This document shows, piece after piece, positions 1-56,728 of a stretch of 56,728 nt of DNA. Origin of the DNA: Clostridia bacterium. Its GTDB lineage: Bacteria; Bacillota; Clostridia; Oscillospirales; CAG-272. The notes beneath the pieces are model-generated. The model was given only the letters and a program-made list of their open reading frames with translations, was not told where the DNA came from and ran no database searches. The stretch is from positions 1 through 56,728 of the forward strand of contig CAAEBS010000146.1 in NCBI GenBank assembly GCA_900754175.1, in the 5' to 3' direction. The first letter of the stretch is position 1. Every line of letters starts with the position of its first letter. The position numbers and the translations under genes were made by a program.

Positions 1-521
1 TACCCGTCCTCAACCATTTCCAGATACGGATTATCCGGACTTAACGTTACAACCGGGTCGCTTCCACACATCATTCTGTGAATACTCCGAATGCCGGAGC
101 CAAAATGAATAGCTCGCAAATCATGAGAGATAAAAACCCCCCACTCAATAACCTCAATAGAATCGGGAACCCAAACTTCTTTCAAAGACATAGGCTCCAA
201 ATTAAAAAATGCATTTGCCTGTATCTTTGTCACACGAATTCCTGTCCCGATTTCAGCCGGTATGTGAAACTCTTCGGGTAATTCTCCACCACAACCACGA
301 ATACTGCACGTCTCATCGTCGATCTTTTCATAAACAAGTGTATATTTCCCGTCCGGCGACTCCTCTTCCCTTAAATACAAGGGTTCTTTTCCCAAACTCA
401 TGACTTCCCAGAATTCATCCGTTTCATCTTCGGTTGGCGCCTGCCTGCGGCAGGAAACAAAAAGCAGAGCGGTCAGAATCATTGCCATTGTCAGTGAAAG
501 CAGTTGTATTCTCTTTGTCAT
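1..521 (-). CDS. BspA-type leucine-rich-repeat (LRR_5-like) lipoprotein, N-terminal part only (gene runs off the window start)
   Basis: Absent from the ORF track because there is no in-window stop. Hand translation from ATG 521..519 gives MTKRIQLLSLTMAMILTALLFVSCRRQAPTEDE... (signal peptide plus lipobox LFVSC). Later IPAEIGTGIRVTKIQANAFFNLEPMSLKEVWVPDSIEVIEWGVF looks like LRR_5 repeats. The start lies 3 nt after the RHS stop (524..526). Confidence 0.7.
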   Translation of the reverse strand, partial: MTKRIQLLSLTMAMILTALLFVSCRRQAPTEDETDEFWEVMSLGKEPLYLREEESPDGKYTLVYEKIDDETCSIRGCGGELPEEFHIPAEIGTGIRVTKIQANAFFNLEPMSLKEVWVPDSIEVIEWGVFISHDLRAIHFGSGIRSIHRMMCGSDPVVTLSPDNPYLEMVEDG

Positions 522-523
522 AA

Positions 524-3500
524 CTATCTTCGCCCCTTCTCCCAAATTTTTAAAGTATCCTCAACTGTACCATGAGCATGAGGAGTGTAACAATATAGCG
601 ATGTATGATCAGTATCAATTGCAACGACATAATAGCGCCAAGACGGATTCATCTCTCCAATTTCTTTATCGTTGAATACATACTGATTTTTATCATGAGG
701 ATGGGTATGAATGAATGCCACTATGGTAGCACCTTTATCTCTAACTTTCCACGGACAAACATTTACCGAACTCGTAGATGTAGTGTGATAAATCACTGAA
801 ATACAGTAATACCCTTGCGCATCCTTATAAATAAACACTGCATGTTCATAACAATTCGGGTCTGTCAGATATCTTTCCTCAATCATTTTTATTGCATTAT
901 CAAGACACCGATCATAAGAAGTATATCTCCCTGAGGCTCTTCTCGTTGCTTCATCATCACTCATACCATAATATCTGCAAGTACAATCCATAGGCGGCAA
1001 ACCATATTCTAATCGATGAAAATCTGCAGACGTGCCATTATAAGGGCAAGTACCATTCGGGTCAATGAAATTTACCGGATTGTTTCCACAATAAGAAAAT
1101 TGATTATACCCTAACAGTCCGCAATTCAATTGCCCATCCGCATTCAGGAATCTGCCCCACTCGGGGTTATAATACCGGCTCTGGAGGTAGTACCACCCGG
1201 TTTCCACGTCATAGTAATAGCCTCTGTATCGGAACGGATTCATTGTGAACAAAATATTAAATTCAAGCACTGTCCGTCCTTTGTTGAATTTGGATGATAC
1301 TTCTCCCCATGCCGTATAGGTATATGTGCCTATTTGGTTGCCACTTTCATTGTATATGGCTATAATATCTCCCTGCAGATTCTTCTCAAAGAAGAAATAG
1401 TTATATCTCTCCGCCGCATACGAATCTGTTCGGTATTTCAGCCCGATCGGTGATCCGTTCTCATCATAGATATAGATCAGAAGATACTCTACGCCACCCT
1501 CTTCCCAACTCTCCGATATAATCTGACTGCCGGACAATGTGTACCGGTGCTCAACACCCTCCACTGTCTTACTCGTCCGGATTCCGTCAGCGTTATAGGT
1601 AAAATTAAGCATCGTACTAAGATCTACATTCATGCACGACATCATTTGTCTGCCATTCCAGGTCATTACATAACCGCCGTACCAATCCCCCTCATAATAA
1701 TATCCTATCATGGTGGGGTTTCCGATTTCATCATACACGATGCGGTCATCTCCCCAGTACGTCAACAGGTCGCCCCACAATGAGTCTTCATAGGAGTAGA
1801 GATCTACCCCCTGCGGCGTTCCCAACGTGCCGGTAGTAAACGCATACCATCTCTTCGCCGTTATATTTCCTGCGTTGTCATACTCATAGACGTAACTGCG
1901 ATTTTGTGCACGGTTATCTTCCCGGACGAGCTGACCGAGGCTATCGTAATAATATTTATTTTGAATGACCCCGGAGCCGTCGGCTATCTGCGTGATATTT
2001 CCGTTATCGTCGTACTCGTAATAACGGGTGGTTGCGGTAGTCAGATCGCTGTTTATGCCAACGCTGCTGATTACCTTGGATACCAATCCGGATTCGTAAT
2101 TTTCGCTGGTTTTATAATCGTAGATAAGCCGATTATAGAACGCCTCAACGTCGTCTACCTCAAAATCAATCTCTTTGGATTCCACCCGTCCGAAGCTATC
2201 ATAGACGGGCGATATCACGCCGTAAACCAGATCGCCGCTATATACGAGATAGCGCAGATTGCCCGTGGCGTCATTATAGCTGTATGAATAGCTCGCAGAA
2301 TCATAATACGTTGTGCCGTAATACGAACCGGCGGGACAAGAGTAGTCCACGTTATGGAAAACCATGCTGATTCTCGACTGCTCGTCGTAGTAAATGGAGC
2401 TTCCGTACCGGTTGGTATAGGTTTCGGAATCGTACACGTAGAATTGAACCAGCTTACTTTCCGAATCATATTTATACAGTGTGACCTCGTTTGCCTTGTG
2501 GTCGGTAAGCGAGAAGATGTTTCCGGCGCTGTCGTAGGTATAGGAATACACGGTTTCAAAAGCGCCGTTCTCACCTGTATTATACCTTATTTCGGAAATT
2601 CTGTCAAGTATATCGTACACATATTTTACTTTCAGCCCGTTTCCGTAGGTCAGGGTATTCAGTTTGCCGTTGTTGTTATTATATTCATATCCGGCAAGAC
2701 TGTGATCTCCGGCACTGATTCCGGTCGTATTGCCAAAGGCGTCGTACACGAACGTATACTCGGTGGATCCCGTGGTGATCGAGGAAAGCCGCTTTGTGAC
2801 CGGGTCATACTCATAGCTCACCGATGCGCTGTTGGAATTCGGTGAGTAGCTGTAAGAATAATCCCGGATAGGAATCCCGTCGGGATCCTCGTACTCGGTC
2901 ACAGTTTCCACGAGAGTAGCCGGAAGCACCCCGGTGAGGTTGCCTATGGCGTCGTACTGGTAGCAAACGCCGTTGCCCTCCGGATAAGCGGTTGCAAGCA
3001 ATCTGCCGTTTGTCTCGTCATAGAAATACCGGGTGATGTTCCAGAGGGAATCAATTTCATTGGCTACCGATCCGAAAATATGCGTGCCGTTCTGCGTATT
3101 GTATTCGGTTACGGAAAACGATTGCGCCGTGGAATTTTCAGCGCTGTCATACGTCCACACATACGTTGGTTGTCCGAACGAGTTATAACCGTAGGAATAG
3201 TAGAACTTTTCGGTTACGGTACCGTTTACCACCTCTCCGTCCGAGGGTCTGAAATATCCGGTGTATTTTTTGTGATATTCCTTTTTCACCCGGTTCTTGC
3301 TGTCGTATTCGTACGTGACCATGGATTTGTTGGACGACACCGCACGGATGACGTTGTTGTTATCATCATACTGATACCACGCAGTATTTCTGCCGTTCTT
3401 ATAGGTGGTCAGGTAGCCCTTGGCGTCATAATCGTATATGTCGGTGGTATTGCTGTCACGCACCACCGAAACATTGTCGAAATAGCCCTCTCCCGGGTGG

Positions 3501-6500
3501 TGGCTGTACATAAAGGTAATGGTGATGCTGTCCACCAGCCCCTTATCCGGATTGGTAGCAAATCCGCCGCTGATAAACTGCCAGTCGGTGATACCCTTGT
3601 CAAAGTCAAAGTAAAAGGTATCCTCCGGCGGCATATCGGTTCCGTCGTAGTACTGAACCGTAGCCTGGATGCAGAACAGACTGGTCACGGCATACGCCTG
3701 CGCCGTTCCCTTGCCCCAGCCCGAAACGGTGAACATGATCGGGTCTTTGCCGTCGCCACGCCCCGTTTCGATATACTCGGTCCGCCTGGAATCGGTCGTC
3801 TGATAGACGGTCTGCTCCACGAATTCATACTCGTCCAGATCGATATCAATTTTCAGGACCTTGCCGAACGCCGGAATTCCCGAATCGACGATGGTGACGG
3901 GCTTGGAGCCATAGTCCAGGATTCTCCAGAAGCTTCCGGGCGTGACCGCATCCATACTGCTCTCAAAATGTCCGGCGTTGACCAGGTCGTATTCCGCCAC
4001 TCCGGTCGTTCTGGACAGCATGACGTTGTCCACCCAGATCACCTCGTCCGCACTGGGAGAGCCTGTCACGACCACAGAAATCTTAAACCGTTCTTTTCCG
4101 CCGGACGCCCCGGGGTCTGCGGTGAAATTCAGCCCGGCAAACGCATAATGTCCGGTGGCATAATACTTGTTTCCGGCAATCTCCTGCGTAACGGAATGGG
4201 CGCTGTTGCTCATGGATTCGGCTTTCAGATAGATATGAACGCCGTCCGGCAACTCGTGGGTGTTGATATACAACGCCAGCGAATACTCGCCCTTGTCAAG
4301 AGAGACATACTGATAAATCGACGAGGAGGTAGTGGTGGCGTTGACCGTCAGGGCAGCGCACGCACGCCCCTCATGCTGCATCAAGCTCCAGCAGGTTGCG
4401 GTGCCGGTCTTGTTCCAGTAAGGAATGGAGTCGGACGCCGTTTCCTCAAATCCGCCGTTCAGCAGATAGTTTGACGACCGCTGAGTGGTCTGAACCGAGG
4501 ACTTCAGATTGTTTCTGGCTTTGGGATTGTCGTCGCCGACGTACTGCCCGTTGGAAGCGCCGTAAATCTGCGTTTTGTCAAGATCGGTCGTGTAACAGCT
4601 TACCGTTCTTCCCTCTTTGTCAAAACCGTATGTGGTCAGCAGATCGTCGTCCGTGTTGAAAATGTCATCGGTGCCGCTTGTCCGGATGACCGTGCTGGAA
4701 GCGCCGTAGGTGAGCGACAACTGCTGTCCGGCGGTGTCGGGCGTGTCGACAGCCCATTCTTTCACGGAGGTCACACGCTTGGCGGCGTCATATCCGTATT
4801 CCACCTTGTACCGGGAAAGGCTGTTTGTAACACAGGTGATCAGACCGTCGCTGTTGTAGGTGTAATCGGCGACGGCGTCAACCGTTATTCCGCCGGACGA
4901 GCTGTTGGAATCCGTATTGTAAAAGCTGCTCCACATCGCACTCGTGGTCCCGCCGTGGGCACGCACGATCTGGCGGAGATATTTTCCGGACGATGCGGCA
5001 ATTTCTCCGGTCGGCGTTGCCGAATACCGGACCACCACGCCCTCTCCCGAGGTCGGGTTCCATATCAGGTAAGGTCTTCCGTTGCCGTCGTATTCAAATT
5101 TCAACTGTTCGATCGGATTTCTGCCGTTTGGTTTCAGCGAAATGCCGGTCGGGCGTGTGGACGTGTCGAGGTCGATGATGACCTTGTTGCCGTTCTTGTC
5201 CTGAATCTCGATCAGGTACAGTCCGACCACCACGCCCTCCGGCTCCCAGCCGAAAATATGATAGGTCCGCACATTGTTGTTCTTATCGGTTATGGTGGAG
5301 GTGAGGTCGCCCTCTTCAAGCTTCAGAAGCAGACCGTCCTCATCCTCATACACCGTGCTTTCGGAGGTGGGCATAAAGTAGTGCTCGGTCCCGTCGCTGT
5401 CCGACAGGACGTAGAAATAAGCGGTGTTGCCCTCCTGATTCGTAAAGGATTTTTTGATAAGCGTCTCGTTGAGGTTCAGTTTTATCGACATCGGCTCATA
5501 CGTTCCCCAGTACGACATCTGCGCATAAGGATAATAATACTCCTGATTTGCCATGGCAGAATCGTAGACGAAAGTCGGGGTAAAGGGCATGAGCGAATCA
5601 ATGGTCGTAAGCGTCGGGATGCTGAACACCAGCTTTCCGGTGGCATTGTTTACCGAACCGGTACCGGCAAAGCCTGCGCTCTGCGAGGTGTAGGACCAGT
5701 AGCTTTCAAGCCCTTTCATGTCCTTGTAGGTAATGCAAAGCTGAGGGCGCTTGGTCTTGTCGGACGCCTCGTTTGCATAGAACTTGGCGATTCCGGTAAA
5801 GTCAGTGCCGGTTGCCGGTCCGAACATGATTCCATAATTCTGCCCGCTGTACCACTTTTTCACAATGGGCGTGATGTTCCAGTGGTAACCCCAGTAGTCA
5901 TTCAGCCCCTCTGCCTCATAACACTGAATCTCCTGAAAATCGGTAAATTCGGTTGCCGGAACTCCCTGCGGATTTTCGGATGCCGTAACCTTGCTCCAGT
6001 TCAGCGACGCATCCCAATCGCTGGTCACGTCATATACCGCAACGTATCCGTACATATACTCGGAGGTAAAGCACGTCATGGTAAACTGCGCATCGGTAAC
6101 GTATGCCGATGCAGGCAGTGCCGGCAAGGTATTGAGCTTCCAATAAGCCCGCCATTCGCTGCTTACCCAAAGCGACGGCGTATCGGCACCTGTCCCGGAA
6201 CTGGTATTCACATCAATGTCCAGAACCGAGGAATTTGCGCCCGTGTATATCGGCGGGTCGATCGTAACGGGAAATACTCTTTCCTCCGCATTGAGCCACC
6301 CGCTGTCGGCGGTGACCGTCAGCGTATATTTGCCGTTGCCGTGATCGTTCAGGGCAAATGAAACCGCCGAAGAGCGATTTCGCCCGGCATCGTACATAAA
6401 AGGCGCCGGGATCCAATAGAAAACGTCGCCGGATGCAGGATCCGACAGGATAATTTCGCCCTTTTCATTCAACGTCGCCGCCAGGTTGTTGAGCGACATG

Positions 6501-7141
6501 GTGAAGGAATAAGAATAACTGCTCTGCCGCTCCTTTACAATAATGTTTTCTTTGACGTCCAGACCGCTGACAATATACTCAAGGTCGGTGCCGGGAAGAA
6601 TGTCCTCATACTTCACCGACGCCGCAAATTTGTCAAGCGCCGTCATCTTCTGCAAGGTGGTGGCGTCCGTACCGTATTCCCCCTCGTGGTTGGTAATCCG
6701 CCCCGGGATCTTCTTTGCGGCGCCGTCAAGCGCCAGCGTCAGCTTTTTGTTGCCGTCGTGGATCGTAAAAATATTGCCGTTTCCGGTCGTCTTTTTTGCA
6801 AATTTGATCTTTGCGTCGGAGGTCGTAATGTCACTGCCGTTTGCGGCAAGTGTGTTGTCAATGTCCTGCCATACGCCGTCCGCATCCAGATAATGGATCG
6901 CCGTATCGTATTGCGCCAGATAGCAGGACCCATCCTCCAGGCGGAAGGTCTTGGTCGTCTCGGTCCGCCTGTCGGTAAGCTCAAATATTTCTCCGGATTT
7001 TTCAATCGTATCGGGGAGCGATTGGCTGTCATTGCCAAGCCCCAAAGCCAGTGCAGAAAGAGGAAGGGACATAATTACCACAATCACTGCAAGCAAAAAG
7101 GCAACGGCTTTCAGGGTCGGCTTGAATTTACTTTTTTTCAT
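524..7141 (-). CDS. RHS/YD-repeat polymorphic toxin (WapA-like, Sec signal peptide) with C-terminal DUF4329/JAB-like domain
   Basis: 2205-aa ORF. N-terminal signal peptide MKKSKFKPTLKAVAFLLAVIVVIMSLPLSALALG. CBM-like LLNGGFE modules and many YD repeats (YxYDxxGN). RHS-core end motif YCGNNPVNFIDPNG. RBS AAAGGA upstream of 7141. Confidence 0.93.
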   Translation of the reverse strand: MKKSKFKPTLKAVAFLLAVIVVIMSLPLSALALGLGNDSQSLPDTIEKSGEIFELTDRRTETTKTFRLEDGSCYLAQYDTAIHYLDADGVWQDIDNTLAANGSDITTSDAKIKFAKKTTGNGNIFTIHDGNKKLTLALDGAAKKIPGRITNHEGEYGTDATTLQKMTALDKFAASVKYEDILPGTDLEYIVSGLDVKENIIVKERQSSYSYSFTMSLNNLAATLNEKGEIILSDPASGDVFYWIPAPFMYDAGRNRSSAVSFALNDHGNGKYTLTVTADSGWLNAEERVFPVTIDPPIYTGANSSVLDIDVNTSSGTGADTPSLWVSSEWRAYWKLNTLPALPASAYVTDAQFTMTCFTSEYMYGYVAVYDVTSDWDASLNWSKVTASENPQGVPATEFTDFQEIQCYEAEGLNDYWGYHWNITPIVKKWYSGQNYGIMFGPATGTDFTGIAKFYANEASDKTKRPQLCITYKDMKGLESYWSYTSQSAGFAGTGSVNNATGKLVFSIPTLTTIDSLMPFTPTFVYDSAMANQEYYYPYAQMSYWGTYEPMSIKLNLNETLIKKSFTNQEGNTAYFYVLSDSDGTEHYFMPTSESTVYEDEDGLLLKLEEGDLTSTITDKNNNVRTYHIFGWEPEGVVVGLYLIEIQDKNGNKVIIDLDTSTRPTGISLKPNGRNPIEQLKFEYDGNGRPYLIWNPTSGEGVVVRYSATPTGEIAASSGKYLRQIVRAHGGTTSAMWSSFYNTDSNSSSGGITVDAVADYTYNSDGLITCVTNSLSRYKVEYGYDAAKRVTSVKEWAVDTPDTAGQQLSLTYGASSTVIRTSGTDDIFNTDDDLLTTYGFDKEGRTVSCYTTDLDKTQIYGASNGQYVGDDNPKARNNLKSSVQTTQRSSNYLLNGGFEETASDSIPYWNKTGTATCWSLMQHEGRACAALTVNATTTSSSIYQYVSLDKGEYSLALYINTHELPDGVHIYLKAESMSNSAHSVTQEIAGNKYYATGHYAFAGLNFTADPGASGGKERFKISVVVTGSPSADEVIWVDNVMLSRTTGVAEYDLVNAGHFESSMDAVTPGSFWRILDYGSKPVTIVDSGIPAFGKVLKIDIDLDEYEFVEQTVYQTTDSRRTEYIETGRGDGKDPIMFTVSGWGKGTAQAYAVTSLFCIQATVQYYDGTDMPPEDTFYFDFDKGITDWQFISGGFATNPDKGLVDSITITFMYSHHPGEGYFDNVSVVRDSNTTDIYDYDAKGYLTTYKNGRNTAWYQYDDNNNVIRAVSSNKSMVTYEYDSKNRVKKEYHKKYTGYFRPSDGEVVNGTVTEKFYYSYGYNSFGQPTYVWTYDSAENSTAQSFSVTEYNTQNGTHIFGSVANEIDSLWNITRYFYDETNGRLLATAYPEGNGVCYQYDAIGNLTGVLPATLVETVTEYEDPDGIPIRDYSYSYSPNSNSASVSYEYDPVTKRLSSITTGSTEYTFVYDAFGNTTGISAGDHSLAGYEYNNNNGKLNTLTYGNGLKVKYVYDILDRISEIRYNTGENGAFETVYSYTYDSAGNIFSLTDHKANEVTLYKYDSESKLVQFYVYDSETYTNRYGSSIYYDEQSRISMVFHNVDYSCPAGSYYGTTYYDSASYSYSYNDATGNLRYLVYSGDLVYGVISPVYDSFGRVESKEIDFEVDDVEAFYNRLIYDYKTSENYESGLVSKVISSVGINSDLTTATTRYYEYDDNGNITQIADGSGVIQNKYYYDSLGQLVREDNRAQNRSYVYEYDNAGNITAKRWYAFTTGTLGTPQGVDLYSYEDSLWGDLLTYWGDDRIVYDEIGNPTMIGYYYEGDWYGGYVMTWNGRQMMSCMNVDLSTMLNFTYNADGIRTSKTVEGVEHRYTLSGSQIISESWEEGGVEYLLIYIYDENGSPIGLKYRTDSYAAERYNYFFFEKNLQGDIIAIYNESGNQIGTYTYTAWGEVSSKFNKGRTVLEFNILFTMNPFRYRGYYYDVETGWYYLQSRYYNPEWGRFLNADGQLNCGLLGYNQFSYCGNNPVNFIDPNGTCPYNGTSADFHRLEYGLPPMDCTCRYYGMSDDEATRRASGRYTSYDRCLDNAIKMIEERYLTDPNCYEHAVFIYKDAQGYYCISVIYHTTSTSSVNVCPWKVRDKGATIVAFIHTHPHDKNQYVFNDKEIGEMNPSWRYYVVAIDTDHTSLYCYTPHAHGTVEDTLKIWEKGRR
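527..1051 (-). other. C-terminal 175-aa variable tip of the RHS protein (DUF4329/JAB-fold-like, putative toxin or effector module)
   Basis: Begins right after ...NPVNFIDPNG. Contains EHAVFIYKDAQGYY...VAFIHTHPHDKNQYVFND, the E...HxH...D pattern I associate with DUF4329/JAMM folds. Visibly more AT-rich than the repeat body. Confidence 0.55.
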
Positions 7142-7313
7142 GGTCGGAAATCCTTTCTTTTCTTCATCCGCATCGTCAAATTCCGGCTTTGATTGATGAC
7201 GTTTTCAATCTTCCCTGCAAGGTACTGTCCGCATGTCCTCGGTGCACACAAGGGCATGCAAACGGCAAAGCCTCTTCCTTTATGTAAGATCGTCCTGATC
7301 GGGACGATTACAT

Positions 7314-7368
7314 ACAAAGACAAAAAGCGCATAAAGCCGCCAGGTTTTTCCCGACTGCTTTATGCGCT
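7314..7368 (-). terminator. Terminator-like hairpin inside the RHS 5' leader (attenuator, or end of a short upstream transcript)
   Basis: Perfect 12-bp inverted repeat agcgcataaagc (7326..7337) / gctttatgcgct (7357..7368) with a 19-nt loop. On the minus strand it is followed by TTTTGTCTTTGT. Confidence 0.4.
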
Positions 7369-7511
7369 GAATTGAATATTAAAGTGCTGTCATGGTATTC
7401 AGAACGGATACACAAACCGTCCTGCGAAGTTCGGCAGCAAAAGGGTCAGCGCTTTTCGCTCCACGCTCTGCACTGTCGGGCGGTATAAAGATCGCTGTTG
7501 ACTTTATCCAT

Positions 7512-7540
7512 ATTATACCATGTTTGCACTGTTTTGTCAA
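7512..7540 (-). promoter_or_regulatory. Consensus sigma-A-type promoter upstream of the RHS gene
   Basis: Minus strand: TTGACA (7540..7535), 17 nt, TATAAT (7517..7512), preceded by TGg (extended -10). Implies a leader of about 360 nt before ATG 7141. Confidence 0.55.
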
Positions 7541-7648
7541 TATCTGGAAATGTCACAAAATGTAAAAAAATATTTTGGCTATTTCCCACAAGCCACAATC
7601 TGTTTCGTATCAAATCCGGCTTTTATTTGCTCCAAATGATATTATTGC

Positions 7649-7689
7649 AAAAACCCCGCCCGCTTTCCGGATTTGGAAAGCGGGCGGGG
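7649..7689 (-). terminator. Rho-independent terminator downstream of the Na/Pi cotransporter gene
   Basis: 15-bp GC-rich stem ccccgcccgctttcc (7654..7668) / ggaaagcgggcgggg (7675..7689). On the minus strand it is followed by TTTTT (7653..7649). It sits 7 nt after the stop at 7696. Confidence 0.75.
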
Positions 7690-7695
7690 GGAATT

Positions 7696-9462
7696 TTAAC
7701 TATTGGCAGGTCTTTTTCTTACGGAATACTTCTGCGCATACCGGCGGTATTTTTCGATGAAGTTGGGGTCCTCCTGCTTGATTCTTTTCAGTGCTTCATG
7801 GGCGTTCATGTTATTTTCGCTCGCATCTATGATACAGACTGCAATGTTGGAGCAATGGTCGCTGACCCGCTCAAAGTTTGTGAGAAGATCCGACCATATA
7901 AAGCCGGCTTCAACCGTACACTCCCCACCTTTCAGACGGACGATATGACTGTCTCTGAGGGTGGCTCTGAGGTCGTCCACCACCTGCTCCAGCGGCTCCA
8001 CGTCATAGGCAAGCGCCACGTTTTCCTCCACGAAAGCCCGCTCGGTCAGCGTCAGCGTTTCCTCCACTGCCCGGCAAAGGACGTTCAGCTCGGCTTTTGC
8101 AGAGCCGGAAAATTCAATTCCCTTTTCCCGCAGTTCCTCCGCCGACTCTATGACGTTTACAGCGTGGTCGGATATCCGCTCCAGATCCCCGATCGCTTTC
8201 AGCAGTTTGGAGACGGTTGCGCTGTCCCGGTCCGAAATCTGATATTGGCTCAGGCGGGCAAGATAGGTTCCGAGGACGTCTTCATAATGGTCGGTCTTTT
8301 CCTCGATATCCCGCACCTTTTGTGCAATCTCGGGCGTAAAACGGTCGATTGCCTGAATACTCAGCCGAAAGCTCCCGATCGCCTCTGTTGCCATTTTGGA
8401 AGTGAGACGGCTGCACTGGTCCAGCGCAATGCTCGGCGTAGCCAGGAGTCTTTCGTCCAGTTCCACCGGCTTTTCGGCGCTCTTTCCGTCGGGAACCACC
8501 TTATACGCCAGCTTTTCCAGCAGGGACGAGGAAGGCAGCAGCAGTACCGTACAAAGGACATTGAATGCCGAATGGCAGACCGCAATGCCAAGGTAGGACG
8601 CCGGTTGCGAAAGAATTGCGGGCTTCAGGACGGCAGACAGGATGCTGAACGCCGAAAGCCAGATGACTGTGCCGATCACATTAAAGGACAGGTGAACGAA
8701 CGCCGCACGCTTAGCGTTTTTATTAGTGCCGAAAGACGACAGCATGGCGGTCACGCAGGTACCGATATTCTGTCCCATGATGATCGGGATCGCCGCACTG
8801 TAAGAGATTGCCCCCGTCGCCGACAGCGCCTGAAGAATACCGACGGAAGCGGAACTTGACTGGATCACGCCGGTAACGACAGCGCCCACCAGGACGCCGA
8901 GAAGCGGATTCTTGAACGCCACAAACAGGTTCTGAAATTCCGGGACGTCCGCCAGCCCTGAGACGGCGCCGGACATGGCGTCCATACCGAACATCAGCGT
9001 GGCAAAGCCGAGGAGGATCGTGCCGATGTCCTTCTTTTTTGAGGACTTGGCAAACATCGTAAAGCCAATGCCGACAAGGGCAAGCACCGGGCTGAACGAG
9101 GAGGGCTTCAAAAGCTTCAGCACGAGGTTGTCGCTTGAAATACCGCCGAGGCTGAGAATCCACGCCGTCACGGTCGTTCCAATATTGGCGCCCATGATAA
9201 CGCCGATGGACTGCCGCAGGGTCATGACCTTGGAGTTGACAAAGCCAACGACCATGACGGTTGTGGCAGAGGAGCTCTGGATGACCGCCGTCACCCCCAT
9301 CCCTGTCAGAAAGCCCTTGATCTTACTGTTGGTCAGCTTGCCGAGAAGCGATTTCAGCCCGCTCCCCGCACACCGTTCCAGACCGTCGCCCATCACGTTC
9401 ATTCCGAACAGAAACAAGCACAAGCCGCCTATAAAGGCAAGCACGTTAAAAATATCAAACAT
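7696..9462 (-). CDS. Na/Pi cotransporter family protein with C-terminal PhoU-like domain
   Basis: 588 aa. N-terminus MFDIFNVLAFIGGLCLFLFGMNVMGDGLE with duplicated IQSSSAT/IQSSSAS motifs typical of NptA/YjbB-type transporters. The soluble helical C-terminal half is PhoU-like. Confidence 0.88.
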   Translation of the reverse strand: MFDIFNVLAFIGGLCLFLFGMNVMGDGLERCAGSGLKSLLGKLTNSKIKGFLTGMGVTAVIQSSSATTVMVVGFVNSKVMTLRQSIGVIMGANIGTTVTAWILSLGGISSDNLVLKLLKPSSFSPVLALVGIGFTMFAKSSKKKDIGTILLGFATLMFGMDAMSGAVSGLADVPEFQNLFVAFKNPLLGVLVGAVVTGVIQSSSASVGILQALSATGAISYSAAIPIIMGQNIGTCVTAMLSSFGTNKNAKRAAFVHLSFNVIGTVIWLSAFSILSAVLKPAILSQPASYLGIAVCHSAFNVLCTVLLLPSSSLLEKLAYKVVPDGKSAEKPVELDERLLATPSIALDQCSRLTSKMATEAIGSFRLSIQAIDRFTPEIAQKVRDIEEKTDHYEDVLGTYLARLSQYQISDRDSATVSKLLKAIGDLERISDHAVNVIESAEELREKGIEFSGSAKAELNVLCRAVEETLTLTERAFVEENVALAYDVEPLEQVVDDLRATLRDSHIVRLKGGECTVEAGFIWSDLLTNFERVSDHCSNIAVCIIDASENNMNAHEALKRIKQEDPNFIEKYRRYAQKYSVRKRPANS

Positions 9463-9526
9463 ATCGCATTCCCTTTTCCGTATTTTTCCGCCGTTCCAAA
9501 TCTTCCGTTCTTATAGTATCCCACCT

Positions 9527-9745
9527 TTATTCCCGTTTTACGACGTCGGACGGTATTTTCATTTCCCGCCCGACCAGCTCGTCAAGGGTGACCTGCAATA
9601 TATCCGCAATGTGACAGAGCGTCCGGATATCCGGCTGGCGCTCTCCCCGCTCGTAGCGGGAATAAACGACCTTGGAGCAACCGATGCGATCTGCCATTTC
9701 TCTCTGCGTTAGAGACCGTGAAAGGCGAAGCTCCCGCAATTTCAT
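9527..9745 (-). CDS. XRE-family helix-turn-helix transcriptional regulator
   Basis: 72 aa, LRELRLSRSLTQREMADRIGCSKVVYSRYERGERQPDIRTLCHIADILQVTLDELVG. Its ATG overlaps the stop of the upstream RNase III-like gene (ATGA at 9742..9745). Confidence 0.85.
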   Translation of the reverse strand: MKLRELRLSRSLTQREMADRIGCSKVVYSRYERGERQPDIRTLCHIADILQVTLDELVGREMKIPSDVVKRE

Positions 9746-10737
9746 TCCTTCCCCTCCCAGCCGAGAATTTCACAAAGCATTTCATACGCAACTTTTTTCT
9801 TTCCCTGCTTTTTGGAAGCATCACGCCGGGTGCAGACGTGCTCCGCACCGGTCACACGGCACCCGCATATCCAGAACGGATTTCCGTTTTCGTCGTGCTC
9901 CTCGGAAAAATCATATTCCGGCTCGCCGATGCACCCTTTCTGCCAAAGCTCCTGCAACTGGTTGATCGCCCGGTCCGGGTCGGGTGCGCCCACCTCGTCG
10001 TATGCCGTAACCAGCATACCGTTCTGCCCCAGAAATTCATAGGCGCTTTTGGCGGCAGACATTCTGGCTCTGCTCTTGGAACCGCCCTCTCCCGCAAAGC
10101 TTTTCTGCATACAGGGGAGCGTCAGCACGCAATGACAAAAGCTTCCCTTGCTTTGCCCGAATCCGTATTCCGGCAGTTTCTCGCTCTTTTTCTGGCACCA
10201 CTGCTGAATCAGAGCCACGTAGTTCTGATCGTTTTCAAATCCGTTGTCCAGATAATACCCCGGGTCCAGCAGACAGTCCACCACGCTCTCAAGCTGTAAA
10301 AAATCCCAGCCGGAATCCACCGCAACCGCCCCGAGAATCGCCTCAAACAGATCCTCTTTTACCGGCGCTTCGTTTTCCACGTGATTCTGCCGGTCGCCCT
10401 TGCCCATGATCAGATATTCCTGTAAGCCGAATATCTCCACTCTTCCGGACAGCATTTTCCGCTCCACCAGCTTCTGCTTCAGCGCCGTCAGCCTGCCCTC
10501 CGCCTGCTTCGACGAGTACTCACCCACCCCGTTCAGCCGCCCGTAAAAAGCGTCCAGCGTCTTTACCGCAATAACGTCCAGGACCTTGTCCCCGATGAAT
10601 TCCAGAACCTCGTTGTTGCCGCACTCCGGATTCTCCTGCGAATACGATCGCCGGGTAAATGCCTGCTGCAACAGCTTTTTGTTCTGAAAAGTATAGCCGA
10701 TCTGGGTCTCGATGTGACGGATAATTTCTGCGTTCAT
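9742..10737 (-). CDS. RNase III family protein with two C-terminal dsRNA-binding domains
   Basis: RNase III signature NEVLEFIGDKVL and EDLFEAILGAVAVDSG. Two dsRBD-like segments end in GGSKSRARMSAAKSAYEFL and ASKKQGKKKVAYEMLCEIL. I prefer ATG 10737 (MNAEIIRHIE...) over the ORF-track start 10887 because AAGGAGG lies 10 nt upstream. Confidence 0.8.
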   Translation of the reverse strand: MNAEIIRHIETQIGYTFQNKKLLQQAFTRRSYSQENPECGNNEVLEFIGDKVLDVIAVKTLDAFYGRLNGVGEYSSKQAEGRLTALKQKLVERKMLSGRVEIFGLQEYLIMGKGDRQNHVENEAPVKEDLFEAILGAVAVDSGWDFLQLESVVDCLLDPGYYLDNGFENDQNYVALIQQWCQKKSEKLPEYGFGQSKGSFCHCVLTLPCMQKSFAGEGGSKSRARMSAAKSAYEFLGQNGMLVTAYDEVGAPDPDRAINQLQELWQKGCIGEPEYDFSEEHDENGNPFWICGCRVTGAEHVCTRRDASKKQGKKKVAYEMLCEILGWEGKE

Positions 10738-10747
10738 ATAAAAACAG

Positions 10748-10772
10748 CCTCCTTGTTTTTCGTACAAGAAGG
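10748..10772 (-). promoter_or_regulatory. Hairpin sequestering the RBS of the RNase III-like gene
   Basis: mRNA sense CCUUCUUGU-acgaaaa-ACAAGGAGG: 9 bp including one G-U. The whole AAGGAGG RBS lies in the 3' arm. Confidence 0.35.
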
Positions 10773-10950
10773 CATAGATATAGCCCGACAAAGCCCACTT
10801 CACCCGTGCGCTCCCATCGGGCACCAGAAAATAAACGGAGTTACATAAATCACTTTCATTTGATAAGACCCACTTGCATAGATCCAATCAAATATTTTTG
10901 TTTTATGTCAAGCCATTTAGATCCTCGTTCCCGACCTTCCTGACACTATC

Positions 10951-10979
10951 ATTATATCAGATAAAATTTACTTTGTCAA
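10951..10979 (-). promoter_or_regulatory. Consensus sigma-A-type promoter of the RNase III-like/XRE operon
   Basis: Minus strand: TTGACA (10979..10974), exactly 17 nt, TATAAT (10956..10951). Leader of roughly 200 nt to ATG 10737. Confidence 0.6.
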
Positions 10980-10981
10980 GT

Positions 10982-11014
10982 GGTTTCAGGTAACCGTTTT
11001 GGTTACCTGAAACC
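10982..11014. repeat. Perfect 14-bp inverted repeat (candidate operator, or recQ 3' hairpin)
   Basis: ggtttcaggtaacc (10982..10995), gtttt, ggttacctgaaacc (11001..11014). Ends 2 nt upstream of the -35 above and lies 55 nt downstream of the recQ stop. No U-tract follows on the minus strand. Confidence 0.6.
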
Positions 11015-11068
11015 GGGAAATATGGTGTACTCCGTATCTGAAATTTCAATCGCAGACGCCCTGAAGGC

Positions 11069-12898
11069 TCACACCTTTTTCGACGTCTTTTCGTACTCCC
11101 GTATCCGTGCCGTAAAAATTCCGCCGTAAAGATCTCTTTTTGCCTGCCCGACGCCGTTGACCTCAGTGAATTCCGCAAGAGTCGTGGGGCGCTTGACGCA
11201 CATATCCCTTAAAGTGGCGTCGGAAAAGACGATGTACGCCGGCACGTCCTGCTCCCTGGCAAGCTGAAGACGGAGCCGTTTCAGCGCTTCAAACAGCGAA
11301 TAGTCAAAATCCCCCACAACCTCCCGGGGCTTTTTCTCTTCTGCGGCAGGCTTTGGTTTGATCGCTTTCATCAACAGCCGAATATCGCCGTGCAACACCT
11401 CCTGCGCCTGCGGCGTTACGTTCAGGACCGGATATTCATCCCCCCTGGTGCAAAGATACCCCTTTTCCTCCAGATAATCCATCCTGTCCCGGATCTCCCT
11501 CTCGGACATGGATTTTAAGATTCCGTACGTTGACAGGTTCTGCAAGCCAAACGACTGCAAGCGTGCGTTCTGACTTCCACGCAGGATATCGCAGATCATC
11601 TTTTTTCCGAAGTGCTGTCCGCTCCGGATTACGCAGGAAAGGATTTTCTGTGCGTCCTCCGTAATATCCACCGTTTCCGCATTAGACAGACAGTTGGAAC
11701 AGTTTCCGCATACCGATGCGCTTTTCTCGCCGAAGTACCGCAAAATGGAGTGCCGCAGGCAGTCGCCGGTTGTGCAGTAAAAAGTCATCTGCTTCAGACG
11801 TTCCATATCCCGCTCCCGCAGAATCTGCCGTTCTTCCTCCGGCAGATCGGAGACTTCGTCGGCTTTTGCAATCAGAAAACGGTCGGTTACCACGTCCTGC
11901 GGGCTGTAAAGCAAAATACAATCCGCCTTTTCTCCGTCCCGTCCGGCACGCCCGGCTTCCTGATAATAGCTTTCAATATCTTTCGGCATATTGTAGTGAA
12001 TGACAAACGCCACGTCTGATTTGTCGATCCCCATGCCGAACGCATTGGTCGCCACGATGATATCCACCCTGCCGTAAATAAAATCTTCCTGATTCTTTCT
12101 GCGCTCGTCGTCCGGAAGCCCCGCATGATACTGCGTGGCGGATATCCCGTTCCGGCAAAGAAGATCGCAGACCTCCTCCACCTTTTTCCTGGTAGAGGCA
12201 TAAACGATGCCCGAACTGCCGGAATGTTCCCGGATCCACGACAACAGCCTTTCCGGCTTTGACGTCGGCTTTTCCACACCGAAGAAAAGATTGGGACGGT
12301 CAAATCCGGTTGTGATGCAAAACGGTTCCCGCAATGCCAGAAGCGTTTCAATGTCCGCCCTGACCTTGTCCGTGGCGGTTGCGGTAAATGCGCCCACCGT
12401 AGGTCTTTCCGGCAATCCGGAAATGAACTCGGCTATTTTCAGATAGGACGGTCTGAAATTCTGTCCCCACTGCGACACGCAGTGCGCCTCGTCCACGATC
12501 ACCAGAGAAACCGGAACCTGACGGCAGACGTTCAGGAAGTCCGACGACGACAGCCGCTCCGGCGCCACGTACACCAGCTGATACCTGTGATCCCGGATGT
12601 TCTGAATCACCTTGGCGTACTGCCCCGCCGCCAACGTGCTGTTGACGTATGCCGCACCGACGCCGGATTGCGTAAGCCCCTCCACCTGATCCTTCATCAG
12701 CGATATCAGAGGGGAGATCACGATCGTGATGCCCTCTTTCATCAGCGCCGGCACCTGATAGCACAGCGATTTTCCCGCTCCGGTCGGCATCACGCACAAA
12801 ACGTCCTGCCCGGACAGAATGGTGTCAATGACTGTCTCCTGCCCCTCCCGGAACGTACTGTGCCCGAAATATCTTTTCAATACTTCCCGCTTGGTCAA
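11069..12898 (-). CDS. recQ: ATP-dependent DNA helicase RecQ (with HRDC domain)
   Basis: 609 aa. VLKRYFGHSTFREGQETVI, MPTGAGKSLCYQVPAL, VIVDEAHCVSQWGQNFRPSY, QEAGRAGRDG, Zn-binding CGNCSNC, and a C-terminal HRDC-like region. TTG start at 12898 with GGAGG 7 nt upstream, 2 nt after the upstream stop. Confidence 0.93.
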   Translation of the reverse strand: MTKREVLKRYFGHSTFREGQETVIDTILSGQDVLCVMPTGAGKSLCYQVPALMKEGITIVISPLISLMKDQVEGLTQSGVGAAYVNSTLAAGQYAKVIQNIRDHRYQLVYVAPERLSSSDFLNVCRQVPVSLVIVDEAHCVSQWGQNFRPSYLKIAEFISGLPERPTVGAFTATATDKVRADIETLLALREPFCITTGFDRPNLFFGVEKPTSKPERLLSWIREHSGSSGIVYASTRKKVEEVCDLLCRNGISATQYHAGLPDDERRKNQEDFIYGRVDIIVATNAFGMGIDKSDVAFVIHYNMPKDIESYYQEAGRAGRDGEKADCILLYSPQDVVTDRFLIAKADEVSDLPEEERQILRERDMERLKQMTFYCTTGDCLRHSILRYFGEKSASVCGNCSNCLSNAETVDITEDAQKILSCVIRSGQHFGKKMICDILRGSQNARLQSFGLQNLSTYGILKSMSEREIRDRMDYLEEKGYLCTRGDEYPVLNVTPQAQEVLHGDIRLLMKAIKPKPAAEEKKPREVVGDFDYSLFEALKRLRLQLAREQDVPAYIVFSDATLRDMCVKRPTTLAEFTEVNGVGQAKRDLYGGIFTARIREYEKTSKKV

Positions 12899-12900
12899 TT

Positions 12901-15900
12901 TTAAACCTCCGTATCCGTCACGTCAGCCTTCCGACGATCGATGACAAAACTCTTTTTCTCTTTCCTTTCAAAATGCAGATCCGGCAGGAGCACCGCCGTC
13001 TCCCTGGTATCCTCTTCCTTTTTCCAAGCAACGACAAACCGGACGTTGGCACTGACCGGACAGTATCCTTTCTTTTCAAGCTCCTCCAATCGTGCCATAC
13101 ACGCCTTTGACAGTTTGGCTACTTTTACAGGGTACCCTCCAAGCGTAGCAAACAAAAATCCCTGTCCGAAAGAAAGAGCCGCTCCGCTATGCAACTTTAA
13201 GATCTGTTCCTTTTTTCCCTTGAAAAAGTCCAGTACAACGTCTCTGTGGGTCAACTGAAGCGACAGCTCCTGTGGCTCCGGGTATTGCGTTGTATCGACG
13301 AACCGCCCGATTCCGGCTCCTTCATATGCATCGAAAATCCCGGTGTTGCAGTGAACATACAAATTGTCCTTTGCCCTCGTCATACCGACATAAAGCTTTC
13401 GCCGCCCGGCATCGTCACAAAGCTGTTCCCGGTTCAGAAGCAACCACACGCTGTCAAACTCTCTGCCCTTGGATTTATGTATCGTGGAAACGAATACGGT
13501 TTCCCGGTCATCGGTGTAAAAGTCCTCAAACTGAGACTCTTTTATGAACTCCTCAAGATCGCTCCGGTATTTGCTGTAAGAATTGACTTTTTCAAAATCC
13601 GAAATCATGTTTCGGACGTTCTCAAGGCAGGCACTGTCGGAATACGTCTCTTCCAAAGCCTGCTTTGCCTGATTCCACAGGTCGTTGCTGATAACCGGTG
13701 TTCTGAGCCTTTTATCAATCGTATGCAAAAAGAAGCGAACCTCTGCCAGATTATACAGCCGGAATCCGTCGAGCGACTGGATCAGTTTTGCACGAATACC
13801 GTTTTTGAGAAGCAAGCCGAGCACACATAGCGCATCTTCATTGGTACCGGTCAGGACACACGCCCTTCCGCCACGATAGTTTTCCATGATCTGCCGCACG
13901 ATCGGTTCTTCCATGTTATTGCAGGTGTGTCGTACGATCTGCACAATTCCGTTTTCTCTCTGCACCGCCTCAATCGGATTCTGCTTCATGCGATTTCCAA
14001 TCCCCTCGGCGAAACGGTTGGCAAGCGCTACAATATTTGCCTTACTGCGATAATTTTCCACCAATTCATACCGGGTGGCACCGTAATCATGGATCAATTG
14101 TCGCATAAATGCGGAATCAGAACCACGGAATTCATAAATATTCTGGTCATCGTCTCCCACAGCAATCACACGCATATCGTCATTGTTACGTATCAGCGCC
14201 TGAATCAGAGAAAATTCATCTGCGTCCATATCCTGTGCCTCGTCAATTACAAGAACGCTTTTGGTAATCCTCCCCTGCTCCACCTCGCCGTTTGCAATCA
14301 TCTGCGCCGCATCGTGCACCACGTTTTCCACGCCGTCCAGACTGCCGATCTTACCCAGCAGATCAAAACAATAAGAATGAAAGGTCTTGATCTCCACAAA
14401 ATTTGCCGCATTTCCGATCAAAGCCATCAGACGCTTTTTGAATTCGGTTGCCGCCGCCCGTGAAAAAGTCACCATAAGAAGCTGTTCGTGTTTGACATCT
14501 TCCAGAAGGAGCAAAGACGCCAGTTTATGAACAAGCACTCTTGTCTTTCCGCTTCCGGGACCAGCCGCAACCACGATATACCGGGAATCCGCATCGTTTA
14601 TAATCTGCGACTGCATATCCGAAAGCTCACCGAATAACTGATGATATTTTTCCGGTGTAATGTTCCGGTTGATATCCTTTGCCCTCTCCCCTTTGAAATA
14701 CTTAGCGATAAAACGTTTGAAATCCATTCCGAAATAATCCCGGACAAACTGAAGAGCGGCGTCATAATCCCGGACCATCAGGTTTGCATATTCGCCGACG
14801 ATATGGATCTGCTGGATCTTCTGCTTATAATACTCGCTGAGCGTCCGGTAATCCTCCGCTTTATATCGGATCTTGTTATCAAGAATTAACCGTTTTACCT
14901 CCATGCCGTTGTAAAGAACCAGGAAACCGCCCTCAAGCTTCATCGAGCCGATTTTGGAAAGATACAGGAGAGCGTCCTCCACGTCTGTAAGCATCGTTCC
15001 GGAAACGTCAAAATCAGCCCCCATGTTGGGTTCATTGATGTATTTCTGCCAAAGCCCGACCAGAGAAAACTGTACCGGCGCACTTTCCTGCCCACCCTCG
15101 ACAGTCTGTGCCATTTCATAGAGTTCTTTTACCAGGAACCGACAAACATCAACTCTGCGCCGGAATTTTTCAAGCAGTCTCGGAATTTCCATTGTAGGCA
15201 CCGCCAAGGTATGCGGCGTCGGCTCGGACGTATCGTCATCCGGGTTCCTCTCCTTACTTCCTTTGGAAATGTACCCTTTGATCGTCAGATAGTACAGAAG
15301 CGTGCGGAGATTTTTAACCGAGGAAGCCGTGATTCCGGCGTTTTGCGCCGCCTCATTGAGCTCTTTCAGAGACAGGTCTGACCCCTGCTCCGATATATGG
15401 CTCAGCAGAAATTCTTCCAGCTTTATAAAGCGGTTCAGAATCTGCGCCGACCGGTTTTCGGTATCAGATCTCATAATATAAGCCGACATATCCATTGAGT
15501 CAGCAAGCAAACCATCCTGCCGCATCAGATTGACAGACGTCACAACGTCTGCTTTCGGGATTCCCAGAATATCCGCAAGATAGTCCACCCGGGACTCCGC
15601 ATCATCATTCCCCGCCTCCGCAATACTCCGACTGGAGATCAGGGACTTGATGATCCGCTTTGCGTTTTCCTTTTGCTTGTCGTCGAAAAGCGGCGACTTT
15701 TCGATTCTGAACGAAGCCTCCGCCATGTTTTTTGCAAGGATACTGGTAGCATAGACGTGCGGAACATTTTTCCCACGTTTTACATATCCGGCATTTTCAA
15801 GCGCCGCAACTGCTGTCTTGACACGGGTCTCGATCTCCTTTATCGAATCGTCCCATCCCGCCTGCCTGGCGATCTCCAAAGCAGAACAGCATACCCACGG

Positions 15901-17790
15901 CTTTTCCCTCGTCAACTCCTTCAGCGCCTTCCAGACCTGTTGGATCTCGCTGATACTGAGTTTGGTCTGATTCAGAAGCATAAAGTGCTTATCCAGGTCA
16001 TTGTCGTTGAACAACACGTAGCATTCCGCCTGCAAACTGGGATCCCGACCGGCTCTGCCCGCCTCCTGCACGTAATTTTCCAGGGAGTCGGAAATGTCGT
16101 AGTGAACAACCAGGCGGACGTCCTTTTTGTCCACTCCCATACCAAACGCAGAGGTAGCCACAATGATTTTTACCCGGTTCTGAATAAAAGCTTCCTGATT
16201 TGCAATTTTTTCGTTCGGATCCATCTTTCCGTTGAAAGGCTTTGCGGGGAAACCGTCGCTTGTCAGCTTTTCCGCAATCTGGATCGTTCTTTTCGTGAGG
16301 GAAACGTACACGATAGTCGGGCAGTTCTTTTGCTCGATAAGCGCACGGAGCGCATTGTATTTTTCGTCATCGGTTTCTTTGTACAAAACCGTATAATGGA
16401 GGTTTTCACGATCCGCCGTGGAAGTAAACAGCTCCAGTGCAACACCAAGCTTTACCCGGAAATAATCGCAGATATCGGTAATGACCTTCTGTTTTGCCGT
16501 AGCGGTAAAGCAGGACACCGGAACCGGCGTTTTCATTTGTTTTTTCTTCTGGTACTCTTTTATAAAATCGCCAATATACAGGTAATCCACACGGAAATCC
16601 TGCCCCCATGCGGAAAAGCAGTGCGCTTCATCGATGACAAAACGCACCACGTTGCGGGAAAGAAGCAGTTTCTCAATGGTCCGGGAACGCAATTGTTCCG
16701 GAGAAATGTACAAAAGAGTTGCCAGACCGCTCTCCACCCGTTCCAGCGCTTCCGACCGCTCGATCGGGCTGAGCAGACCGTTGACCGTAACGGCGTCCAC
16801 CAGTCCTTTTTCATTCAGATTGTCAACCTGATCCTTCATCAGGGACTGAAGCGGCGAGATGACGACTGTCAGCCCATGAGCGCACTCCCCTGCCATAAGA
16901 GCCGGCAACTGAAAGGTAATGGATTTTCCGCCTCCCGTCGGAAAGACCGCCAACAAGGATTTTCCGTCAACTGCTGCCTGCGCCGCACGCTCCTGCAACG
17001 GTTCTCCGTTATAGGTACGGAAATTGTCGTACCCGAAAAACTGTTTCAGCTTTTTATGAATATCAAGTCTGTCTCTGCAATAGGCACAACCGTCTTTGCA
17101 GGGGGTATGACAAAGATATCGGACGATATTATCAATTCTCGGAAAGTTTTTAGTCAGCCACGGCGGCGTTACGGAATGGTAATCCGAAGCGCTGATCAGA
17201 GCGAGCGCATACGCAAGCTCCACAGGATAATGCCGCACCATCAGCTCCACATCCGAATTTTTGCAGATCCTCCCTTTATATTCCTTGCGGATCCATCCGG
17301 CAACGTCAGAGCGTTCCGGCGTAACGCCAACGTAATCAAAAAAGCCTTTGAATTCCTCACGATCGTACAACAGGCAACTATATATCTGTTTTCTTCTGTA
17401 AGAAAGCTCGTGAAAAGTATTGACCTCATCTGCAAACAACTGCATTGCCTTTTCGGCGTCGTTCAAAGGATTGTTAAGCTGATCGGACAAAATCTTGTCG
17501 TCCTTCAAAAGGCGATGATACGGTCGGCACGGAAACAAAAGCGGAGACAGATAAAGCGTGTCAACCGGCTTGGCACGCAACGGCTTATCAAAATGCGGCG
17601 TCAGATACAAAAGGTCATGATGAACGATATTGTGCCCACAGATAAAGTCCGCATCCGAGACAAAATCATAAAATTTTGGCACAGAAAGCGCATGAAAAGA
17701 AGACCGGTCCTCCTTTATCGCCCCAAGATCCTTTATTTTTTTGTCCTCCACACCGATTTCACTATCAATGAACACGATAGACTTTGCCAT
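12901..17790 (-). CDS. Fusion protein: DEDD 3'-5' exonuclease + RecQ-type SF2 helicase + UvrD-type SF1 helicase
   Basis: ORF track gives 12901..17850. I prefer ATG 17790 (MAKSIVFIDSEIG) with AAAGGAG 7 nt upstream. Exonuclease motifs: FIDSEIG, GHNIVHHD. RecQ motifs: FPTGGGKS, VIDEAHCFSAWGQDFR, QEAGRAGRD. UvrD motifs: AAGPGSGKT, VIDEAQDM, VGDDDQNIYEFRG, ENYRS, TIHKSKGREF, VGMTRAKDNLY. Confidence 0.9.
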   Translation of the reverse strand: MAKSIVFIDSEIGVEDKKIKDLGAIKEDRSSFHALSVPKFYDFVSDADFICGHNIVHHDLLYLTPHFDKPLRAKPVDTLYLSPLLFPCRPYHRLLKDDKILSDQLNNPLNDAEKAMQLFADEVNTFHELSYRRKQIYSCLLYDREEFKGFFDYVGVTPERSDVAGWIRKEYKGRICKNSDVELMVRHYPVELAYALALISASDYHSVTPPWLTKNFPRIDNIVRYLCHTPCKDGCAYCRDRLDIHKKLKQFFGYDNFRTYNGEPLQERAAQAAVDGKSLLAVFPTGGGKSITFQLPALMAGECAHGLTVVISPLQSLMKDQVDNLNEKGLVDAVTVNGLLSPIERSEALERVESGLATLLYISPEQLRSRTIEKLLLSRNVVRFVIDEAHCFSAWGQDFRVDYLYIGDFIKEYQKKKQMKTPVPVSCFTATAKQKVITDICDYFRVKLGVALELFTSTADRENLHYTVLYKETDDEKYNALRALIEQKNCPTIVYVSLTKRTIQIAEKLTSDGFPAKPFNGKMDPNEKIANQEAFIQNRVKIIVATSAFGMGVDKKDVRLVVHYDISDSLENYVQEAGRAGRDPSLQAECYVLFNDNDLDKHFMLLNQTKLSISEIQQVWKALKELTREKPWVCCSALEIARQAGWDDSIKEIETRVKTAVAALENAGYVKRGKNVPHVYATSILAKNMAEASFRIEKSPLFDDKQKENAKRIIKSLISSRSIAEAGNDDAESRVDYLADILGIPKADVVTSVNLMRQDGLLADSMDMSAYIMRSDTENRSAQILNRFIKLEEFLLSHISEQGSDLSLKELNEAAQNAGITASSVKNLRTLLYYLTIKGYISKGSKERNPDDDTSEPTPHTLAVPTMEIPRLLEKFRRRVDVCRFLVKELYEMAQTVEGGQESAPVQFSLVGLWQKYINEPNMGADFDVSGTMLTDVEDALLYLSKIGSMKLEGGFLVLYNGMEVKRLILDNKIRYKAEDYRTLSEYYKQKIQQIHIVGEYANLMVRDYDAALQFVRDYFGMDFKRFIAKYFKGERAKDINRNITPEKYHQLFGELSDMQSQIINDADSRYIVVAAGPGSGKTRVLVHKLASLLLLEDVKHEQLLMVTFSRAAATEFKKRLMALIGNAANFVEIKTFHSYCFDLLGKIGSLDGVENVVHDAAQMIANGEVEQGRITKSVLVIDEAQDMDADEFSLIQALIRNNDDMRVIAVGDDDQNIYEFRGSDSAFMRQLIHDYGATRYELVENYRSKANIVALANRFAEGIGNRMKQNPIEAVQRENGIVQIVRHTCNNMEEPIVRQIMENYRGGRACVLTGTNEDALCVLGLLLKNGIRAKLIQSLDGFRLYNLAEVRFFLHTIDKRLRTPVISNDLWNQAKQALEETYSDSACLENVRNMISDFEKVNSYSKYRSDLEEFIKESQFEDFYTDDRETVFVSTIHKSKGREFDSVWLLLNREQLCDDAGRRKLYVGMTRAKDNLYVHCNTGIFDAYEGAGIGRFVDTTQYPEPQELSLQLTHRDVVLDFFKGKKEQILKLHSGAALSFGQGFLFATLGGYPVKVAKLSKACMARLEELEKKGYCPVSANVRFVVAWKKEEDTRETAVLLPDLHFERKEKKSFVIDRRKADVTDTEV

Positions 17791-17824
17791 GAGACACTCC
17801 TTTTGTTCAGGTAATATGGCGCTT

Positions 17825-18625
17825 TTAAAATTCAACTCTGTTAATTTCATCTGATATTTCAGTTAAGCTTTCATAACTTCCCTTTTCGTTTAAAAAAGCC
17901 TGAACTGTTTTTTTGCCCTGAAGATTAACACTCTCGGTATACATATTGTGTTTTCGGGTATAAAGCCTGCAATTATTAAAATTTACTTCCGCATTGATCA
18001 ACGGCAAAACAACCGCAAAGTGCCTTTTCAGCAAATCCATTTGCCCTTCCGTTATTCTGGGAAAATAAGTAGACACTACATTCCAGATCCCATGACTTAC
18101 AAGTAAAAAATAATCAGTATAATTCGTCACAATAAAAACATTATTCGCTCCTGTTTTGACCGCTAAGTTCAAGGAGTACAAACTATTCCTTCTATTAAAG
18201 ACCTCGGATTTCGGATATCTATGTAATCGATTTTCACGGCATGAATAAAAGTCAAAGCACTGTACATTCCCCGAAAGATCGACGGTGGGGATGATAATAC
18301 TATTGCGCATCTTATCGCAATAAGTTCCCGAGTTGGACTTAAAAACCAAGTGATACTTTTCGGCTTCTTCCTGTTGTTGAGAGGTAGAAAAAACTTTCCT
18401 CGTCAAATAAGGGTCACCATCATGAAAACCTAAACCAAGCTTTGTTATTTCCCGAAAGGAAAGATTATACTTATTCTTTAAAAATGAAAAAGCTGCCTGC
18501 GACTTCGGATTCATCTTCCATTGGGAATAATACAATTTTGCCGCCGTGCGCATCATATTCTCTCGTGATTTTAAAATTGTACTCTTTTTTTCCTCCAATG
18601 TATAGGTATCCCCTTCACCACTCAT
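17825..18625 (-). CDS. DnaG-core-like protein lacking Zn finger and catalytic TOPRIM residues (pseudo-primase)
   Basis: 266 aa. By eye it aligns to the DnaG RNAP/TOPRIM core. LGLGFHD matches IGFAP. MRNSIIIPTVDLSGNVQCF matches FRxRxMFPIxDxxGxVIGFGGR. RYPKSEVFNRRNSLYSL matches KYLNSPETxxFxKGxxLYGL. VFIVTNYTDYFLL matches VVEGYMDVVAL. The TOPRIM Glu is Thr and DGDxAG is replaced by INAEVN. RBS AAGGTGGA. Confidence 0.6.
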   Translation of the reverse strand: MSGEGDTYTLEEKKSTILKSRENMMRTAAKLYYSQWKMNPKSQAAFSFLKNKYNLSFREITKLGLGFHDGDPYLTRKVFSTSQQQEEAEKYHLVFKSNSGTYCDKMRNSIIIPTVDLSGNVQCFDFYSCRENRLHRYPKSEVFNRRNSLYSLNLAVKTGANNVFIVTNYTDYFLLVSHGIWNVVSTYFPRITEGQMDLLKRHFAVVLPLINAEVNFNNCRLYTRKHNMYTESVNLQGKKTVQAFLNEKGSYESLTEISDEINRVEF

Positions 18626-18662
18626 ATGCCGTTTTCCACCTTATGTAAAATCTTATACTTAC

Positions 18663-18691
18663 AGTATATCATAAAATCTGACTATTTTCAA
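18663..18691 (-). promoter_or_regulatory. Promoter of the pseudo-primase/helicase operon
   Basis: Minus strand: TTGAAA (18691..18686), 17 nt, TATACT (18668..18663), preceded by TGa (extended -10). About 30 nt upstream of the RBS. Confidence 0.5.
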
Positions 18692-18752
18692 TCCTTTTTT
18701 TACCAAAAGTGTGAAATTCCGCTTGGAACAAAATATTTTTCATTTTCTTTTT

Positions 18753-18790
18753 TAACCCGGACAGCCGTTGTCCGGGTTAGCTTTTAAAAT
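18753..18790 (+). promoter_or_regulatory. Operator/promoter module, copy 1 (upstream of the seven-gene operon)
   Basis: 11-bp perfect palindrome taacccggaca / tgtccgggtta containing GGACAGCCGTTGTCC, then 11 nt, then TAAAAT (18785..18790). ATG 18817 lies 27 nt further on. Same core and spacing as the copies at 26243 and 32976. Confidence 0.5.
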
Positions 18791-18816
18791 GGTGGTGGAA
18801 TGGAGGTGAGCGGAAG

Positions 18817-19182
18817 ATGGGAACTGCCGAAAGGCGAGCGGAGATCATGAAAATACTGTGCCGGCGCAGACGGGAAAGCATCCGGAATCTGGCGGCTGAA
18901 TTCGGCGTTTCCTCACGGACGATACAGCGTGACGTTGATATTCTGAGCCGCTCCGAACCGATCTTTACCATGCCGGGCAGGTACGGCGGCGTCTGCGTGG
19001 TGGAGGGCTACTCCATGGACCGGATGTACATGACCACGGCGGAAGTTGCGGTACTGCAAAAGCTGTATGCGGCGGCTGAAAGCTCTGCCGGGTTACTTAC
19101 GCTCCCCGAAAAAGATCTGCTCGGTTCCCTGATTGCGCAATACTCCAAGCCAACAAGAAAAAATGAAAGGAATTTATCATGA
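18817..19182 (+). CDS. Small HTH_11/DeoR-like (YafY N-terminal type) transcriptional regulator
   Basis: 121 aa, MGTAERRAEIMKILCRRRRESIRNLAAEFGVSSRTIQRDVDILS. Its stop overlaps the next ATG (ATGA at 19179..19182). Paralogue at 25182..25523. Confidence 0.8.
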   Translation: MGTAERRAEIMKILCRRRRESIRNLAAEFGVSSRTIQRDVDILSRSEPIFTMPGRYGGVCVVEGYSMDRMYMTTAEVAVLQKLYAAAESSAGLLTLPEKDLLGSLIAQYSKPTRKNERNLS

Positions 19183-20264
19183 ACGAAAACGAAAAACAGC
19201 TTTTCAAAGCACTTTGCAAATTCAAAGAACCCACATTCGACGATTCCCTGCTCGCCTACGCAACTCCGTGCGTGCTGGGGCATCTGTTCTTCAACCGGAT
19301 GCAGGGCGTTGCCTACGGCACGCTGAAGCGGCGGGGAGCGCTCGGGCGTGTAAACCGGGAATTCCGGAACTCTCTCGGTGCGGCGTTTGAGCAGAACCGG
19401 CAGAAAAACGAAAGCTTTCTGCAATGTGTCGGAACGCTCTCGGAGCTTCTTTCCGACGGCGGCGTCCGGGCGGCTATGCTGAAAGGCGCATTCCTGTGTG
19501 CGCACTATCCGGAGGGCTACCGGACCTCCAACGACATCGACCTGCTGGTGCTTCCCGAGGACGTGACGGCGGTCGGCACGCTGCTTTACGATGCGGGATT
19601 CCGCCAGGGGAGCGTCCGGGAGGGCAAATTCATCCCCGCCACCCGTGTCCAGATCATCACCTCCAAAATGATGCGGGGCGAAACCGTCCCGTACATCCGG
19701 GAAGTCGGTCTGCCTCAGATGAAATATCTTGAGGTGGATATCAATTTCTCTCTGGACTACAAAAACGGCGACGACCGTATTCTGCACGACCTTCTGGCAC
19801 GCACCACGACACGGGAGGAGGACGGGCTTCCCATTCCGATGCCGGAATCCTGCGACTTTTTCCTCCACCTTTGCGCCCACCTCTACAAGGAGGCGACCAC
19901 GCTTCCCTGGATCGAAATGCGCCGGGACATGACGCTGTACAAATACGCCGACCTCTATCTTCTGCTCCACGAGCTGGACGACACCGGCATTGCCGAGATC
20001 TTTGACCGTGCCCGGGCGCTTGGACTTGACAAAATCTGCGCTTATGCGATTCTGGAAACGATAGAGTTGTTCGATATGAAAAACGATACTGCCTGCCAAC
20101 TGGCAAACCAAGCGCTGGCAGACGACCCGGATTTCCGCCTGCGGGTCACGTCCACCAAGGACAAAAAGATACTGATCTACCGGACCGCAAGCGCTACCGA
20201 GCGCTTTTTCATGGACGACCGGACAAAGGATCTCAGGGAGGTGAAAAGCGATGAAAAGGCTTAA
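19179..20264 (+). CDS. Nucleotidyltransferase family protein (NTP_transf_5 / PF14907-like)
   Basis: 361 aa. AAMLKGAFLCAHYPEGYRTSNDIDLLVLPEDV matches the LKG...R..DIDLLV hallmark I associate with PF14907. RBS GAAAGGAA. Confidence 0.72.
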   Translation: MNENEKQLFKALCKFKEPTFDDSLLAYATPCVLGHLFFNRMQGVAYGTLKRRGALGRVNREFRNSLGAAFEQNRQKNESFLQCVGTLSELLSDGGVRAAMLKGAFLCAHYPEGYRTSNDIDLLVLPEDVTAVGTLLYDAGFRQGSVREGKFIPATRVQIITSKMMRGETVPYIREVGLPQMKYLEVDINFSLDYKNGDDRILHDLLARTTTREEDGLPIPMPESCDFFLHLCAHLYKEATTLPWIEMRRDMTLYKYADLYLLLHELDDTGIAEIFDRARALGLDKICAYAILETIELFDMKNDTACQLANQALADDPDFRLRVTSTKDKKILIYRTASATERFFMDDRTKDLREVKSDEKA

Positions 20265-20886
20265 TATGCGGGAAAACCGGACCCCCGGGCGGCTGATCAC
20301 CTTTTGCGGACTGGATGGTTGCGGCAAGACGACCATGATCCGGCGGCTGTTTGACGAGCTGGAGAGCACGCACAGCATTTTCCTGACCAAGCAGCCGACC
20401 AACGCCGTGCGGAAATCCGAGATCTTCCGGAACTACATGGACTGCCCCGATCACAACGCCTTCGACTACCGCAGTCTTTCCCTGCTTGCCGCAAGCGACC
20501 GACTGCAACACGTGAACAAGGTGATTGAGCCGGCGATGCAACACGGCGGCATCGTACTCAGCGACCGGTATTTTTACTCCTGCCTTGCCAATCTGCGGGC
20601 AAGAGGCTTTGAAAAGGACGACTGGATCTACGAAATCGCAGGCTCGGTCATCAAGCCGGATCTTGCCTTTTTCTTTGACGTGCCGGTGGAGGTGGCGGTG
20701 GACCGGGTCCGCAGTCGCCCGGAGGAAAAGAACCGGTACATCGACATTGACCTGCAATACCGGCTCCGCAAGGAGTATGTGGACATCTGCTTTGCAAACG
20801 GCGGCATCCTCATCTCCACCATGGAGCCGGAGGACGACTGTTACGCCCTGGTGAAAAAAGCGGTAAAGGAGGTACTGAAAAAATGA
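20251..20886 (+). CDS. Thymidylate-kinase-like P-loop nucleotide kinase
   Basis: 211 aa. LITFCGLDGCGKTT (Tmk P-loop G-x-DG-x-GKT/S-T), FLTKQPT, SDRYFYSCLA (Tmk DRY motif), and an Arg-rich LID-like VDRVRSRPEEKNRY. RBS GGGAGGTG. Overlaps the previous gene by 14 nt. Confidence 0.78.
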   Translation: MKRLNMRENRTPGRLITFCGLDGCGKTTMIRRLFDELESTHSIFLTKQPTNAVRKSEIFRNYMDCPDHNAFDYRSLSLLAASDRLQHVNKVIEPAMQHGGIVLSDRYFYSCLANLRARGFEKDDWIYEIAGSVIKPDLAFFFDVPVEVAVDRVRSRPEEKNRYIDIDLQYRLRKEYVDICFANGGILISTMEPEDDCYALVKKAVKEVLKK

Positions 20887-21149
20887 CGGTATTAGAGAAA
20901 ATCATTGCGATCCTGACAGAGCTGAGCGACGAAAAGGTCATCACGCCGGAAAGCCGGCTTACCGAAGATCTGGCGCTGGACAGCATCCGGATGGTAACGC
21001 TTCTGATCGAGCTGGAGGAAAGCTTCGGCATCGTCCTTGCCGAGTCGGACATGAACCCGTTCGACCTGATCACGGTAAGCGACGTTATAACGCTTGTGAA
21101 AAAATATGAAAAGGAGCCGGAAAGCAACCATGAAAAAGAACAGAATTGA
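20883..21149 (+). CDS. Acyl/peptidyl carrier protein
   Basis: 88 aa. LTEDLALDSIRMVTLLIELEESFG contains the D-S-(L/I) phosphopantetheine attachment motif. ATGA overlap with the upstream stop. RBS AAGGAGG. Confidence 0.85.
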   Translation: MTVLEKIIAILTELSDEKVITPESRLTEDLALDSIRMVTLLIELEESFGIVLAESDMNPFDLITVSDVITLVKKYEKEPESNHEKEQN

Positions 21150-22134
21150 GCTTCCCCTCATCGAACCGGTGTACAGCACCTATCACAATCAGGGAGCGGG
21201 CAGTGCGATCCTCGTCCACAACCCCTCCATCCGGAACTGGTATCTGAATCAGGTATTGATCCTCACCTGCAACCGGAAATTTCTGAAAGGCTTTACCACG
21301 CCCGAGGTCAGCATTGTGGAGGGCACCTGGAATACCAATCCTTATCTGGAAAAGAAGTGGTTCGGATTGCAGTTTCTCCGGGGGCACGTCCACTACGTGA
21401 TCCGGAATCTGCTGGAGGCGGGCTATTACGTCACCTTCAACGGAATCGACGACTACTACGTAGAGGGAAAAAGCTGGTACCGACAGCGGCATTTTCCCCA
21501 CGACGGCTGTATCTGCGGATACGACCCGGAGGACGACACCTACTGCATTTACGCCTACGATCAGAACTGGATCTACCGGAAATTCAAAACGCCGAAAAAA
21601 TGCTGGGAGGCGGGGCGGAAAGCCATGTTCAAGGTGGGGCGCTACGGCAACATCTGCGGTCTGAAGCCCAAGGGCGACAAAGTCGTTTTTTCGCCGGAAA
21701 CCGCCCGGAAAAAGCTTGCCGAATACCTGAACTCCGATTTTGAAAAATATCCGGAGGACGGTGAGGGACCGGTGTACGGAATCGTGGTACACGATTACAT
21801 TGCGAAATACGTCGGAAAGCTTTACGACGGTTCGATTCCCTACGAAAAAATGGATCGCCGGGTGTTCCGGCTGATCTGGGAGCACAAAAAGGTCATGCTG
21901 GAGCGGATCCGCCGGATTGAGGAGGCGCTCTCCCTCGGCGGCGACGTCGGCGACCGGTACGAGGCAGTGGTAAAGGACGCCGATATGCTCCGGATGCTTT
22001 ACGCCTCTCACCACATGAAACGCCGGGACTCGGTCCTGCCGGTCATTCAGAAAAAACTGCTCTCGCTCAAAGCGTGCGAGCAGGCGCTTCTGACCGAGCT
22101 TCTGGCAAACTCGGAGGGAGGTGGCGTGGAATGA
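21130..22134 (+). CDS. Hypothetical protein (possible BtrH/C39-like papain-fold acyl-carrier-dependent transferase)
   Basis: 334 aa from ATG 21130 (AAAGGAG 14 nt upstream; alternative ATG at 21106). No family recognised with confidence. RQRHFPHDGCICGYDPEDDTYCIYAYD resembles the H-x-GYD-x-D segment of BtrH_N/C39-like folds. Its stop overlaps the next ATG. Confidence 0.6.
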   Translation: MKKNRIELPLIEPVYSTYHNQGAGSAILVHNPSIRNWYLNQVLILTCNRKFLKGFTTPEVSIVEGTWNTNPYLEKKWFGLQFLRGHVHYVIRNLLEAGYYVTFNGIDDYYVEGKSWYRQRHFPHDGCICGYDPEDDTYCIYAYDQNWIYRKFKTPKKCWEAGRKAMFKVGRYGNICGLKPKGDKVVFSPETARKKLAEYLNSDFEKYPEDGEGPVYGIVVHDYIAKYVGKLYDGSIPYEKMDRRVFRLIWEHKKVMLERIRRIEEALSLGGDVGDRYEAVVKDADMLRMLYASHHMKRRDSVLPVIQKKLLSLKACEQALLTELLANSEGGGVE

Positions 22135-23510
22135 AGCTCTGGAACTTTATCCGGGAAGCAATGATGTCGCACCCGACGCAGAAGATCCGGGAGGAGCGTG
22201 CGGAAATGAGCTTTGAAGAAGTAGCGGTCTTTGCCCGGGAGTTTTCGGAAAGGCTCCGGGGATTCCGTTGCTGTGCCATTCTCTGCTCCTCCGAAATGGC
22301 GGCGGCAATGGCGCTCCTCTCCTGCTTTGCGGCAGAGGTAACGGCACTGCCCCTCTCCATGCGGTACGGACAAGCCCACTGCCGCAAGATTCTTGACGCC
22401 GTAAGCCCCGACGCTATCATCAGCGACAACGGCGGAGAGCTGGCGGTATACCGGCTGGATCCCGGCAGCTATTCTCCACCCGATGTACATCCGGCGCTCA
22501 TCATGTGCACCTCCGGCACCACCGGAAAGCCCAAGGGCGCCATGCTCAGTGAAAGCAATATCCTTGCCAACGTGACCGATATTGCCGGATATTTTGCGCT
22601 CGGGGAAAGCGATACCATTCTGATCGCCCGCCCGCTCTACCACTGTGCGGTGCTGACCGGCGAATTTCTGACCGCCCTGGTCCGGGGCGCCGGGATCCGC
22701 TTTTACTCGGGGAACTTCAACCCACCGAAAATGCCGGAGCTGATCCGAAACTATGAGATCACGGCTTTCTGCGGAACGCCTACCCTGCTGTCGATGATGG
22801 CAAGATTCAGCCGTGGCACGCCGCCCCCGACCCTGAAGCATATCGTGATCAGCGGCGAATGTATGGGCGCCGACACCGGCATTGCCATTGCCGACGCCTT
22901 TCCGCAAAGCCGGATCTACCACGTTTACGGGCTGACCGAGGCTTGCCCACGGGTCAGCTATCTGCCTCCCGAAGCCTTCCGGCAATACCCCGATTGCGTC
23001 GGGATTCCCCTGCGCTCGGTCTCGGTTCGCCTGCTTACCCCGGACGGCGCTCTCTGCCAGCCCGGCGAGGAAGGCGTCCTGTGGGTCAGGGGGGACAACG
23101 TGATGCTCGGCTACTACCGGGATCCCGGAAGGACCGCCGAAATTCTGCGGGACGGCTGGCTCTGCACCGGCGACCTTGCGGTGAAGAACGACGCCGGCTA
23201 TCTGAAGATCAAGGGGCGCAACGACGATCTCATCATCAAATCGGGCATGAACGTCTACCCCGCCGAAATCGAGGCGGCAATGAAACAGGACGCAAGAGTC
23301 CGGGAAGTGCTGGCATACAAAGTCGAAGGCCGCTTCGGCGTGCAGATCGGCATGAAGCTGGCAGGCGACTTTTCCTCGGTGGAAGAGGTAAAAAAGCTCT
23401 GCGCACAGCTCCTGCCCCCCTTTCAGATCCCGGCGGTCATCACGCTGGTGGACGAACTGCCGAAAAACGGCTCCGGCAAAATCATACGGAGGGAACGCCA
23501 TGACGCTTGA
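22131..23510 (+). CDS. Adenylate-forming enzyme (AMP-dependent synthetase/ligase, DltA-sized)
   Basis: 459 aa from ATG 22131 (RBS GGAGGGAGG). IMCTSGTTGKPKGAMLS, YGLTEA, GDLAVKNDAGYLKIKGRNDDLIIKSGMNVYPAEIE, LPKNGSGKI. Confidence 0.9.
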   Translation: MKLWNFIREAMMSHPTQKIREERAEMSFEEVAVFAREFSERLRGFRCCAILCSSEMAAAMALLSCFAAEVTALPLSMRYGQAHCRKILDAVSPDAIISDNGGELAVYRLDPGSYSPPDVHPALIMCTSGTTGKPKGAMLSESNILANVTDIAGYFALGESDTILIARPLYHCAVLTGEFLTALVRGAGIRFYSGNFNPPKMPELIRNYEITAFCGTPTLLSMMARFSRGTPPPTLKHIVISGECMGADTGIAIADAFPQSRIYHVYGLTEACPRVSYLPPEAFRQYPDCVGIPLRSVSVRLLTPDGALCQPGEEGVLWVRGDNVMLGYYRDPGRTAEILRDGWLCTGDLAVKNDAGYLKIKGRNDDLIIKSGMNVYPAEIEAAMKQDARVREVLAYKVEGRFGVQIGMKLAGDFSSVEEVKKLCAQLLPPFQIPAVITLVDELPKNGSGKIIRRERHDA

Positions 23511-24060
23511 AACAGAAAAGAAAGCACTGCTGACCCGGCAGGAAGCCGACGTCCTTCTGCATCATTTTGCAGGCGGGATCGCCTCTGTCGTCCAGACCAA
23601 CTATTATTTCGACAGCGAGGACCGGTCGATGGATCAAAGAGACATCACCTGCCGGGTCCGCATGAAAGACGGAAAAGCCGCCGCTACCATGAAAATCCAC
23701 CACGTGGGAAACGGACAAAGCGTGGAGGTCCCCTTTCCGGTGACCGACGGGCTGAACCGGAACGGCTTTACCGACATGGGACTGCGGCTCTGCGGTTTTC
23801 TGACCACCTGCCGCACCGTCCTTGTCCGGACCGATACCTTTGAGCTGGTGCTGGACCGGAACCGCTACCTCGGCTGTGAGGACTACGAGCTGGAGCTGGA
23901 ATATTCGGCGCTCGGAAAAGAATCTGCCGGACTGTACTGGCAGTACGTCCTCCGCCTGCTTCAGAATCATACGGCGGACCGGCGCCCGGTGCAGACCGAC
24001 CGGGTGCCGGGAAAATCCCGCCGGTTCTTCCGCCGGCTGAGCGAATACGACCGCCGGTAG
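23500..24060 (+). CDS. CYTH-domain protein (triphosphate tunnel metalloenzyme / class IV cyclase-like)
   Basis: 186 aa. N-terminal LETEKKALL is the ExExK motif. Also QTNYYFD, ITCRVRM, ATMKI, and VLDRNRYLGCEDYELELEY (C-terminal acidic ExExE). Overlaps the ligase gene by 11 nt. RBS GGAGGGAA. Confidence 0.75.
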   Translation: MTLETEKKALLTRQEADVLLHHFAGGIASVVQTNYYFDSEDRSMDQRDITCRVRMKDGKAAATMKIHHVGNGQSVEVPFPVTDGLNRNGFTDMGLRLCGFLTTCRTVLVRTDTFELVLDRNRYLGCEDYELELEYSALGKESAGLYWQYVLRLLQNHTADRRPVQTDRVPGKSRRFFRRLSEYDRR

Positions 24061-24169
24061 CCCTGCCCTGCCGCATCATGCCAACGTCCTGACCTGTCCG
24101 TGTTGCCAGACAATTTACGGTATTTTCCAAAAGCAAATTGTAAATAAAACATGAAGTTTCAGAAAGCCC

Positions 24170-24198
24170 TTGACAAGCCGTGATTTTTGCATTATAAT
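24170..24198 (+). promoter_or_regulatory. Consensus sigma-A-type promoter of the LexA-like gene
   Basis: TTGACA (24170..24175), exactly 17 nt, TATAAT (24193..24198). ATG 24237 is preceded by AAGGAG. Confidence 0.6.
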
Positions 24199-24236
24199 AA
24201 AACCACAATTTCCACAATCAGATAAGGAGATCTCTT

Positions 24237-24854
24237 ATGCGGACCATGAATCAGGAAAAAACAGAAAGACTTTCCGAATTTCTCAAGCAATATGCAAGAG
24301 ATAACAACGGCACTTCTCCGGGTCTTTCGGAAATCATGGAATATATGGGAATGTCCAAGGCAACGGCATACCGCTATATTCTCGAACTGGAAAGGCAGGG
24401 GCTGGTGTCGTACAGCGGCAAAAACACCCTGGAGACCGATCTGCAACGCAAAATGAACTGCGGCTTCCGCAAGGTGCCGCTGGTCGGTCAGATCGTCTGC
24501 GGCACGCCCGACGAGCAGGAGGAATTCATCAGCGAATATCTTGCCATTCCGGAAGAGTGGGTGGACGGCGAATGCTTTCTGCTCCGGGCATACGGCGATT
24601 CCATGATCGACATCGGGATCGAAAAGGACGACCTTATTCTGGTAAAGCGGGCGGAAACGGCGGAAAGCGGCGACGTCGTCGTGGCGCTGACCGAGAACGG
24701 CAACACGCTGAAGCGGCTGTTCTGGGAGGGCAACAAGCCGAGACTGCACGCCGAAAACAAAACATACAAGCCAAAGGATGTGGACATATACCCCGAATCC
24801 CTGACGATTCAGGGGATCGCCCTGAAAGTAATCAAAAACATCCGGCAAAAATAA
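24237..24854 (+). CDS. lexA: LexA-family repressor (winged HTH + S24 self-cleaving peptidase)
   Basis: 205 aa. N-terminal LexA-type wHTH (GLSEIMEYMGMSKATAYRYILELERQGLV). Hinge VPLVGQIVCGTP. Ser/Lys dyad context AYGDSMIDIGI ... NTLKRL. Confidence 0.75.
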   Translation: MRTMNQEKTERLSEFLKQYARDNNGTSPGLSEIMEYMGMSKATAYRYILELERQGLVSYSGKNTLETDLQRKMNCGFRKVPLVGQIVCGTPDEQEEFISEYLAIPEEWVDGECFLLRAYGDSMIDIGIEKDDLILVKRAETAESGDVVVALTENGNTLKRLFWEGNKPRLHAENKTYKPKDVDIYPESLTIQGIALKVIKNIRQK

Positions 24855-24868
24855 AAGGAGGGATCCGC

Positions 24869-25075
24869 ATGATAAAATACCCGTGTCCGATCTGCAACAG
24901 GCGGGCGTGCGACTCAAACAAGTATCTTTCTCTTGCCAAATTATCCGAAAACAATGAGTCCAGAGCCGACGTGGTCATCAAATGTCAGAACTGCAAAAAC
25001 ACCCTGGCGGTAAAGGTTCTGGCAAACGCCGTCGTCTTTGAACAGACAAGCCCGCAGGAGGGCGCAAATTCCTGA
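24869..25075 (+). CDS. Small Zn-ribbon protein (CxxC...CxxC), hypothetical
   Basis: 68 aa, MIKYPCPICNRRACDSNKYLSLAKLSENNESRADVVIKCQNCKNTLAVKV... RBS AAAGGAGGG 6 nt upstream. 14 nt after the lexA-like stop. Lies inside a longer ORF-track frame (24557..25075). Confidence 0.5.
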   Translation: MIKYPCPICNRRACDSNKYLSLAKLSENNESRADVVIKCQNCKNTLAVKVLANAVVFEQTSPQEGANS

Positions 25076-25114
25076 CCCCCAGCACTTCGTACATCGCACG
25101 ATGTTTCAACATAC

Positions 25115-25162
25115 GAGCATGACAAGTAGCCTTACGCTATTTGTCATGCTCTTTTATTTTTT
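25115..25162 (+). terminator. Rho-independent terminator after the LexA-like/Zn-ribbon genes
   Basis: 11-bp stem gagcatgacaa (25115..25125) / ttgtcatgctc (25141..25151), followed by TTTTATTTTTT. Confidence 0.6.
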
Positions 25163-25181
25163 CGCAGAAAGGAGGAAAACG

Positions 25182-25523
25182 ATGGGAACCGCCGAGCGCA
25201 GGCTTGAAATCCTGAAATATCTGTGTAGAACCAGACATGCCACCATGGCTCAGCTTGCCAAAGAATTCGGCGTTTCCCAGAGGACCATTCAGCGGGACGT
25301 TTACGAGATCGAAGCGACCTTTCACGCACCGATTGTCGTAAAATGCGGCAAATACGACGGCGGCGTATATCTGATCGGCGATTACAGTTTTGACCGGATA
25401 TATATGTGCGAGGAGGAGCTTCTCCTGCTCCGCAAAACGCAAAAGCTCCTTGCGGGGCGCCTGACCGAAAAGGAAAACGCCCTGCTCTCCCGGATGATCC
25501 AAAATTATTCCAGAAGCTCCTGA
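25182..25523 (+). CDS. Small HTH_11/DeoR-like regulator, paralogue of 18817..19182
   Basis: 113 aa from ATG 25182 (RBS AAAGGAGGA). MGTAERRLEILKYLCRTRHATMAQLAKEFGVSQRTIQRDVYEIE... has the same N-terminus and architecture as the 18817 gene. Confidence 0.8.
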   Translation: MGTAERRLEILKYLCRTRHATMAQLAKEFGVSQRTIQRDVYEIEATFHAPIVVKCGKYDGGVYLIGDYSFDRIYMCEEELLLLRKTQKLLAGRLTEKENALLSRMIQNYSRSS

Positions 25524-25552
25524 CCGTCAGCCCGCCGACACTCTTATAAACA

Positions 25553-25607
25553 AAAAAATTCTGCGTATCAGAATCTCCCTTACGGTGGATCCCGATACGC
25601 AGTTTTT
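25553..25607. terminator. Possible bidirectional terminator between convergent genes
   Basis: A-run, 9-bp stem ctgcgtatc (25561..25569) / gatacgcag (25594..25602), then TTTTT. The long 24-nt loop makes it weak. Confidence 0.35.
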
Positions 25608-25649
25608 CATGATTTTATTTCTTTTAACGAGAAGCTCTTCCGGAAAGCT

Positions 25650-26174
25650 TCATCTCCAGCGCCCCGCTTCTTCACGCTTTTTCTGTTCCTCCAGCTCACG
25701 CTCACGCAGTTTCCGGTCTTGCTTTGCGTCTTTTACGTCGCCTATCAATCCACGGGTCTCCGCTATGATAAAAACTGCCTGCGGCAACAGGAAAACGATC
25801 AGCGCCAGCGGCATGGCGGCAGGCGTGGACGTCAGAAAAACGCACGGCGCATACAGCGGCAACACCACGCAGTACAACGCCAGCATACGGTTGAACTGTC
25901 GCTTGTATTCCCTGGTAAAGGTGTATTCCCTGTCCGGATCCAAAAAATTAAAAAAGAAAAATCTGATAAAGATCACCCTGAATCTTAAATAATTCCCCTT
26001 GTGTCGGAACAGGCACGCCGCCAAGCCATACAAAACATGAAAAGCAAGCAGGCAGATCGCCGGAATCGAATACCTTGTGACCTGTAATTTATCCCTGAAA
26101 ATCACCATGGGCAAAACGCTTGCCAGAAGAATCACACAGATCCCCGCTATGCCGATTATCCTCTGCTTTTTCAC
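25650..26174 (-). CDS. Hypothetical integral membrane protein with charged C-terminal tail
   Basis: 174 aa, about 4 hydrophobic helices. Tail KDAKQDRKLRERELEEQKKREEAGRWR. GTG start with GGGAGGTG 5 nt upstream. Confidence 0.6.
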   Translation of the reverse strand: MKKQRIIGIAGICVILLASVLPMVIFRDKLQVTRYSIPAICLLAFHVLYGLAACLFRHKGNYLRFRVIFIRFFFFNFLDPDREYTFTREYKRQFNRMLALYCVVLPLYAPCVFLTSTPAAMPLALIVFLLPQAVFIIAETRGLIGDVKDAKQDRKLRERELEEQKKREEAGRWR

Positions 26175-26224
26175 GACAGCACCTCCCTTTCCTTTTTATT
26201 ATATCATGAAAAAGCAAAAAAGTC

Positions 26225-26274
26225 AAAAATATTTTCCAACCACGACAGCAGTTCTCCGGTTTACGCTTTATAAT
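26225..26274 (+). promoter_or_regulatory. Operator/promoter module, copy 2 (upstream of the DUF1906/Big_2 genes)
   Basis: AAAAATATTTTCCAAccaCGACAGCAGTTCTCC, then 11 nt, then TATAAT (26269..26274). 42 of 51 positions match copy 3 in my hand alignment. Confidence 0.5.
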
Positions 26275-26338
26275 AAGCTTGCAGCTGCAAAATAACACAC
26301 AACAAACAAAAATTTTTCAAAAAAAGGAGAAAAAAACT

Positions 26339-27148
26339 ATGGCTTGTAGAAAAGCTTACAAAACCAAAATCATGAAAACGGAGGTCGCCGCAAGCGTGCA
26401 GACTTCCGCCACAGTGCCGGAGGTGGCAAAAAGCGTAGACCGCCTCCTCTTCGGAGCGGACTCCGAAATTCCGGCAAACGACCTGCTTCAGAACAACATC
26501 GAGGAATTCGAGTGGGTCGTCCGCAATAAGATCTACCCCAACTTCTACGGCAGATACCTGACGGGAGAAAACGGGCTTACCAAAAAGGAGATCCGTTTCC
26601 TGCACAACAAGGGCTGCAAGATCGCCGCTATCTATGTCGATGAGGGCGAAAAACAGACCAAAGAGGCGGGCACGGTCCTCGCCAAGAAAATGGATATCCG
26701 GGCGTTTGAGCTTGGTATCCCCGAGGGAACCGCCATCTTCCTGGAGATCGGCGACAACGAGCCGGTCAACCGTGACTTTATGAAAGGTTACGCAAACGCC
26801 CTCCTCGCCGCCGGTTATACCCCCGGCTTCAAGGTCAACACCGACGCAAAATACCCCTTTGACCGGGAATTCAGCCGTGGAATGCAGTCCGATAAGGACG
26901 TGTTCGCAAAATGCCTGATCTGGGCAGTGACGCCCACCGTCAAGGAGTATAACGGCATCACCACCACGCACCTCATTCACCCCGACAACTGGGCACCCTT
27001 CGCCCCCTCCGGTATCACCCGAAACGAAATTGCCATCTGGCAGTACGGCAGAGCCTGCCACCCCATTGAGGACGACACCGGCAAAATGGTTACCTTCAAC
27101 CTGGACCTTGTCCGGAATGAACAGGTAATTATTGACAAAATGTTCTGA
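26339..27148 (+). CDS. DUF1906 / Rv2525c-like glycoside-hydrolase-fold protein (lysin-like), no signal peptide
   Basis: 269 aa from ATG 26339 (RBS AAGGAGA). GRYLTGENGLTKKEIRFLHNKGCKIAAIYV and a C-terminal IAIWQYG...FNLDLV resemble the DUF1906/GH25-like TIM-barrel family. Confidence 0.65.
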   Translation: MACRKAYKTKIMKTEVAASVQTSATVPEVAKSVDRLLFGADSEIPANDLLQNNIEEFEWVVRNKIYPNFYGRYLTGENGLTKKEIRFLHNKGCKIAAIYVDEGEKQTKEAGTVLAKKMDIRAFELGIPEGTAIFLEIGDNEPVNRDFMKGYANALLAAGYTPGFKVNTDAKYPFDREFSRGMQSDKDVFAKCLIWAVTPTVKEYNGITTTHLIHPDNWAPFAPSGITRNEIAIWQYGRACHPIEDDTGKMVTFNLDLVRNEQVIIDKMF

Positions 27149-27176
27149 AACCGACAACACAAAGGAGGTAAAACAA

Positions 27177-29324
27177 ATGACATGTGTAAATTCAGTCCGT
27201 ATCTATCCTGAAACCATCACGCTGGAAACCGGTTGCTGGTACTACCAGGCGTACGCCGAGGTGTGCCCGGAAAACGCCGACTGCAAGGAGGTGACCTGGT
27301 ACAGCGACGATCCCGCCATTGCAAGCGTGAACTATTCCAGCGGCTACATTTATGCCCGTTCGGTCGGCGTTACCCGGATCCACGCCATGGCAACCGACGG
27401 CAGCGGGTGCTGTGATTATCTCACGGTAACCGTGAAAAAATCGGTGCCGGTGCGTTCGGTCACCCTGGACCATTCCTACCTTTCGCTGGAGAAAGGGACC
27501 GACGTCACACTTCACGCCACGGTCTGCCCGGAAAACGCCACCAACCGGCGCCTGAACTGGCACAGCAACAATCCGAACGTCGCCACGGTAAGCAACGGCG
27601 GCACGGTCACGGCGATCTCCAAAGGCAGTACCATTATCACCGCCACTGCCGCCGACGGCAGTCTGGCTTGCGACTGCTGTAACGTCATCGTCACGACCGA
27701 CATCCTGGTCTCCTCAGTGACCGTTGTACCGTCAAGTAAGGTAATGACTGTAGGAAATTCAGCATATCTTGATGCTAGTATTTGTCCCCCTGACGCTTCC
27801 AATAAATGCGTAATCTGGCACAGTGAAAACGAGGCAATCGCCACTGTAAGCTCCAACGGGCTTGTCATTGCGCATGCGGCAGGAACTACGGTCATTTATG
27901 CCACTTCGTGCGACGGAAGTGATATTACCGGCTGTTGCCGCCTTACAGTAAACGCCAAAATCCCTGTTTCCGGCATTACCGTAACTCCCGCAACAGCAGA
28001 TCTTAAAGTAGGGACACGCAAAAAGTTGACCGTAACAGTGTCCCCTGCCAATGCAACTGATAAAAGAGTGCGATGGTCTTGCGGGCAATCGGAGATCGTA
28101 TTACTTGACACCCTGACGGGCGAAATACAGGCTATTGCCGCAGGAAACGCAACCGTCACGGCAACTGCTGTTGATGGAAGCGGCGTGTCTGGCTCTTGCC
28201 AGCTTCTGGTCACTGAAATCCCCGTAACGGGAATATCTATAGACCCTACGTCTTATACGATGAATGCAAAGAGTTCCGCACGTTTTGGCGCAACCATCAG
28301 CCCCTCAAACGCAACGAACAAAAAAATCATCTGGTCAAGTAATAACAAAGCTGTTGCAACAGTAAACCAGAACGGTTGTGTAACCGCTGTATCACCTGGA
28401 AATGCTACCATTTGGGTCACTGCGCAAGGTAACAAAGCCAAAACTGCTTCCGCCGCTCTCACTGTTAATGCGGCTGATACAAGAGAAGAAGTTGTAATTC
28501 AAAAAAATAATGAAGGTGGATATAAATTCTTCAAAGCTACTTTTAAAAATGGTTTGATTTGGGAAAGTGTTGAAGCAGAAAGAACAGTTATTACCGATTT
28601 GGCTCATAAACCACATCTCAGAAGAGCCAATGCCAATGTTGGGAGAGAATACTCAGATCAGCAGCTTGCATTTTTGTATCGTCTCGACCCCTTAGGGGTG
28701 GAATATTACGTAAATACATATACTAGAAATAAAAATCTCAGCACTGCTCAAGTATTGTATTACAGAGATCGAATATACAAAGCAATATTCGGTGATTCTG
28801 AAGACCGTCAGGGTCGCTTTCGCTTCACATTGGATAACAATGGAAATGTTCTCTATGGCAACTACAGTGGAGATAGAACAAAGTATTATACAAATGCAGA
28901 AATACTATTCGGTTCTCATGTTAATATCGACTGGAGTCAGTTTTGGCATGATATTATTGTGATGGTATTCAACAAAATTCCCGGAGTTTCAGCATTACAG
29001 CTTGGAGTAGAGGTTTTCAGAGGTTTGTTCTTCTCTGGATCATTAGTGGGAACTGCAAATAGCGCTGCTTCCAATTTCCTTGAAAATTATTGTAATGACT
29101 ATATGGCAGCAACCTCAGAAGAGAGCTTGTGCTCCATGCTGTTGGGATGGCCAGGAAACTTATGTAGCACACTATTAAAGCTTGGAAACATATTTGTGGA
29201 TGCTATTACACCAAAGAACATAAATGATATTACGCTTTACAAAAAAATTGATGAGCAAAGCAACTATAGATTAGTGTTCAACGGTGTACCCATGGCAAAT
29301 ATTATTGCACGTTGTAATACTTAA
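27177..29324 (+). CDS. Five-fold Big_2 (bacterial Ig-like) repeat protein with an unknown AT-rich C-terminal domain, no signal peptide
   Basis: 715 aa from ATG 27177 (RBS AAAGGAGG). Five repeats of the ...A.V.P.NA.NK.V.W.S.N..IATV...G.V.A...G...I.A...DGS... type, each ending in Cys-rich strands (CCDYLTVTV, CDCCNVIVT, GCCRLTVN, GSCQLLVT). The last ~285 aa match nothing I recognise. Confidence 0.8.
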   Translation: MTCVNSVRIYPETITLETGCWYYQAYAEVCPENADCKEVTWYSDDPAIASVNYSSGYIYARSVGVTRIHAMATDGSGCCDYLTVTVKKSVPVRSVTLDHSYLSLEKGTDVTLHATVCPENATNRRLNWHSNNPNVATVSNGGTVTAISKGSTIITATAADGSLACDCCNVIVTTDILVSSVTVVPSSKVMTVGNSAYLDASICPPDASNKCVIWHSENEAIATVSSNGLVIAHAAGTTVIYATSCDGSDITGCCRLTVNAKIPVSGITVTPATADLKVGTRKKLTVTVSPANATDKRVRWSCGQSEIVLLDTLTGEIQAIAAGNATVTATAVDGSGVSGSCQLLVTEIPVTGISIDPTSYTMNAKSSARFGATISPSNATNKKIIWSSNNKAVATVNQNGCVTAVSPGNATIWVTAQGNKAKTASAALTVNAADTREEVVIQKNNEGGYKFFKATFKNGLIWESVEAERTVITDLAHKPHLRRANANVGREYSDQQLAFLYRLDPLGVEYYVNTYTRNKNLSTAQVLYYRDRIYKAIFGDSEDRQGRFRFTLDNNGNVLYGNYSGDRTKYYTNAEILFGSHVNIDWSQFWHDIIVMVFNKIPGVSALQLGVEVFRGLFFSGSLVGTANSAASNFLENYCNDYMAATSEESLCSMLLGWPGNLCSTLLKLGNIFVDAITPKNINDITLYKKIDEQSNYRLVFNGVPMANIIARCNT

Positions 29325-29337
29325 ACAACATAAGCAA

Positions 29338-29368
29338 AACGCCCCCGTATTTCAATACGGGGAGCGTT
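29338..29368. terminator. Hairpin between convergent genes (probable bidirectional terminator)
   Basis: aacgcccccgta / tacggggAgcgtt: 12 bp with one bulge and a 6-nt loop. Lies between the stops at 29324 (+) and 29372 (-). U-tracts are weak. Confidence 0.5.
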
Positions 29369-29371
29369 ACA

Positions 29372-31048
29372 TCACCATTTTTCCGCTTTATAGCCATTCC
29401 ACTCCGGCGAGGTAAAGCCCTCTGCGCCCTCGTGGTAGTACACGATATACTGACCGTAAACCATATCGTCGCTTCGGTAATCGCTTGGAGCATTGCCCTC
29501 AAATTTCACTTTTTCCAGCCCCCTGCAACCGAGAAACGCCGTATCTTTCAGCCGGACGACCGTTTTCGGAATCACGATCTCCACAAGCCCATCCACACAG
29601 CTGAATGCACATTCGCCGATCGAAGTGATTCCCTCTTCCAGCGTAATGGCGGTCAGTCCCGAATAGGAAAAGCTGTATTTTCCCCACTGCGATACGCTTT
29701 TGGGAATCCGGACGCTCTTCAGCTCCTTACAATAATAAAACGCATAGGAGCCGATAGCACTCAGCTCATCGGGCAGACTGATCTGCGAAAGCTTCCGGCA
29801 ACTATAAAACGCATTATCTCCTAACGTTTTCAGTGCGGCAGGCAGATCCACTCTCTCAAGACGGCTGCAACCGGCAAATGCTCTCGCCTCTATGGTCACG
29901 ACCGTATCGGGAAGCGTTACGCTCACCACTTTGTCGTTGTCCTTGAACGCTGACATGGCAATTGCGGTAACCTTCTTTCCGTTGATCTTTTCCGGCACTC
30001 TGACCGTTTCGGCACTGCCACGGTAAGCAAGGATCTTTACGCTGTCCTGACCCTCCTCATATACAAAGTCGTCGAAAACGACATCGTCCTCCGACGAGCC
30101 AAGGAGCTTGGTCAGATAACCGTTCCACTGCGGCAAAGTGAAGCCCTTGGCTCCGGCTTTGAAAAAGATCGTATATCCGGGGCGGTTGAACGGAGGAGTA
30201 TCCTCCAGATATTCCTCCGGGGCGTCTCCCTCAAAAACCACCTTTTCTACCACACTCATGGAAAAGGTACCCTCCGTCACCTTCTTCACCGAAGCCGGTA
30301 TCACGATTTCCTTGATGGCGGTATCGGCAAACGCCTCATATCCGATCGTCTCCAGTCCCTCGTTCAGCGTAACGGTTTTCAATTCCGTGCATCCGCCGAA
30401 TACTCTTCCGGAAATCTCACGCAGGCTGTCCGGCAGGTCAATGCCTGTCAGCCGGGTATCGGAAAAAATGCCATACGGAAGAATTTCAATTCCTTCTGCC
30501 AGTTCAACCGTTTCCAGTCCTGACCCGGCAAATGCATTGCCGCTGGCCTCACTCAGGCACCCTGACGGAATGGAAATGTGCTTCAGTGACGTACAACCGA
30601 AAAACGTCTCAGAGCCAAGCAATTGCAGCGAAGCGGGAAGCGCTATATCCGCAAGCGCCACACATTCCCGAAAAGCCCCTGCCTCTATCTTTGTCAATGT
30701 CTGGGGCAAAACCACTGCAACAAGAGAAGAACAACTCAAAAAAGCGCCCACCCCTATGGTCGTTACCGGTTTTCCGTCGATCTCGGCGGGAATGACGACT
30801 CTTTCCACCGTTCCGATATATTCCCGGATTGTAATTCCGCCTTCCCCGTTTTCCTCATATTGAAAATCCTTCACGGGGTTCGCTGATTCTTCCGGTTCGC
30901 CGGTGGTCTGCGGTGTGTTTTCTGCGGTAGTTTCCTTTCCTCCCGCACTCACACCGGAGTTATCCTCACCGGAATTCCTGTTTTTGCACCCGGCAAATAC
31001 CGATGCCAGAAGCAATAACGACACCAAAGCACAAACAATTTTTCTCAT
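29372..31048 (-). CDS. BspA-type LRR (LRR_5-like) surface lipoprotein
   Basis: 558 aa from ATG 31048 (GGAGGTG 5 nt upstream; the ORF-track ATG 31060 lies inside the RBS). Lipobox LLASVFAGCKN. Repeated IP..V..IG..AF..C..L motifs throughout. Confidence 0.85.
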   Translation of the reverse strand: MRKIVCALVSLLLLASVFAGCKNRNSGEDNSGVSAGGKETTAENTPQTTGEPEESANPVKDFQYEENGEGGITIREYIGTVERVVIPAEIDGKPVTTIGVGAFLSCSSLVAVVLPQTLTKIEAGAFRECVALADIALPASLQLLGSETFFGCTSLKHISIPSGCLSEASGNAFAGSGLETVELAEGIEILPYGIFSDTRLTGIDLPDSLREISGRVFGGCTELKTVTLNEGLETIGYEAFADTAIKEIVIPASVKKVTEGTFSMSVVEKVVFEGDAPEEYLEDTPPFNRPGYTIFFKAGAKGFTLPQWNGYLTKLLGSSEDDVVFDDFVYEEGQDSVKILAYRGSAETVRVPEKINGKKVTAIAMSAFKDNDKVVSVTLPDTVVTIEARAFAGCSRLERVDLPAALKTLGDNAFYSCRKLSQISLPDELSAIGSYAFYYCKELKSVRIPKSVSQWGKYSFSYSGLTAITLEEGITSIGECAFSCVDGLVEIVIPKTVVRLKDTAFLGCRGLEKVKFEGNAPSDYRSDDMVYGQYIVYYHEGAEGFTSPEWNGYKAEKW

Positions 31049-31082
31049 AAGCACCTCCATACGGCAAACTTAAATCACCTAC

Positions 31083-31111
31083 ATTATACCATATTATAGC
31101 AATTTTGTAAA
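31083..31111 (-). promoter_or_regulatory. Promoter of the 29372..31048 lipoprotein gene
   Basis: Minus strand: TTTACA (31111..31106), 17 nt, TATAAT (31088..31083), preceded by TGg. The block tacattataccatat..aattttgtaaa is repeated at 32923..32954. Confidence 0.55.
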
Positions 31112-31174
31112 TAGCGAATCTGACGGTTTCGGAACAAAATTCCAAAAATTTACAAAACATGTCAGATATGATAA

Positions 31175-31339
31175 AACAACTGGCAAAGCGATTGGGCAGG
31201 AGCAGGCAGAAAATTCGATATGTGGCAGTATACAGAGACAAAACATATTCCGCCGATTTCCGGAAATGTGGACTGCGATGTTGCGTACAAAAATTATCCG
31301 CTGATCATCAAATCATTGCATCTGAATAACTTTAAATAA
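31175..31339 (+). pseudogene. C-terminal remnant of a GH25-type muramidase (lysozyme) gene
   Basis: Hand translation of this frame gives NNWQSDWAGAGRKFDMWQYTETKHIPPISGNVDCDVAYKNYPLIIKSLHLNNFK*. The MWQYT...ISGNVD..AYKNYP stretch resembles GH25 C-termini. The frame is closed by TGA/TAA at 31169..31174 with no upstream catalytic part. Confidence 0.45.
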
Positions 31340-31350
31340 TTTTCAAGCAT

Positions 31351-31389
31351 AAAAAAGCCCATAGGTTTTGATTTTCAAAGCCTATGGGT
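31351..31389 (-). terminator. Rho-independent terminator of the 31397..32335 gene
   Basis: Stem gcccatagg (31357..31365) / cctatgggt (31381..31389). On the minus strand it is followed by TTTTTT (31356..31351). It begins 8 nt after the stop. Confidence 0.6.
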
Positions 31390-31396
31390 GATTTTG

Positions 31397-32335
31397 TTAT
31401 GGTTTTCCTATTTCAAACTTTGTATATGGTCCGAAAACTTTTGAATATATTTCTAAGCTTTCAGCGTCGGGGACATAGATAGTACGTCCCGAATCGTAAC
31501 CGAATACGGTTTCGGTGTCAAAATTTACAATTTTTTTGTCTTCTGAAGCAGAAGAGGTAATATACACTTGTTTCAGATTAGGACAATTGATAAAAGCAGA
31601 ATATTCAAGTTCTGTAATAGATTTCGGTAGTATGATCGTTTCGAGAGCTTGGCAATTGGCAAAAGCTGCCTCACCAATAATTTTCACACTTCCGTCATCT
31701 GGTATGACACTGTTGTTGCAACCTAAAATAATTTTTTTTGAACTTCTTTCAATCAGACAATTTCCATCAACATAATAATACAGGTTCCCTTCCGCCACAA
31801 CAATTTTTTCGATGACATTCGATTTTATAAAACCGTGTCCTCCCATCGTTGGACGAGAATTGAACATACTTTCTCTAATACGAACAACGCTGGCGGGTAT
31901 ATAAATGTTTTTTATATCGAAGCAACGGTAAAATGAGCCTTTGATTTCTTTTATACCCTCAGATATAATAATTGTTTCAATGCTGATTTCAAATATCTTA
32001 TAAACATGAACTTCAGTAACCGGCAAACCCTTATACTCTGCTGGAAACACAAGTTCTTTTACTACATCAGGTAACCCTTCTGGGCAAACTGAATATGACT
32101 TTCCATCGTCATTGAGAATGTATCTCATGTTTGTGGCAGGGTCATACTCTCCTCCAAGAGTTTCAGCGTCTACTTCGCTCTCCGTTATTTTTTCATCAGT
32201 TCCTTCAAATTTTGCCCCAGTGGTGCCGACATTTTCAAACGGCTCCTTGGTCTCACTCTGGGAATCGGAATTACACGAACTTATATTCACTACCAGCAAC
32301 GCCAACAACAAAATGGCTAACATCCTTTTCTTCAT
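31397..32335 (-). CDS. BspA-type LRR (LRR_5-like) lipoprotein, AT-rich paralogue
   Basis: 312 aa. Lipobox LLVVNISSCNSD. LRR_5-like IPASVVRIRESMF, IIGEAAFANCQALETIILPKSITELEYSAFINCPNLK. RBS AAAGGAG. Confidence 0.8.
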   Translation of the reverse strand: MKKRMLAILLLALLVVNISSCNSDSQSETKEPFENVGTTGAKFEGTDEKITESEVDAETLGGEYDPATNMRYILNDDGKSYSVCPEGLPDVVKELVFPAEYKGLPVTEVHVYKIFEISIETIIISEGIKEIKGSFYRCFDIKNIYIPASVVRIRESMFNSRPTMGGHGFIKSNVIEKIVVAEGNLYYYVDGNCLIERSSKKIILGCNNSVIPDDGSVKIIGEAAFANCQALETIILPKSITELEYSAFINCPNLKQVYITSSASEDKKIVNFDTETVFGYDSGRTIYVPDAESLEIYSKVFGPYTKFEIGKP

Positions 32336-32390
32336 TTTGAAAACTCCTTTGATTTGTTTTTATCTTTTGGGGATCCCTTTATTTACCGCC

Positions 32391-32894
32391 TTAATCTGCC
32401 CTATATGTAAACAAATAGCTCATTCCACTCTGTATAGATGAGAAATATGAACGATCAAAGATGACTAATATACTGTCCGATTTGAATACAATTCTTCCGA
32501 AAAGCAGATCATCGTCATCATAAAAAGTAACTTTTCCGTTCTCAATTGCAGCCGTCAGATCAAAATCTGCCACTTTATATATACTCAACTGACATTTAAA
32601 TGTATTATTCTCAACCGAGAAGATCCTCAAAGAATCTGGTCTGCGTGTGCTGTTATGCCACATTCCCACATAATACGCCAGATCTTTTGCTTCAAACACT
32701 TTTTCTGTAGTCTCGCCCGAAAACGTTGTATCTTCAGTGGGTTCGTTTGTCGTGGTAGCATCACCGCTTATATTTCCAACAGTACCCGAACTGTTACGCT
32801 TTACGGTTTCCTGCTCAGGTGTGCTATGCTTGCAACCGCTGAACAGTGTCACCACTAATGCAAGCAATAAAAGTGCCGCAAATACTCTCTTCAT
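32391..32894 (-). CDS. Small lipoprotein, hypothetical
   Basis: 167 aa. MKRVFAALLLLALVVTLFSGCKH lipobox. RBS AGGAGG. No recognised domain. Confidence 0.7.
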   Translation of the reverse strand: MKRVFAALLLLALVVTLFSGCKHSTPEQETVKRNSSGTVGNISGDATTTNEPTEDTTFSGETTEKVFEAKDLAYYVGMWHNSTRRPDSLRIFSVENNTFKCQLSIYKVADFDLTAAIENGKVTFYDDDDLLFGRIVFKSDSILVIFDRSYFSSIQSGMSYLFTYRAD

Positions 32895-32925
32895 AAAAAC
32901 CTCCTATCGTAAGTTGGCTACTTAC

Positions 32926-32954
32926 ATTATACCATATCATGAAAATTTTGTAAA
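32926..32954 (-). promoter_or_regulatory. Promoter of the 32391..32894 lipoprotein gene
   Basis: Minus strand: TTTACA (32954..32949), 17 nt, TATAAT (32931..32926). Near-duplicate of the promoter block at 31083..31111. Confidence 0.55.
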
Positions 32955-32956
32955 GG

Positions 32957-33007
32957 AAAAATATTTTTCCAATGGCGACAGCAGTTGTCCTCTTTTCCCT
33001 TTATAAT
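32957..33007 (+). promoter_or_regulatory. Operator/promoter module, copy 3 (upstream of the xhlA-holin operon)
   Basis: AAAAATATTTTTCCAAtggCGACAGCAGTTGTCC, then 11 nt, then TATAAT (33002..33007). ATG 33052 lies 45 nt downstream. Confidence 0.5.
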
Positions 33008-33051
33008 ACAGGTACAGTCAAGCCAAATCTGATCAGAAAGGAGGAAATCTC

Positions 33052-33342
33052 ATGGAAGAAACACAGATCATTCTGGAACGGCACGAGCAACAGCTACGGG
33101 CACTGGAGCGGGATATTTCGGACCTGAAAGCGGTCCAGAGCGAAATCCGCACCATGAACGAAACGCTTGTCACTCTTGCCACCGAGCTGAAACACACCAA
33201 CGAACATCTGGCACGTCATGAAGAAAAAATCGGCGCCATGGAGGATCGTCCCCGGATGCGTCTGCAACAGATTGTGACCGCCATTATCGCCGCCCTTGCG
33301 GGCGGGCTGGTATCGGCTGTGATCGGAATGCTTCTTGCCTGA
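33052..33342 (+). CDS. xhlA: XhlA-like (haemolysin XhlA family) coiled-coil protein with C-terminal TM anchor
   Basis: 96 aa. Coiled coil HEQQLRALERDISDLKAVQSEIRTMNETLVTLATELKHTNEHL, then the TM segment IVTAIIAALAGGLVSAVIGMLLA. RBS AAAGGAGGA. Sits in the typical position before a holin. Confidence 0.7.
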   Translation: MEETQIILERHEQQLRALERDISDLKAVQSEIRTMNETLVTLATELKHTNEHLARHEEKIGAMEDRPRMRLQQIVTAIIAALAGGLVSAVIGMLLA

Positions 33343-33353
33343 GGAAAGACGAT

Positions 33354-33641
33354 ATGGACTTTTACGAATTCATCAAGCCCGAGCTTCTCATCCTCATCCC
33401 GGTCCTGTATTTTGTCGGGATCGGACTGAAGAAAAGCAAGCTCCCCGACTACCGTATTCCCCTGTTGCTGGGAGCGTTCTCCGTCCTGCTGTGCGCCGCA
33501 TGGGTGATCGCCACAAGCGACATTTCAGGCGCCCGTGACGTTGCCTGTGCGCTGTTCATCGCCGTTACGCAGGGGATCCTTACGGCAGGCGCCAGCGTTT
33601 ATATTCATCAGCTCTCCGTTCAATTCAAAAAGAAAAATTAA
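33354..33641 (+). CDS. Phage holin family protein (Hol44 / holin_5_2-like)
   Basis: 95 aa, 3 TM segments. N-terminus FIKPELLILIPVLYFVGIGLKKSK and TQGILTAGASVY match the clostridial phage holin family as I remember it. Confidence 0.7.
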   Translation: MDFYEFIKPELLILIPVLYFVGIGLKKSKLPDYRIPLLLGAFSVLLCAAWVIATSDISGARDVACALFIAVTQGILTAGASVYIHQLSVQFKKKN

Positions 33642-33659
33642 GAAAGAAGGAATTTTATC

Positions 33660-42890: not shown

Positions 42891-44324
42891 TCAGCTTGCG
42901 GTATGAACCGCCATCATCTCTTTCATTGCCTTTTCCGTTGCGCTCTGCACGTTGCTGTAATCAGAATAGAAGGTAGCGGTGCTTCCCGCCTGTGCCAGCT
43001 TGTAGAGCAGACCGCCGATTGCGAGCTTATTGTCATAGTAGCCGTAGTCGTAAACACGAGCCTGGGAAATGATGCCGAGCATCTCCAGGTCGGCAGCACT
43101 GTTGGCGGTTCTCAGGCTGATGATGTTGTCATAGTAGACCGGAATCACAACCTTGGAGCTTTCCTGGCAGAGAGCCTCAATGATAACCGAGCTTCTTTCC
43201 AGATCCTTTGAGGTGATCGGAACGAGAAGCAGGTTGTTGGAGCCTGCCGTGTTAGCGGTGTAGGACTCCACGCTATCATTCATCTTCGGGAACGGAACGA
43301 TACCGTAGTTCCATGTTACGGAACGATATTGTGCGATCTTCTGCAAGGGACGGTCCATCATCGCCACTCTGCCCGCCATTACAGCCGCTTCCAGCTCGGT
43401 GTTGGAGTCGCTCGGGTCGATCCACTGACCGCTCTCTTTTCCGAAGTTGAAGAATCTGGTCAGGCCGTCATATGCTTTTTCATTGGCATAGGTGATAATG
43501 GGATCTCCGACAGCGCTGGTGCTGATCATGCGGCTGCCGGTAGCAAAGAACGCATCGTAAGGTCCGCCCCAGCCCAGGGTAGCATATCCCATCCGGTCGC
43601 CGGAAAGCTCGATGTTACCGTCACCGTTCAAATCTCTTGCGCACGCCCGTGCGATCTGAGTGAACTTTTCAAAGGTCCAGGTGCCGTTTCTTACATCGTC
43701 ATAAGGATAAGCAATGTTGTTCTCGTCAAAAATGTCCTTGTTGAAGAGCACTGCATAGGCGGAAGCCGTGGACATATAACTGATATCGCCGGTCATGGCA
43801 AATACCTTGTTGGCAAAGGTAAAGGTCTCACGGATGCCCTGGTGCCACCAGTCAGCTTCCATATTGACATAAGGCAGATCGTACCAGTTGACGCAAAGTC
43901 CCTGCTGAGAGTAGGAGCTAAAGTTACGTCCGAACACACAGATCAGGTCATAAGCGTCTTCACCCGCCTGCACGATGGAAACCTCGGCAAGGCTGTTGGC
44001 GTCAGAGGATTCGATCGGCTCGATCTCGACCTTGAATCTTTCCTCAACATTTCTGTTTCTGGTGTAAACCGCCTGGTCCACCAGATTCTCCGAATTGCTG
44101 TTGACCTTGAAGTCTGCCTGGTGAACAGCATTCTTACGGACAAGCACACGGAACTTGTAATTATCGTAGGTTACATCGGGCAGTCCGTCGTCCTCAACGG
44201 TCGCAGCACCGCCGCCGCTTGTGGCGTCGTCTTCCGTCCCGCCCTTTTTCTTACAGCTCAGCAAAGGAAGCATGAGCATGACAAGAACCAACGCAAACGC
44301 CATAATTTTGATAAACTTTTTCAT
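42891..44324 (-). CDS. ABC-transporter extracellular solute-binding lipoprotein (family 1, LplA-like), orphan
   Basis: 477 aa from ATG 44324. MKKFIKIMAFALVLVMLMLPLLSCKKKGG lipobox. Size and composition are typical of sugar SBPs. No permease or ATPase genes nearby. Confidence 0.8.
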   Translation of the reverse strand: MKKFIKIMAFALVLVMLMLPLLSCKKKGGTEDDATSGGGAATVEDDGLPDVTYDNYKFRVLVRKNAVHQADFKVNSNSENLVDQAVYTRNRNVEERFKVEIEPIESSDANSLAEVSIVQAGEDAYDLICVFGRNFSSYSQQGLCVNWYDLPYVNMEADWWHQGIRETFTFANKVFAMTGDISYMSTASAYAVLFNKDIFDENNIAYPYDDVRNGTWTFEKFTQIARACARDLNGDGNIELSGDRMGYATLGWGGPYDAFFATGSRMISTSAVGDPIITYANEKAYDGLTRFFNFGKESGQWIDPSDSNTELEAAVMAGRVAMMDRPLQKIAQYRSVTWNYGIVPFPKMNDSVESYTANTAGSNNLLLVPITSKDLERSSVIIEALCQESSKVVIPVYYDNIISLRTANSAADLEMLGIISQARVYDYGYYDNKLAIGGLLYKLAQAGSTATFYSDYSNVQSATEKAMKEMMAVHTAS

Positions 44325-44361
44325 TGGGTATTTTTCCTTTCCAAATAAACCGAATTGCCAA

Positions 44362-46047
44362 TCAATTCTTAGGGATAACCGAAATGATCCGCTCGCCGGC
44401 AAGTGCCGTTTCACTCAGATATGCTCTGAGGATAGCGATCTGCTCGTCGGTATACGGGCTGTACACTTCTACGCCATTCTGCATGACCTTATTGTTGTAG
44501 TTCAATACGCCCTTGACAGTTGCCGTGGACTGTACGTCGCTCAGCGCACTTTCCGCCACCTGGGCGATCGAACGGCTGTTGTTGGTTACCACATAATCCG
44601 AGTAAACGTAGACCCGCTGACCGTTTACCGTATAGGAGACATAGGCTCTTGCAGACAGCTTCATTTCATAGTTTTCCTGCTTGATCTTCACAAGAGCGCA
44701 ACGGATGGTGTAGCCCTCCGCATCGCTTCCGGTCATACCGACATTTGCCACGATGTTTTCATACTGTACGCCATTGGCTTCCAGCGACGAGATCGAAAAG
44801 TTGGCGTATCCGGACACATTTTTGGTCGGCACGATCACAGTACCGTATGTAATACTGCTCTGGTCGTCGGTCATTGCCTTGGCATAAGCAACCGCCCCGG
44901 CACTGATATCCGTGGTAAAGCGGATACCCGAGCCGTCGTCGTCGCCGGCGATCAGTCTGACGCCTGCGCCGTCACGCATTGCAATGTCCTTTCCGGCAAC
45001 CGAAGCTACACCCGTTGCCAGGACGTCTGCAACTGCCGTTCCGTGGAACGAGCCGCCGGTAATGGAAATATCAAACAGAGACTTGGATGCATCCAGGAAT
45101 TTGCCCATGCCATTATGAACGAAAATACCGCCCGTAATGGTGAGCCTTCCCTTCTCCGCTCCCTCTTTCTCCTTGAACATGAATGCAGATTTGTTGTCGT
45201 TAAGCTCAAAGAAGCCGCCCGAGATCGTGATCTTATGCGGGATGGTCTCCATCAGAGACGCCCGATCCTCGCTCGCTTCCTTACCGATAGTCTTGAAGTT
45301 TCCGCCCTTGATGTCGATCACACCACCGGCAAGATCCGTCGCATAGACGATCGGCAGATTGTTACCGAGCTGGGTGAAGTTTCCGTTGTTCACGGTCACG
45401 GATTTGAACTTATTGGTACGCAGAATATACTGTGACCCCTTCTGAACAAAGTTGCCCCCGTCTATGGTAAGTTCAAGTCCCTGTTGATTATCATCAAGCT
45501 GAACAACCGAGCCGACGCCTTCAGACACATAGGTTCCGCTCTTGACAGTAATCTTGCTCGATGCTCCGCTCGCCCATATAACCATTCTGTTTGCCGTAAG
45601 GTTGCAGTTTTCCACCGTCGCATTCGCATTGGCGCCTGTAAACTTAAGAGCGGTCATCTTCGGGGTTTGCGATTTGGTCTCGCCAAGCACTACCGTCAGA
45701 TTGCGTACCACGACCGTACCTTTGCCCGACAGCGTGATCAAAATAGTGGTATCTGCCGCCGTTTTGGTGCAGGTATACGTAATGGTTTTTCCGTTTCCGT
45801 CAAAGGTAATGTTTTTGTCCGTGCTGATTGCTGACGAAAGACTGATGTTTCCAAGAAGCCTCAGCGTGTCGCCGTCCTCCAGCGCCGCCTTTGCATCGGC
45901 AAACTTTTTATATCCTGTTCCTTCTGTCTGACCGCTTTTGACAACCTCCCAGACGTCATCTGCCGCCGGAGCCGCAAATGCCGAAAAAGGAAGTGCCAAT
46001 GTGAGCAGCATACAAAGTGTCAGGATCCATGCAATTTTTCTTTTCAT
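44362..46047 (-). CDS. Secreted repetitive (parallel beta-helix-like) protein, paralogue A
   Basis: 561 aa from ATG 46047 (RBS AAAGGTGGGA). Signal peptide ...LALPFSAFAAP. Periodic GGNF/SGGFFEL/TGGIFVHNG turns. Roughly half of the residues match 46272..47921 by eye. Confidence 0.7.
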   Translation of the reverse strand: MKRKIAWILTLCMLLTLALPFSAFAAPAADDVWEVVKSGQTEGTGYKKFADAKAALEDGDTLRLLGNISLSSAISTDKNITFDGNGKTITYTCTKTAADTTILITLSGKGTVVVRNLTVVLGETKSQTPKMTALKFTGANANATVENCNLTANRMVIWASGASSKITVKSGTYVSEGVGSVVQLDDNQQGLELTIDGGNFVQKGSQYILRTNKFKSVTVNNGNFTQLGNNLPIVYATDLAGGVIDIKGGNFKTIGKEASEDRASLMETIPHKITISGGFFELNDNKSAFMFKEKEGAEKGRLTITGGIFVHNGMGKFLDASKSLFDISITGGSFHGTAVADVLATGVASVAGKDIAMRDGAGVRLIAGDDDGSGIRFTTDISAGAVAYAKAMTDDQSSITYGTVIVPTKNVSGYANFSISSLEANGVQYENIVANVGMTGSDAEGYTIRCALVKIKQENYEMKLSARAYVSYTVNGQRVYVYSDYVVTNNSRSIAQVAESALSDVQSTATVKGVLNYNNKVMQNGVEVYSPYTDEQIAILRAYLSETALAGERIISVIPKN

Positions 46048-46094
46048 ACTTTCCCACCTTTCATTTTGGTAAAATTTATTGTAACAGCTATTTC

Positions 46095-46131
46095 CTCTGC
46101 GGCGCCGACGGGTCATTCCGGCGCCGCAGAG
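46095..46131. other. GC-rich 13-bp hairpin between the small ORF and paralogue A
   Basis: ctctgcggcgccg (46095..46107) / cggcgccgcagag (46119..46131) with an 11-nt loop. No U-tract on the minus strand, so it is not a classical terminator. Confidence 0.5.
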
Positions 46132-46141
46132 CGTGCTGTCA

Positions 46142-46255
46142 TCAATCGAATATATCTTCTGCCAGATCTTCCTTCAAGCCGTCATCGGCGGAGCTTACGA
46201 TAAGATCTGCGCCAAACAATTGAAGCGTGGCATTCGGGTTAAAATATTTTTTCAT
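46142..46255 (-). CDS. Candidate small acidic ORF (37 aa) between the two paralogues
   Basis: Hand translation: MKKYFNPNATLQLFGADLIVSSADDGLKEDLAEDIFD*. AAGGGGGG RBS 7 nt upstream of ATG 46255. 16 nt downstream of the stop of 46272..47921. Below the ORF-track length cut-off. Confidence 0.3.
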   Translation of the reverse strand: MKKYFNPNATLQLFGADLIVSSADDGLKEDLAEDIFD

Positions 46256-46271
46256 TGTGGTTCCCCCCTTT

Positions 46272-47921
46272 TCAGGAATTGGAATCTTCGGAAGCAACCG
46301 TTCCGGATTCAGCAGGAGATTTTGTAAGGTAGCCGTTGAGGATCTCTATCTGTGCAGGGGAGTAATTTTGGGTGGTATCGGTAAGTGCCTTCTCCGCCAC
46401 ATAGGAGATCGAGCGGCTGTTCAGCGCTTCGTTGTAAGCCGAGTAGATATAGACCGTTCTGCCGTTTGCGTCCACGTAAGAGACGTAAGCTCTTGCAGAC
46501 AGCGCCATGTCGTAGTGAGAAGCCTTGATCCGGATGAGAGCGCAATTCAGCGTGTAACCTGACTCATCGCTTCCCTCCAGACCGTCCTTTGCCACGATAT
46601 TCTGATATCGAATACCGTTTGCCACCAGTGACGGAACCGTAAAGTCGGTCGTTCCGAGCTTTGCAGTGGGAACCAGAATGGTTCCGTAGGTAACTGTCGT
46701 GCCTTCCTTGGCGTTTGCCTTGGCAGTCGCTACCATTTCCGCCGTAATAGCGGAGGAAAAGCGGATACCCGAATCCTCCGGGTTCTTGCTCACCAGTCTG
46801 ACCGCCGCACCTTCATCCATGGCGATGCCGTCGTTCTCTGTGTAGTAAGAACCCAATGTTCCCGCCATACCGTAGTAAGAAATGGCATCATCCAACGTTA
46901 CGGACGTAAAATAATCATTCAGCTTGGTGTCAAGGAGTGTTCCGTTGTGTATGAAAACACCGCCCGTGATCGCAAGAGAACCTTTCTGATCCGCCGTTAC
47001 ACTTGAAGCAGAGTAAGTAGAACCATTAAGTCCGATTGCCGTCTTATTGTCGTACAGTTCAAACAGACCTCCGGAAATCGTAACCTTGTGATGGGTAAGT
47101 TCCATTAAAGAATACCGACTGCTATTACCGTTGGCTAAGTATTTGAAATGTCCACCGGAAATGTTGATCTCACCGCCTATGGTATTGACCGCATAAATGA
47201 TCGGTAAAGCATTGGCTTTGGAACGAATAAACGTGCCGCCGTTTATGGTAAGATTTTTGAATGTTTCCGCACGGAAAATGTATTGACTTACATTCTGCGT
47301 GAAAGTTCCTCCATTGACCGTACATTCCACACCTGCTTTTGCCAGCTGAACAACCGCGCCTTTTGTATTGGATTCATAAGAACCACTGTTGATAGTCAGT
47401 TTTGCATTTTCTCCGTTGACCCACACAGCTATTCTGTTGACCTTGAAATGACAATTTTCCAATGTTACATCGGCACCGGCACCGGTAATGCTCAAAGCAG
47501 TGATCTTTGATTCTTTCGTCGCTGCAATCTCACCAAGCGCTATTTTCAGGTCATTGATCACGACCGTGCCGGTACTACTGATTGTAAGCAAGGCTCTTTC
47601 ATCCTTGCCGCTACCTTTATTTCCAGCCGAGTTCTTATTGACGTAGGTAAGCGTTTTTCCGTTGCCGTTAAAGGTAATATCGTTCTGCGTAAGAGAAATG
47701 CTGGCATCGGTGTAGGTAAAGTCTTTCAGAAGCGTGATCGTGCCGCCGTCTTTCAATGCCGCACTTGCTTTTCCAAAGCCGCTGTACCCGGTGTCCTCCG
47801 TTTCTCCCACGTTGCGCACTGCCCAGACGTCGCTTTCCGCAACCTCGGCAAACGCCACCATGGGCATTGCCAGGGTCATCAGCATACAGAGCGCCAAGAT
47901 AAATGCTATTTTTCTTTTCAT
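46272..47921 (-). CDS. Secreted repetitive (parallel beta-helix-like) protein, paralogue B
   Basis: 549 aa. Signal peptide MKRKIAFILALCMLMTLAMPMVAFAEV. Same architecture as 44362..46047. Confidence 0.7.
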   Translation of the reverse strand: MKRKIAFILALCMLMTLAMPMVAFAEVAESDVWAVRNVGETEDTGYSGFGKASAALKDGGTITLLKDFTYTDASISLTQNDITFNGNGKTLTYVNKNSAGNKGSGKDERALLTISSTGTVVINDLKIALGEIAATKESKITALSITGAGADVTLENCHFKVNRIAVWVNGENAKLTINSGSYESNTKGAVVQLAKAGVECTVNGGTFTQNVSQYIFRAETFKNLTINGGTFIRSKANALPIIYAVNTIGGEINISGGHFKYLANGNSSRYSLMELTHHKVTISGGLFELYDNKTAIGLNGSTYSASSVTADQKGSLAITGGVFIHNGTLLDTKLNDYFTSVTLDDAISYYGMAGTLGSYYTENDGIAMDEGAAVRLVSKNPEDSGIRFSSAITAEMVATAKANAKEGTTVTYGTILVPTAKLGTTDFTVPSLVANGIRYQNIVAKDGLEGSDESGYTLNCALIRIKASHYDMALSARAYVSYVDANGRTVYIYSAYNEALNSRSISYVAEKALTDTTQNYSPAQIEILNGYLTKSPAESGTVASEDSNS

Positions 47922-47983
47922 GTCTTTCCGCCTTTCTTTATTAAAGATTTTTTACGGCCCCTGCCGTTTATCAGCACACGAAC

Positions 47984-48775
47984 CTAAATATTCAGGTCGT
48001 GAAAACCGCTCAGACTGTCTGCTTTTTTGACAAGCGTTCGTGCGTCGGCACGGAGCAGCTCTCCATCGTTTGAGGAAAAAAGCTTTTCTTCGCACATATC
48101 GGTCCGGTAATAGGTGATCTCCACGACCGCCGGGAGCGATATCCGCATGGGCGGCACGGTGGCAAGCCCCGCAATCGCTTTTTTCACGGTCCCGCACATT
48201 CTTTCCTCTGCGTCCGGGTAATCGGTGCACAGGTTCCTGCACTCCGCCTTTTTCACCGCCGCCGTAAAGATCTCCGGGACGTATTCCCTCGCCTGCAGGC
48301 ACGCCGCCTCGTCGCCGATACACGCCACGACCGGAACCCCGTAGGCTCCGCAGAATGCGGCGTGCAGGGCAAGCTCGCTGAATTCCCTGCCGTTGATCTT
48401 ATGAGAAAAGATCTTTTTGGAGTTTATGGTGTGGTCCAGAAATCCGTTGACCGTCCCCGCACGGGCATGGGAACCGATCTCCATAACGCAGTCCACGCCG
48501 CCCGACCGTACAAGCTCCTGCCAGCCGTCGTTGTCCACACGGATCGCTTCCGGCGAGATCAGCTCATGGTCGATGTTGTCCAGCTTCACGCCACCGTGTC
48601 CGTCAAAGTAGTAGACCTTATCGGCACCGGCGGCAATGCACGCCCCTGTGACCGTATTGATACACTGGGTCAGGCACCGCTTTGCCAGGGTGTATTCCTC
48701 CCGTGTCCGGTCCATGTAGTCGATCGACAGGACCCCGGGCACGCCCTCAAGGTCGGTAATTAACAGTACGTTCAT
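47984..48775 (-). CDS. M55 family metallopeptidase (D-aminopeptidase DppA-like)
   Basis: 263 aa from ATG 48775. MNVLLITDLEGVPGV..., YYFDGHGG, EIGSHARAG. The ORF-track ATG 48796 lies inside the RBS AAAGGAGG. Confidence 0.82.
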   Translation of the reverse strand: MNVLLITDLEGVPGVLSIDYMDRTREEYTLAKRCLTQCINTVTGACIAAGADKVYYFDGHGGVKLDNIDHELISPEAIRVDNDGWQELVRSGGVDCVMEIGSHARAGTVNGFLDHTINSKKIFSHKINGREFSELALHAAFCGAYGVPVVACIGDEAACLQAREYVPEIFTAAVKKAECRNLCTDYPDAEERMCGTVKKAIAGLATVPPMRISLPAVVEITYYRTDMCEEKLFSSNDGELLRADARTLVKKADSLSGFHDLNI

Positions 48776-48919
48776 TGGCTGTCCGCCTCCTTTCATCCTG
48801 TTGGATTTGCCACTTTCGACACTCCGTCATATATATTGTAGCACAACCGACAGTGCCATGTAAAGTAGCCAAATTTAGGATTTTGTTATGCAATTTTGCC
48901 ATTGGATAAAAAATACATC

Positions 48920-48948
48920 TTGACAGCTTTTGTATATAATGGTATAAT
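48920..48948 (+). promoter_or_regulatory. Consensus promoter of the AraC-family gene
   Basis: TTGACA (48920..48925), 17 nt, TATAAT (48943..48948), preceded by TGg. Confidence 0.6.
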
Positions 48949-49026
48949 TATTATATCTTACAAAAGCAACTGCAAAGCCATGGTGAAATTGCCATATCTT
49001 ACCGCTATCAAAAGGGGTACACCGTC

Positions 49027-49914
49027 ATGCTGAAAAAACCGACTCCCGATTTCATCACCATTACCTCTGACTGTTATGTACAGGACTACCGACACAGTCA
49101 GGAAAAGAAGATGCACACGCACAGCTGTATCGAAATGTTTTACGTCATTTCGGGTTCCGCCACGCATCTGATGAAGAGCGGAAGCACGATCGAGCGGGAC
49201 CCGCTGACGATCGGCAACTACATGATCCTCCAGAGCAACAGCACCCACGGCTTCCACGACGTATCGCAGGATTTCAGCGTGATCAACTTTCTGTTTCTCC
49301 CGTCGCTGATCGACCCGTCGCTCCCCGTGGAAAGTCTTTTCGACGACATCATGCTCTACTGCGGGATCGTTCCACCTGACTCCCTGCCGGGGAAAGCGCC
49401 TGTGAACACCATTTTTTACGATGAAAATGGACGGGTGCAGAGCTTCTTCCGCAATGCGCTCCACGAGTTCAGAAGCGAGACCTTCGGCTCTCACATCATG
49501 TTGCGCTGTTACGCCATTCAGATCATCACCACGGCGCTCCGGAACACCATCCGTTTCCACGCCGTTTCGCAGGGCGATCCGTCCATTCACAAGATCTGCG
49601 AATACGTCAACCGCTCCTATACGGAAAACATCACGCTTTCCTCGATCTGTGAGGAGTTGCAGTGCAGTATGACCTACATGAGCAAAAAGTTCAAAAACGT
49701 CTACGGTATGTCTTTTGAAAGCTATCTGCAACAGCTCCGCATCCACAAAGCGTGCGAGCTGTTGCTGAACTCCCTCCATAACGTCAACGAGATCGCTTCG
49801 CTCGTAGGGTATTCCGACGTGAACTCCTTCCGGAAGATCTTTATCCGTTACACCGGGAAAACGCCCTCCGATTTCCGGAAAATGTACTACCGGTCGCCGC
49901 TCCCGAACGACTGA
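49027..49914 (+). CDS. AraC-family transcriptional regulator (cupin sensor + HTH_18)
   Basis: 295 aa. C-terminal ICEELQCSMTYMSKKFKNVYGMSFESYLQQLRIHKACELL...VGYSDVNSFRKIFIRYTGKTPSDFRK. Confidence 0.9.
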   Translation: MLKKPTPDFITITSDCYVQDYRHSQEKKMHTHSCIEMFYVISGSATHLMKSGSTIERDPLTIGNYMILQSNSTHGFHDVSQDFSVINFLFLPSLIDPSLPVESLFDDIMLYCGIVPPDSLPGKAPVNTIFYDENGRVQSFFRNALHEFRSETFGSHIMLRCYAIQIITTALRNTIRFHAVSQGDPSIHKICEYVNRSYTENITLSSICEELQCSMTYMSKKFKNVYGMSFESYLQQLRIHKACELLLNSLHNVNEIASLVGYSDVNSFRKIFIRYTGKTPSDFRKMYYRSPLPND

Positions 49915-49916
49915 TC

Positions 49917-49951
49917 CCCGCCTCCCGTGCACACCGCACGGGAGGCGTTTT
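49917..49951 (+). terminator. Rho-independent terminator after the AraC gene
   Basis: cgcctcccgtg (49917..49927) / cacgggaggcg (49935..49945), followed by TTTTTT. Confidence 0.8.
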
Positions 49952-49952
49952 T

Positions 49953-50921
49953 TCAGTATCCCTCTCTGTCACAGCAGCCCTCTGCCTCAAGGATGCCTTT
50001 CAGGTATCCGATAGCAAAGAGTCTGCCGAGCGAATCGTAGCCCGCTTTCTTCTGATCCTCTCCCGCCATGGTCGGCACGTGGTCCACACGAATGGGAACG
50101 TTGATACCACACCGGCGGTAAAGGGCGATCAGATCCGGCATATCCAGATCGCCGTTGTCGTGGAAGGTCTCCCGGAAGCAGTGGACGTCGCCGGTCGTGT
50201 TCCGGAAATGCACGAAGAAGATCTTGTCGGCAAGGTCGGGAATGACCTTATAGAGATTTTCGCCCATGATGTAAAAGTTTGCCTGGCACATCGTGACCCC
50301 GAGGTTCTCGCTCGGCACGATGTCCCGCACGGCATGGCGGATGTTCTTGTAGGACGTCATGATCCGGGAAACGCCGCCAAGCTTCGGCAGGGGCGGATCG
50401 TCCGGGTGCAGGGCAAGCCGCACGCCGTACTTTTCGGCGTAGGGGATCACCGCCCGGAGAAAGTAGGTGTAATTCGCCCAGAGCTGTTTTTCGCTGATCT
50501 CGTAATCGTCGGGCGGCACGAAGCTTTTTTCGTCAAAGCCGGTAACGAAGGCGCCTCCCCTTTCGGGAATCCGGTTGTGCGTGCGAAGCCAGCCGATGTG
50601 CGCCATGAAATTGAAGCAGACCGTCCGGATGTCAAAACTGCTCATAAGCTCCAGCATCCGGATCACCTTTTCGATCGAGGCGTCCCTTTGCGCATCGCCC
50701 TCCTTGATGTGGTCGTGCAGGTTGTTGGGCATCGGCTCTATCACCACCGGTCTGATCCCGAAGTCGGTGAAACGGCGGTAAACCGTTTCCCAGTGGGATC
50801 TCTGCGTGATGTCGAAATCCGGGTCCTCCGGCAGGCGTATGGTACCGTGTCTTACGCCGCTCTGCACGGCAAAATCCCAGGTGGCGTCGTGCGTACTGTA
50901 AAAATAATCGGTAAGTAACAT
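49953..50921 (-). CDS. uxuA: Mannonate dehydratase
   Basis: 322 aa. YAEKYGVRLALHPDDPPLPKLGGVSRI and FFVHFRN...FHDNGDLDM match conserved UxuA blocks (AVHPDDPP, THLR). Confidence 0.88.
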   Translation of the reverse strand: MLLTDYFYSTHDATWDFAVQSGVRHGTIRLPEDPDFDITQRSHWETVYRRFTDFGIRPVVIEPMPNNLHDHIKEGDAQRDASIEKVIRMLELMSSFDIRTVCFNFMAHIGWLRTHNRIPERGGAFVTGFDEKSFVPPDDYEISEKQLWANYTYFLRAVIPYAEKYGVRLALHPDDPPLPKLGGVSRIMTSYKNIRHAVRDIVPSENLGVTMCQANFYIMGENLYKVIPDLADKIFFVHFRNTTGDVHCFRETFHDNGDLDMPDLIALYRRCGINVPIRVDHVPTMAGEDQKKAGYDSLGRLFAIGYLKGILEAEGCCDREGY

Positions 50922-50959
50922 AGTTCCCCTTTTTGCGGAATGGCTCCGCCTCCGTATTT

Positions 50960-51811
50960 TCAGATGCCGCTTTCCGACAGGAAGCCGCCGTCCACCGGCA
51001 CGGTGATACCGGTGACGAATGCCGCCGCCCGGTCGTCCAGAAGGAAGGAGACCGTGCCGAGCAGGTCACGGGGATCGCCGAAACGTCCCATCGGGGTGTG
51101 GGAGATCACGCTCTGCCCGCGGGGGGTGAGTCCGGTCTCCACCGAGCCGAGGTATTTCACACTGCGCTCGTTGACGAAGAAGCCGGGCGCCACCGCATTG
51201 ATCCGGATCTTCGCCGGAGCAAGGTAGGTTGCCAGCCACTCGGTGAGGTTGACCACTGCCGCCTTGCTCATGGCGTAAGCGGGAACCTTGGTAAGCGGGC
51301 GATAGCTGTTCATGGAAGCAAAGTTGAGAATCGTTCCCTCTCCTGCCTCCGCCATTTGTCTTGCGAAAATACGGGTAGGGATCACCGTGCCCATGGTGTT
51401 GATGAGCAGGACCTTCTGGAATTCCGCAAGGTCGAGATCAAAGAATCCCACCATGCCCTCCGGCTTATCCGCCGAGATCTCCGCCGGGTCAAAGTGCGGA
51501 TGCGTGGTCATCGCCTTGATGTTGTTTCCGCCGGCTCCGTTGACCAGGAAGCGGCACACGCCCCACTCCTCCCGGATCTCGTCGGCGATACGCTCCATGG
51601 CGTCGGCGTCGGTCACGTCCCCCGCCTTGACGGCGCACACGCCGCCGGCAGTCCGGATCTTCTCCGCCACCTTTTCAAGCTTTTCCGCCGTGCGTCCGAT
51701 CAGGACGACCTTGGCGCCCTTTGCGGCGAGATCCATAGCGATCTCCGAGCACAGAGTGCCGCCGGCACCCGTGACCACCGCAACTTTGTTTTCAAAATAA
51801 GTGTCTTTCAT
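50960..51811 (-). CDS. SDR-family oxidoreductase (likely mannonate/fructuronate oxidoreductase)
   Basis: 283 aa. VAVVTGAGGTLCSEIA Rossmann motif and YAMSKAAV catalytic YxxxK. Located between uxuA and uxaC. Confidence 0.82.
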   Translation of the reverse strand: MKDTYFENKVAVVTGAGGTLCSEIAMDLAAKGAKVVLIGRTAEKLEKVAEKIRTAGGVCAVKAGDVTDADAMERIADEIREEWGVCRFLVNGAGGNNIKAMTTHPHFDPAEISADKPEGMVGFFDLDLAEFQKVLLINTMGTVIPTRIFARQMAEAGEGTILNFASMNSYRPLTKVPAYAMSKAAVVNLTEWLATYLAPAKIRINAVAPGFFVNERSVKYLGSVETGLTPRGQSVISHTPMGRFGDPRDLLGTVSFLLDDRAAAFVTGITVPVDGGFLSESGI

Positions 51812-51850
51812 TTCTATCTCCTGTCTGTATTTTTTCGGGATGCTCCCGGA

Positions 51851-52765
51851 TCAAAGCGCTGTCTGCGTGTCGTTCTCGTCCCCGTTGCGGGCAAGATCGT
51901 ATTCATGCGACCAGTCCAGCTCACGGTAGTTCTTGCCCCGCTCGTCTTTCTGGATCCAGTCGGTCAGCATATCCAGCATTTCCACCGTCCAGGTGTTGCG
52001 GTCGATCTGCGCCGTGGTGAATTTGTTCTGGGCGATCATTTCAAAGCCGAAATCGTCCTTGACGTGGGTCTTTGCCGCACCATCCACAACCTCCGCCACC
52101 AGGTGACTGGGGATAAACAGAACTCCGCCGCCGGCACCGAACACGATATCGCCCGGCAGGCACACGGCGCCGCCGAAGCTGGTGACCGTATTGAAGCCGG
52201 TCATGATGAATTCCCGGATCGGCGTGGGGTCGATGCCACGGTAATAAACCTGAACGTCTGGAATCTTTTTCATCTGCTCCACGTCCCGGATGCCGCCCCA
52301 GATGACGGCGCCGCCGGTCTTGGTGCGGGTGCGGATCGCCGTGGTAAGGTTTCCGCCGAGGAAGGTGCCCTTGTATATCTTGTCATACATATCGGCAACC
52401 ACAACGTCGCCCTCCACCAGAGAGTCGATGACCCACTGGTTGTAGTTTCCCTTTCTTCCCTCCTCTGCGCCCTTGGCAAACATGGTGTCGTGCAGGTCGG
52501 GGCGGGTGGGACAGAAATTGCAGGTAACCGCTCTGCCGATCAGCTTTCTGCCGTCGTCGTGCAGAACGTTCAGCGGATTCACCCCGCCGCCCACAAACTG
52601 GTTGGTGTAGCCCTTGACGAAAATGGGTTTCCAGACCTCCTCCAGCGTCATTTTGTGAAGCTCTTTCAGGTATTTGTCCGCCACGTACGGTCTGCCGTCG
52701 TCCATGCGCTCTCCCGTCCAGAGAGGGGTAAGTGCTATGATCTCTTCTTTGCTGTTGAAATTCAT
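51851..52765 (-). CDS. RraA/HMG-aldolase family protein
   Basis: 304 aa from ATG 52765 (GGAGGT 7 nt upstream). FLGGNLTTAIRTRTKTGGAVIWGGIRDVEQ resembles the RraA-family G-x-x-RD core. Confidence 0.72.
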   Translation of the reverse strand: MNFNSKEEIIALTPLWTGERMDDGRPYVADKYLKELHKMTLEEVWKPIFVKGYTNQFVGGGVNPLNVLHDDGRKLIGRAVTCNFCPTRPDLHDTMFAKGAEEGRKGNYNQWVIDSLVEGDVVVADMYDKIYKGTFLGGNLTTAIRTRTKTGGAVIWGGIRDVEQMKKIPDVQVYYRGIDPTPIREFIMTGFNTVTSFGGAVCLPGDIVFGAGGGVLFIPSHLVAEVVDGAAKTHVKDDFGFEMIAQNKFTTAQIDRNTWTVEMLDMLTDWIQKDERGKNYRELDWSHEYDLARNGDENDTQTAL

Positions 52766-52813
52766 TTTCATACCTCCGTTATTTTAAAATCACACCGGTC
52801 CTGCCGGTAAAAT

Positions 52814-54172
52814 TCAAAGAACACGCCGCACATTTTCATAGCATACGGCTCTCACGACCGGCGCAAGCGCCTCAAAGGAATCCGGCAACTCGTCCCGGGC
52901 AGCCTTTTCGCCCATCCATTTGCACAGCACACGGCGGAAATACTCGTGGCGGACAAAGGACAGCACGCTTCTGGAGTCGGTCGTCATGCCGATGAAAGCC
53001 GAGAGCACGCCGTATGCGGAAACACTTTCAAACACCTCGGTCATTCCCGTCAGGTGGTCGCACCACCACCACGCCGGTCCCTGCCCGATCAGTCCGGTCA
53101 TGCCGTCCTTGGCGTAAGAGCCGGACAGAATGGACACGGCGCTGTTGTCGGCAGGATTAAGGGTCATCAGAACCGTTTTCGGCAGTCCGGCAGGCGCCTG
53201 CTCCATATCGTCCAAAAGAGAGGTGAGCGACCTGACGTCCATGCAGTTGCCGATCGACGCAAAGCCTCCCGCCGCTCCCGCAAGCTCCCGCAGGCGGGTG
53301 CTGGTCGTCCGCTGAGCGCCGATGTGAAGCTGAAGCGTGAATTTCCGGCTTGCGTATTCCCCACCGAGCATCCGCAGATTCTGGGAGCGCAGGGCGTTCC
53401 GGTCGGCTTCTCCCAGCACCTCGCCCGCCAGCAGTCCGGCAAAGCGGCGGGTATTTTCTCCGTCATCGGACAGATAGCGGAAACCGTTGTCAAGAGCGTG
53501 GTCGGTAAAGCGGCATCCCACCGCCGCAAAGGCGTCCAGCCGCTGTGCCACCGCCTGCCGGTAATCCTCCAGCGTGGCAATCCGGATCCCGGTGTTCTTC
53601 TCCAGCGCCGAAAGCGTGCTCCGGTCGGGCAACAGCAGATCGTCTCCCCGCAGAGAGGGCGCCACCGTCAGCCCGTCCTTTTTTCCGGTCCACGTAAGCG
53701 AATCGTTGAGCGCCGCACAGGGCGCAATGTATTCCGCCCGGAATCCTCTCAGCAGAGAAAGCATGGAATACGCCCGGTCGCCGATCACGGCGTTGGCACG
53801 ATCCCATATGCTCTGCGCATTGGCGTCACACGGAAGCTCCTCGATCCCGAACACCCGGGAAAGCTCCATTACCGACCAGTGATAGAGCGGATTTCCGACC
53901 AGCATCGGGAAAATATGACACCACGCAAAGAATTTTTCCTTGGCGCTTCCCTCTCCCGTAATCAGCCTTTCCGGCACGCCGCAGATCCGCATTGCCCGGT
54001 GCTTGTACGGGTCGGGCTTCAGCCAGAGCTCGTAGATATTTTCGCAGATTCTGTCCGACGCAAGGTCGGCAACGCTGAGGTGATTGTGATAGTCGATCAC
54101 CGGAAGCTCTTCCGCCACCTCATGATACAGTCTGCGGGCAAGCGGGGTTGTCAGCAAAAAATCTTCTTTCAT
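52814..54172 (-). CDS. uxaC: Glucuronate isomerase
   Basis: 452 aa. FLLTTPLARRLYHEVAEELPVIDYHNHL is the classic UxaC N-terminus. Confidence 0.9.
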   Translation of the reverse strand: MKEDFLLTTPLARRLYHEVAEELPVIDYHNHLSVADLASDRICENIYELWLKPDPYKHRAMRICGVPERLITGEGSAKEKFFAWCHIFPMLVGNPLYHWSVMELSRVFGIEELPCDANAQSIWDRANAVIGDRAYSMLSLLRGFRAEYIAPCAALNDSLTWTGKKDGLTVAPSLRGDDLLLPDRSTLSALEKNTGIRIATLEDYRQAVAQRLDAFAAVGCRFTDHALDNGFRYLSDDGENTRRFAGLLAGEVLGEADRNALRSQNLRMLGGEYASRKFTLQLHIGAQRTTSTRLRELAGAAGGFASIGNCMDVRSLTSLLDDMEQAPAGLPKTVLMTLNPADNSAVSILSGSYAKDGMTGLIGQGPAWWWCDHLTGMTEVFESVSAYGVLSAFIGMTTDSRSVLSFVRHEYFRRVLCKWMGEKAARDELPDSFEALAPVVRAVCYENVRRVL

Positions 54173-54182
54173 AAATCCTCCA

Positions 54183-55685
54183 TCATTTCCGAATCAGTTC
54201 GCACAGCACGACCGAGTTATCGGTCATTGCAAACGACACCTCAGAGTTGTCTCTGCCGACGTCCGGTGCGTCGGTCCCGTACAGTTCTCCCGCACGGCGA
54301 AGCTCTGCAATCTGCGCTTCGTCGGGGTGCTCCGGCGCCCCCAGCTCCTCGTACCGTTGAATGGCGTTGGCGTGGGTACGATCGATCACCCACAGGCGCA
54401 CACGGTATTCCGCATCCAGCCCGTCAAAGGTGAGTTTTACCGGAACGCTCCCCCATGCGCTGTCAAAATGCTCGGCGGCGCAGGAAAGCAGGATCGCTTT
54501 GTTTCCGTCGGCAAAGCCGGTGGACAGAGCGCTCAGGTCGGGGCACTCCCCGTCGGTACGGTAAGAAAGCCGGATATCTCCCAGCTTTGCCGCCAGCGAA
54601 AATGCATTGTAAATCGGCTTGCGGAAAAAGTTCAGGGTGAAAAAGTTGCGGAATCCCGAAAAGTCGGTGACCATTTCGTGCTGTCCCGAAAGGCATATCA
54701 TCATCTTTTCGATCGGGATTCTTTTCTCGTCGAAAAGGGTGATCATCTTGGCGAAATATGCCGAAAACACTTCGTTTTCCCGGCAGATCAGATCCGGGCA
54801 CTCCTCGGTATTGGCAAAGCCGTGACTGCACATTCCCCACTCGTCCATGATAAGCGGCAGATCCGAAAAGCCGTATTTCTTCACAAGGTCGCAGATCCTG
54901 TCGATCCGCTCCAGGTGATTGGCGGCGGAAATTCTCCCGGTCTTAGCCTGAAGCTCCTTGAGCTGAACCCCGTAGTCGTGGAAAGAGATGAAGTCAAGCT
55001 TCTTGCCGCTCTTCCGGATATATGCCAGAAACAGCTCCAGAAAATCAATATGTTTTGCCAGCGCCGGTCCGCCGATGCAGAGCTTCTCGCTCACCGCACG
55101 CAGTCCCGCCTCAAAGCCGTCGTAAAGCCGGCAGTATTCCGCACACCGCACGTTGACGTCGGGCTCATCCTTCATCCAGAAGGATTTGATGTCCGGCTCG
55201 TTCCAGCACTGCAAGCGCCAGGAAGCCACCGTGTCCTCACCGTAACGGCTGACAAGATGCGCCGTGTATTCGTAGCACAAAGTCTCCCACAGCTTGTAAT
55301 CCTTTGGGGGTGAGGTTACGATCATTTTTCCCTTGTAGCGCTTTTTGTTCTTGCTCATGGAGCTGGTCTCCGATGCGTTCTGCGCCATGAAAGGCGGCAC
55401 AAAAGCGTAGGAGATCATCGGGGTAAAGCCGTGGGCAAGCAGGTAATCAATGCGGTAGTCGTTGAGCGTGTAGTCATACGCCAGCTGACCGTCCTCGCCC
55501 AGCGTCACAATATCCTCGAACATATTGTAAATCCGCACGGTTTTTGCCGCACGGTCCTCTGCGATCTGATTAAGAATTTTCTGTCCCCAGTCGTCCTCAA
55601 TGGCGTCCGTGGGATGAAAGACGATGTGATTCCAGAAATTCCGGATTTCACCGTCGGTCCGATTGGTATAAACGGTTACGTTCAT
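54183..55685 (-). CDS. Glycoside hydrolase family 39-like (beta-xylosidase type)
   Basis: 500 aa. PPKDYKLWETLCYEYTAHLVSRYGEDTVASWRLQCWNEPD has the GH39 acid/base WNEP context. Confidence 0.78.
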   Translation of the reverse strand: MNVTVYTNRTDGEIRNFWNHIVFHPTDAIEDDWGQKILNQIAEDRAAKTVRIYNMFEDIVTLGEDGQLAYDYTLNDYRIDYLLAHGFTPMISYAFVPPFMAQNASETSSMSKNKKRYKGKMIVTSPPKDYKLWETLCYEYTAHLVSRYGEDTVASWRLQCWNEPDIKSFWMKDEPDVNVRCAEYCRLYDGFEAGLRAVSEKLCIGGPALAKHIDFLELFLAYIRKSGKKLDFISFHDYGVQLKELQAKTGRISAANHLERIDRICDLVKKYGFSDLPLIMDEWGMCSHGFANTEECPDLICRENEVFSAYFAKMITLFDEKRIPIEKMMICLSGQHEMVTDFSGFRNFFTLNFFRKPIYNAFSLAAKLGDIRLSYRTDGECPDLSALSTGFADGNKAILLSCAAEHFDSAWGSVPVKLTFDGLDAEYRVRLWVIDRTHANAIQRYEELGAPEHPDEAQIAELRRAGELYGTDAPDVGRDNSEVSFAMTDNSVVLCELIRK

Positions 55686-55757
55686 TCGTTTTTCCCTTTC
55701 TGATAAAAGTGTTGTTTCTTATCTTTGCACATTTCTTTGCAGATTCCGGAAAAACGG

Positions 55758-55786
55758 TTGATTTTCTGCCGGATTTGTGATAAAAT
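55758..55786 (+). promoter_or_regulatory. Possible promoter of the second AraC-family gene
   Basis: TTGATT (55758..55763), 17 nt, TAAAAT (55781..55786), preceded by TGtGa. Confidence 0.4.
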
Positions 55787-55914
55787 GTACTGTACTGCAT
55801 ACCGAATTCCGTGACATATTCGGCACTTAGTATTATCATACATCTCTCTTTGTCCAAAATCAATATCAAAAGCATACTCATTTATGCGATATTTTTACAT
55901 AAAGGAGCCACCGT

Positions 55915-56712
55915 ATGGAAACAGAATCCGCACTGGAAGAAAAAATGTATCCGCACATCGCTATCATCCGGCTTTACAACTCCCGTGGAAAGGTAAGACC
56001 GCCTTTCCGTATCGCCGGTTATTTTGAGATCGGCGTTTATCTGGAGGACAGCGGCACGCTTACGGTGGACGGCAAGTCCTATCCGCTTCACGCCGGCGAC
56101 GTCCGCTTTATCCGCCCCGGGATGAAGATCTCCAGCAGTCAGGATTTTTCCTGCTACTCCTGCTATTTTTCCTTCGGGTCGCAGAACACCGACTACGACC
56201 CGCACATCGTCGGCGCTATCCCGCCGCTTCTGCACTACGGTCCGCAGGCGGTGGAGGAAATCCGGAACATCATGGAGCTTTTCTATTCCACCGAGCCCGG
56301 AAGCAAGCTGAAAATGAACGCTCTGCTTCTCAAAATGCTCTCCGACGTCTACACTCTGTCGGTAGGCAAAACCGCTATTCCCGCCGCCGTAAGACTCTGC
56401 ATTGATTATCTGGAGGAGAACTACGGCGAGCACATCACGCTTGAAACGCTCGGCAAGCTCAGCGGGTACGTTCCTCTGCATATTCTCCGGCTCTTCCGGG
56501 AATCCACCGGGCAGACGCCGCACGAATATCTGTGCAGCTACCGCCTGCTCCAGGCAAAAAAAATGCTCTGCACCACCTACGATTCCATTAACGACATAGC
56601 GCTTGCGTGCGGTTTCCACTCGGCGTCCCACTTTCAGAAGCTCTTTCAGAAGCGCTTCGGGATCACGCCCAACCGTTTCCGCAAAACCACGGCACCTCTT
56701 GAGTTGTGGTAG
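55915..56712 (+). CDS. AraC-family transcriptional regulator
   Basis: 265 aa. Cupin-like N-terminus and C-terminal LGKLSGYVPLHILRLFRESTGQTPHEYLCSYRLLQAKKML...CGFHSASHFQKLFQKRFGITPNRFRK. RBS AAAGGAG. Confidence 0.9.
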   Translation: METESALEEKMYPHIAIIRLYNSRGKVRPPFRIAGYFEIGVYLEDSGTLTVDGKSYPLHAGDVRFIRPGMKISSSQDFSCYSCYFSFGSQNTDYDPHIVGAIPPLLHYGPQAVEEIRNIMELFYSTEPGSKLKMNALLLKMLSDVYTLSVGKTAIPAAVRLCIDYLEENYGEHITLETLGKLSGYVPLHILRLFRESTGQTPHEYLCSYRLLQAKKMLCTTYDSINDIALACGFHSASHFQKLFQKRFGITPNRFRKTTAPLELW

Positions 56713-56728
56713 GGATATGGTGGGAAGA

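Follow-up and report, generated by a model that had tools for sequence, protein, structure and literature searches.

A widespread bacterial protein family joining an exonuclease-like domain to RecQ and UvrD helicase cores, and its place in a probably mosaic three-gene operon

We describe here three neighboring genes in a contig of 56,728 nucleotides from a Clostridia bacterium (the window) and show how they are laid out, which domains and conserved motifs they encode, that they lack conserved synteny and that they have a mosaic origin. The genes encode a primase-like protein (pseudo-primase), a 1629-aa helicase fusion and a RecQ helicase. In our judgment the operon is probably a lineage-specific mosaic rather than a conserved three-part system, and the functional unit is the fusion, a widespread and mobile gene that stands alone.

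The initial annotation had described three minus-strand genes separated by gaps of 34 and 2 nt behind a TTGAAA-17-TATACT promoter. It had read gene 1 as a degenerate DnaG-core protein, gene 2 as a fusion of an exonuclease with RecQ (SF2) and UvrD (SF1) motors, and gene 3 as a conventional RecQ with HRDC. All of these readings held up when the open reading frames and the promoter were re-checked and the proteins were compared with domain models. The unit comprises the following features:

18691-18663, minus strand: sigma-70-type promoter with a TG-extended -10 element (10/12 consensus positions)
18625-17825, minus strand: pseudo-primase gene (gene 1), 266 aa
17790-12901, minus strand: fusion gene (gene 2), 1629 aa
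12898-11069, minus strand: recQ (gene 3), 609 aa, TTG start
11026-10981, minus strand: 3' boundary of the unit, with a hairpin at ~11016-10981; homology to the sister strain L081 ends at ~11026

The promoter is the only good one 5' of the three genes, and no SOS (Cheo) box was found at it. The next strong promoter (10979-10951, 12/12 consensus positions) lies right behind recQ. The fusion starts with an ATG behind an AAAGGAG ribosome-binding site; its homologs likewise start with M-x-KSIVFIDSE, and an identical 1629-aa product was called independently (P0001, L081). A 1649-aa reading frame beginning at 17850 was rejected as the fusion, being a merely mechanical extension. The ribosome-binding site of recQ (GGAGG) sits within the last codons of the fusion gene and its TTG codon follows 2 nt past the fusion stop; recQ is translationally coupled to the gene upstream. 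The three genes probably form a single transcription unit, and we infer that they are co-transcribed. Such tight coupling, with short gaps and a ribosome-binding site inside the preceding gene, could mean true functional cooperation in this lineage. The sister strain carries an additional NERD gene at the 3' boundary.

Gene 1 matches only DNAG_N in Pfam, and its score against the curated DnaG model TIGR01391 (65.7 bits) is far under the cut-off of 283.6. In its TOPRIM region the catalytic Glu is replaced by Thr (VTNYTD instead of VEGYMD), and PLINAE stands where DnaG has the DxD motif (DGDxAG). The CHC2 zinc ribbon gave no PF01807 match in gene 1 and left no remnant upstream, whereas relatives of the protein keep it; the helicase-binding (DnaB-binding) domain is absent as well. 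The protein aligns with solved DnaG structures in its DNAG_N subdomain and, as to overall register, in the RNA-polymerase core, but it differs from DnaG in all of the losses above. Judged by its sequence, gene 1 is a truncated, catalytically dead, AT-rich DnaG-like remnant, the 5' region of which provides the operon promoter. Its family is rare (13 representatives at E<1e-30). Throughout this family the DNAG_N fold is kept despite the lost catalytic residues, which suggests that a non-catalytic function has been retained.

Gene 3 is the resident, ordinary RecQ repair helicase, and its composition (GC3 68%) is that of the host. It passes the RecQ equivalog model TIGR01389 over residues 4-602 (750.9 bits vs a cut-off of 640.2) and contains all five Pfam domains in order, the helicase core being followed by the Zn-binding, RQC and HRDC domains.

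The fusion is divided as follows, from the N- to the C-terminus:

17056..17790, minus strand: DnaQ/DEDD-fold exonuclease-like domain (predicted) with a helical extension and a Cys cluster, residues 1-245
15961..17055, minus strand: RecQ-family SF2 core (PTGGGKS, DEAH, QEAGRAGRD), residues 246-610
14671..15960, minus strand: conserved, mostly helical linker (pLDDT 69), residues 611-1040
13321..14670, minus strand: UvrD/PcrA-type SF1 core (GPGSGKT, DEAQD, VGMTRAK), residues 1041-1490
12901..13320, minus strand: poorly conserved C-terminal tail and stop codon, residues 1491-1629

Searches of Pfam (including RNase_T) and of PDB sequences with the N-terminal domain gave no match. Its AlphaFold2 model (pLDDT 87.8) has its best Foldseek match in the exonuclease-bearing DinG of S. 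aureus (8zef/9ii8; probability 1.0, E = 1e-3), followed by the exonuclease domains of PolB and phi29, EXD2 and RNase AS, all with borderline E-values (1e-3 and above). On this model residues 1-130 are predicted to adopt an RNase H-like DnaQ fold. Of the 71 family members in the alignment, 66-69 retain each of D9, E11, D59 and D111, and the cysteines C176, C231, C235 and C238 form an invariant cluster. The ExoIII motif is atypical (NNPLxD): a conserved Asn/Ser (N106) takes the His/Tyr position of Hx4D, and Y91 and H92, although invariant, lie outside the catalytic position. Because of this exchange, the "exonuclease" may be atypical or solely DNA-binding.

Both motors are recognized by Pfam models (DEAD and Helicase_C; UvrD-helicase, E = 2e-33, and UvrD_C, E = 8e-25), and their Walker A, Walker B and motif VI are invariant across the 71 members. 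The SF2 core scores above the cut-off of TIGR00614, the subfamily model of the RecQ family (278.7 bits vs 219.8), but below that of the canonical equivalog TIGR01389 (320.9 bits vs 640.2); RecQ_Zn_bind, RQC and HRDC were not detected in the fusion. On the SF1 side the UvrD, PcrA and Rep equivalog models all score far under their cut-offs. Foldseek returned no significant match for the linker, which probably contains tandem winged-helix-like modules.

In its architecture the fusion recalls several known enzymes. Like WRN, it carries a DEDD-fold exonuclease-type domain N-terminal to a RecQ-family SF2 core in a single polypeptide, and this core matches the structures of WRN, BLM, RECQL5 and E. 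coli RecQ. It differs from WRN in being bacterial, in lacking RQC and HRDC behind the core and in possessing an extra UvrD-type SF1 motor; the ExoIII motif is not of the Y/H type, and the exonuclease domains are without homology at the sequence level. The S. aureus type of DinG also places a bacterial DnaQ-like exonuclease in front of an SF2 helicase, but this helicase is its sole motor and resembles XPD rather than RecQ. The identity between its exonuclease and the fusion N-terminus is only ~15%, and the TM-score is depressed by the unequal sizes of the models. AddAB, AdnAB and RecBCD follow the logic proposed for the fusion, in which two helicase-type motors and a nuclease activity serve processive DNA-end processing, and the UvrD-type motor of the fusion has weak matches to AddA and RecB models, with equivalog scores far under the cut-offs. 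However, these are heteromeric enzymes with exclusively SF1 motors and PD-(D/E)xK nucleases, whereas the fusion combines SF2, SF1 and DEDD-fold parts in one chain. RqlH, too, has a RecQ-like core that lacks HRDC and is followed by an unrelated module at the C-terminus, and the PsyrT model of PADLOC matches the fusion core with E = 1.3e-79, albeit only over model positions 8-376 of 689. Unlike RqlHI/PsyrTA, the fusion has no phosphoribosyltransferase domain, and no DprA-like partner occurs in the window. A precedent for SF1 UvrD-type and RecQ-type modules in one bacterial protein is mycobacterial UvrD2, a UvrD motor with an HRDC (PMC3378886). UvrD2 has one motor, borrows the HRDC only and lacks both a RecQ core and an exonuclease.

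The composition of the three genes is graded. GC rises from 36.6% (pseudo-primase gene) through 48.7% (fusion) to 54.4% (recQ), and GC3 of the first two genes is 38% and 57%. The initial annotation had regarded the operon as richer in AT than the neighboring operon at 18.8-24 kb; this is true for the pseudo-primase/fusion side of the gradient but not for recQ, the GC of which equals that of the neighbors. In comparison with the sister strain the synonymous divergence is 0.0028 in the fusion vs 0.033 in recQ, i.e. ~12-fold higher in the latter (Fisher p = 5.6e-6), and the pseudo-primase exhibits 3 differences, 3/3 of them nonsynonymous. The graded composition and the unequal synonymous divergence indicate that the operon is a mosaic.

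The fusion belongs to a large family. The 120 best of >8000 matches have lengths of ~1600 aa and identities of 68% or more, and 80 loci at 43-83% identity are distributed over Bacillota, Bacteroidota, Proteobacteria, Lentisphaerae and Cloacimonadota (at least 5 phyla). Many of these genomes are metagenome bins, and the taxonomy behind a transfer between phyla may include binning errors. Full-length copies reside on 9 plasmids or megaplasmids; none was found in phage records or IMG/VR contigs. No neighbor gene is conserved among the 80 loci. An identical fusion protein occurs in two chromosomal contexts that share a stretch of only 6.7 kb, fusions with 95-97% identity have differing genes in the slot directly upstream, and the gene in the window shares 78% identity with a copy from a Bacteroidaceae bin, the flanks of which are unrelated. 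From these comparisons the fusion appears to be a horizontally acquired and horizontally mobile family of stand-alone genes.

The variable slot beside the fusion is repeatedly occupied by RecQ-type genes. A canonical RecQ lies directly upstream in 7 Bacteroidales loci, and RqlH plus RqlI do so in two loci from two phyla (L011 and L032), with pairs that are mutually only 30-33% identical. PADLOC identifies PsyrA beside RqlH upstream of the fusion (E = 2.8e-109); PsyrTA is reported to be phage-defensive (10.1101/2022.05.11.491447). Other immediate neighbors include AbiEi (2 loci), mad2 (3 loci), an HNH endonuclease and RhuM.

Motors of the RecQ and UvrD types share a 3'-to-5' direction of travel along single-stranded DNA. 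We infer the enzymatic activities, polarity, substrate and biological role of the fusion as follows. It would act as an autonomous, ATP-driven dual-motor 3'-5' helicase-exonuclease, with 3' tails, gaps or branched structures as its loading sites. The motors would unwind or strip the DNA while the exonuclease-like domain would trim the 3' strand, thereby dismantling intermediates of recombination or replication, or other DNA in which 3' ends are exposed. To our knowledge no characterized single-chain protein carries a pair of motors with identical nominal polarity, and the mechanism is therefore an analogy. As to the role, we lean slightly toward accessory genome maintenance or anti-recombination overlapping with RecQ, over dedicated immunity; such a role would account for the recurrent position of the fusion beside RecQ-type genes.

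The initial annotation had proposed that the three genes work as one module, for which it knew of no characterized pathway; our literature search likewise found no pathway or paper for the trio or for the fusion. A dedicated three-component machine, with the dead primase as the subunit that binds DNA or loads the helicases, would fit the close spacing of the probably co-transcribed genes and the DNAG_N fold that survived catalytic loss. Moreover, another genome (L082) has a pseudo-primase of 44% identity that likewise adjoins a gene for a UvrD-type helicase, but this helicase shares only generic SF1 motifs with the fusion. Co-conservation of the three genes is lacking, which the initial annotation itself had named as speaking against a module. 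None of the 80 species-representative genomes encoding the fusion has a pseudo-primase near it (0/80), neither the fusion nor the pseudo-primase was found near RecQ relatives (0/80 loci), and the complete trio occurs elsewhere on only one contig, that of L081 from the same species. The fusion appears to manage without the pseudo-primase in all other sampled genomes. The loss of the zinc ribbon kept by its relatives, the exclusively nonsynonymous strain differences and a composition unlike that of the other two genes also argue against a working pseudo-primase subunit. Lacking co-conservation, the three-gene module is unsupported, and we regard it as very improbable.

A role of the fusion alone in immunity deserves more weight, although we still consider it doubtful. 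As a single-gene anti-phage or anti-plasmid factor it would load on foreign 3' ends or replication intermediates, unwind and degrade them, with RecQ-type and RqlHI neighbors reflecting cooperation or co-location in defense islands. The sporadic occurrence across phyla with its signs of horizontal transfer, the variable flanks, the plasmid copies, PsyrA with RqlH directly upstream in two phyla, the other defense genes nearby and the NERD gene of the sister strain all favor it. The 113 immediate neighbors of the fusion matched 128 PADLOC families vs 22 for an equal-sized control of 113 RecQ neighbors, but redundant models inflate this count; ~21 of the 25 families listed for fusion neighbors trace to six RecQ neighbors, and most neighbors are housekeeping genes. 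The defense-like logic seen by the initial annotation finds an echo in PsyrTA/RqlHI beside the fusion of two distant genomes and in a few other defense genes next to it. In the window PADLOC matched only generic RecQ and UvrD cores, with no model spanning the full length of the fusion, and no known defense system is complete (Dpd, Gabija, PsyrTA, Shango and BREX helicases were considered). The DpdF model reaches 200.9 bits vs 550, and GajA, PsyrA or Dpd partner genes were not found in the window. Furthermore, the fusion has no dedicated sensor or toxic effector domain, and few defense genes would be expected to be so conserved (≥50% identity across phyla over a length of 1600 aa). It is less likely still that the fusion is a widespread, as yet unrecognized single-gene immunity or anti-mobile-DNA factor that cooperates with RecQ or with RqlH of PsyrTA and uses its two same-polarity motors and atypical DEDD domain to strip and degrade invading or aberrant DNA, with the dead primase co-opted here as a DNA-recognition adaptor. 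The patchy, horizontally transferred distribution, with some defense genes nearby, suits immunity about as well as repair.

Together, the trio is no new system; instead the analysis reveals a large, strongly conserved and horizontally spreading bacterial family of ~1,600 residues, labeled in databases only as "RecQ family helicase". In each of its members a single chain combines an exonuclease domain resembling that of WRN or DinG with one RecQ and one UvrD motor. Should the family serve in ordinary accessory repair, the value of this finding would lie mainly in improved annotation. Two motors of nominally the same polarity per polypeptide are an unexplored design among helicase-nucleases, and the recurrent position beside RecQ and RqlHI provides a testable lead toward either back-up repair and anti-recombination or defense.

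The three genes are tightly packed on the minus strand. The reading frames, the gaps of 34 and 2 nt between them and the TTGAAA-N17-TATACT promoter were all found as the initial annotation had described them. The features are as follows.

18691-18663, minus strand, promoter motif TTGAAA-17-TATACT with a TG-extended -10
18625-17825, minus strand, pseudo-primase ORF, 266 aa
17790-12901, minus strand, fusion ORF, 1629 aa
12898-11069, minus strand, recQ ORF, 609 aa, TTG start
10979-10951, minus strand, next strong promoter (perfect TTGACA-17-TATAAT), just downstream of recQ, after a hairpin

We infer that the three genes are likely to form one transcription unit, because the gaps are short, the recQ ribosome-binding site (GGAGG) sits inside the final codons of the fusion gene, the only good promoter ahead of the trio is that at 18691-18663 and the next strong one lies after recQ. 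A mechanical ORF list gives an alternative fusion frame of 1649 aa from 17850. The ATG at 17790 appears to be the better start, since it is preceded by an AAAGGAG ribosome-binding site, opens the conserved N-terminus M-x-KSIVFIDSE and yields the same 1629-aa product that was called in two other datasets. An Rfam search of positions 9000-19500 gave no match. Induction by DNA damage is not supported by an SOS box: no SOS (Cheo) box was detected near the promoter, and matches across the window were fewer than expected by chance. No direct or inverted repeats were found flanking the fusion gene; the sole repeat is DNA of a shared RecQ motif.

Several other genes lie near the operon. Downstream of recQ (9742-10979, minus) comes a gene for an RNase III-like protein of unusual length that carries two dsRNA-binding motifs. 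It lies behind the perfect promoter and a ~200-nt leader without an Rfam match; a hairpin in this leader (10773-10747) overlaps the ribosome-binding site. The sister-strain contig L081 has an extra NERD-domain gene (7601-8503) inserted between recQ and this RNase III-like gene. A divergent GC-rich operon (18817-24854, plus) encodes an HTH_11/WYL-like regulator, NTP_transf_5, a thymidylate-kinase-like protein with weak PADLOC candidate matches to PDC-M51B and VakA, a 342-aa ORF, an AMP-binding enzyme and a CYTH protein, and is followed by a LexA-like repressor. About 4 kb from the operon (524-7141, minus) lies the gene for an RHS-repeat protein of 2205 aa, which is presumably a polymorphic toxin.

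The largest of the three proteins had been read as an exonuclease joined to a RecQ and a UvrD motor, and this three-domain reading proved correct. Residues 246-610 form a RecQ-family SF2 core, which passes the RecQ-family subfamily model and fails the RecQ equivalog; no Zn-binding, RQC or HRDC domain was detected after it. Residues 1041-1490 form a UvrD/PcrA-type SF1 core. The N-terminal fold was identified only by structure prediction, because sequence searches with the first 260 residues returned no match, either in Pfam, where five diverse members were tried at E up to 5, or in the PDB. The AlphaFold2 model of the N-terminal 245 residues (pLDDT 87.8) has a DnaQ-like fold that is closest to S. 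aureus DinG, a protein with an exonuclease domain, followed by the exonuclease domains of PolB and phi29, EXD2 and RNase AS. Across 71 family members D9, E11, D59 and D111, at the expected motif positions, are near-invariant, and the His/Tyr of the third motif is replaced by a conserved Asn or Ser; exonuclease activity is plausible. Y91, H92, C176, C231, C235 and C238 are invariant in the family. The four cysteines, C176 and a Cx3Cx2C motif (C231, C235, C238), fall in the stretch that separates the exonuclease-like domain from the RecQ core (residues 176-238, window 17077-17265), and this cluster suggests a Zn or iron-sulfur site. The linker of 430 residues, modelled as region 600-1055, reached a pLDDT of 69 and had no significant Foldseek match, with weak winged-helix-like similarities alone.

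The closest designs are WRN, S. aureus-type DinG and the dual-motor helicase-nucleases AddAB, AdnAB and RecBCD, together with RqlH. In its logic the fusion would resemble WRN or a DinG that bears an exonuclease, supplemented by a UvrD-type anti-recombinase motor. The protein fails membership tests for canonical RecQ, UvrD/PcrA/Rep, DpdF, GajB and PsyrT; it matches the generic cores alone and scores well below the curated cut-offs where those exist. It is a helicase-nuclease fusion variant that is already in databases under a generic name. Literature searches on a RecQ-UvrD fusion, a bacterial WRN-like protein and Bacteroides RecQ paralogues found no paper or experiment on the family.

The initial annotation had further proposed that the three genes work together as one machine in defence or fork processing. 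The arrangement recurs solely in L081, which is ~99% identical and comes from the same species. The synteny check revealed no co-conservation: a pseudo-primase was found within 10 kb of the fusion at none of 80 genome loci, clustering of the flanking ORFs at those 80 loci gave no conserved neighbor, and neither the fusion nor the pseudo-primase occurred at any of 80 metagenomic loci of the closest RecQ relatives (≤61% identity). By this comparison the three genes came together by chance in a single lineage, and we regard a three-part machine as highly improbable.

The composition of the operon is also uneven. GC3 climbs in steps along the three genes: it is 38% for the pseudo-primase, 57% for the fusion gene and 68% for recQ, where it resembles that of the surrounding genes. 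Compared with L081 (window 11069-18653), synonymous divergence is 0.033 in recQ and 0.0028 in the fusion gene (Fisher p = 5.6e-6), a ~12-fold contrast suggesting that the block upstream of recQ was recently replaced or transferred; the pseudo-primase differs at three sites, all of them nonsynonymous. From the GC3 gradient and the divergence contrast, recQ looks resident in the host, and in the upstream 5.7-kb block the history shared by the two strains is more recent, as would fit its acquisition or replacement by transfer.

The two flanking genes are of very different kinds. Gene 3 contains a helicase core and Zn-binding, RQC and HRDC domains and passes the curated RecQ equivalog cut-off (750.9 vs 640.2 bits); by these measures it is a genuine RecQ. 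The DnaG likeness of gene 1 is limited to the N-terminal subdomain of the catalytic core. Alignment to solved primases and real DnaGs revealed that the TOPRIM Glu is substituted (VTNYTD vs VEGYMD) and the DxD metal site is missing; domain searches and alignments also found neither a Zn ribbon nor a helicase-binding domain. The family is small (13 representatives at E<1e-30 in an exhaustive search, none in IMG/VR), and the dead TOPRIM is common to every aligned member. Other forms are ~350 aa long with a Zn ribbon, or ~650 aa long with an extra N-terminal region; in the longer relatives (among P0126-P0136 and P0139) the Zn ribbon is accompanied by this ~300-aa region, which holds a sigma-70 region-4 helix-turn-helix. 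The protein in the window is the most reduced form, and a Zn-ribbon remnant was looked for upstream of it and not found. A literature search for an inactive primase of this kind found no description. At locus L082 (119-4690) a relative of gene 1 comes after an HTH_17 gene and a 1099-aa UvrD/RQC helicase; the latter was rejected as a relative of the fusion, with only generic SF1 motifs aligning.

The fusion itself is widespread. Each of the top 120 database clusters has a length of ~1600 aa and an identity of at least 68%. At 43-83% identity the family is represented in Bacillota, Bacteroidota, several proteobacterial lineages, Lentisphaerae and Cloacimonadota, and more distant full-length relatives (28-34%) are encoded by plasmids or megaplasmids in Aliarcobacter, Rhizobium, Allochromatium and Nostoc. 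The fusion in the window shares 78% identity with one from a Bacteroidaceae bin and 82% with that of Eubacterium sp. CAG:180, with no homology in the flanks. An identical fusion protein was found in two unrelated chromosomal contexts that share just a 6.7-kb segment; short repeats of 67 and 195 nt lie near it. Among fusions with 95-97% identity, the genes directly upstream vary: RqlH and RqlI fill this slot in locus L011 and are absent from L010, while RecQ occupies it in L053 and two other genes in L012. Near-identical copies with different contexts or differing upstream slots were seen in the pairs L010/L011, L012/L053 and L083/L084. The fusion gene has the appearance of a mobile, autonomous accessory gene. 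Full-length copies were not found in phage records or IMG/VR viral contigs.

Its neighbors are mostly housekeeping or miscellaneous genes, and the recurring theme is RecQ-type helicases. In seven related Bacteroidales genomes a canonical RecQ (RQC + HRDC) precedes the fusion on the same strand at a distance of 1-29 nt, and in the window recQ follows it. RqlH, in which a RecQ-like core is joined to a phosphoribosyltransferase domain, and its DprA-like partner RqlI/PsyrA (PADLOC E = 2.8e-109) are directly upstream in Salinivirgaceae and Desulfosporosinus genomes; the two pairs are just 30-33% identical to each other and are therefore not copies of one recent cassette. The 682-aa ORF found upstream at 9 loci is a canonical RecQ or RqlH gene in its own right and not a fragment of a split fusion gene.

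A dedicated role in immunity is a possible alternative, which we consider less likely. PsyrTA is reported to be phage-defensive (10.1101/2022.05.11.491447), and AbiEi (2 loci), mad2 (3 loci) and an HNH endonuclease also adjoin the fusion. In PADLOC, the 113 genes immediately next to the fusion matched 128 families, as compared to 22 for an equal control of RecQ neighbors, a contrast that is suggestive only, being inflated by redundant helicase and methylase models and not a clean enrichment test. Around the operon in the window, no known defence system is complete.

We favor, with moderate confidence, a mosaic operon built around an autonomous fusion of the helicase-exonuclease kind. RecQ and UvrD/PcrA motors travel along single-stranded DNA in the 3'-to-5' direction, and DnaQ-like domains shorten strands from the 3' end. 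Extrapolating from these well-studied families, a single chain that combines all three with a probable DNA-binding linker and a Cys cluster would, on the simplest view, work on its own as a helicase-exonuclease whose substrates are 3'-tailed, gapped or branched DNA. It would unwind this DNA or clear it of bound proteins and shorten the 3' strand. Its recurrent placement next to RecQ-type genes suggests that their substrates overlap or that the proteins cooperate on them. Within this account we lean slightly towards accessory genome maintenance over dedicated immunity. An accessory helicase is in itself no surprise to a specialist. An uncharacterised and highly conserved SF2 + SF1 + exonuclease protein, which occurs across phyla and beside RecQ and RqlHI, is a concrete, testable target.

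Follow-up and report, generated by a model that had tools for sequence, protein, structure and literature searches.

P0001, a 266-aa DnaG-like protein, is predicted to share a transcript with a giant RecQ-UvrD helicase and RecQ. Its gene is an intact open reading frame in the analysed stretch of DNA, 56,728 nt long and referred to here as the window, and is preceded by a ribosome-binding site and a predicted promoter (Table 1). The downstream giant helicase contains a RecQ-type SF2 motor (about residues 264-720) and a UvrD-type SF1 motor (about residues 1075-1505, numbering of the 1649-aa open reading frame) together with winged-helix-like linkers. Its true start is probably M21 at position 17790, which has a ribosome-binding site (AAAGGAG), lies 34 nt past the P0001 stop and is backed by the gene call at locus L020 and by homologues. 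The DEDD exonuclease proposed for the N-terminal 240-aa region is a motif-based reading, as neither Pfam (E 0.1) nor a sequence search of the PDB (E 1) returned a match for it. The third gene starts 2 nt past the stop of the giant helicase and encodes a RecQ scoring 750.9 bits against TIGR01389, above the cut-off. None of the three operon proteins carries a reverse transcriptase domain. A tblastn search of the window found no TnpV, and no convincing direct or inverted repeats that could mark an insertion flank P0001.

Table 1. Features of the P0001 operon in the window
Feature	Position	Strand	Basis or content
Predicted sigma-70-like operon promoter, TTGAAA-17 nt-TATACT, extended TG before the -10	18663..18691	-	consensus scan
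P0001 ribosome-binding site AAGGTGG, 10 nt 5' of the ATG	18636..18642	-	sequence reading
P0001 CDS, 266-aa dead DnaG-core protein	17825..18625	-	intact ORF; DNAG_N subdomain, TOPRIM fold lacking its metal-ligand acids, single C-terminal helix
Gene for 1629-aa RecQ-UvrD fusion helicase, downstream of P0001	12901..17790	-	profile searches
Canonical RecQ gene, third in the operon	11069..12898	-	DEAD, Helicase_C, RecQ_Zn_bind, RQC, HRDC

P0001 is a pseudo-enzyme derived from DnaG primase. The initial annotation had aligned it by eye with the DnaG core, and profile, sequence and structure searches agree on this assignment. P0001 matches the Pfam family DNAG_N (PF08275) with 34.4 bits (cut-off 26), and its residues 19-204 align with positions 110-300 of the 414-position TIGR01391 dnaG model at an E-value of 3.5e-18, with a score of 65.7 bits that lies below the model cut-off of 283.6. 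A phmmer search of the PDB returned seven matches, DnaG cores throughout (best E 4.8e-8), and a profile built from the family of relatives described below, here called the dead-DnaG family, recovered Aquifex DnaG at E 2.3e-35. When the AF2 model of P0001 (pLDDT 77.9) was compared with PDB structures using Foldseek, all 20 best matches were DnaG RNA-polymerase domains (TM 0.58-0.69, E down to 5e-13). The reported lack of a Zn finger and a helicase-binding domain is likewise borne out. A Pfam scan of P0001 detected no Zn_ribbon_DnaG, Toprim or DnaB-binding family and no CHC2 domain (PF01807). The N-terminus of the protein corresponds to about position 110 of the DnaG model while, in the AF2 model, the C-terminus ends after one helix and includes no DnaB-binding domain.

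Five of the six acidic metal ligands of the TOPRIM fold are substituted in P0001. HMMER and MAFFT alignments both place VTNY (Thr167) at the glutamate motif VEGY, INAEVN (N211, E213) at DxDxAG and RYPKS (136-140) at the KYLNS basic ridge, the same three replacements that had been read from the sequence initially. In addition, KDPDE is replaced by KKTVQ, with T240 and Q242 at the DPD positions. The one acid that survives is D171, the second of EGxxD, which is present in P0001 and 13 of 20 aligned family members. A shifted alignment restoring the catalytic residues was considered and rejected, as HMMER, MAFFT with true DnaGs and the fold matches share one register. No shifted register rescues the acids, because the alignments by sequence, profile and fold concur and the positions are unconserved across the family; E213, the only acid near the DxD site, is not conserved either. 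The TOPRIM acids are missing in all 20 aligned family members and kept by the true DnaGs (8-9) in the same alignment. Across the 20 members the retained residues are D104, R145, N182, the first arginine of FRxR and the K/R-Y of KYLNS, and in P0001 the basic template-binding ridge is partly kept (R107, R136-Y137 and R145). D125 is nearly invariant in the family, in place of the GGR motif, and D104, D125 and D171 sit near the former active site. Most family members also share three to five conserved cysteines, two of which P0001 lacks; the FC-motif cysteine, found in all 19 other aligned members, is T223 in P0001. Having lost five of six acidic ligands along with its zinc-binding and DnaB-binding domains, P0001 is unable to synthesize primers through the DnaG mechanism. 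The earlier expectation that P0001 probably does not synthesize primers is therefore upheld as far as sequence can tell, the substituted TOPRIM ligands excluding that mechanism.

P0001 is an accessory gene that exists alongside a normal dnaG. As supposed at the outset, a bona fide dnaG is located elsewhere in the same genome, on a separate contig (G000, C67:7064-8293; 428.5 bits, above cut-off), and its 592-aa product carries the CHC2 finger as well as the motifs CEGYMD, YDADNAG and KDPDE. No P0001 orthologue was found in 40 related genomes, 24 of the same genus and 16 of the same order, where all matches were housekeeping DnaGs of about 600 aa. P0001 is indeed the most AT-rich gene of its operon, with a GC content of 36.6% (GC3 38%); the giant helicase gene stands at 48.7% (57%) and recQ at 54.4% (68%). 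Dead-DnaG family genes have a GC content of 30-37% whatever the host, and the low value, typical of the whole family, fits the separate acquisition that the initial annotation had suggested.

The relatives of P0001 form an apparently undescribed family of gut Clostridia that is under purifying selection. The family comprises 57 clusters at 90% identity and occurs in three architectures, namely core only, Zn ribbon plus core, and sigma-r4 plus Zn ribbon plus core; an HRDC domain was found in one member. No members were detected in phage, plasmid or viral collections. Besides the loss of TOPRIM acids, the family signature consists of the motifs MRNSIIIPT, CFD, NLYSLNLA, YxDYF and NVVSTY. P0001 carries this signature, matches the family profile at E 1.2e-119 and retains 29 of the 36 positions at which conservation reaches at least 85%. 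Lacking a Zn ribbon, it represents the short form, the shortest architecture of the family, and is a divergent member on a long branch of the family tree. dN/dS values of 0.07-0.16 were obtained in 15 pairs with unsaturated dS, drawn from five to seven mostly close relatives of the Zn-ribbon-plus-core type. Comparison of P0001 with a 99% identical strain revealed three differences, three nonsynonymous and none synonymous. Databases label family proteins as 'DNA primase' or 'CHC2 zinc finger protein', names that should be read with caution for proteins unable to prime by the DnaG mechanism. Literature text searches for a bacterial dead DnaG or pseudo-primase returned Twinkle only, with no account of a free-standing dead DnaG-core family that is conserved by selection and found repeatedly beside SF1 helicases.

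Dead-DnaG genes are found next to helicases of different types. Of the 19 informative loci besides that of P0001, 16 have an SF1 helicase gene directly adjoining the family gene in the same orientation (L003, L021, L022, L024, L025, L028, L031-L035, L040, L048, L049, L051 and L052), and in the other three (L023, L027 and L037) the family gene has no helicase neighbour. As many loci are close relatives of one element, these correspond to about nine independent cases, not sixteen. P0001 adjoins the RecQ-UvrD fusion on the same strand across the 34-nt gap. Partner helicases differ between loci and comprise UvrD with a Zn ribbon and RQC, an Upf1-like helicase with DUF2726, and the RecQ-UvrD fusion, three unrelated architectures that all possess an SF1 motor. 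The fusion of about 1600 aa is the partner at the P0001 locus and at L040, a divergent metagenome contig that falls in another subclade of the tree; the two loci share 42-48% identity in the dead primase and 56% in the helicase. Short forms elsewhere also lie beside helicases (L035, L048 and L049). The order HTH_17, UvrD-RQC helicase and then Zn-ribbon dead primase, in a small mobile element, is seen in L003, L021 and L031-L034. The dead primase lies downstream of the helicase in the main clade, and P0001 lies upstream of its helicase.

Most relatives reside on Tn4451-like mobilizable elements or among defence-type genes. TnpV adjoins the family gene in nine loci, and genes for a Mob_Pre relaxase and a large serine recombinase (DUF4368) lie downstream in L032 and L033. 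The site of the module, between tnpV and the relaxase gene, is presumably the cargo position of Tn4451. Many but not all family members are carried in this way, and in L025, L048, L051 and L052 the family gene is located among defence-type genes off these elements. Overall, conflict-type neighbours in the family include TnpV, Mob_Pre, the large serine recombinase, a type IV restriction enzyme, a TIR protein, HEPN-SNF2, a GHKL ATPase, an nSTAND-like NTPase and MazE. The giant helicase belongs to a family of at least 8000 clusters. A constant pairing of giant helicase and dead primase was considered and rejected: in the neighbourhoods of four relatives and in the same-genus genome G009 no dead primase lies beside the giant helicase, which stands alone or with other neighbours. 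In G009, the 69% identical helicase is preceded by a 157-aa nucleoside-deoxyribosyltransferase- or TIR-like gene. As the relatives examined and G009 lack a dead primase, the giant helicase does not need one as a partner.

Together, selection within the family and helicase adjacency point to P0001 as a probable non-catalytic DNA-binding helper of a helicase. We put the probability at roughly 0.55 that P0001 serves helicase(-nuclease) conflict modules as a subunit that binds ssDNA and has no catalytic role. The initial annotation had proposed a DNA- or partner-binding role, a suggestion strengthened by purifying selection in the family and by SF1 adjacency in 16 of 19 loci. P0001 would bind single-stranded or primed DNA and, judging from gene adjacency, would act as the non-catalytic partner of the SF1 motor of the giant helicase, with a possible role in substrate recognition, loading or control of its activity. 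Taken as a whole, the family may represent a 'helicase + dead primase' module that is accessory in gut Clostridia and moves horizontally. The process served would most likely be genetic conflict, either defence against or competition between invading DNAs, and not chromosome replication, because the module appears as cargo of Tn4451-like elements and sits among defence-type genes. A bolder version of this proposal is tentative and on balance doubtful. Here, the dead DnaG core, together with the Zn ribbon where present, might 'read' the DNA of replicating invaders in its single-stranded or newly primed state, thereby licensing destruction of that DNA by the attached SF1 helicase-nuclease. The pairing 'helicase + pseudo-primase' might then constitute a new modular class of anti-mobile-element immunity, its sensor mounted on at least three helicase chassis including the RecQ-UvrD fusion of about 1600 aa.

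Replication or maintenance of the mobile element is an unlikely function in comparison. The trio of HTH_17, helicase and primase-like protein would form the replication module of an excised Tn4451-like circle, the dead primase would bind an origin or single-strand origin or load the helicase, and P0001 would be a leftover captured beside another helicase. The alpA-pri-rep genes are the replication module of phage-inducible islands, and the HTH_17 gene directly 5' of the helicase, the adjoining TnpV in nine loci, and the relaxase and recombinase genes in L032 and L033 are all compatible with such a role. So is the Zn ribbon kept by many members, as the Zn ribbon of real primases reads template sequence. 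The primase chemistry expected of a replication module is missing in every aligned member, however, and the module occupies what we take to be a cargo position. It is also found off such elements in four loci among defence-type genes, while the window contains no detectable TnpV and the phage, plasmid and viral collections contain no family member. Less probable again is an inhibitory, antitoxin-like partner that silences a harmful helicase-nuclease until a trigger arrives, with the slot before the giant helicase varying by strain. The different 157-aa gene preceding the G009 helicase would suit this idea, as would the match of the RecQ part of the giant helicase to PADLOC PsyrT (E 1.4e-79); PsyrTA (RqlHI) is a pair of RecQ-like toxin and antitoxin. 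Yet the relatives of the giant helicase that were examined stand without such a small partner, suggesting that it is not inherently toxic. In addition, the main-clade dead primase lies downstream and not upstream of its helicase, and P0001 has no PADLOC match, antitoxin models included.

It is improbable that P0001 is a decaying relic, a functionless, hitch-hiking fragment of a primase-like gene from a mobile element. Decay could account for the shortest architecture, the loss of the family-wide cysteine, the long branch, the unameliorated GC content and the purely nonsynonymous changes relative to the sister strain, although a count of three is too small to demonstrate that selection has been relaxed. 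Against this stand the intact reading frame with its ribosome-binding site, predicted promoter and tight spacing to the helicase gene, and the retention of 29 of 36 conserved positions. Short forms also persist beside helicases in L035, L048 and L049, and L040 likewise has a dead primase paired with the giant helicase. Least probable of all, to the point of being hardly credible, is that P0001 is still an enzyme whose remodelled site uses other residues for priming, another nucleotidyl transfer or cleavage. D104, D125 and D171 persist close to the former active site and the three to five conserved cysteines of most members could hold a metal, but P0001 itself lacks two of these cysteines. Moreover, the glutamate and both aspartates of DxD and of DPD have become unconserved residues across the family, and we know of no TOPRIM enzyme that functions without the glutamate and DxD (Aravind et al. 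1998, cited in PMC5512222).

If the coupling of P0001-like proteins to helicases as non-catalytic subunits is real, it would offer a handle on the substrates of the large, widespread and uncharacterized RecQ-UvrD fusion helicases. It would also add a new case in which the fold of an enzyme has been put to a second use in genetic conflict, as a sensor or adaptor for nucleic acids, and provide a compact two-gene module open to anti-phage and anti-plasmid tests.

P0001 shares features with several known systems. It has the fold of the DnaG RNA-polymerase domain (PDB 1DD9, 3B39, 4E2K, 5GUJ and 2AU3) with the same order of N-terminal and TOPRIM subdomains, and DnaG motifs are still recognizable, with FRxR as MRNS, LYGL as LYSL and NAVA as NVVS. 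In contrast to DnaG, its C-terminal helical bundle is cut to one helix, the zinc-binding and DnaB-binding domains are absent and five of six acidic ligands are gone. Gabija likewise combines a TOPRIM-fold protein and a UvrD-type helicase in a two-gene unit among defence-type genes, and GajB models match the UvrD parts of the partner helicases at the domain level. GajA, however, contains an ABC ATPase and an active OLD-type TOPRIM domain, whereas P0001 has neither and is of the DnaG type. P0001 matched no PADLOC family at E-values up to 1. The RTasDnaG-like and RTasHel proteins of PADLOC, associated with class 3 UG/Abi reverse transcriptases, also pair a DnaG-like protein with a UvrD-like helicase in a defence-type setting. 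RTasHel is the best PADLOC match of the UvrD-RQC partner (E 2e-49), and one long family member matches RTasDnaG-like through its Zn ribbon (E 5.6e-8), while P0001 does not. The PsyrT match of the giant helicase concerns a RecQ domain within a 1629-aa fusion; PsyrTA consists of a RecQ-like toxin and its cognate antitoxin. The closest parallel to P0001 is animal Twinkle, in which a dead primase domain serves its helicase. The N-terminal primase-like domain of metazoan mitochondrial Twinkle (PDB 7T8B and 8E2L) has been described as containing a 'pseudo-primase active site' (PMC9723800). Twinkle appears among the fold matches of P0001, ranked after the DnaGs and weak (TM 0.39-0.41). The Twinkle domain belongs to the T7 gp4 lineage and forms one polypeptide with an SF4 (DnaB-like) ring helicase, whereas P0001 is a stand-alone protein of the bacterial DnaG lineage that adjoins monomer-type SF1/SF2 motors (UvrD and RecQ). 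Common to both is a primase fold of the DnaG/T7-gp4 type that is no longer catalytic, in some forms also lacks the zinc domain, and has been kept with a helicase.

P0001, the 266-amino-acid product of an intact ORF, is a homologue of the DnaG RNA-polymerase core as indicated by four independent methods (Pfam, NCBIfam, phmmer against the PDB and an AlphaFold2 model). It scores 34.4 bits against Pfam DNAG_N (curated cut-off 26), and residues 19-204 align with positions 110-300 of the 414-position NCBIfam model TIGR01391 (dnaG) at E 3.5e-18. All PDB matches found by phmmer are DnaG cores (best E 4.8e-8), and a family profile improves on this single-sequence value, reaching Aquifex DnaG at E 2.3e-35. 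The best 20 PDB matches of the AlphaFold2 model, built from 17 family sequences (pLDDT 77.9, pTM 0.77), are DnaG RNA-polymerase domains (E to 5e-13, TM 0.58-0.69, ~250 columns), with T7 gp4 and Twinkle ranking after the DnaGs, and a viral structure library again returned DnaG-type primases. An earlier model from just five sequences was poor (pLDDT 63.7), yet gave an identical match ranking. Sequence and structure searches thus bear out the DnaG-core homology proposed in the initial annotation. Its second proposal, that a zinc finger and a helicase-binding domain are missing, also holds: Pfam searches of P0001 detected neither a zinc ribbon nor a Toprim or DnaB-binding family, and beyond the TOPRIM fold the model consists of scarcely more than a single long helix.

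Judged by its sequence, P0001 is a pseudo-primase that has lost the residues bearing the chemistry along with both flanking domains. In an alignment of the family with nine true DnaGs, one of them from this genome, Thr167 replaces the TOPRIM Glu of EGYMD and N211/E213 the DxD of YDxDxAG, while K239-T240-V241-Q242 stands in place of the KDPDE block and F124-D125-F126 in place of the GGR motif. D171, the second acid of EGxxD, is the sole TOPRIM acid to survive. Pairwise HMMER alignments give the identical register, and a shifted alignment restoring the active site is excluded because E213 is not conserved among relatives. R107 (the first Arg of FRxR), R145, N182 and D104 are kept, and the KYLNS ridge reads RYPKS with R136-Y137 retained (KYPNT in most relatives). 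We take these retained positions to map to the template-binding ridge of E. coli DnaG (3B39 ssDNA complex). The altered VEGY, DxD and KYxNS motifs recorded initially are seen in the alignment and, given the catalytic-residue and domain losses, that description is therefore correct in every particular. A genuine dnaG, whose presence elsewhere in the genome was to be confirmed, lies on contig 67 of the same assembly; its 592-amino-acid product scores 428.5 bits, above the TIGR01391 cut-off, and contains a CHC2 finger, CEGYMD, YDADNAG and KDPDE.

P0001 belongs to a family of dead primases with conserved sequence features and varied architecture. Searching 1.84 billion representative proteins with a profile yielded ~22 family representatives at E <=1e-30 that stand apart from the true-DnaG continuum, and a search of 90%-identity clusters yielded 57 family clusters; database labels read 'DNA primase' or 'CHC2 zinc finger domain-containing protein'. 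Members consist of the core alone (247-266 amino acids, the P0001 type), a DnaG-type zinc ribbon plus core (about 350), or an unassigned N-terminal region, a sigma-70 region-3/4-like HTH, a zinc ribbon and the core (about 650). In the longest members (P0010, P0011, P0012 and P0014, among others) the N-terminal region spans roughly 180 residues and the HTH matches RpoH at E 1e-9, so that a sigma-like module of DNA- or RNA-polymerase-binding type is fused to the dead primase; one of them, P0301, has an extra N-terminal HRDC domain. The TOPRIM Glu and DPD acids are absent in 20/20 aligned members, a DxD-like DID may persist only in the divergent P0026, and invariant motifs specific to the family are present. 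P0026 (340 amino acids), which lacks the TOPRIM Glu, is the member that the tree places closest to the true DnaGs and may represent a stage on the way to losing catalysis. Pairwise dN/dS values of 0.07-0.16, from 15 pairs with unsaturated dS among seven mostly close zinc-ribbon-plus-core relatives, show that close relatives are under purifying selection. P0001 itself retains 29/36 positions conserved at >=85% in other members and has lost a Cys common to 19/19 of them. In a maximum-likelihood tree true DnaGs form a single well-supported clade (100/99); the family lies outside it without grouping as a resolved clade of its own, because a weak split puts P0026, P0017 and P0024 on the DnaG side. 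The branch of P0001 is long and joins that of P0016 with weak support. The GC content of every family gene is 30-37%, also in hosts of 45-53% GC, indicating that the family circulates horizontally and that the window copy is unameliorated. No member was found in the phage, plasmid or viral-contig collections searched.

The dead-primase gene heads a three-gene operon. The 1629-amino-acid giant helicase, combining a RecQ-type SF2 motor with a UvrD-type SF1 motor, starts 34 nt downstream at M21 (17790), a probable start supported by an RBS (AAAGGAG), the sister-strain gene call and homologues; a canonical recQ (750.9 bits) begins 2 nt past its stop. Neither the N-terminal 240 amino acids nor the 350-amino-acid linker of the giant helicase matches a Pfam family, and Pfam and PDB sequence searches gave no support for the DEDD exonuclease initially read in the former. 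GC content drops stepwise from recQ through the giant helicase to the dead primase, the most AT-rich gene of the operon as had been estimated. Among 24 same-genus and 16 same-order genomes searched there is no P0001 orthologue, and only one, the same-genus G009, contains the giant helicase (69% identical), preceded there by a nucleoside-deoxyribosyltransferase- or TIR-like gene with no dead primase at that locus. The position 5' of the giant helicase may thus be a variable 'partner slot'. L020, a 99.6% identical sister-strain metagenome contig, contains the same three genes. Differences between the two sequences, though small in number, hint that dead primase and giant helicase share more recent history than recQ, and their uneven distribution across 11069-18625 suggests a recombination boundary at the helicase/recQ junction. 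Between recQ and an RNase III-like gene, L020 also has an extra segment, missing from the window, that contains a gene with a nuclease-related NERD domain.

Table. Positions and properties of features in the window and in related loci
Feature	Sequence	Position	Strand	GC (%)	GC3 (%)	Differences, window vs L020
Whole window	window			52.2		
Predicted sigma-70-like promoter of P0001 gene (TTGAAA, 17 nt, TATACT with TG; consensus scan)	window	18691-18663	-			
RBS of P0001 gene (AAGGTGG; sequence reading)	window	10 nt 5' of ATG	-			
Dead primase (P0001)	window	17825-18625	-	36.6	38	3 in 801 nt, all non-synonymous
Giant helicase	window	12901-17790	-	48.7	57	6 in 4890 nt
recQ	window	11069-12898	-	54.4	68	17 in 1830 nt, 14 synonymous
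Site without NERD segment	window	11033-11053				
NERD segment (~925 bp)	L020	7602-8526				
RHS protein (2205 aa)	window	524-7141				
Deoxyribosyltransferase- or TIR-like gene (157 aa)	L015 (G009)	4921-5394	-			
UvrD-RQC helicase	L021	6347-9679				
Dead primase, split over two frames near 981-1006	L040	617-1292				
Dead primase (~650 aa)	L024	8726-10729				
Dead primase (~650 aa)	L025	8789-10735				
Dead primase (~650 aa)	L052	7001-8986				
DUF6809 gene	L048	5202-5480				
DUF6809 gene	L049	4259-4537				
DUF6809 gene	L050	3060-3326				
Helicase-less family member	L037	2250-3035				
Two RHS-repeat toxin-type genes	L037	4101-10853				

Family genes recurrently adjoin SF1 helicases. We read 26 other loci from genome and metagenome contigs and homologue look-ups, leaving L020 uncounted as the window element; they were found via one conserved peptide pattern (DKMRNSII-like), a sample that may lean toward the main clade. 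An SF1 helicase directly adjoins on the same strand in 16 (L003, L021, L022, L024, L025, L028, L031-L035, L040, L048, L049, L051, L052), three have none adjoining (L023, L027, L037) and contig ends interrupt seven (L026, L029, L030, L036, L038, L039, L050). Close relatives of a single element (helicases 92-94% identical) make up many of these 16, so the count is inflated and corresponds to about nine independent cases. The commonest partner is a UvrD-type helicase of about 1100 amino acids with a topoisomerase-type zinc ribbon and RQC; others are an Upf1-like AAA_11/AAA_12 helicase of about 1000 amino acids with a DUF2726 nuclease-like domain (L025, L051) and the giant RecQ-UvrD fusion (window, L040). 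An insertion at residues about 308-412 of the L021 UvrD-RQC helicase weakly matches PHROGs phage Holliday-junction-resolvase and endonuclease families (E 7.6e-6 and 2.6e-4), so this partner may be a helicase-nuclease. Between L040 and the window, dead primases are 42-48% and helicases 56% identical, and the two dead primases belong to separate subclades, so giant fusion and dead primase either became paired long ago or did so on two occasions. With contig coverage of about 1.7x, the frame split in the L040 dead-primase gene, 5' of the helicase, probably reflects faulty sequencing and not a pseudogene.

In the common form an HTH_17 gene precedes the module, with tnpV on one side and a Mob_Pre relaxase on the other, beyond which comes a large serine recombinase carrying DUF4368, the layout of Tn4451-like mobilisable transposons. 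The module's place between tnpV and the relaxase gene is presumably the cargo position of Tn4451. Copies elsewhere have defence-type neighbours: a type IV methyl-directed restriction enzyme and a Mokosh-like helicase (L025), a TIR protein (L048), an nSTAND-like NTPase (L051), and HEPN-SNF2, a GHKL ATPase, MazE and integrases (L052). A small DUF6809 gene, sometimes with tnpV, lies directly 3' of the dead primase in three loci. The helicase-less member in L037 is 1 kb from RHS genes and P0001 is 10 kb from one, which may be chance or may reflect a common type of island.

The giant helicase is independent of the dead primase. Its family, named 'RecQ family ATP-dependent DNA helicase' in databases, comprises at least 8000 clusters at E <=1e-50 (>120 clusters at >=67% identity) in Clostridia and Bacteroidia. 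In the neighbourhoods of four relatives it stands mostly alone or beside unrelated genes, and in L043 it adjoins the PADLOC defence candidate PDC-S53 and an Abi_2-like gene. The dead primase is an add-on in a few lineages.

Established here are DnaG-core homology, loss of the catalytic residues and of both flanking domains, purifying selection on close relatives, accessory and horizontally moving status, and repeated occurrence next to helicases of three kinds that each contain an SF1 motor. The reading we favour, with a probability of roughly 0.55, is that P0001 would still bind single-stranded or primed DNA through its retained ridge and work with the helicase on its DNA substrate. It may contribute substrate recognition, loading or gating of activity, and the process served would be genetic conflict, not chromosome replication. 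That the dead primase helps to replicate the mobile element is unlikely; this reading is weakened because primase chemistry is lost across the family and because the module lies between tnpV and the relaxase gene. We consider it less probable still that the dead primase inhibits the helicase in the manner of an antitoxin: this is suggested by the PsyrT-like RecQ domain of the giant helicase and by the different upstream gene in G009, but giant helicases exist without such a partner and in most loci the dead primase lies downstream of the helicase. Lower again we place a decaying relic in this particular genome, and a remodelled enzyme seems very doubtful.

The nearest published parallel in logic to a dead primase acting with a helicase is metazoan Twinkle, whose primase-like N-terminal domain has a 'pseudo-primase active site' (PMC9723800). 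That domain derives from the T7 gp4 lineage and is part of one protein with an SF4 ring helicase. Full-text literature searches on inactive DnaG or pseudo-primases in bacteria retrieved Twinkle papers only. Gabija likewise pairs a TOPRIM-type protein, a TOPRIM nuclease, with a UvrD-like helicase, and the same TOPRIM-type and UvrD-type pairing is found in PADLOC models of the DnaG-like proteins and helicases that accompany class 3 UG/Abi reverse transcriptases, which are mentioned in 10.64898/2026.02.16.706125. P0001 matched none of the PADLOC models of Gabija or the RT-associated proteins and, unlike the latter systems, the operon's three proteins contain no reverse transcriptase domain. Within its own family the window copy represents the shortest architecture and lies 5' of its helicase, a partner that differs from, and far exceeds in size, that of the common UvrD-RQC form.

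Follow-up and report, generated by a model that had tools for sequence, protein, structure and literature searches.

Three operons in the 56,728-nt stretch of Clostridia DNA analysed here (the window) are each preceded by the same promoter module, in which a 27-bp dyad occupies the place of the -35 element at an invariant distance from the -10 hexamer. The module recurs before the same classes of operon in other genomes, and we propose, with moderate confidence, that sensor-less activators resembling DriD and PafB, acting downstream of a LexA-like repressor, would switch these operons on jointly at their -35-less promoters.

Anatomy and frequency of the promoter module

The window contains three copies, and no more, of the motif GACAGCNGTTNTCC followed after 11 nt by TAWAAT, each of them 5' of an operon (Table 1) and at a position given in the original prediction. 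As had also been claimed there, copies 2 and 3 agree at 42 of 51 or 52 aligned positions, the tract AAAAATATTTT included, and the core of copy 1 widens into a perfect palindrome whose two arms pair at 11 of 11 Watson-Crick positions around a 5-nt centre. These arms are retained in the orthologues L004 and L020, the centre base varying among C, G and A. Copy 2 has a consensus left half and a degenerate right half, and copy 3, for which orthologous sites were found in L015, L017, L023, L025, L028, L029 and L035, has an intact core and degenerate outer arms. Gene duplication does not account for the similarity of the three sites, since the minus-strand genes upstream of them encode unrelated proteins. 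From the -10 hexamer to the start codon the distance is 26, 64 and 44 nt for copies 1, 2 and 3, respectively.

Table 1. Positions of the promoter modules, operons and candidate regulatory genes in the window.
Feature	Position	Strand	Sequence or evidence
Copy 1 site	18760-18790		GACAGCCGTTGTCC-GGGTTAGCTTT-TAAAAT
Copy 1 A/T-rich tract	18730..18753	+	AAAATATTTTTCATTTTCTTTTTT; conserved T-run at its end, just 5' of the dyad
Copy 1 dyad operator	18753..18779	.	TAACCCGGACA-GCCGT-TGTCCGGGTTA; 27 bp; weight matrix 53.1 bits
Copy 1 -10 hexamer	18785..18790	+	TAAAAT; TGTC 12 nt before
HTH1 (121 aa, HTH_11 winged helix)	18817..19182	+	First gene behind copy 1; Pfam HTH_11
Rest of copy 1 operon	19179..24060	+	Pfam
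Promoter of LexA-like gene	24170-24198	+	TTGACA-17-TATAAT; 12/12 match, canonical housekeeping
LexA-like repressor (winged helix + Peptidase_S24)	24237..24854	+	Pfam S24, E 5.9e-26
Zn-ribbon protein (68 aa)	24869..25075	+	CxxC...CxxC; translation
Leader	25077..25181	+	16-bp terminator hairpin and T-run, between Zn-ribbon ORF and HTH2
HTH2 (113 aa, HTH_11 winged helix)	25182..25523	+	44% identical to HTH1
Copy 2 tract	26224..26235	+	CAAAAATATTTT; UP-like, common to the divergent promoter
Copy 2 dyad operator	26237..26263	.	CAACCACGACA-GCAGT-TCTCCGGTTTA; weight matrix 43.6 bits
Copy 2 site	26244-26274		GACAGCAGTTCTCC-GGTTTACGCTT-TATAAT
Copy 2 -10 hexamer	26269..26274	+	TATAAT
Palindrome	26281..26288	.	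GCAGCTGC; 6 nt 3' of the copy 2 -10
Copy 2 operon	26339..29324	+	GH-like 26339-27148, Big_2 x5 27132-29324; Pfam
Copy 3 tract	32957..32968	+	AAAAATATTTTT; first 11 nt (32957-32967) predicted at -57..-47
Copy 3 dyad operator	32970..32996	.	CAATGGCGACA-GCAGT-TGTCCTCTTTT; weight matrix 33.2 bits
Copy 3 site	32977-33007		GACAGCAGTTGTCC-TCTTTTCCCTT-TATAAT
Copy 3 -10 hexamer	33002..33007	+	TATAAT
Copy 3 operon (XhlA-like, Hol44 holin, metallophosphoesterase, Asp-Al_Ex permease)	33052..35842	+	Pfam

Alignment of the window sites with those of other genomes gave the consensus TTTTTTAACCnnGACAGYAGTTGTCnnGGTTA-N5-TATAAT. The operator proper is larger than the 14-nt core of the original prediction, a dyad of 27 bp. 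The information profile peaks at G0, C2, T9, G10, T11 and C12, at the outer AAC/GTT blocks, at the T-run and at the -10. The bases G0, C2, G10 and C12 are kept in 22 to 23 of the 23 sites, with a gap of 7 nt between C2 and G10; the T-run (alignment positions -12 to -7) is conserved in 15 to 22 of the 23 promoters, and the -10 bases T25, A26 and T30 in all 23. The geometry is rigid: TGTC precedes the -10 by exactly 12 nt in 24 of 24 instances, and when any spacing from 8 to 16 nt was permitted, 16 of 16 matches still had exactly 12. With the -10 hexamer taken as -12 to -7, the copy 1 dyad would lie at -44 to -18 and its A/T-rich tract, a putative UP-like element, at about -67 to -44. The first 11 nt of the copy 3 tract match the core of the E. 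coli UP element, AAAWWTWTTTT.

At the three sites, neither a TTGACA-like hexamer 16 to 18 nt 5' of the -10 nor a TG extension at -15/-14 was found, which agrees with the original prediction that the dyad overlies the place of the -35 and that no TTGACA-like box is present. The would-be -35 positions read CAGYAG, at most two matches in six, and a consensus promoter scan passes over the three sites yet calls their neighbours at 10 to 12 of 12 positions. Both the -35 and the extended -10 are missing in all 24 promoters, and the neighbouring promoters are canonical.

The 14-nt core, with up to one mismatch, matches the window four times against 0.25 expected, a count that none of 100 shuffles reached. 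The fourth match (4715-4728, minus strand, one mismatch) falls within a 2205-aa RHS ORF, has no -10 and was dismissed as chance; two other AAAATATTTT tracts, at 7567 and 46241, have no core nearby. In the window, core and -10 occur together at the three sites only. A weight matrix built solely from 21 sites of other genomes, when run over the window, picks out just these three sites (33-53 bits; null maximum 6.9), with all else at 8 bits or below, barring palindromic echoes of the three sites.

Two further ideas about the sites were rejected. The LexA/SOS (Cheo) box of Firmicutes is a GAAC-N4-GTTC dyad; the dyad here is GACA-N5-TGTC with its outer AAC/GTT blocks 22 bp apart, and modules are kept where no LexA-like gene is present. 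Paralogue-specific operators (AACCCG for HTH1, AACCAC for HTH2) fit w1, L004 and L020 and are broken by L031-L033 and L032b. A local feature that does track operon class is the palindrome GCAGCTGC, which occurs only at promoters of the GH-like/RHS class and at the same place in window copy 2, L025, L027, L030, L031 and L032; L033 has ACAGCTGC there.

Operons behind the module and their relatives in other genomes

The gene assignments that accompanied the original prediction were correct, except that the first HTH gene starts at 18817 (MGTAERR...) rather than 18838 and the GH-like (DUF1906/Rv2525c-like) gene at ATG 26339. In the copy 1 operon, HTH1 is followed by genes for NTP_transf_5, a thymidylate-kinase-like protein, an acyl carrier protein (ACP), a 342-aa protein, an AMP-binding ligase and CYTH, and this gene order recurs 3' of the module in L021, L031, L032 and L033. 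The operon looks biosynthetic and may specify a small-molecule or modification pathway. The copy 2 operon probably encodes a cell-wall hydrolase (the GH-like protein) together with a protein of the surface or toxin type. In L025, L030 and L032, the second gene of the copy 2 operon encodes a Big_2-DUF6531-RHS toxin of 1,690 to 1,932 aa. The original description of two lysis-type operons did not hold for the DUF1906/Big_2 pair, which elsewhere is a GH-like plus Big_2-RHS toxin operon and not simply a lysis operon. No signal peptide was obvious by eye in the GH-like and Big_2/RHS proteins. Proteins of the copy 3 operon match the hemolysin, holin and phosphoesterase families of PHROG, its gene order recurs 3' of the module in L015, L023-L026 and L035, and it may extend into a 1036-aa ORF at 35849-38959. 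In a PADLOC search, the operon proteins matched no known defence system.

Eleven loci, each of up to 20 kb, were retrieved via the HTH protein and not via the motif. They contain 13 exact matches to GACA-N5-TGTC-N12-TAnnnT, all of identical geometry, and across all 15 sequences (280 kb) there are 18 exact matches against 0.125 expected. Every exact match lies on the gene strand and 5' of one of three operon classes, namely (HTH)-NTase-kinase-ACP-ligase-CYTH, GH-like plus Big_2/RHS toxin, or XhlA-holin-phosphoesterase-transporter. The presence of the module before the same operon classes in the 11 protein-retrieved loci lends strong sequence-level support to the original proposal that the three operons belong to one regulon. 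The co-occurrence of HTH gene and module is partly an ascertainment effect, since loci retrieved with the HTH protein contain its gene by construction. The genes of the window are rearranged relative to the other loci, with all three modules retained, and in L021 the NTase operon retains its module although HTH1 is absent.

Scans with the motif itself gave less. A genome scan returned 13 matches, of which 11 were one near-identical mobile gene across Clostridia genera, one was a chance match in Pasteurellaceae and only L004 was real. Because of these mobile-gene and chance matches, T at core position 7 was excluded from the metagenome scan, in which L016 and L018 look like chance matches. The single match in a scan of viral contigs lies in a coding region and was attributed to chance.

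Candidate regulators and their resemblance to DriD and PafBC

HTH1, for which at least 303 clusters of homologues were found, and HTH2 are probably truncated relatives of WYL regulators, without the sensor domain. Over positions 3-93 of 229, the PADLOC WYL model matches HTH2 (E 6.4e-12) and HTH1 (E 1.5e-10), and a Pfam search of the two proteins gave no WYL-domain match and weak matches to HTH_PafC and SpoIIID. An AF2 model (pLDDT 87.7) predicts a winged helix-turn-helix plus two helices, and residues R34, T35, R38 and D39, which lie where predicted helix 3 starts, are the same in each of 45 sequences. Foldseek gave matches to the model, DriD (8tp8) and CapW (9c5g) among them, that are weak (the best at E 2.6e-3, none reaching 1e-3) and reflect the winged-helix fold in general. 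Judging from the residue pattern together with this weak Foldseek fold match, R34 and R38 may be equivalent to R37 and R41 of DriD. Neither DriD nor PafB was recovered from the PDB by sequence search, whether with HTH2, with its profile or with its HTH portion alone; the only match, a weak one, was to SpoIIID (E 9e-4 to 7e-3). SpoIIID, whose site is of the GGACAAG type, is a lead at most.

Arg37 and Arg41 of DriD recognize G2 and the G opposite C4 in its box, ATACGAC(X)7GTCGTAT (PMC10853764). Its palindrome CGAC-N7-GTCG, crystallised as ATACGACAGTTACTGTCGTAT, has the same four invariant bases as TAACCACGACAGTAGTTGTCGTGGTTA of the module, whereas the flanking C/G at positions 1 and 15 of the DriD box are not conserved in the module. 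The protein pair and the centre of the module may be likened to the dimeric winged helix-turn-helix of DriD from Caulobacter, with its Arg37/Arg41, and to the A/T-rich centre of its box; as with the module, a DriD box is also found at the promoter of the regulator itself (PMC10853764, PMC9186387). The two systems differ in that DriD is a 327-aa protein with ssDNA-sensing WYL and WCX domains that HTH1 and HTH2 lack, and in that the DriD box lies 5' of a -35 (at didA its 3' end is at -36, and at recA it lies 17 nt 5' of the -35), whereas the module keeps a fixed distance to the -10. The outer TAACC/GGTTA blocks and the T-run belong to the module only.

The register of the module is that of PafBC. 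This WYL-domain heterodimer, of which only PafB contacts DNA, acts at promoters without a -35, where it recognizes the non-palindromic motif tGTCgg(N10)tA(N3)T; the -26 element spans -23 to -28, and binding needs RNA polymerase (PMC8635444). The TGTC-N12-TAnnnT register of PafBC promoters (TGTC at -28 to -25) is identical to that of 24 of 24 modules, and the mycobacterial 'RecA-NDp' hybrid promoters of PafBC have the same canonical -10 and no -35. The gg that follows tGTC is found in only some copies of the module. The PafBC reader is a winged helix-turn-helix in which two Arg residues four positions apart read the GTC triplet, to which the R-x3-R of the HTH_11 proteins may be likened, and PafBC sits in a DNA-damage circuit, as the module presumably does (PMC8635444). 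The differences are that the module proteins are of 113 to 121 aa without WYL, that the module is a 27-bp dyad with its upstream half in the -35 position, and that it serves toxin and lysis operons in Clostridia rather than repair genes in Actinobacteria. Taken together, the geometry and the DriD/PafBC homology favour an activator. Neither DriD nor PafBC fits the module in every respect.

Activators that bind near -30 to -35 and replace a missing or mis-spaced -35 at a promoter with a good -10 include T4 MotA/AsiA, lambda CII and Spo0A at spoIIG. The xxGACA of the module, 21 nt 5' of the -10, recalls the 22-bp spacing of spoIIG; the proteins and motifs are unrelated, and the likeness is an analogy only.

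In the mechanism that we favour, each site would be a promoter of the housekeeping sigma factor, its -10 excellent and its -35 absent, in which the dyad TAACCnnGACA-N5-TGTCnnGGTTA, preceded by the T-run or UP-like tract, would be bound by a dimer of the small HTH_11 winged-helix proteins. HTH2 would be the universal member, and HTH1 the paralogue that heads the biosynthetic-looking operon; both would have kept the invariant Arg-x3-Arg recognition pair and lost the ssDNA-sensing WYL domain. Because the downstream half-site lies in the register of the PafBC -26 element and the upstream half at -35, the bound dimer would substitute for -35 recognition (sigma adaptation). Since neither protein has a sensor domain, the signal would enter via their expression.

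The entry to such a cascade would be the strong canonical promoter of the LexA-like gene, which is conserved in 6 other genomes with a direct repeat, CCRCAA-GTT-CCRCAA, 3' of its -10. The LexA-like protein matches the transcriptional repressor and UmuD-like families of PHROG, and in L021 and L025-L030 its gene directly precedes those of the Zn-ribbon protein and HTH2; one relative has an XRE and ImmA pair in place of the LexA-like S24 repressor. The repressor would control this promoter, which would drive its own gene, the Zn-ribbon gene, the terminator-containing leader and HTH2. The leader is nearly invariant across 9 genomes, and an Rfam family search of 18500-33200, leader included, gave no match. 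With the repressor inactivated by DNA damage, HTH2 would accumulate, and the toxin/surface-protein, GH-like, holin and accessory operons would come on together.

Alternative explanations and wider significance

One possibility, which we consider rather unlikely, is that the dyad is a repressor operator, such that an HTH_11 dimer over -44 to -18 blocks RNA polymerase at a promoter that otherwise runs on its -10 and UP-like tract. Induction would then require that the repressor be degraded by proteases, diluted out or countered by an anti-repressor, for which the Zn-ribbon protein could serve, and HTH1 would regulate itself negatively. The dyad does span the whole -35 and spacer region, where a bound protein would occlude RNA polymerase unless it contacted it, and the strongest and perfectly symmetric site stands at HTH1's own promoter, as is typical of negative autoregulation. 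WYL-type winged-helix proteins include repressors such as CapW and BrxR, CapW is among the Foldseek matches, DriD has been proposed to repress its own promoter, and the tracts that match UP elements could sustain -35-independent transcription. Repressed promoters usually retain their core elements, however, whereas none of the 24 promoters has a -35 or an extended -10. The distance from operator to -10 is invariant while the intervening sequence varies, a sign of stereospecific contact with RNA polymerase, and the spacing is that of the activator PafBC. A repressor would need a means of release, and the proteins have no sensor domain to provide it; because HTH2 is co-transcribed behind the LexA-like gene, damage would raise the supposed repressor.

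An alternative that we regard as improbable is that the module is bound by the Zn-ribbon protein (compare the late activators P2 Ogr and 186 B) or by the LexA-like repressor, leaving the HTH_11 proteins some other role. The Zn-ribbon gene is present in L015, L024-L026, L028, L034 and L035 and accompanies HTH2 wherever the region is readable, and its product has a weak match to the PHROG 'DNA binding protein' family. Because it tracks the module as faithfully as HTH2, the Zn-ribbon protein may itself bind the module or be a partner needed for binding, and it could serve as an alternative or auxiliary regulator; operons headed by HTH1, though, have the module with no Zn-ribbon gene alongside. 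Likewise, the LexA-like gene adjoins the system in most loci, yet L015 and L035 have modules and no LexA-like gene, and the repeat at that gene's own promoter is a different one. Moreover, the bases G-x-C-N7-G-x-C are those read by a DriD-type Arg pair, and the HTH_11 proteins keep R-x3-R. Among the binders suggested at the outset, the HTH_11 paralogues are thus the most likely from sequence, and the LexA-like protein is disfavoured.

The original prediction had left the choice among a repressor, an activator and an alternative sigma factor; the sequence evidence supports a dedicated regulator, and a sigma factor for which GACAGC... serves as a -35-like element is very unlikely. The missing housekeeping -35 and the ECF-like sigma genes near the system in L023/L024 and L033/L034 would suit such a factor. 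Most copies, however, have a perfect housekeeping TATAAT, the upstream element, being a symmetric dyad of 27 bp, does not resemble a -35, and no sigma gene travels along in the window island or in most related loci.

Least credible is that the palindrome is an intrinsic terminator or repeated hairpin, with TATAAT in its U-rich tail, which recombination has spread and which has no regulatory meaning. Copy 1, L023 and L029 do form stable RNA folds (-19, -17 and -14.8 kcal/mol; z -3.4 to -5.3) with T-rich sequence after, and in L023-L030 and L035 the HTH2 stop codon lies about 15 nt 5' of the hairpin of the xhlA module, an arrangement in which it may have a secondary terminator role. But copies 2 and 3 (z -0.5 and -0.3) and L025a fold no better than shuffles, the dyad mismatches show no G:U bias (10 G:T versus 13 A:C), and it is the sequence itself that is conserved, not merely its pairing, at a fixed distance to -10 and gene. 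L004 and L020 carry a separate strong terminator upstream, and since a divergent gene lies 5' of all three window copies, there is nothing for them to terminate. The 27-bp element is very probably a DNA dyad rather than an RNA hairpin.

The proposed cascade, activators downstream of a LexA-like repressor, would follow a logic known from Gram-negative bacteria. In pyocin control, PrtR is a LexA-like repressor upstream of the activator PrtN. In the T10SS of Yersinia entomophaga, RoeA, encoded beside the holin, co-activates through a shared promoter motif a lysis cassette and large Tc/RHS-type toxins (PMC10847048). A similar trait here is that HTH2 lies immediately 5' of xhlA-holin in L023-L030 and L035, with the module on the holin, GH-like/RHS and accessory operons. 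RoeA, ChiR of Serratia and PrtR-PrtN differ in that they are Gram-negative systems of unrelated regulators and motifs, with spanins and without an NTase-ACP-ligase-CYTH operon; unlike the RoeA and ChiR systems, the present one is Gram-positive and known from sequence alone.

A full-text literature search found no paper that links the parts of this system, which are an RHS/Big_2 toxin, a GH-like enzyme, an XhlA-holin cassette, the NTase-kinase-ACP-ligase-CYTH genes, a LexA-like repressor and two HTH proteins, and it is apparently an undescribed, conserved multi-operon system of uncultured gut Clostridia. The motif gives it a single, testable control point. With the module it could be tested how widely WYL-type winged-helix proteins take the place of a -35, and whether a minimal domain that has no sensor suffices. 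A more speculative proposal, which we advance only tentatively, is that sigma adaptation extends beyond Actinobacteria, and that a sensor-less WYL remnant of about 115 aa replaces -35 recognition at a DriD-like palindrome in PafBC register. Such a protein, working perhaps as a homodimer or as an HTH1/HTH2 pair resembling PafB/PafC, would be the master switch by which cells, once DNA damage had relieved the LexA-like repressor, are committed to producing a holin, RHS toxins, an enzyme of muramidase type and a nucleotide product linked to ACP, in a Gram-positive analogue of the 'soldier cell' toxin release of the T10SS. The proposed regulon also predicts that commensal Firmicutes release toxins in an SOS-linked, lysis-coupled way, which bears on competition in the gut.

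Module copies and their recurrence

The core, an 11-nt gap and a -10 hexamer lie at three places in the window, at exactly the positions of the original prediction. The 14-nt core with at most one mismatch matches four times against 0.25 expected, and core and -10 coincide at these three sites only; the fourth match lies inside the 2205-aa RHS ORF and has no -10. Copies 2 and 3 are as alike as described (42 of 51-52 positions identical, AAAAATATTTT included), and copy 1 does form the perfect dyad claimed for it, with 11-bp arms flanking a 5-nt centre. The gene calls stand except for two starts, which move to 18817 (HTH1) and 26339 (the GH-like gene). A PWM scan, proposed earlier and run on the available sequence with 21 foreign sites only for training, returned the three window sites alone, with scores of 53.1, 43.6 and 33.2 bits (null maximum 6.9 bits).

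The minus-strand genes 5' of the three sites, each with its own promoter, encode a DnaG_N-like protein, a DUF4231-like membrane protein and a putative lipoprotein, which are mutually unrelated; the module is therefore no leftover of a duplicated gene. The -35 of each divergent promoter abuts the A/T tract common to the module; seen from these promoters, a protein on the dyad would lie at about -40 to -60, from where it might influence them too.

Positions of the module copies and neighbouring features (window unless a locus is named)
Feature	Position	Strand	Detail
Copy 1, core and -10	18760-18790		GACAGCCGTTGTCC-N11-TAAAAT
Copy 2, core and -10	26244-26274		GACAGCAGTTCTCC-N11-TATAAT
Copy 3, core and -10	32977-33007		GACAGCAGTTGTCC-N11-TATAAT
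Fourth core match	4715-4728	minus
Divergent-gene promoters	18663-18691, 26198-26226, 32926-32954	minus	canonical, TG-extended; one per intergenic region
Separate RHS gene	524-7141	minus	2205-aa RHS-repeat protein
DnaG_N-like/helicase/RecQ operon	12901-18625	minus	divergent from copy 1
NTP_transf_5-to-CYTH operon	18817-24060
LexA-like promoter region	24100-24236		TTGACA-17-TATAAT
Zn-ribbon gene	24869-25075		68 aa, CxxC-N~30-CxxC
Leader	25077-25181		about 100 nt, noncoding, between Zn-ribbon ORF and HTH2
GCAGCTGC palindrome	26281-26288		6 nt 3' of copy-2 -10
XRE-type HTH and ImmA/IrrE M78 peptidase pair	L015 3049-4219
Leader in L015	L015 4505-4606

Relatives were sought by two routes. A pattern scan of species-representative genomes found a single true relative, L004, which is orthologous to copy 1; the remaining matches are a mobile gene that fits the pattern by chance. 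These loci (L002, L003, L005-L013) carry one near-identical coding sequence, matched by the loose DNA pattern in many Clostridia genera (Zongyangia, Butyricicoccus, Intestinimonas, Pseudoflavonifractor and others), and evidently a widely transferred mobile gene. Metagenomes yielded orthologues of copy 1 (L020) and copy 3 (L015, L017) and the same organism (L019). The second, motif-independent route fetched loci via the neighbouring HTH_11 paralogues HTH1 and HTH2 (25182-25523), whose families each comprise over 300 clusters (90% identity) of proteins about 113-122 aa long; a set of 1.84 billion proteins holds 94 representatives at E<=1e-10. By gene context these loci share one recurrent system of four units: (HTH1)-NTP_transf_5-kinase-ACP-unknown-AMP ligase-CYTH, with HTH1 not always counted in; Rv2525c GH-like-Big_2/DUF6531/RHS toxin-small proteins; LexA-like S24-68-aa Zn-ribbon-HTH2; and XhlA-like-Hol44 holin-metallophosphoesterase-Asp-Al_Ex. 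The module precedes the NTase, GH-like/RHS and xhlA-holin operons. GACA-N5-TGTC-N12-TAnnnT has 18 matches in 280 kb (0.125 expected), all on the gene strand and 5' of one of these three operon classes, and when the spacing was freed to 8-16 nt, 16/16 matches kept exactly 12.

The window's system is rearranged, with other genes between HTH2 and xhlA and all three modules kept. Its Big_2 protein, of 730 aa, carries no RHS portion, a sign of rearrangement; elsewhere an RHS toxin directly follows the GH-like gene. The separate RHS gene lies 11 kb from the island with no module upstream. The operon behind copy 1 is conserved in related loci (NTP_transf_5, thymidylate-kinase-like, ACP, a 342-aa unknown, AMP-binding ligase, CYTH) and matches no defence system in PADLOC. 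The divergent operon, which includes a 1649-aa double helicase (DEAD and UvrD), is kept in the same-species strains L036, L038 and L039 and does not adjoin the module in other genera.

Promoter anatomy and candidate binders

The consensus of 23-24 aligned promoters is TTTTTTAAC(C)nnGACAGYAGTTGTCnn(G)GTTA-N3-TT-TAtAAT, in which AAC/GTT, 22 bp apart, and GACA/TGTC, 9 bp apart, together make a 27-bp dyad. The T-run and A-rich stretch farther upstream have no mirror counterpart in the dyad and look like an UP element; AAAAATATTTT of copy 3, at -57..-47, matches the core of the E. coli UP element. If the -10 is numbered -12..-7, GACA falls at -37..-34, the dyad centre at -31 and TGTC at -28..-25. 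The expected -35 positions read CAGYAG, bearing out the earlier remark that no TTGACA-like box is present, and no aligned promoter has a TG extension of the -10. The promoters of the LexA-like and divergent genes in this region are canonical and near-perfect. GH-like/RHS-class promoters of other genomes carry the GCAGCTGC palindrome at the same place, and promoters of the other two classes lack it; it may serve as an additional control element of that class or as a feature of the mRNA 5' end.

HTH1 and HTH2 are 44% identical, with an invariant recognition segment, G-V-S-x-R-T-I-Q-R-D. Over its first ~93 positions the PADLOC WYL-regulator model matches both (E 1.5e-10 for HTH1, 6.4e-12 for HTH2), HTH2 weakly resembles the HTH_PafC and SpoIIID families, and Pfam finds a WYL domain in neither. 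An AlphaFold model (pLDDT 87.7) has a winged helix-turn-helix and two C-terminal helices; Foldseek gave it weak matches (best E 2.6e-3, none <=1e-3), among them the WYL activator DriD in its DNA-bound form, CapW and PurR. In the DriD site, ATACGAC(X)7GTCGTAT (crystallised as ATACGACAGTTACTGTCGTAT), Arg37 reads G2 and Arg41 the G opposite C4 (PMC10853764). The HTH_11 proteins retain an arginine pair four residues apart, R34 and R38, where helix 3 of the model begins, and the module core of locus L023, CGACAGTAGTTGTCG, has G-x-C-N7-G-x-C as in the DriD site, these four bases being the most invariant module columns. Because the core bases match and the arginine pair is kept, the HTH_11 proteins are the predicted binders, a good, though indirect, case by analogy.

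Activation or repression

PafBC, of the WYL family, acts on -35-less promoters with the motif tGTCgg(N10)tA(N3)T, which it activates by inserting itself between the DNA and sigma region 4, with PafB R46 and R50 reading the GTC triplet at -23..-28 (PMC8635444). Rewritten as TGTC-N12-TAnnnT, this is exactly the module's invariant spacing. PafBC sites are non-palindromic whereas the module is palindromic, the DriD box is not fused to a -10 whereas the module is, and the WYL domain that defines both is missing from the island's regulators; the module thus belongs to neither system, and by analogy may work like a hybrid of the two. A full-text literature search found no paper describing this system or motif.

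With no -35, a perfect -10, a register that stays fixed although the intervening 11-12 nt differ, and a homologous winged helix-turn-helix, the proposed dyad binder would more likely activate, by sigma adaptation, than repress. A repressor operator is the serious alternative, though a less probable one: the dyad lies over the polymerase site, HTH1's own promoter has the best palindrome, and WYL-type winged-helix proteins can repress. It is improbable that another protein, Zn-ribbon or LexA-like, binds instead. The Zn-ribbon gene accompanies the module as consistently as HTH2 does, and its product is a possible partner in binding. Always encoded just 5' of HTH2, that protein falls into none of the Pfam families; in size and in the arrangement of its cysteines it recalls Ogr/Delta-type late-gene activators. 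The LexA-like protein is an unlikely binder because loci L015 (XRE and ImmA instead) and L035 (none) keep modules, and its own promoter bears a different conserved repeat. An alternative sigma factor reading the module in place of such an activator is very improbable. Least credible is a terminator or repeat element without regulatory role: the arms show no G:T excess (10 G:T, 13 A:C mismatches) and copies 2 and 3 fold no better than shuffles, so the constraint is on double-stranded DNA, not an RNA hairpin. The hairpin may double as a terminator where the module directly follows HTH2.

Proposed control of HTH2 and a working model

As the ssDNA-sensing domain is missing, control would act through the level of the HTH proteins. 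HTH2 sits behind the LexA-like S24 repressor gene and a highly conserved, terminator-containing leader. The perfect, strong LexA-like promoter, kept in 6 other genomes, is probably self-repressed. A direct repeat whose units co-vary (CCACAA-GTT-CCACAA or CCGCAA-GTT-CCGCAA) directly 3' of its -10 and a conserved TTGTAAATAAAACATAAGTT 5' of its -35 are probably the repressor's own operators. The leader, near-invariant in 9 genomes, recurs in L015 and seven other loci, has no Rfam match and ends in a 16-bp terminator hairpin and T-run, whose arms, GACAAGTAGC and GCTATTTGTC, resemble module half-sites; it is possibly an attenuator gating HTH2. The XRE-ImmA/IrrE pair of L015, in place of the LexA-like repressor, is a swap of two damage-responsive repressor types before the same Zn-ribbon-HTH2 unit.

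In the proposed cascade, damage would remove the repressor, and HTH2 would then switch on the three operons. Toxin release would be holin- and hydrolase-dependent, which fits the lack of obvious signal peptides in the GH-like and Big_2/RHS proteins. The T10SS of Yersinia entomophaga is controlled by RoeA, and its regulator gene adjoins the holin (PMC10847048); the likeness lies in a regulator gene beside a holin and in the predicted holin/hydrolase-dependent release. The working model as a whole (activator, cascade and release), all of which we infer, appears somewhat probable. Judging from sequence, the NTP_transf_5-to-CYTH operon would be co-regulated with toxin and lysis genes.

What the first reader, a model, noticed from the sequence alone, without database searches (positions are those of the whole stretch)
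18817..24060. Seven overlapping genes: carrier-protein relay plus nucleotide-handling trio, candidate undescribed system
All seven plus-strand genes overlap or abut (ATGA, 14-nt, ATGA, 20-nt, ATGA and 11-nt overlaps), so they must be one translationally coupled unit. One half is an adenylate-forming ligase, a free-standing carrier protein and an unknown 334-aa protein. That is the ligase-carrier-transferase logic of Dlt or Btr pathways. The other half is three nucleotide enzymes that do not normally travel together: an NTP_transf_5 nucleotidyltransferase, a thymidylate-kinase-like kinase and a CYTH triphosphate-tunnel enzyme. There is no membrane protein, transporter, condensation/KS domain or precursor peptide. 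The most economical reading is synthesis of an acylated or aminoacylated nucleotide or oligophosphate (a signal, cofactor or toxic nucleotide analogue), or nucleotidylation/acylation of a macromolecule. The setting is suggestive of a conditional, stress- or phage-responsive function. The operon sits next to a LexA-like repressor, is bracketed by paralogous HTH genes, and shares an operator with holin/lysin operons. I cannot place it in any described pathway or defence system.
Basis: partly seen in the sequence, partly recalled or inferred. Interest (0 to 1): 0.88.

Follow-up and report, generated by a model that had tools for sequence, protein, structure and literature searches.

The report
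Conserved enzyme operon in toxin-lysis regulon
Seven overlapping genes in an uncultured gut Clostridia genome form a conserved, undescribed operon: a carrier-protein acyl-transfer trio, three nucleotide or phosphate enzymes and a regulator. It shares a promoter element with giant RHS toxin genes and cell-lysis genes, so it probably makes an unknown small molecule as part of a toxin-release programme.

Summary
Seven + strand genes (18817-24060) overlap exactly as described, and the six assigned domains are confirmed. I placed the "unknown 334-aa protein" by structure prediction. It is a papain-like, carrier-protein-dependent transacylase of the CtaG/CcbD/AsbE/BtrH class, with a conserved Cys-His-Asp triad. 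That validates the ligase, carrier, transferase logic.

The operon is colinear in 31 of 36 species-level genomes, all uncultured gut or rumen Oscillospirales. It is absent from phage collections. It matches no PADLOC system, and I found no paper describing it.

The main new result is context. A roughly 25-bp dyad promoter element sits upstream of the operon in almost every genome where that flank is readable. The same element drives the neighbouring operons for signal-peptide-less Big_2/RHS toxins, Rv2525c-like hydrolases and XhlA-holin-amidase lysis modules. A DNA-only metagenome scan for that promoter led back to the cassette.

The adenylate-forming ligase is of the acyl/aryl-CoA type, not the amino-acid type. 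The thymidylate-kinase-like kinase keeps its phosphate-binding residues but has a remodelled base pocket. NTP_transf_5, CYTH, a ligase and a carrier protein also co-occur in Bacillus gene clusters.

Best reading: synthesis of an acylated phospho- or nucleotide metabolite within a lysis-dependent toxin-release regulon. The product and its role are inferred, not shown. The LexA and phage-defence framing is not supported.

The parts
18754..18778 (+). Dyad promoter/operator element AACCCGGACA-N5-TGTCCGGGTT (class A copy). A -10-like TAAAAT follows at 18785-18790 and a GGAGG ribosome-binding site at 18802-18806.
   Evidence: Present at the same place upstream of the cassette in 22 of 22 other loci inspected. 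PWM score 31.4 bits. Pattern search: 3 window sites, 0 of 100 shuffles reach 3.
18817..19182 (+). HTH_11 (DeoR-like) small regulator of 121 aa. It is the first gene of the operon, its stop overlaps the next start (ATGA), and it is the candidate binder of the dyad element.
   Evidence: Pfam HTH_11 5e-8. Conserved upstream of NTP_transf_5 in most loci at 36-69% identity. 46% identical to the second HTH at 25182. Binding to the element is inferred.
19179..20264 (+). Pol-beta-fold nucleotidyltransferase, family NTP_transf_5 (361 aa).
   Evidence: PF14907 1e-32. AF2 pLDDT 90. Foldseek finds only a weak core similarity to MenT1, ANT(2'')-Ia, LnuA and TM1012. G113, S117, D119, D121 and D187 are invariant in 36 homologues.
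20251..20886 (+). Thymidylate-kinase-family P-loop kinase (211 aa) with a remodelled base pocket. It is the most conserved gene of the cassette.
   Evidence: Pfam 2e-25; TIGR00041 92.1 bits against a cut-off of 83.25. 61-82% identity across loci. The P-loop, both DR motifs and the LID arginines are kept. The Phe of LLFSADR is Ala, and AYQ is ANL, invariantly.
20883..21149 (+). Free-standing acyl carrier protein (88 aa) with a canonical LALDSI phosphopantetheine serine motif.
   Evidence: PP-binding 1e-6. Best NCBIfam models are acyl_carrier and AsbD, all below cut-off.
21130..22134 (+). X: papain-like, carrier-protein-dependent transacylase (334 aa). It represents a new sequence family.
   Evidence: No HMM hit. 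969 homologues. AF2 pLDDT 86, pTM 0.83. Foldseek PDB top hits are AziU2/U3 8gs1 at 1e-8 and CcbD 7yn2/9dkr at 1e-7, TM 0.5-0.62. C47, H124 and D144 are conserved.
22131..23510 (+). Adenylate-forming ligase (459 aa) of the acyl/aryl-CoA-ligase type. Presumed to load the ACP.
   Evidence: AMP-binding 5e-54. Closest PDB sequences are feruloyl- and fatty-acyl-CoA synthetases, MenE, and oxalyl- and malonyl-CoA ligases. The translation shows the motifs TSGTTGKPKG, PLYH, YGLTE and PKNGSGK.
23500..24060 (+). CYTH / triphosphate-tunnel enzyme (186 aa). It is the least conserved gene and is sometimes absent.
   Evidence: CYTH 5e-14. Nearest PDB entry is BH2851 2gfg. ExExK, RxR and ELExE are conserved in 27 orthologues. 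It is missing although the contig continues in 6 loci and in L043.
26238..26288 (+). Class B copy of the dyad element (26238-26262), with TATAAT at 26269-26274 and GCAGCTGC at 26281-26288. It drives the Rv2525c-like hydrolase / Big_2 operon.
   Evidence: PWM 25.6 bits. Motif searches. The same promoter architecture occurs in other loci and in metagenome contigs.
26339..29324 (+). Rv2525c-like glycoside-hydrolase-like gene (26339-27148) overlapping a Big_2 x5 protein (about 27177-29324). Neither has a signal peptide. This is the toxin/release operon of the same regulon.
   Evidence: Pfam PF08924 2e-9 and Big_2 8e-76. Homologous pairs follow the cassette in many loci, often extended to DUF6531-RHS. 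No N-terminal hydrophobic segment in 0 of 27 and 0 of 12 family members.
32971..33007 (+). Third copy of the dyad element (32971-32995), with TATAAT at 33002-33007, upstream of the lysis-type operon.
   Evidence: PWM 21.7 bits..
33052..34730 (+). XhlA-like gene (33052-33342), Hol44-family holin (33354-33641) and membrane-anchored metallophosphoesterase (33660-34730). This is the lysis/release module of the regulon.
   Evidence: The window's 33660-34730 product hits Metallophos at 2.6e-9. The 96-aa 33052-33342 product scanned gives only a weak XhlA match (0.0019, 18.8 bits against a cut-off of 34.7). The Phage_holin_5_2 hit (8e-26) belongs to the L031 family-9 orthologue; the window holin ORF was assigned by sequence family, not scanned directly. 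The same modules, with an amidase, flank the cassette in other loci.
24237..25523 (+). LexA-like S24 repressor (24237-24854), 68-aa zinc-ribbon protein (24869-25075), terminator hairpin (25115-25151) and second HTH_11 paralogue (25182-25523). This is an accessory insert, not a conserved part of the unit.
   Evidence: The block is found only in the window and in L001-L003, which are copies of one contig.

Best explanation
The seven genes are one autoregulated operon of gut and rumen Oscillospirales. It most likely builds a small acylated phospho- or nucleotide-type metabolite. It is switched on together with a lysis-dependent toxin-release programme.

Proposed steps:
1. The ligase activates a non-amino carboxylic acid and loads it as a thioester on the phosphopantetheinylated ACP.
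2. X, a papain-like Cys-His-Asp transacylase of the CtaG/CcbD/AsbE/BtrH class, takes the acyl group onto Cys47. It then passes the acyl group to an amine (less likely a hydroxyl) of a free acceptor.
3. The acceptor or the acylated product carries a phosphomonoester. The Tmk-like kinase, which keeps its phosphate-binding arginines but has a changed base pocket, extends that phosphomonoester.
4. The NTP_transf_5 enzyme joins the intermediate to, or uses it as, a nucleotide.
5. CYTH hydrolyses a triphosphate or pyrophosphate by-product, or trims the product. This step is helpful but dispensable.
6. The HTH_11 protein encoded first binds the 25-bp dyad element. That element heads this operon and also the operons for signal-peptide-less Big_2/RHS toxins, Rv2525c-like hydrolases and XhlA-holin-amidase modules. 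The metabolite is therefore made in cells committed to toxin production and lysis. Because the operon has no exporter, I expect the metabolite to leave the cell by that lysis, as a co-released antagonist or a kin signal.

Shown here: gene structure, fold and family assignments, conserved catalytic residues, synteny, and the shared promoter element.

Inferred: every chemical step, the identity of acid and acceptor, HTH binding and its sign, and the role of the product.
For: Unit and conservation. Colinearity holds in 31 of 36 genomes, with identities of 61-82% (kinase), 46-70% (ligase), 48-68% (NTase) and 43-72% (X). The overlaps are preserved in homologues.

Transacylase.
- The AF2 model matches CcbD, including its complex with a PCP domain, and AziU2/U3 with probability 1.0.
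- The bipartite papain-like plus helical architecture and the Cys-His-Asp triad fit the class described in PMC12865890. C47, H124 and D144 are conserved.
- Remote X homologues on Bacillus plasmids sit beside AMP-binding or PP-binding genes.
- X is duplicated around the ACP in L043.

Ligase type. See and the PLYH motif.

Kinase pocket.

NTase and CYTH are catalytically intact.

Recurrent partnership elsewhere.
- B. thuringiensis pST7-2 has the series NTP_transf_5, AMP-binding, decarboxylase, ACP. It also has an adjacent CYTH / NTP_transf_5 pair.
- A Bacillus BS98 plasmid has an NTase, a HAD hydrolase, an adenylate-forming enzyme, a PP-binding protein, a NUDIX enzyme and a phosphotransferase.
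- Faecal scaffold MT835751 has HAD, CYTH, an ABC-2 exporter, NTP_transf_5 and an aaRS-like ligase.
- Two of these loci contain exporters, as expected for a small-molecule product. The cassette itself has none.

Regulon.
- The element sits upstream of the cassette in every locus inspected.
- The same element lies upstream of the GH, BIG/RHS, f7 and XhlA operons.
- The PWM finds about 61 extra sites, against 0-6 in shuffles.
- A toxin or lysis gene lies beside the cassette in 30 of 31 informative loci.
- A DNA-only metagenome scan for the class B promoter returned 27 contigs. The first downstream ORF is GH, XhlA, f7 or RHS in 21 of 23 readable cases. Cassette genes lie directly upstream in 12 contigs.

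Release by lysis. None of the 27 BIG/RHS, 12 GH, 12 f7 or 6 amidase proteins has an N-terminal hydrophobic segment.
Against: - No step is demonstrated, and neither the acid nor the acceptor can be named.
- There are no precursor-supply genes, no self-resistance gene and no PPTase in the operon.
- The enzymes are far more conserved than the toxins next to them (RHS about 25% identity). That fits a fixed housekeeping or regulatory role in the programme at least as well as a weapon.
- The structural neighbours of the NTase include enzymes that act on macromolecules, such as MenT1, which acts on tRNA. The matches are weak (TM on the query about 0.35).
- X-like genes also occur alone, directly behind RHS genes and under a class B promoter (L032, L038). 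This could mean X acts on or with the toxin.
- CYTH is absent from about one fifth of cassettes.
- Every genome is a MAG, so there are no expression or phenotype data.
- Whether the dyad element is bound by the HTH_11 protein, and with what sign, is untested. In some copies the dyad is followed by a T-run and could also act as a terminator.
Confidence: 0.45

Rival explanations
1. Macromolecule modification. The cassette acylates and/or nucleotidylates a protein or nucleic acid in cells entering the toxin-lysis programme. X could acylate a lysine of the Big_2/RHS toxin or of a release factor, as HlyC does with acyl-ACP for RTX toxins. The NTase could nucleotidylate tRNA or protein like MenT-type enzymes. 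The kinase and CYTH would supply or clear nucleotides.
For: - Lone X-like genes with an intact triad sit directly behind RHS genes under class B promoters.
- The best structural neighbours of the NTase include the tRNA-modifying toxin MenT1.
- The only functional hint for PF14907 is PsmN, which acts on a phosphorylated peptide (PMC9266682).
- There is no exporter and no resistance gene.
- The strong sequence conservation fits a fixed macromolecular partner.
Against: - All characterised members of the X fold class acylate small-molecule or carrier-bound amines.
- Relatives of the NTase, CYTH and ligase co-occur with exporters and with tailoring enzymes typical of metabolite clusters.
- The toxins next to the cassette vary widely (RHS, Big_2-only, none), while the cassette does not.
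- A dedicated NMP-kinase-like enzyme with an altered base pocket is hard to explain by protein acylation.
Confidence: 0.2
2. Self-contained carrier-protein priming. The NTase, kinase and CYTH do not build the acceptor. They make and attach a nucleotide-derived prosthetic group to the ACP, by analogy with CitG/CitX and MdcB/MdcG of citrate lyase and malonate decarboxylase. The final product would then be a simple acyl amide.
For: - There is no PPTase in the operon.
- NTP_transf_5 genes repeatedly lie next to ACP and adenylate-forming genes in unrelated Bacillus loci.
- From textbook knowledge, CitX/MdcG-type transferases use a triphosphorylated dephospho-CoA derivative. That would give a triphosphate-tunnel enzyme something to act on.
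Against: - The ACP has an ordinary PP-binding signature (LALDSI) and scores best against ordinary ACP models.
- The NTase shows no sequence or fold match to CitX/MdcG.
- The kinase belongs to the Tmk family, not the CoaE family.
- CYTH is dispensable.
- Small clusters usually borrow the host PPTase.
Confidence: 0.08
3. Anti-phage or abortive-infection system. The cassette makes a toxic nucleotide or signal on infection or DNA damage, and the adjacent holin/lysin kills the cell.
For: - A LexA-like repressor lies next to the cassette in the window.
- Lysis genes are in the same regulon.
- The kinase weakly matches two PADLOC candidate models, PDC-M51B at 2e-11 and VakA at 5e-10.
- Helicase genes with DpdF/GajB-like domains lie upstream in the window.
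Against: - None of the other six proteins matches any PADLOC model.
- The LexA block is present in only 2 genomes, and no LexA boxes are enriched.
- The upstream helicase genes are not conserved neighbours.
- The conserved partners are Big_2/RHS polymorphic toxins, which are tools of inter-cellular antagonism.
- Sequence conservation is unusually high for a defence system.
- The cassette does not occur in phage records or viral contigs.
Confidence: 0.07
4. Coincidental neighbourhood. The cassette is an ordinary metabolic operon (dTMP kinase plus fatty-acid activation) that merely lies in a variable region rich in toxin genes.
For: The kinase passes the NCBI dTMP-kinase cut-off. The ligase resembles fatty-acid and aryl CoA ligases.
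Against: - The promoter element is shared.
- A reciprocal DNA-motif search recovers the cassette.
- Linkage holds in 30 of 31 loci.
- The cassette is translationally coupled to a dedicated regulator.
- The kinase base pocket is altered.
Confidence: 0.03

Closest known systems
Papain-like, carrier-protein-dependent ligases/transacylases: CtaG (closthioamide), CcbD/LmbD (lincosamides), AsbE (petrobactin), BtrH (butirosin). AziU2/U3 shares the fold.
   Same: [quoted passage not shown] It has a conserved Cys-His-Asp set, and it is encoded next to its carrier protein and loading ligase.
   Different: Sequence identity is only 10-13%. There is no Pfam BtrH_N or DUF4872 match. The catalytic Cys lies about 35 residues further from the N-terminus. 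The partners (Tmk-like kinase, NTP_transf_5, CYTH) and the regulon have no counterpart in those pathways.
AsbC-AsbD-AsbE module of petrobactin biosynthesis (aryl acid to carrier to polyamine amide).
   Same: It uses the same three-protein logic. The ACP hits the AsbD model and the ligase hits the neighbouring PRK07638 acyl-CoA-synthetase model among its better hits. The ligase is of the non-amino-acid type.
   Different: All scores are far below the family cut-offs (AsbD 39.9 against 100). There are no AsbA/AsbB NIS synthetases and no AsbF. There is no siderophore uptake context.
Dlt D-alanylation pathway (DltA-DltC-DltB-DltD).
   Same: A free-standing ligase is paired with a small carrier protein.
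   Different: There is no MBOAT (DltB) or DltD membrane protein. The ligase lacks the amino-acid-type motif. DltC models score below cut-off.
PsmN, the NTP_transf_5-type enzyme of the pseudomycoidin lasso-peptide cluster.
   Same: As I recall, it belongs to the same family of nucleotidyltransferase-like proteins. It works together with a kinase and adds a group onto a phosphate installed by that kinase.
   Different: In PsmN's case the substrate is a ribosomal peptide and the kinase is HPr-kinase-like. The cassette has no precursor peptide and no lasso cyclase. I did not verify PsmN's Pfam assignment here.
Lysis-cassette (type 10 secretion-like) release of RHS-containing Tc toxins in Yersinia entomophaga, and holin-dependent release of large clostridial toxins.
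   Same: The regulon around the cassette combines giant RHS-type cargo lacking signal peptides with holin and peptidoglycan-hydrolase genes under common control. The literature is (PMC10847048, PMC12485765).
   Different: These are Gram-positive commensals with unrelated regulators and promoter elements. No enzyme cassette of this kind is reported in those systems.
Uncharacterised Bacillus cereus-group plasmid clusters (pST7-2; Bacillus sp. BS98 plasmid).
   Same: NTP_transf_5 is found with an adenylate-forming enzyme and an ACP. pST7-2 also has a CYTH gene adjacent to a second NTP_transf_5 gene. BS98 has a phosphotransferase and a NUDIX enzyme.
   Different: They have no X homologue and no Tmk-like kinase. 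They carry many extra tailoring genes and exporters. Their function is also unknown, so they give analogy and not annotation.

Membership tests
Papain-like PCP-dependent transacylases (CtaG/CcbD/AsbE/BtrH class) | Bipartite fold: N-terminal papain-like alpha/beta domain plus C-terminal helical domain | tested here: met
   AF2 model pLDDT 86, with strands up to about residue 180 and helices 189-328. Foldseek finds CcbD and AziU2/U3 at E 1e-7 to 1e-8, probability 1.0, TM 0.5-0.62. The class is described in PMC12865890.
Papain-like PCP-dependent transacylases (CtaG/CcbD/AsbE/BtrH class) | Catalytic Cys-His-Asp triad | tested here: inconclusive
   C47, H124 and D144 are invariant in 38 close homologues. 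H124 is invariant, and C47 and D144 are kept in 5 of 6 sequences, in an alignment that includes 21-23%-identical Bacillus and Paenibacillus relatives. I did not measure their proximity in the model.
Papain-like PCP-dependent transacylases (CtaG/CcbD/AsbE/BtrH class) | Cognate carrier protein and loading enzyme encoded alongside | tested here: met
   The ACP and the AMP-binding ligase flank X with overlapping reading frames. This is conserved in 31 of 36 loci.
Papain-like PCP-dependent transacylases (CtaG/CcbD/AsbE/BtrH class) | Sequence membership in the existing Pfam families (BtrH_N / DUF4872) | tested here: not met
   No Pfam hit at E <= 0.01 and no PDB sequence hit. X is a separate sequence family with the same fold.
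Papain-like PCP-dependent transacylases (CtaG/CcbD/AsbE/BtrH class) | Acyl transfer from acyl-S-carrier protein to an amine | not testable with these tools
   This needs an in vitro assay.
dTMP kinase (EC 2.7.4.9) | P-loop, DR/DRY phosphate-binding arginines and an arginine-rich LID | tested here: met
   GLDGCGKTT, SDR, DRY and RVRSR are present. TIGR00041 scores 92.1 against a cut-off of 83.25.
dTMP kinase (EC 2.7.4.9) | Thymine and deoxyribose contacts (stacking Phe before the first DR; Tyr and Gln of the AYQ motif) | tested here: not met
   The alignment to T. thermophilus Tmk 5x7j gives LLFSADR against LLAASDR, and SSLAYQG against SCLANL. These residues are invariant in 28 cassette orthologues. 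The role assigned to them rests on my knowledge of Tmk structures.
Pol-beta nucleotidyltransferase, NTP_transf_5 (PF14907) | Pfam score above the gathering threshold and the G[S]...DxD plus third-carboxylate motif | tested here: met
   114.2 bits against 31.2. G113, S117, D119, D121 and D187 are invariant. The NTase core is recovered by Foldseek.
CYTH / triphosphate tunnel metalloenzymes | N-terminal ExExK and the C-terminal acidic and basic tunnel residues | tested here: met
   LETEKK, TCRVR and ELELEY are conserved in 27 orthologues. Pfam 53.1 bits against 23.2.
Known anti-phage defence systems (PADLOC 2.0) | Matches of the component proteins to the models of one system | tested here: not met
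   Only the kinase hits (PDC-M51B 2e-11, VakA 5e-10), plus generic HTH hits. The NTase, ACP, X, ligase and CYTH have none.
Dlt pathway | DltB (MBOAT) and DltD membrane components, and a D-alanine-type ligase | tested here: not met
   There is no membrane protein among the seven. DltC models score 31.7 and 20.8, below cut-offs of 68 and 52. The ligase has PLYH, not FDxS.
Petrobactin Asb pathway | AsbA/AsbB NIS synthetases and AsbF, with AsbC/D/E equivalogs | tested here: not met
   These genes are not present in the operon or its conserved flanks. The AsbD model scores 39.9 against 100.
LexA / SOS regulon | LexA box (Cheo box CGAAC-N4-GTTCG) at the promoter, and a conserved LexA neighbour | tested here: not met
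   There are 20 near-matches against 35 expected by chance, and none lies at the three promoters. The LexA-like gene accompanies the cassette only in the window and L001-3.
Lysis-cassette (T10SS-like) toxin release, applied to the surrounding regulon and not the cassette itself | Holin plus peptidoglycan hydrolase co-regulated with large cargo lacking signal peptides | tested here: met
   Hol44-family holin, XhlA-like protein, Amidase_2 and Rv2525c-like hydrolases. The promoter element is shared. No N-terminal hydrophobic segment in 0 of 27 BIG/RHS proteins. Actual release was not tested.

The most novel reading that the evidence does not exclude
The cassette makes a previously unknown acyl-amide nucleotide (or phospho-metabolite). 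This molecule is an integral, conserved component of a Gram-positive, lysis-dependent RHS-toxin release programme in abundant gut Oscillospirales. It could act in one of two ways. It could be the intracellular or kin signal that commits a subpopulation to toxin production and lysis through the HTH_11/dyad-element circuit. Or it could be a small-molecule co-toxin delivered by the same lysis event. If so, it would define a new enzyme partnership of NTP_transf_5, a Tmk-like kinase, CYTH and a papain-like transacylase.
Probability: 0.3. Interest if true: 0.85.

Novelty: new variant of a known kind. Interest (0 to 1): 0.72.

Why it matters
- Abundance. The operon belongs to Oscillospirales, a common group of uncultured gut and rumen bacteria. 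X alone has 969 homologue clusters.
- Toxin release. The work gives a concrete, testable picture of how these bacteria may deploy giant RHS/Big_2 toxins that lack secretion signals. One promoter element ties together the toxin genes, holin-lysin modules and a strongly conserved six-enzyme cassette.
- Enzymology. It gives a first functional context to three poorly understood families: NTP_transf_5, YjbK-like CYTH proteins and a Tmk paralogue with a changed base pocket. It also adds a new sequence family to the recently recognised papain-like thiotemplated ligases.
- Chemistry. If the product is an acylated nucleotide, it would be new chemistry with a possible role in microbiome competition or signalling.
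- Regulation. The dyad element and the small HTH_11 regulators are a ready handle for finding the whole regulon in metagenomes.

Tried and rejected
- Riboswitch or leader RNA upstream of the operon. Rfam found nothing at gathering thresholds over the whole window, and only chance-level hits at 18500-18900. The dyad lies between an upstream terminator and the -10 box, so it is in the promoter DNA. Its left arm varies without compensation. I therefore read it as a protein-binding promoter element and not an RNA hairpin.
- SOS control. There is no Cheo-box enrichment, and the LexA-like gene is not conserved next to the cassette.
- Prophage or phage origin. X has no match in 50,697 phage records or in IMG/VR. 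The single phage-database hit to the NTase is an unverified faecal scaffold with a different gene set.
- Defence-system membership. The PADLOC scan was negative.
- Sequence-level identification of X. Pfam, NCBIfam, PHROGs and PDB phmmer were all negative. Only structure prediction worked.
- The 334-aa unknown protein in the B. thuringiensis cluster as a hidden X homologue. hhalign probability was 1.8%, so I rejected it.
- The RHS gene at 524-7141 (- strand) as part of the regulon. It has its own sigma-70-type promoter and no dyad element, so I left it out.
- The upstream helicase, primase and RNase III genes as partners. They are not conserved next to the cassette.
- Literature. Searches for PF14907 and for the gene combination returned nothing that describes this operon.
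- A strict regular expression for class B promoters under-counted sites. I replaced it with a PWM.

Full report
OBSERVATION

- HTH 18817-19182 and NTP_transf_5 19179-20264 share ATGA.
- The Tmk-like gene (20251-20886) starts 14 nt before the stop of NTP_transf_5.
- The ACP (20883-21149) starts at an ATGA.
- X (21130-22134) starts 20 nt before the ACP stop.
- The ligase (22131-23510) starts at an ATGA.
- CYTH (23500-24060) starts 11 nt before the ligase stop.

Pfam confirms six assignments: HTH_11 5e-8, PF14907 1e-32, Thymidylate_kin 2e-25, PP-binding 1e-6, AMP-binding 5e-54 and CYTH 5e-14. X has no hit in Pfam, NCBIfam, PADLOC or PHROGs, and no sequence match in the PDB. The LexA-like gene (24237-24854) and the second HTH_11 gene are present. 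That second gene runs from 25182 to 25523 and is 46% identical to the first.

CONSERVATION

X has 969 homologues in the large protein collection. The best 120 are 63-99% identical and come from Clostridia, Oscillospiraceae and Ruminococcaceae metagenome bins.

A scan of one genome per species returned 36 loci. Thirty-four are uncultured gut or rumen Oscillospirales, including Faecousia, Acutalibacteraceae, Christensenellaceae-labelled bins and 'Ca. Egerieisoma'. Two are distant Paenibacillus homologues at 22% identity.

tblastn with all window proteins shows the order HTH, NTase, kinase, ACP, X, ligase, CYTH in 31 of the 36 loci, truncated only by contig ends.
- The kinase is the most conserved gene (61-82%).
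- CYTH is the least conserved (32-49%). It is absent, although the contig continues, in six loci and in a further contig, L043.
- The overlaps between genes are kept in homologues.

This is a genuine operon under strong purifying selection.

THE UNKNOWN PROTEIN X

An AlphaFold2 model from 38 homologues is confident (pLDDT 86, pTM 0.83). Foldseek against the PDB gives eleven hits below 1e-3. All are AziU2/U3 (8gs1, 7wuw) or CcbD (7yn1, 7yn2, 9dkr, 9dks), including CcbD bound to the PCP domain of CcbZ. Next come phytochelatin-synthase-like papain folds and calpains.

A 2026 paper defines this class (PMC12865890). It comprises stand-alone papain-like ligases/transacylases: CtaG, with AsbE, BtrH and MllDE as structural homologues. 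[quoted passage not shown] It lists AziU2/U3 and CcbD as the only solved structures with a comparable fold. [quoted passage not shown]

X has that architecture. C47, H124 and D144 are invariant among close homologues and largely kept in remote ones. Remote X homologues on Bacillus plasmids lie beside AMP-binding or phosphopantetheine-binding genes in cluster-like contexts. In L043, X is duplicated on both sides of the ACP.

The 'ligase, carrier, transferase' idea is thus well supported. X is a new sequence family within a known fold class.

THE OTHER ENZYMES

Ligase. Its nearest solved relatives are feruloyl- and fatty-acyl-CoA synthetases, MenE, and oxalyl- and malonyl-CoA ligases. Its sequence has PLYH where amino-acid adenylation domains have FDxS. 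This is read directly from the translation, and the interpretation rests on established ANL motif knowledge. The acid is therefore probably not an alpha-amino acid.

Kinase. It passes the NCBI dTMP-kinase cut-off. It keeps the P-loop, both DR motifs and the arginine-rich LID. However, the alignment to T. thermophilus Tmk shows LLAASDR for LLFSADR and SCLANL for SSLAYQG. These residues are invariant in 28 cassette orthologues. By my knowledge of Tmk structures, they are the positions that stack on thymine and read the sugar and base. I therefore infer a phosphomonoester acceptor other than dTMP.

NTase. The model (pLDDT 90) recovers only the Pol-beta core, with MenT1, ANT(2'')-Ia, LnuA and TM1012 as weak neighbours. 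The G..S.D.D and third-carboxylate residues are invariant.

CYTH. It resembles the YjbK-like BH2851. It keeps ExExK, RxR and ELExE across 27 orthologues despite low overall identity.

All six enzymes therefore look catalytically competent.

CONTEXT: THE MAIN NEW RESULT

Neighbours. Clustering all ORFs of the loci shows four kinds of conserved neighbour:
- Big_2 and/or DUF6531-RHS giants.
- An Rv2525c-like glycoside-hydrolase-like protein.
- An unknown 376-aa protein (f7) that precedes RHS genes.
- XhlA-like, Hol44-holin and amidase or metallophosphoesterase modules.

At least one of these lies beside the cassette in 30 of the 31 loci whose contig extends beyond it. The window itself has Rv2525c-like plus Big_2 x5 at 26339-29324, and XhlA, holin and metallophosphoesterase at 33052-34730.

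The shared element. Upstream of the cassette, every locus I inspected carries a dyad, consensus AACC(C/A)TGACAGTAGTTGTCAGGGTT. It lies about 7 nt before a -10-like hexamer and about 40 nt before the start codon. Its right half and centre are the best conserved parts. The left arm varies without compensation, and the site lies between an upstream terminator and the -10 box. I therefore read it as a protein-binding promoter element and not an RNA hairpin. Rfam finds nothing.

The same element heads the GH/Big_2/RHS, f7-RHS and XhlA-holin operons. There it is followed by a near-consensus TATAAT and, in most copies, a conserved GCAGCTG(C).

Statistics. A PWM trained on cassette sites finds exactly three sites in the window: 18754 (31.4 bits), 26238 (25.6) and 32971 (21.7). 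The next best scores 9.6. In the other loci it finds about 61 additional sites, against 0-6 in shuffles. In the pattern search, none of 100 shuffles reached three matches.

Reciprocal test. I scanned the metagenome collection with a DNA pattern for the toxin-type promoter alone. It returned 27 contigs.
- In 21 of 23 promoter copies with a readable downstream ORF, that ORF is GH (17), XhlA (2), f7 (1) or RHS (1).
- In 12 contigs the ligase/CYTH end of the cassette lies immediately upstream.

No signal peptides. None of 27 BIG/RHS, 12 GH, 12 f7 or 6 amidase proteins has an N-terminal hydrophobic segment, whereas the holins do.

Together this describes a regulon in which signal-peptide-less toxins are released with the help of holin and hydrolase modules. 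This is analogous to lysis-cassette (T10SS-like) release of RHS-containing Tc toxins, or to holin-dependent release of large clostridial toxins. The cassette operon, which encodes the HTH_11 regulator as its first gene, is a near-constant member.

WHAT IS NOT SUPPORTED

- The LexA-like gene with its zinc-ribbon partner and the second HTH occurs next to the cassette only in the window and in one other genome (L001-3). Cheo boxes are not enriched.
- X is absent from phage genomes and viral contigs.
- PADLOC gives only weak kinase hits.
- The helicase, primase and RNase III genes upstream in the window are not conserved neighbours.

The 'stress- or phage-responsive defence' framing therefore lacks evidence.

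HINTS FROM UNRELATED LOCI

NTP_transf_5 repeatedly travels with acid-activating enzymes, carrier proteins and phosphohydrolases.
- B. thuringiensis pST7-2 has NTP_transf_5, AMP-binding, decarboxylase, ACP and an acyl-CoA-dehydrogenase-like gene. About 3.5 kb further on it has an adjacent CYTH / NTP_transf_5 pair, among methyltransferase, monooxygenase, SAM-synthetase and inositol-phosphate-synthase genes, next to ABC transporters.
- A Bacillus sp. BS98 plasmid has an NTase and a HAD hydrolase next to adenylate-forming, PP-binding, decarboxylase, phosphotransferase, NUDIX, radical-SAM and aminotransferase genes.
- A faecal scaffold has HAD, CYTH, an ABC-2 exporter, NTP_transf_5 and an aaRS-like ligase.

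These look like metabolite clusters with exporters. They support a small-molecule reading and a functional NTase-CYTH partnership. None is characterised. The only functional hint for a nucleotidyltransferase of this kind is PsmN, which adds a group onto a kinase-installed phosphate of a lasso peptide.

MECHANISM

My best-supported model has confidence about 0.45 as a whole. The fold, synteny and regulon parts are much more certain. The chemistry is much less certain.
1. The ligase loads a non-amino carboxylic acid on holo-ACP.
2. X transfers it via Cys47 to an amine of a free acceptor.
3. The acceptor or product bears a phosphomonoester that the Tmk-like kinase extends.
4. The NTase couples it to, or uses it as, a nucleotide.
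5. CYTH clears or trims a tri- or pyrophosphate.
6. The product is made only when the HTH_11/dyad circuit turns on toxins and lysis, and it leaves the cell by that lysis.

Rivals:
- Modification of a macromolecule such as the toxin, tRNA or a wall precursor (0.2). Lone X-like genes behind RHS genes in L032 and L038 favour this.
- Dedicated priming of the ACP with a nucleotide-derived prosthetic group (0.08).
- Abortive-infection defence (0.07).
- Coincidental neighbourhood (0.03).

The very high conservation of the enzymes next to fast-evolving toxins argues that, whatever the product is, it plays a fixed role in the programme and is not in an arms race.

NOVELTY AND VERDICT

Each protein belongs to a known superfamily. 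The acyl-transfer half is a new variant of the recently defined papain-like thiotemplated ligase systems. The combination with NTP_transf_5, a re-pocketed Tmk paralogue and CYTH is not described in the literature I could search or in PADLOC. The same is true of its membership of an RHS-toxin/lysis regulon defined by a shared promoter element.

I rate it a new variant of a known kind, with a 0.3 chance of being something more novel: an acylated nucleotide acting as signal or co-toxin in lysis-dependent toxin release. Interest is 0.72.

The main limitation is that every carrier is a MAG and no chemistry is demonstrated.

Noticed in passing
window 26281-26288; class B promoters in L005, L006, L008-L013, L015 and others: Toxin- and lysis-type promoters carry a conserved palindromic GCAGCTGC (often GCAGCTGCAAAA) 5-6 nt after the -10 box. 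The cassette promoter lacks it. It may be a second operator, or a conserved transcript 5' end that separates two promoter classes within one regulon.
   Followed up: partly
L032 9956-10990; L038 4325-5353: X-like genes (53% and 37% identical, triad intact) stand alone directly behind RHS toxin genes. Each has its own class B promoter and no ACP or ligase beside it. This suggests a direct functional tie between X-type enzymes and the toxins.
   Followed up: partly
L043 5146-10467: A variant cassette with two X paralogues flanking the ACP (NTase, kinase, X', ACP, X, ligase) and no CYTH. XhlA-like, Amidase_2 and a 97-aa ORF precede it. Rv2525c-like, Big_2 and RHS genes follow it.
   Followed up: partly
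window 11069-18625, - strand: A 1649-aa RecQ-like plus UvrD-like fusion helicase has strong PADLOC DpdF/GajB-type hits. With it are a second RecQ (with RQC and HRDC domains) and a truncated DnaG-like protein; a 381-aa RNase III with two dsRBDs lies just upstream at 9742-10887. This may be a separate defence or repair module. It is not conserved next to the cassette.
   Followed up: no
window 524-7141, - strand: A 2205-aa RHS protein with its own sigma-70-type promoter (TTGACA-17-TATAAT near 7540-7510), a long leader and a basic N-terminus. It has no dyad element, so it appears to lie outside the regulon described here.
   Followed up: partly
window 24869-25151: A 68-aa zinc-ribbon protein (CPxC...CxxC) directly follows the LexA-like gene. 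A strong terminator hairpin (25115-25151) ends it, immediately before the ribosome-binding site of the second HTH_11 gene. It is unclear how that HTH gene is transcribed. The LexA-like protein has Cys-Gly where LexA has its Ala-Gly cleavage site.
   Followed up: no
L047 (B. thuringiensis pST7-2, record 24996-47437): A large uncharacterised cluster. It has two NTP_transf_5 genes, one of them adjacent to a CYTH gene. It also has an adenylate-forming enzyme, an ACP, a decarboxylase, an acyl-CoA-dehydrogenase-like protein, a methyltransferase, a luciferase-like monooxygenase, a SAM synthetase, SDRs, a phosphoesterase and a myo-inositol-1-phosphate synthase.
   Followed up: partly
f7 family, e.g. 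L021 9327-10457 and L005, L009, L016, L037: A conserved 376-aa protein with no Pfam hit and no signal peptide. It is always encoded just upstream of an RHS gene under a class B promoter. It is a candidate partner or chaperone of the RHS toxins.
   Followed up: no
window 18001-24000: G+C rises from about 0.41 upstream of the operon to 0.55-0.60 across the cassette, then falls to about 0.50 downstream. The locus looks compositionally mosaic.
   Followed up: no
window 29372-32335, - strand: Two BspA-type leucine-rich-repeat (LRR_5) proteins lie between the Big_2 operon and the holin operon. Similar LRR_5 genes recur near the cassette in L006, L015, L034 and L043.
   Followed up: no
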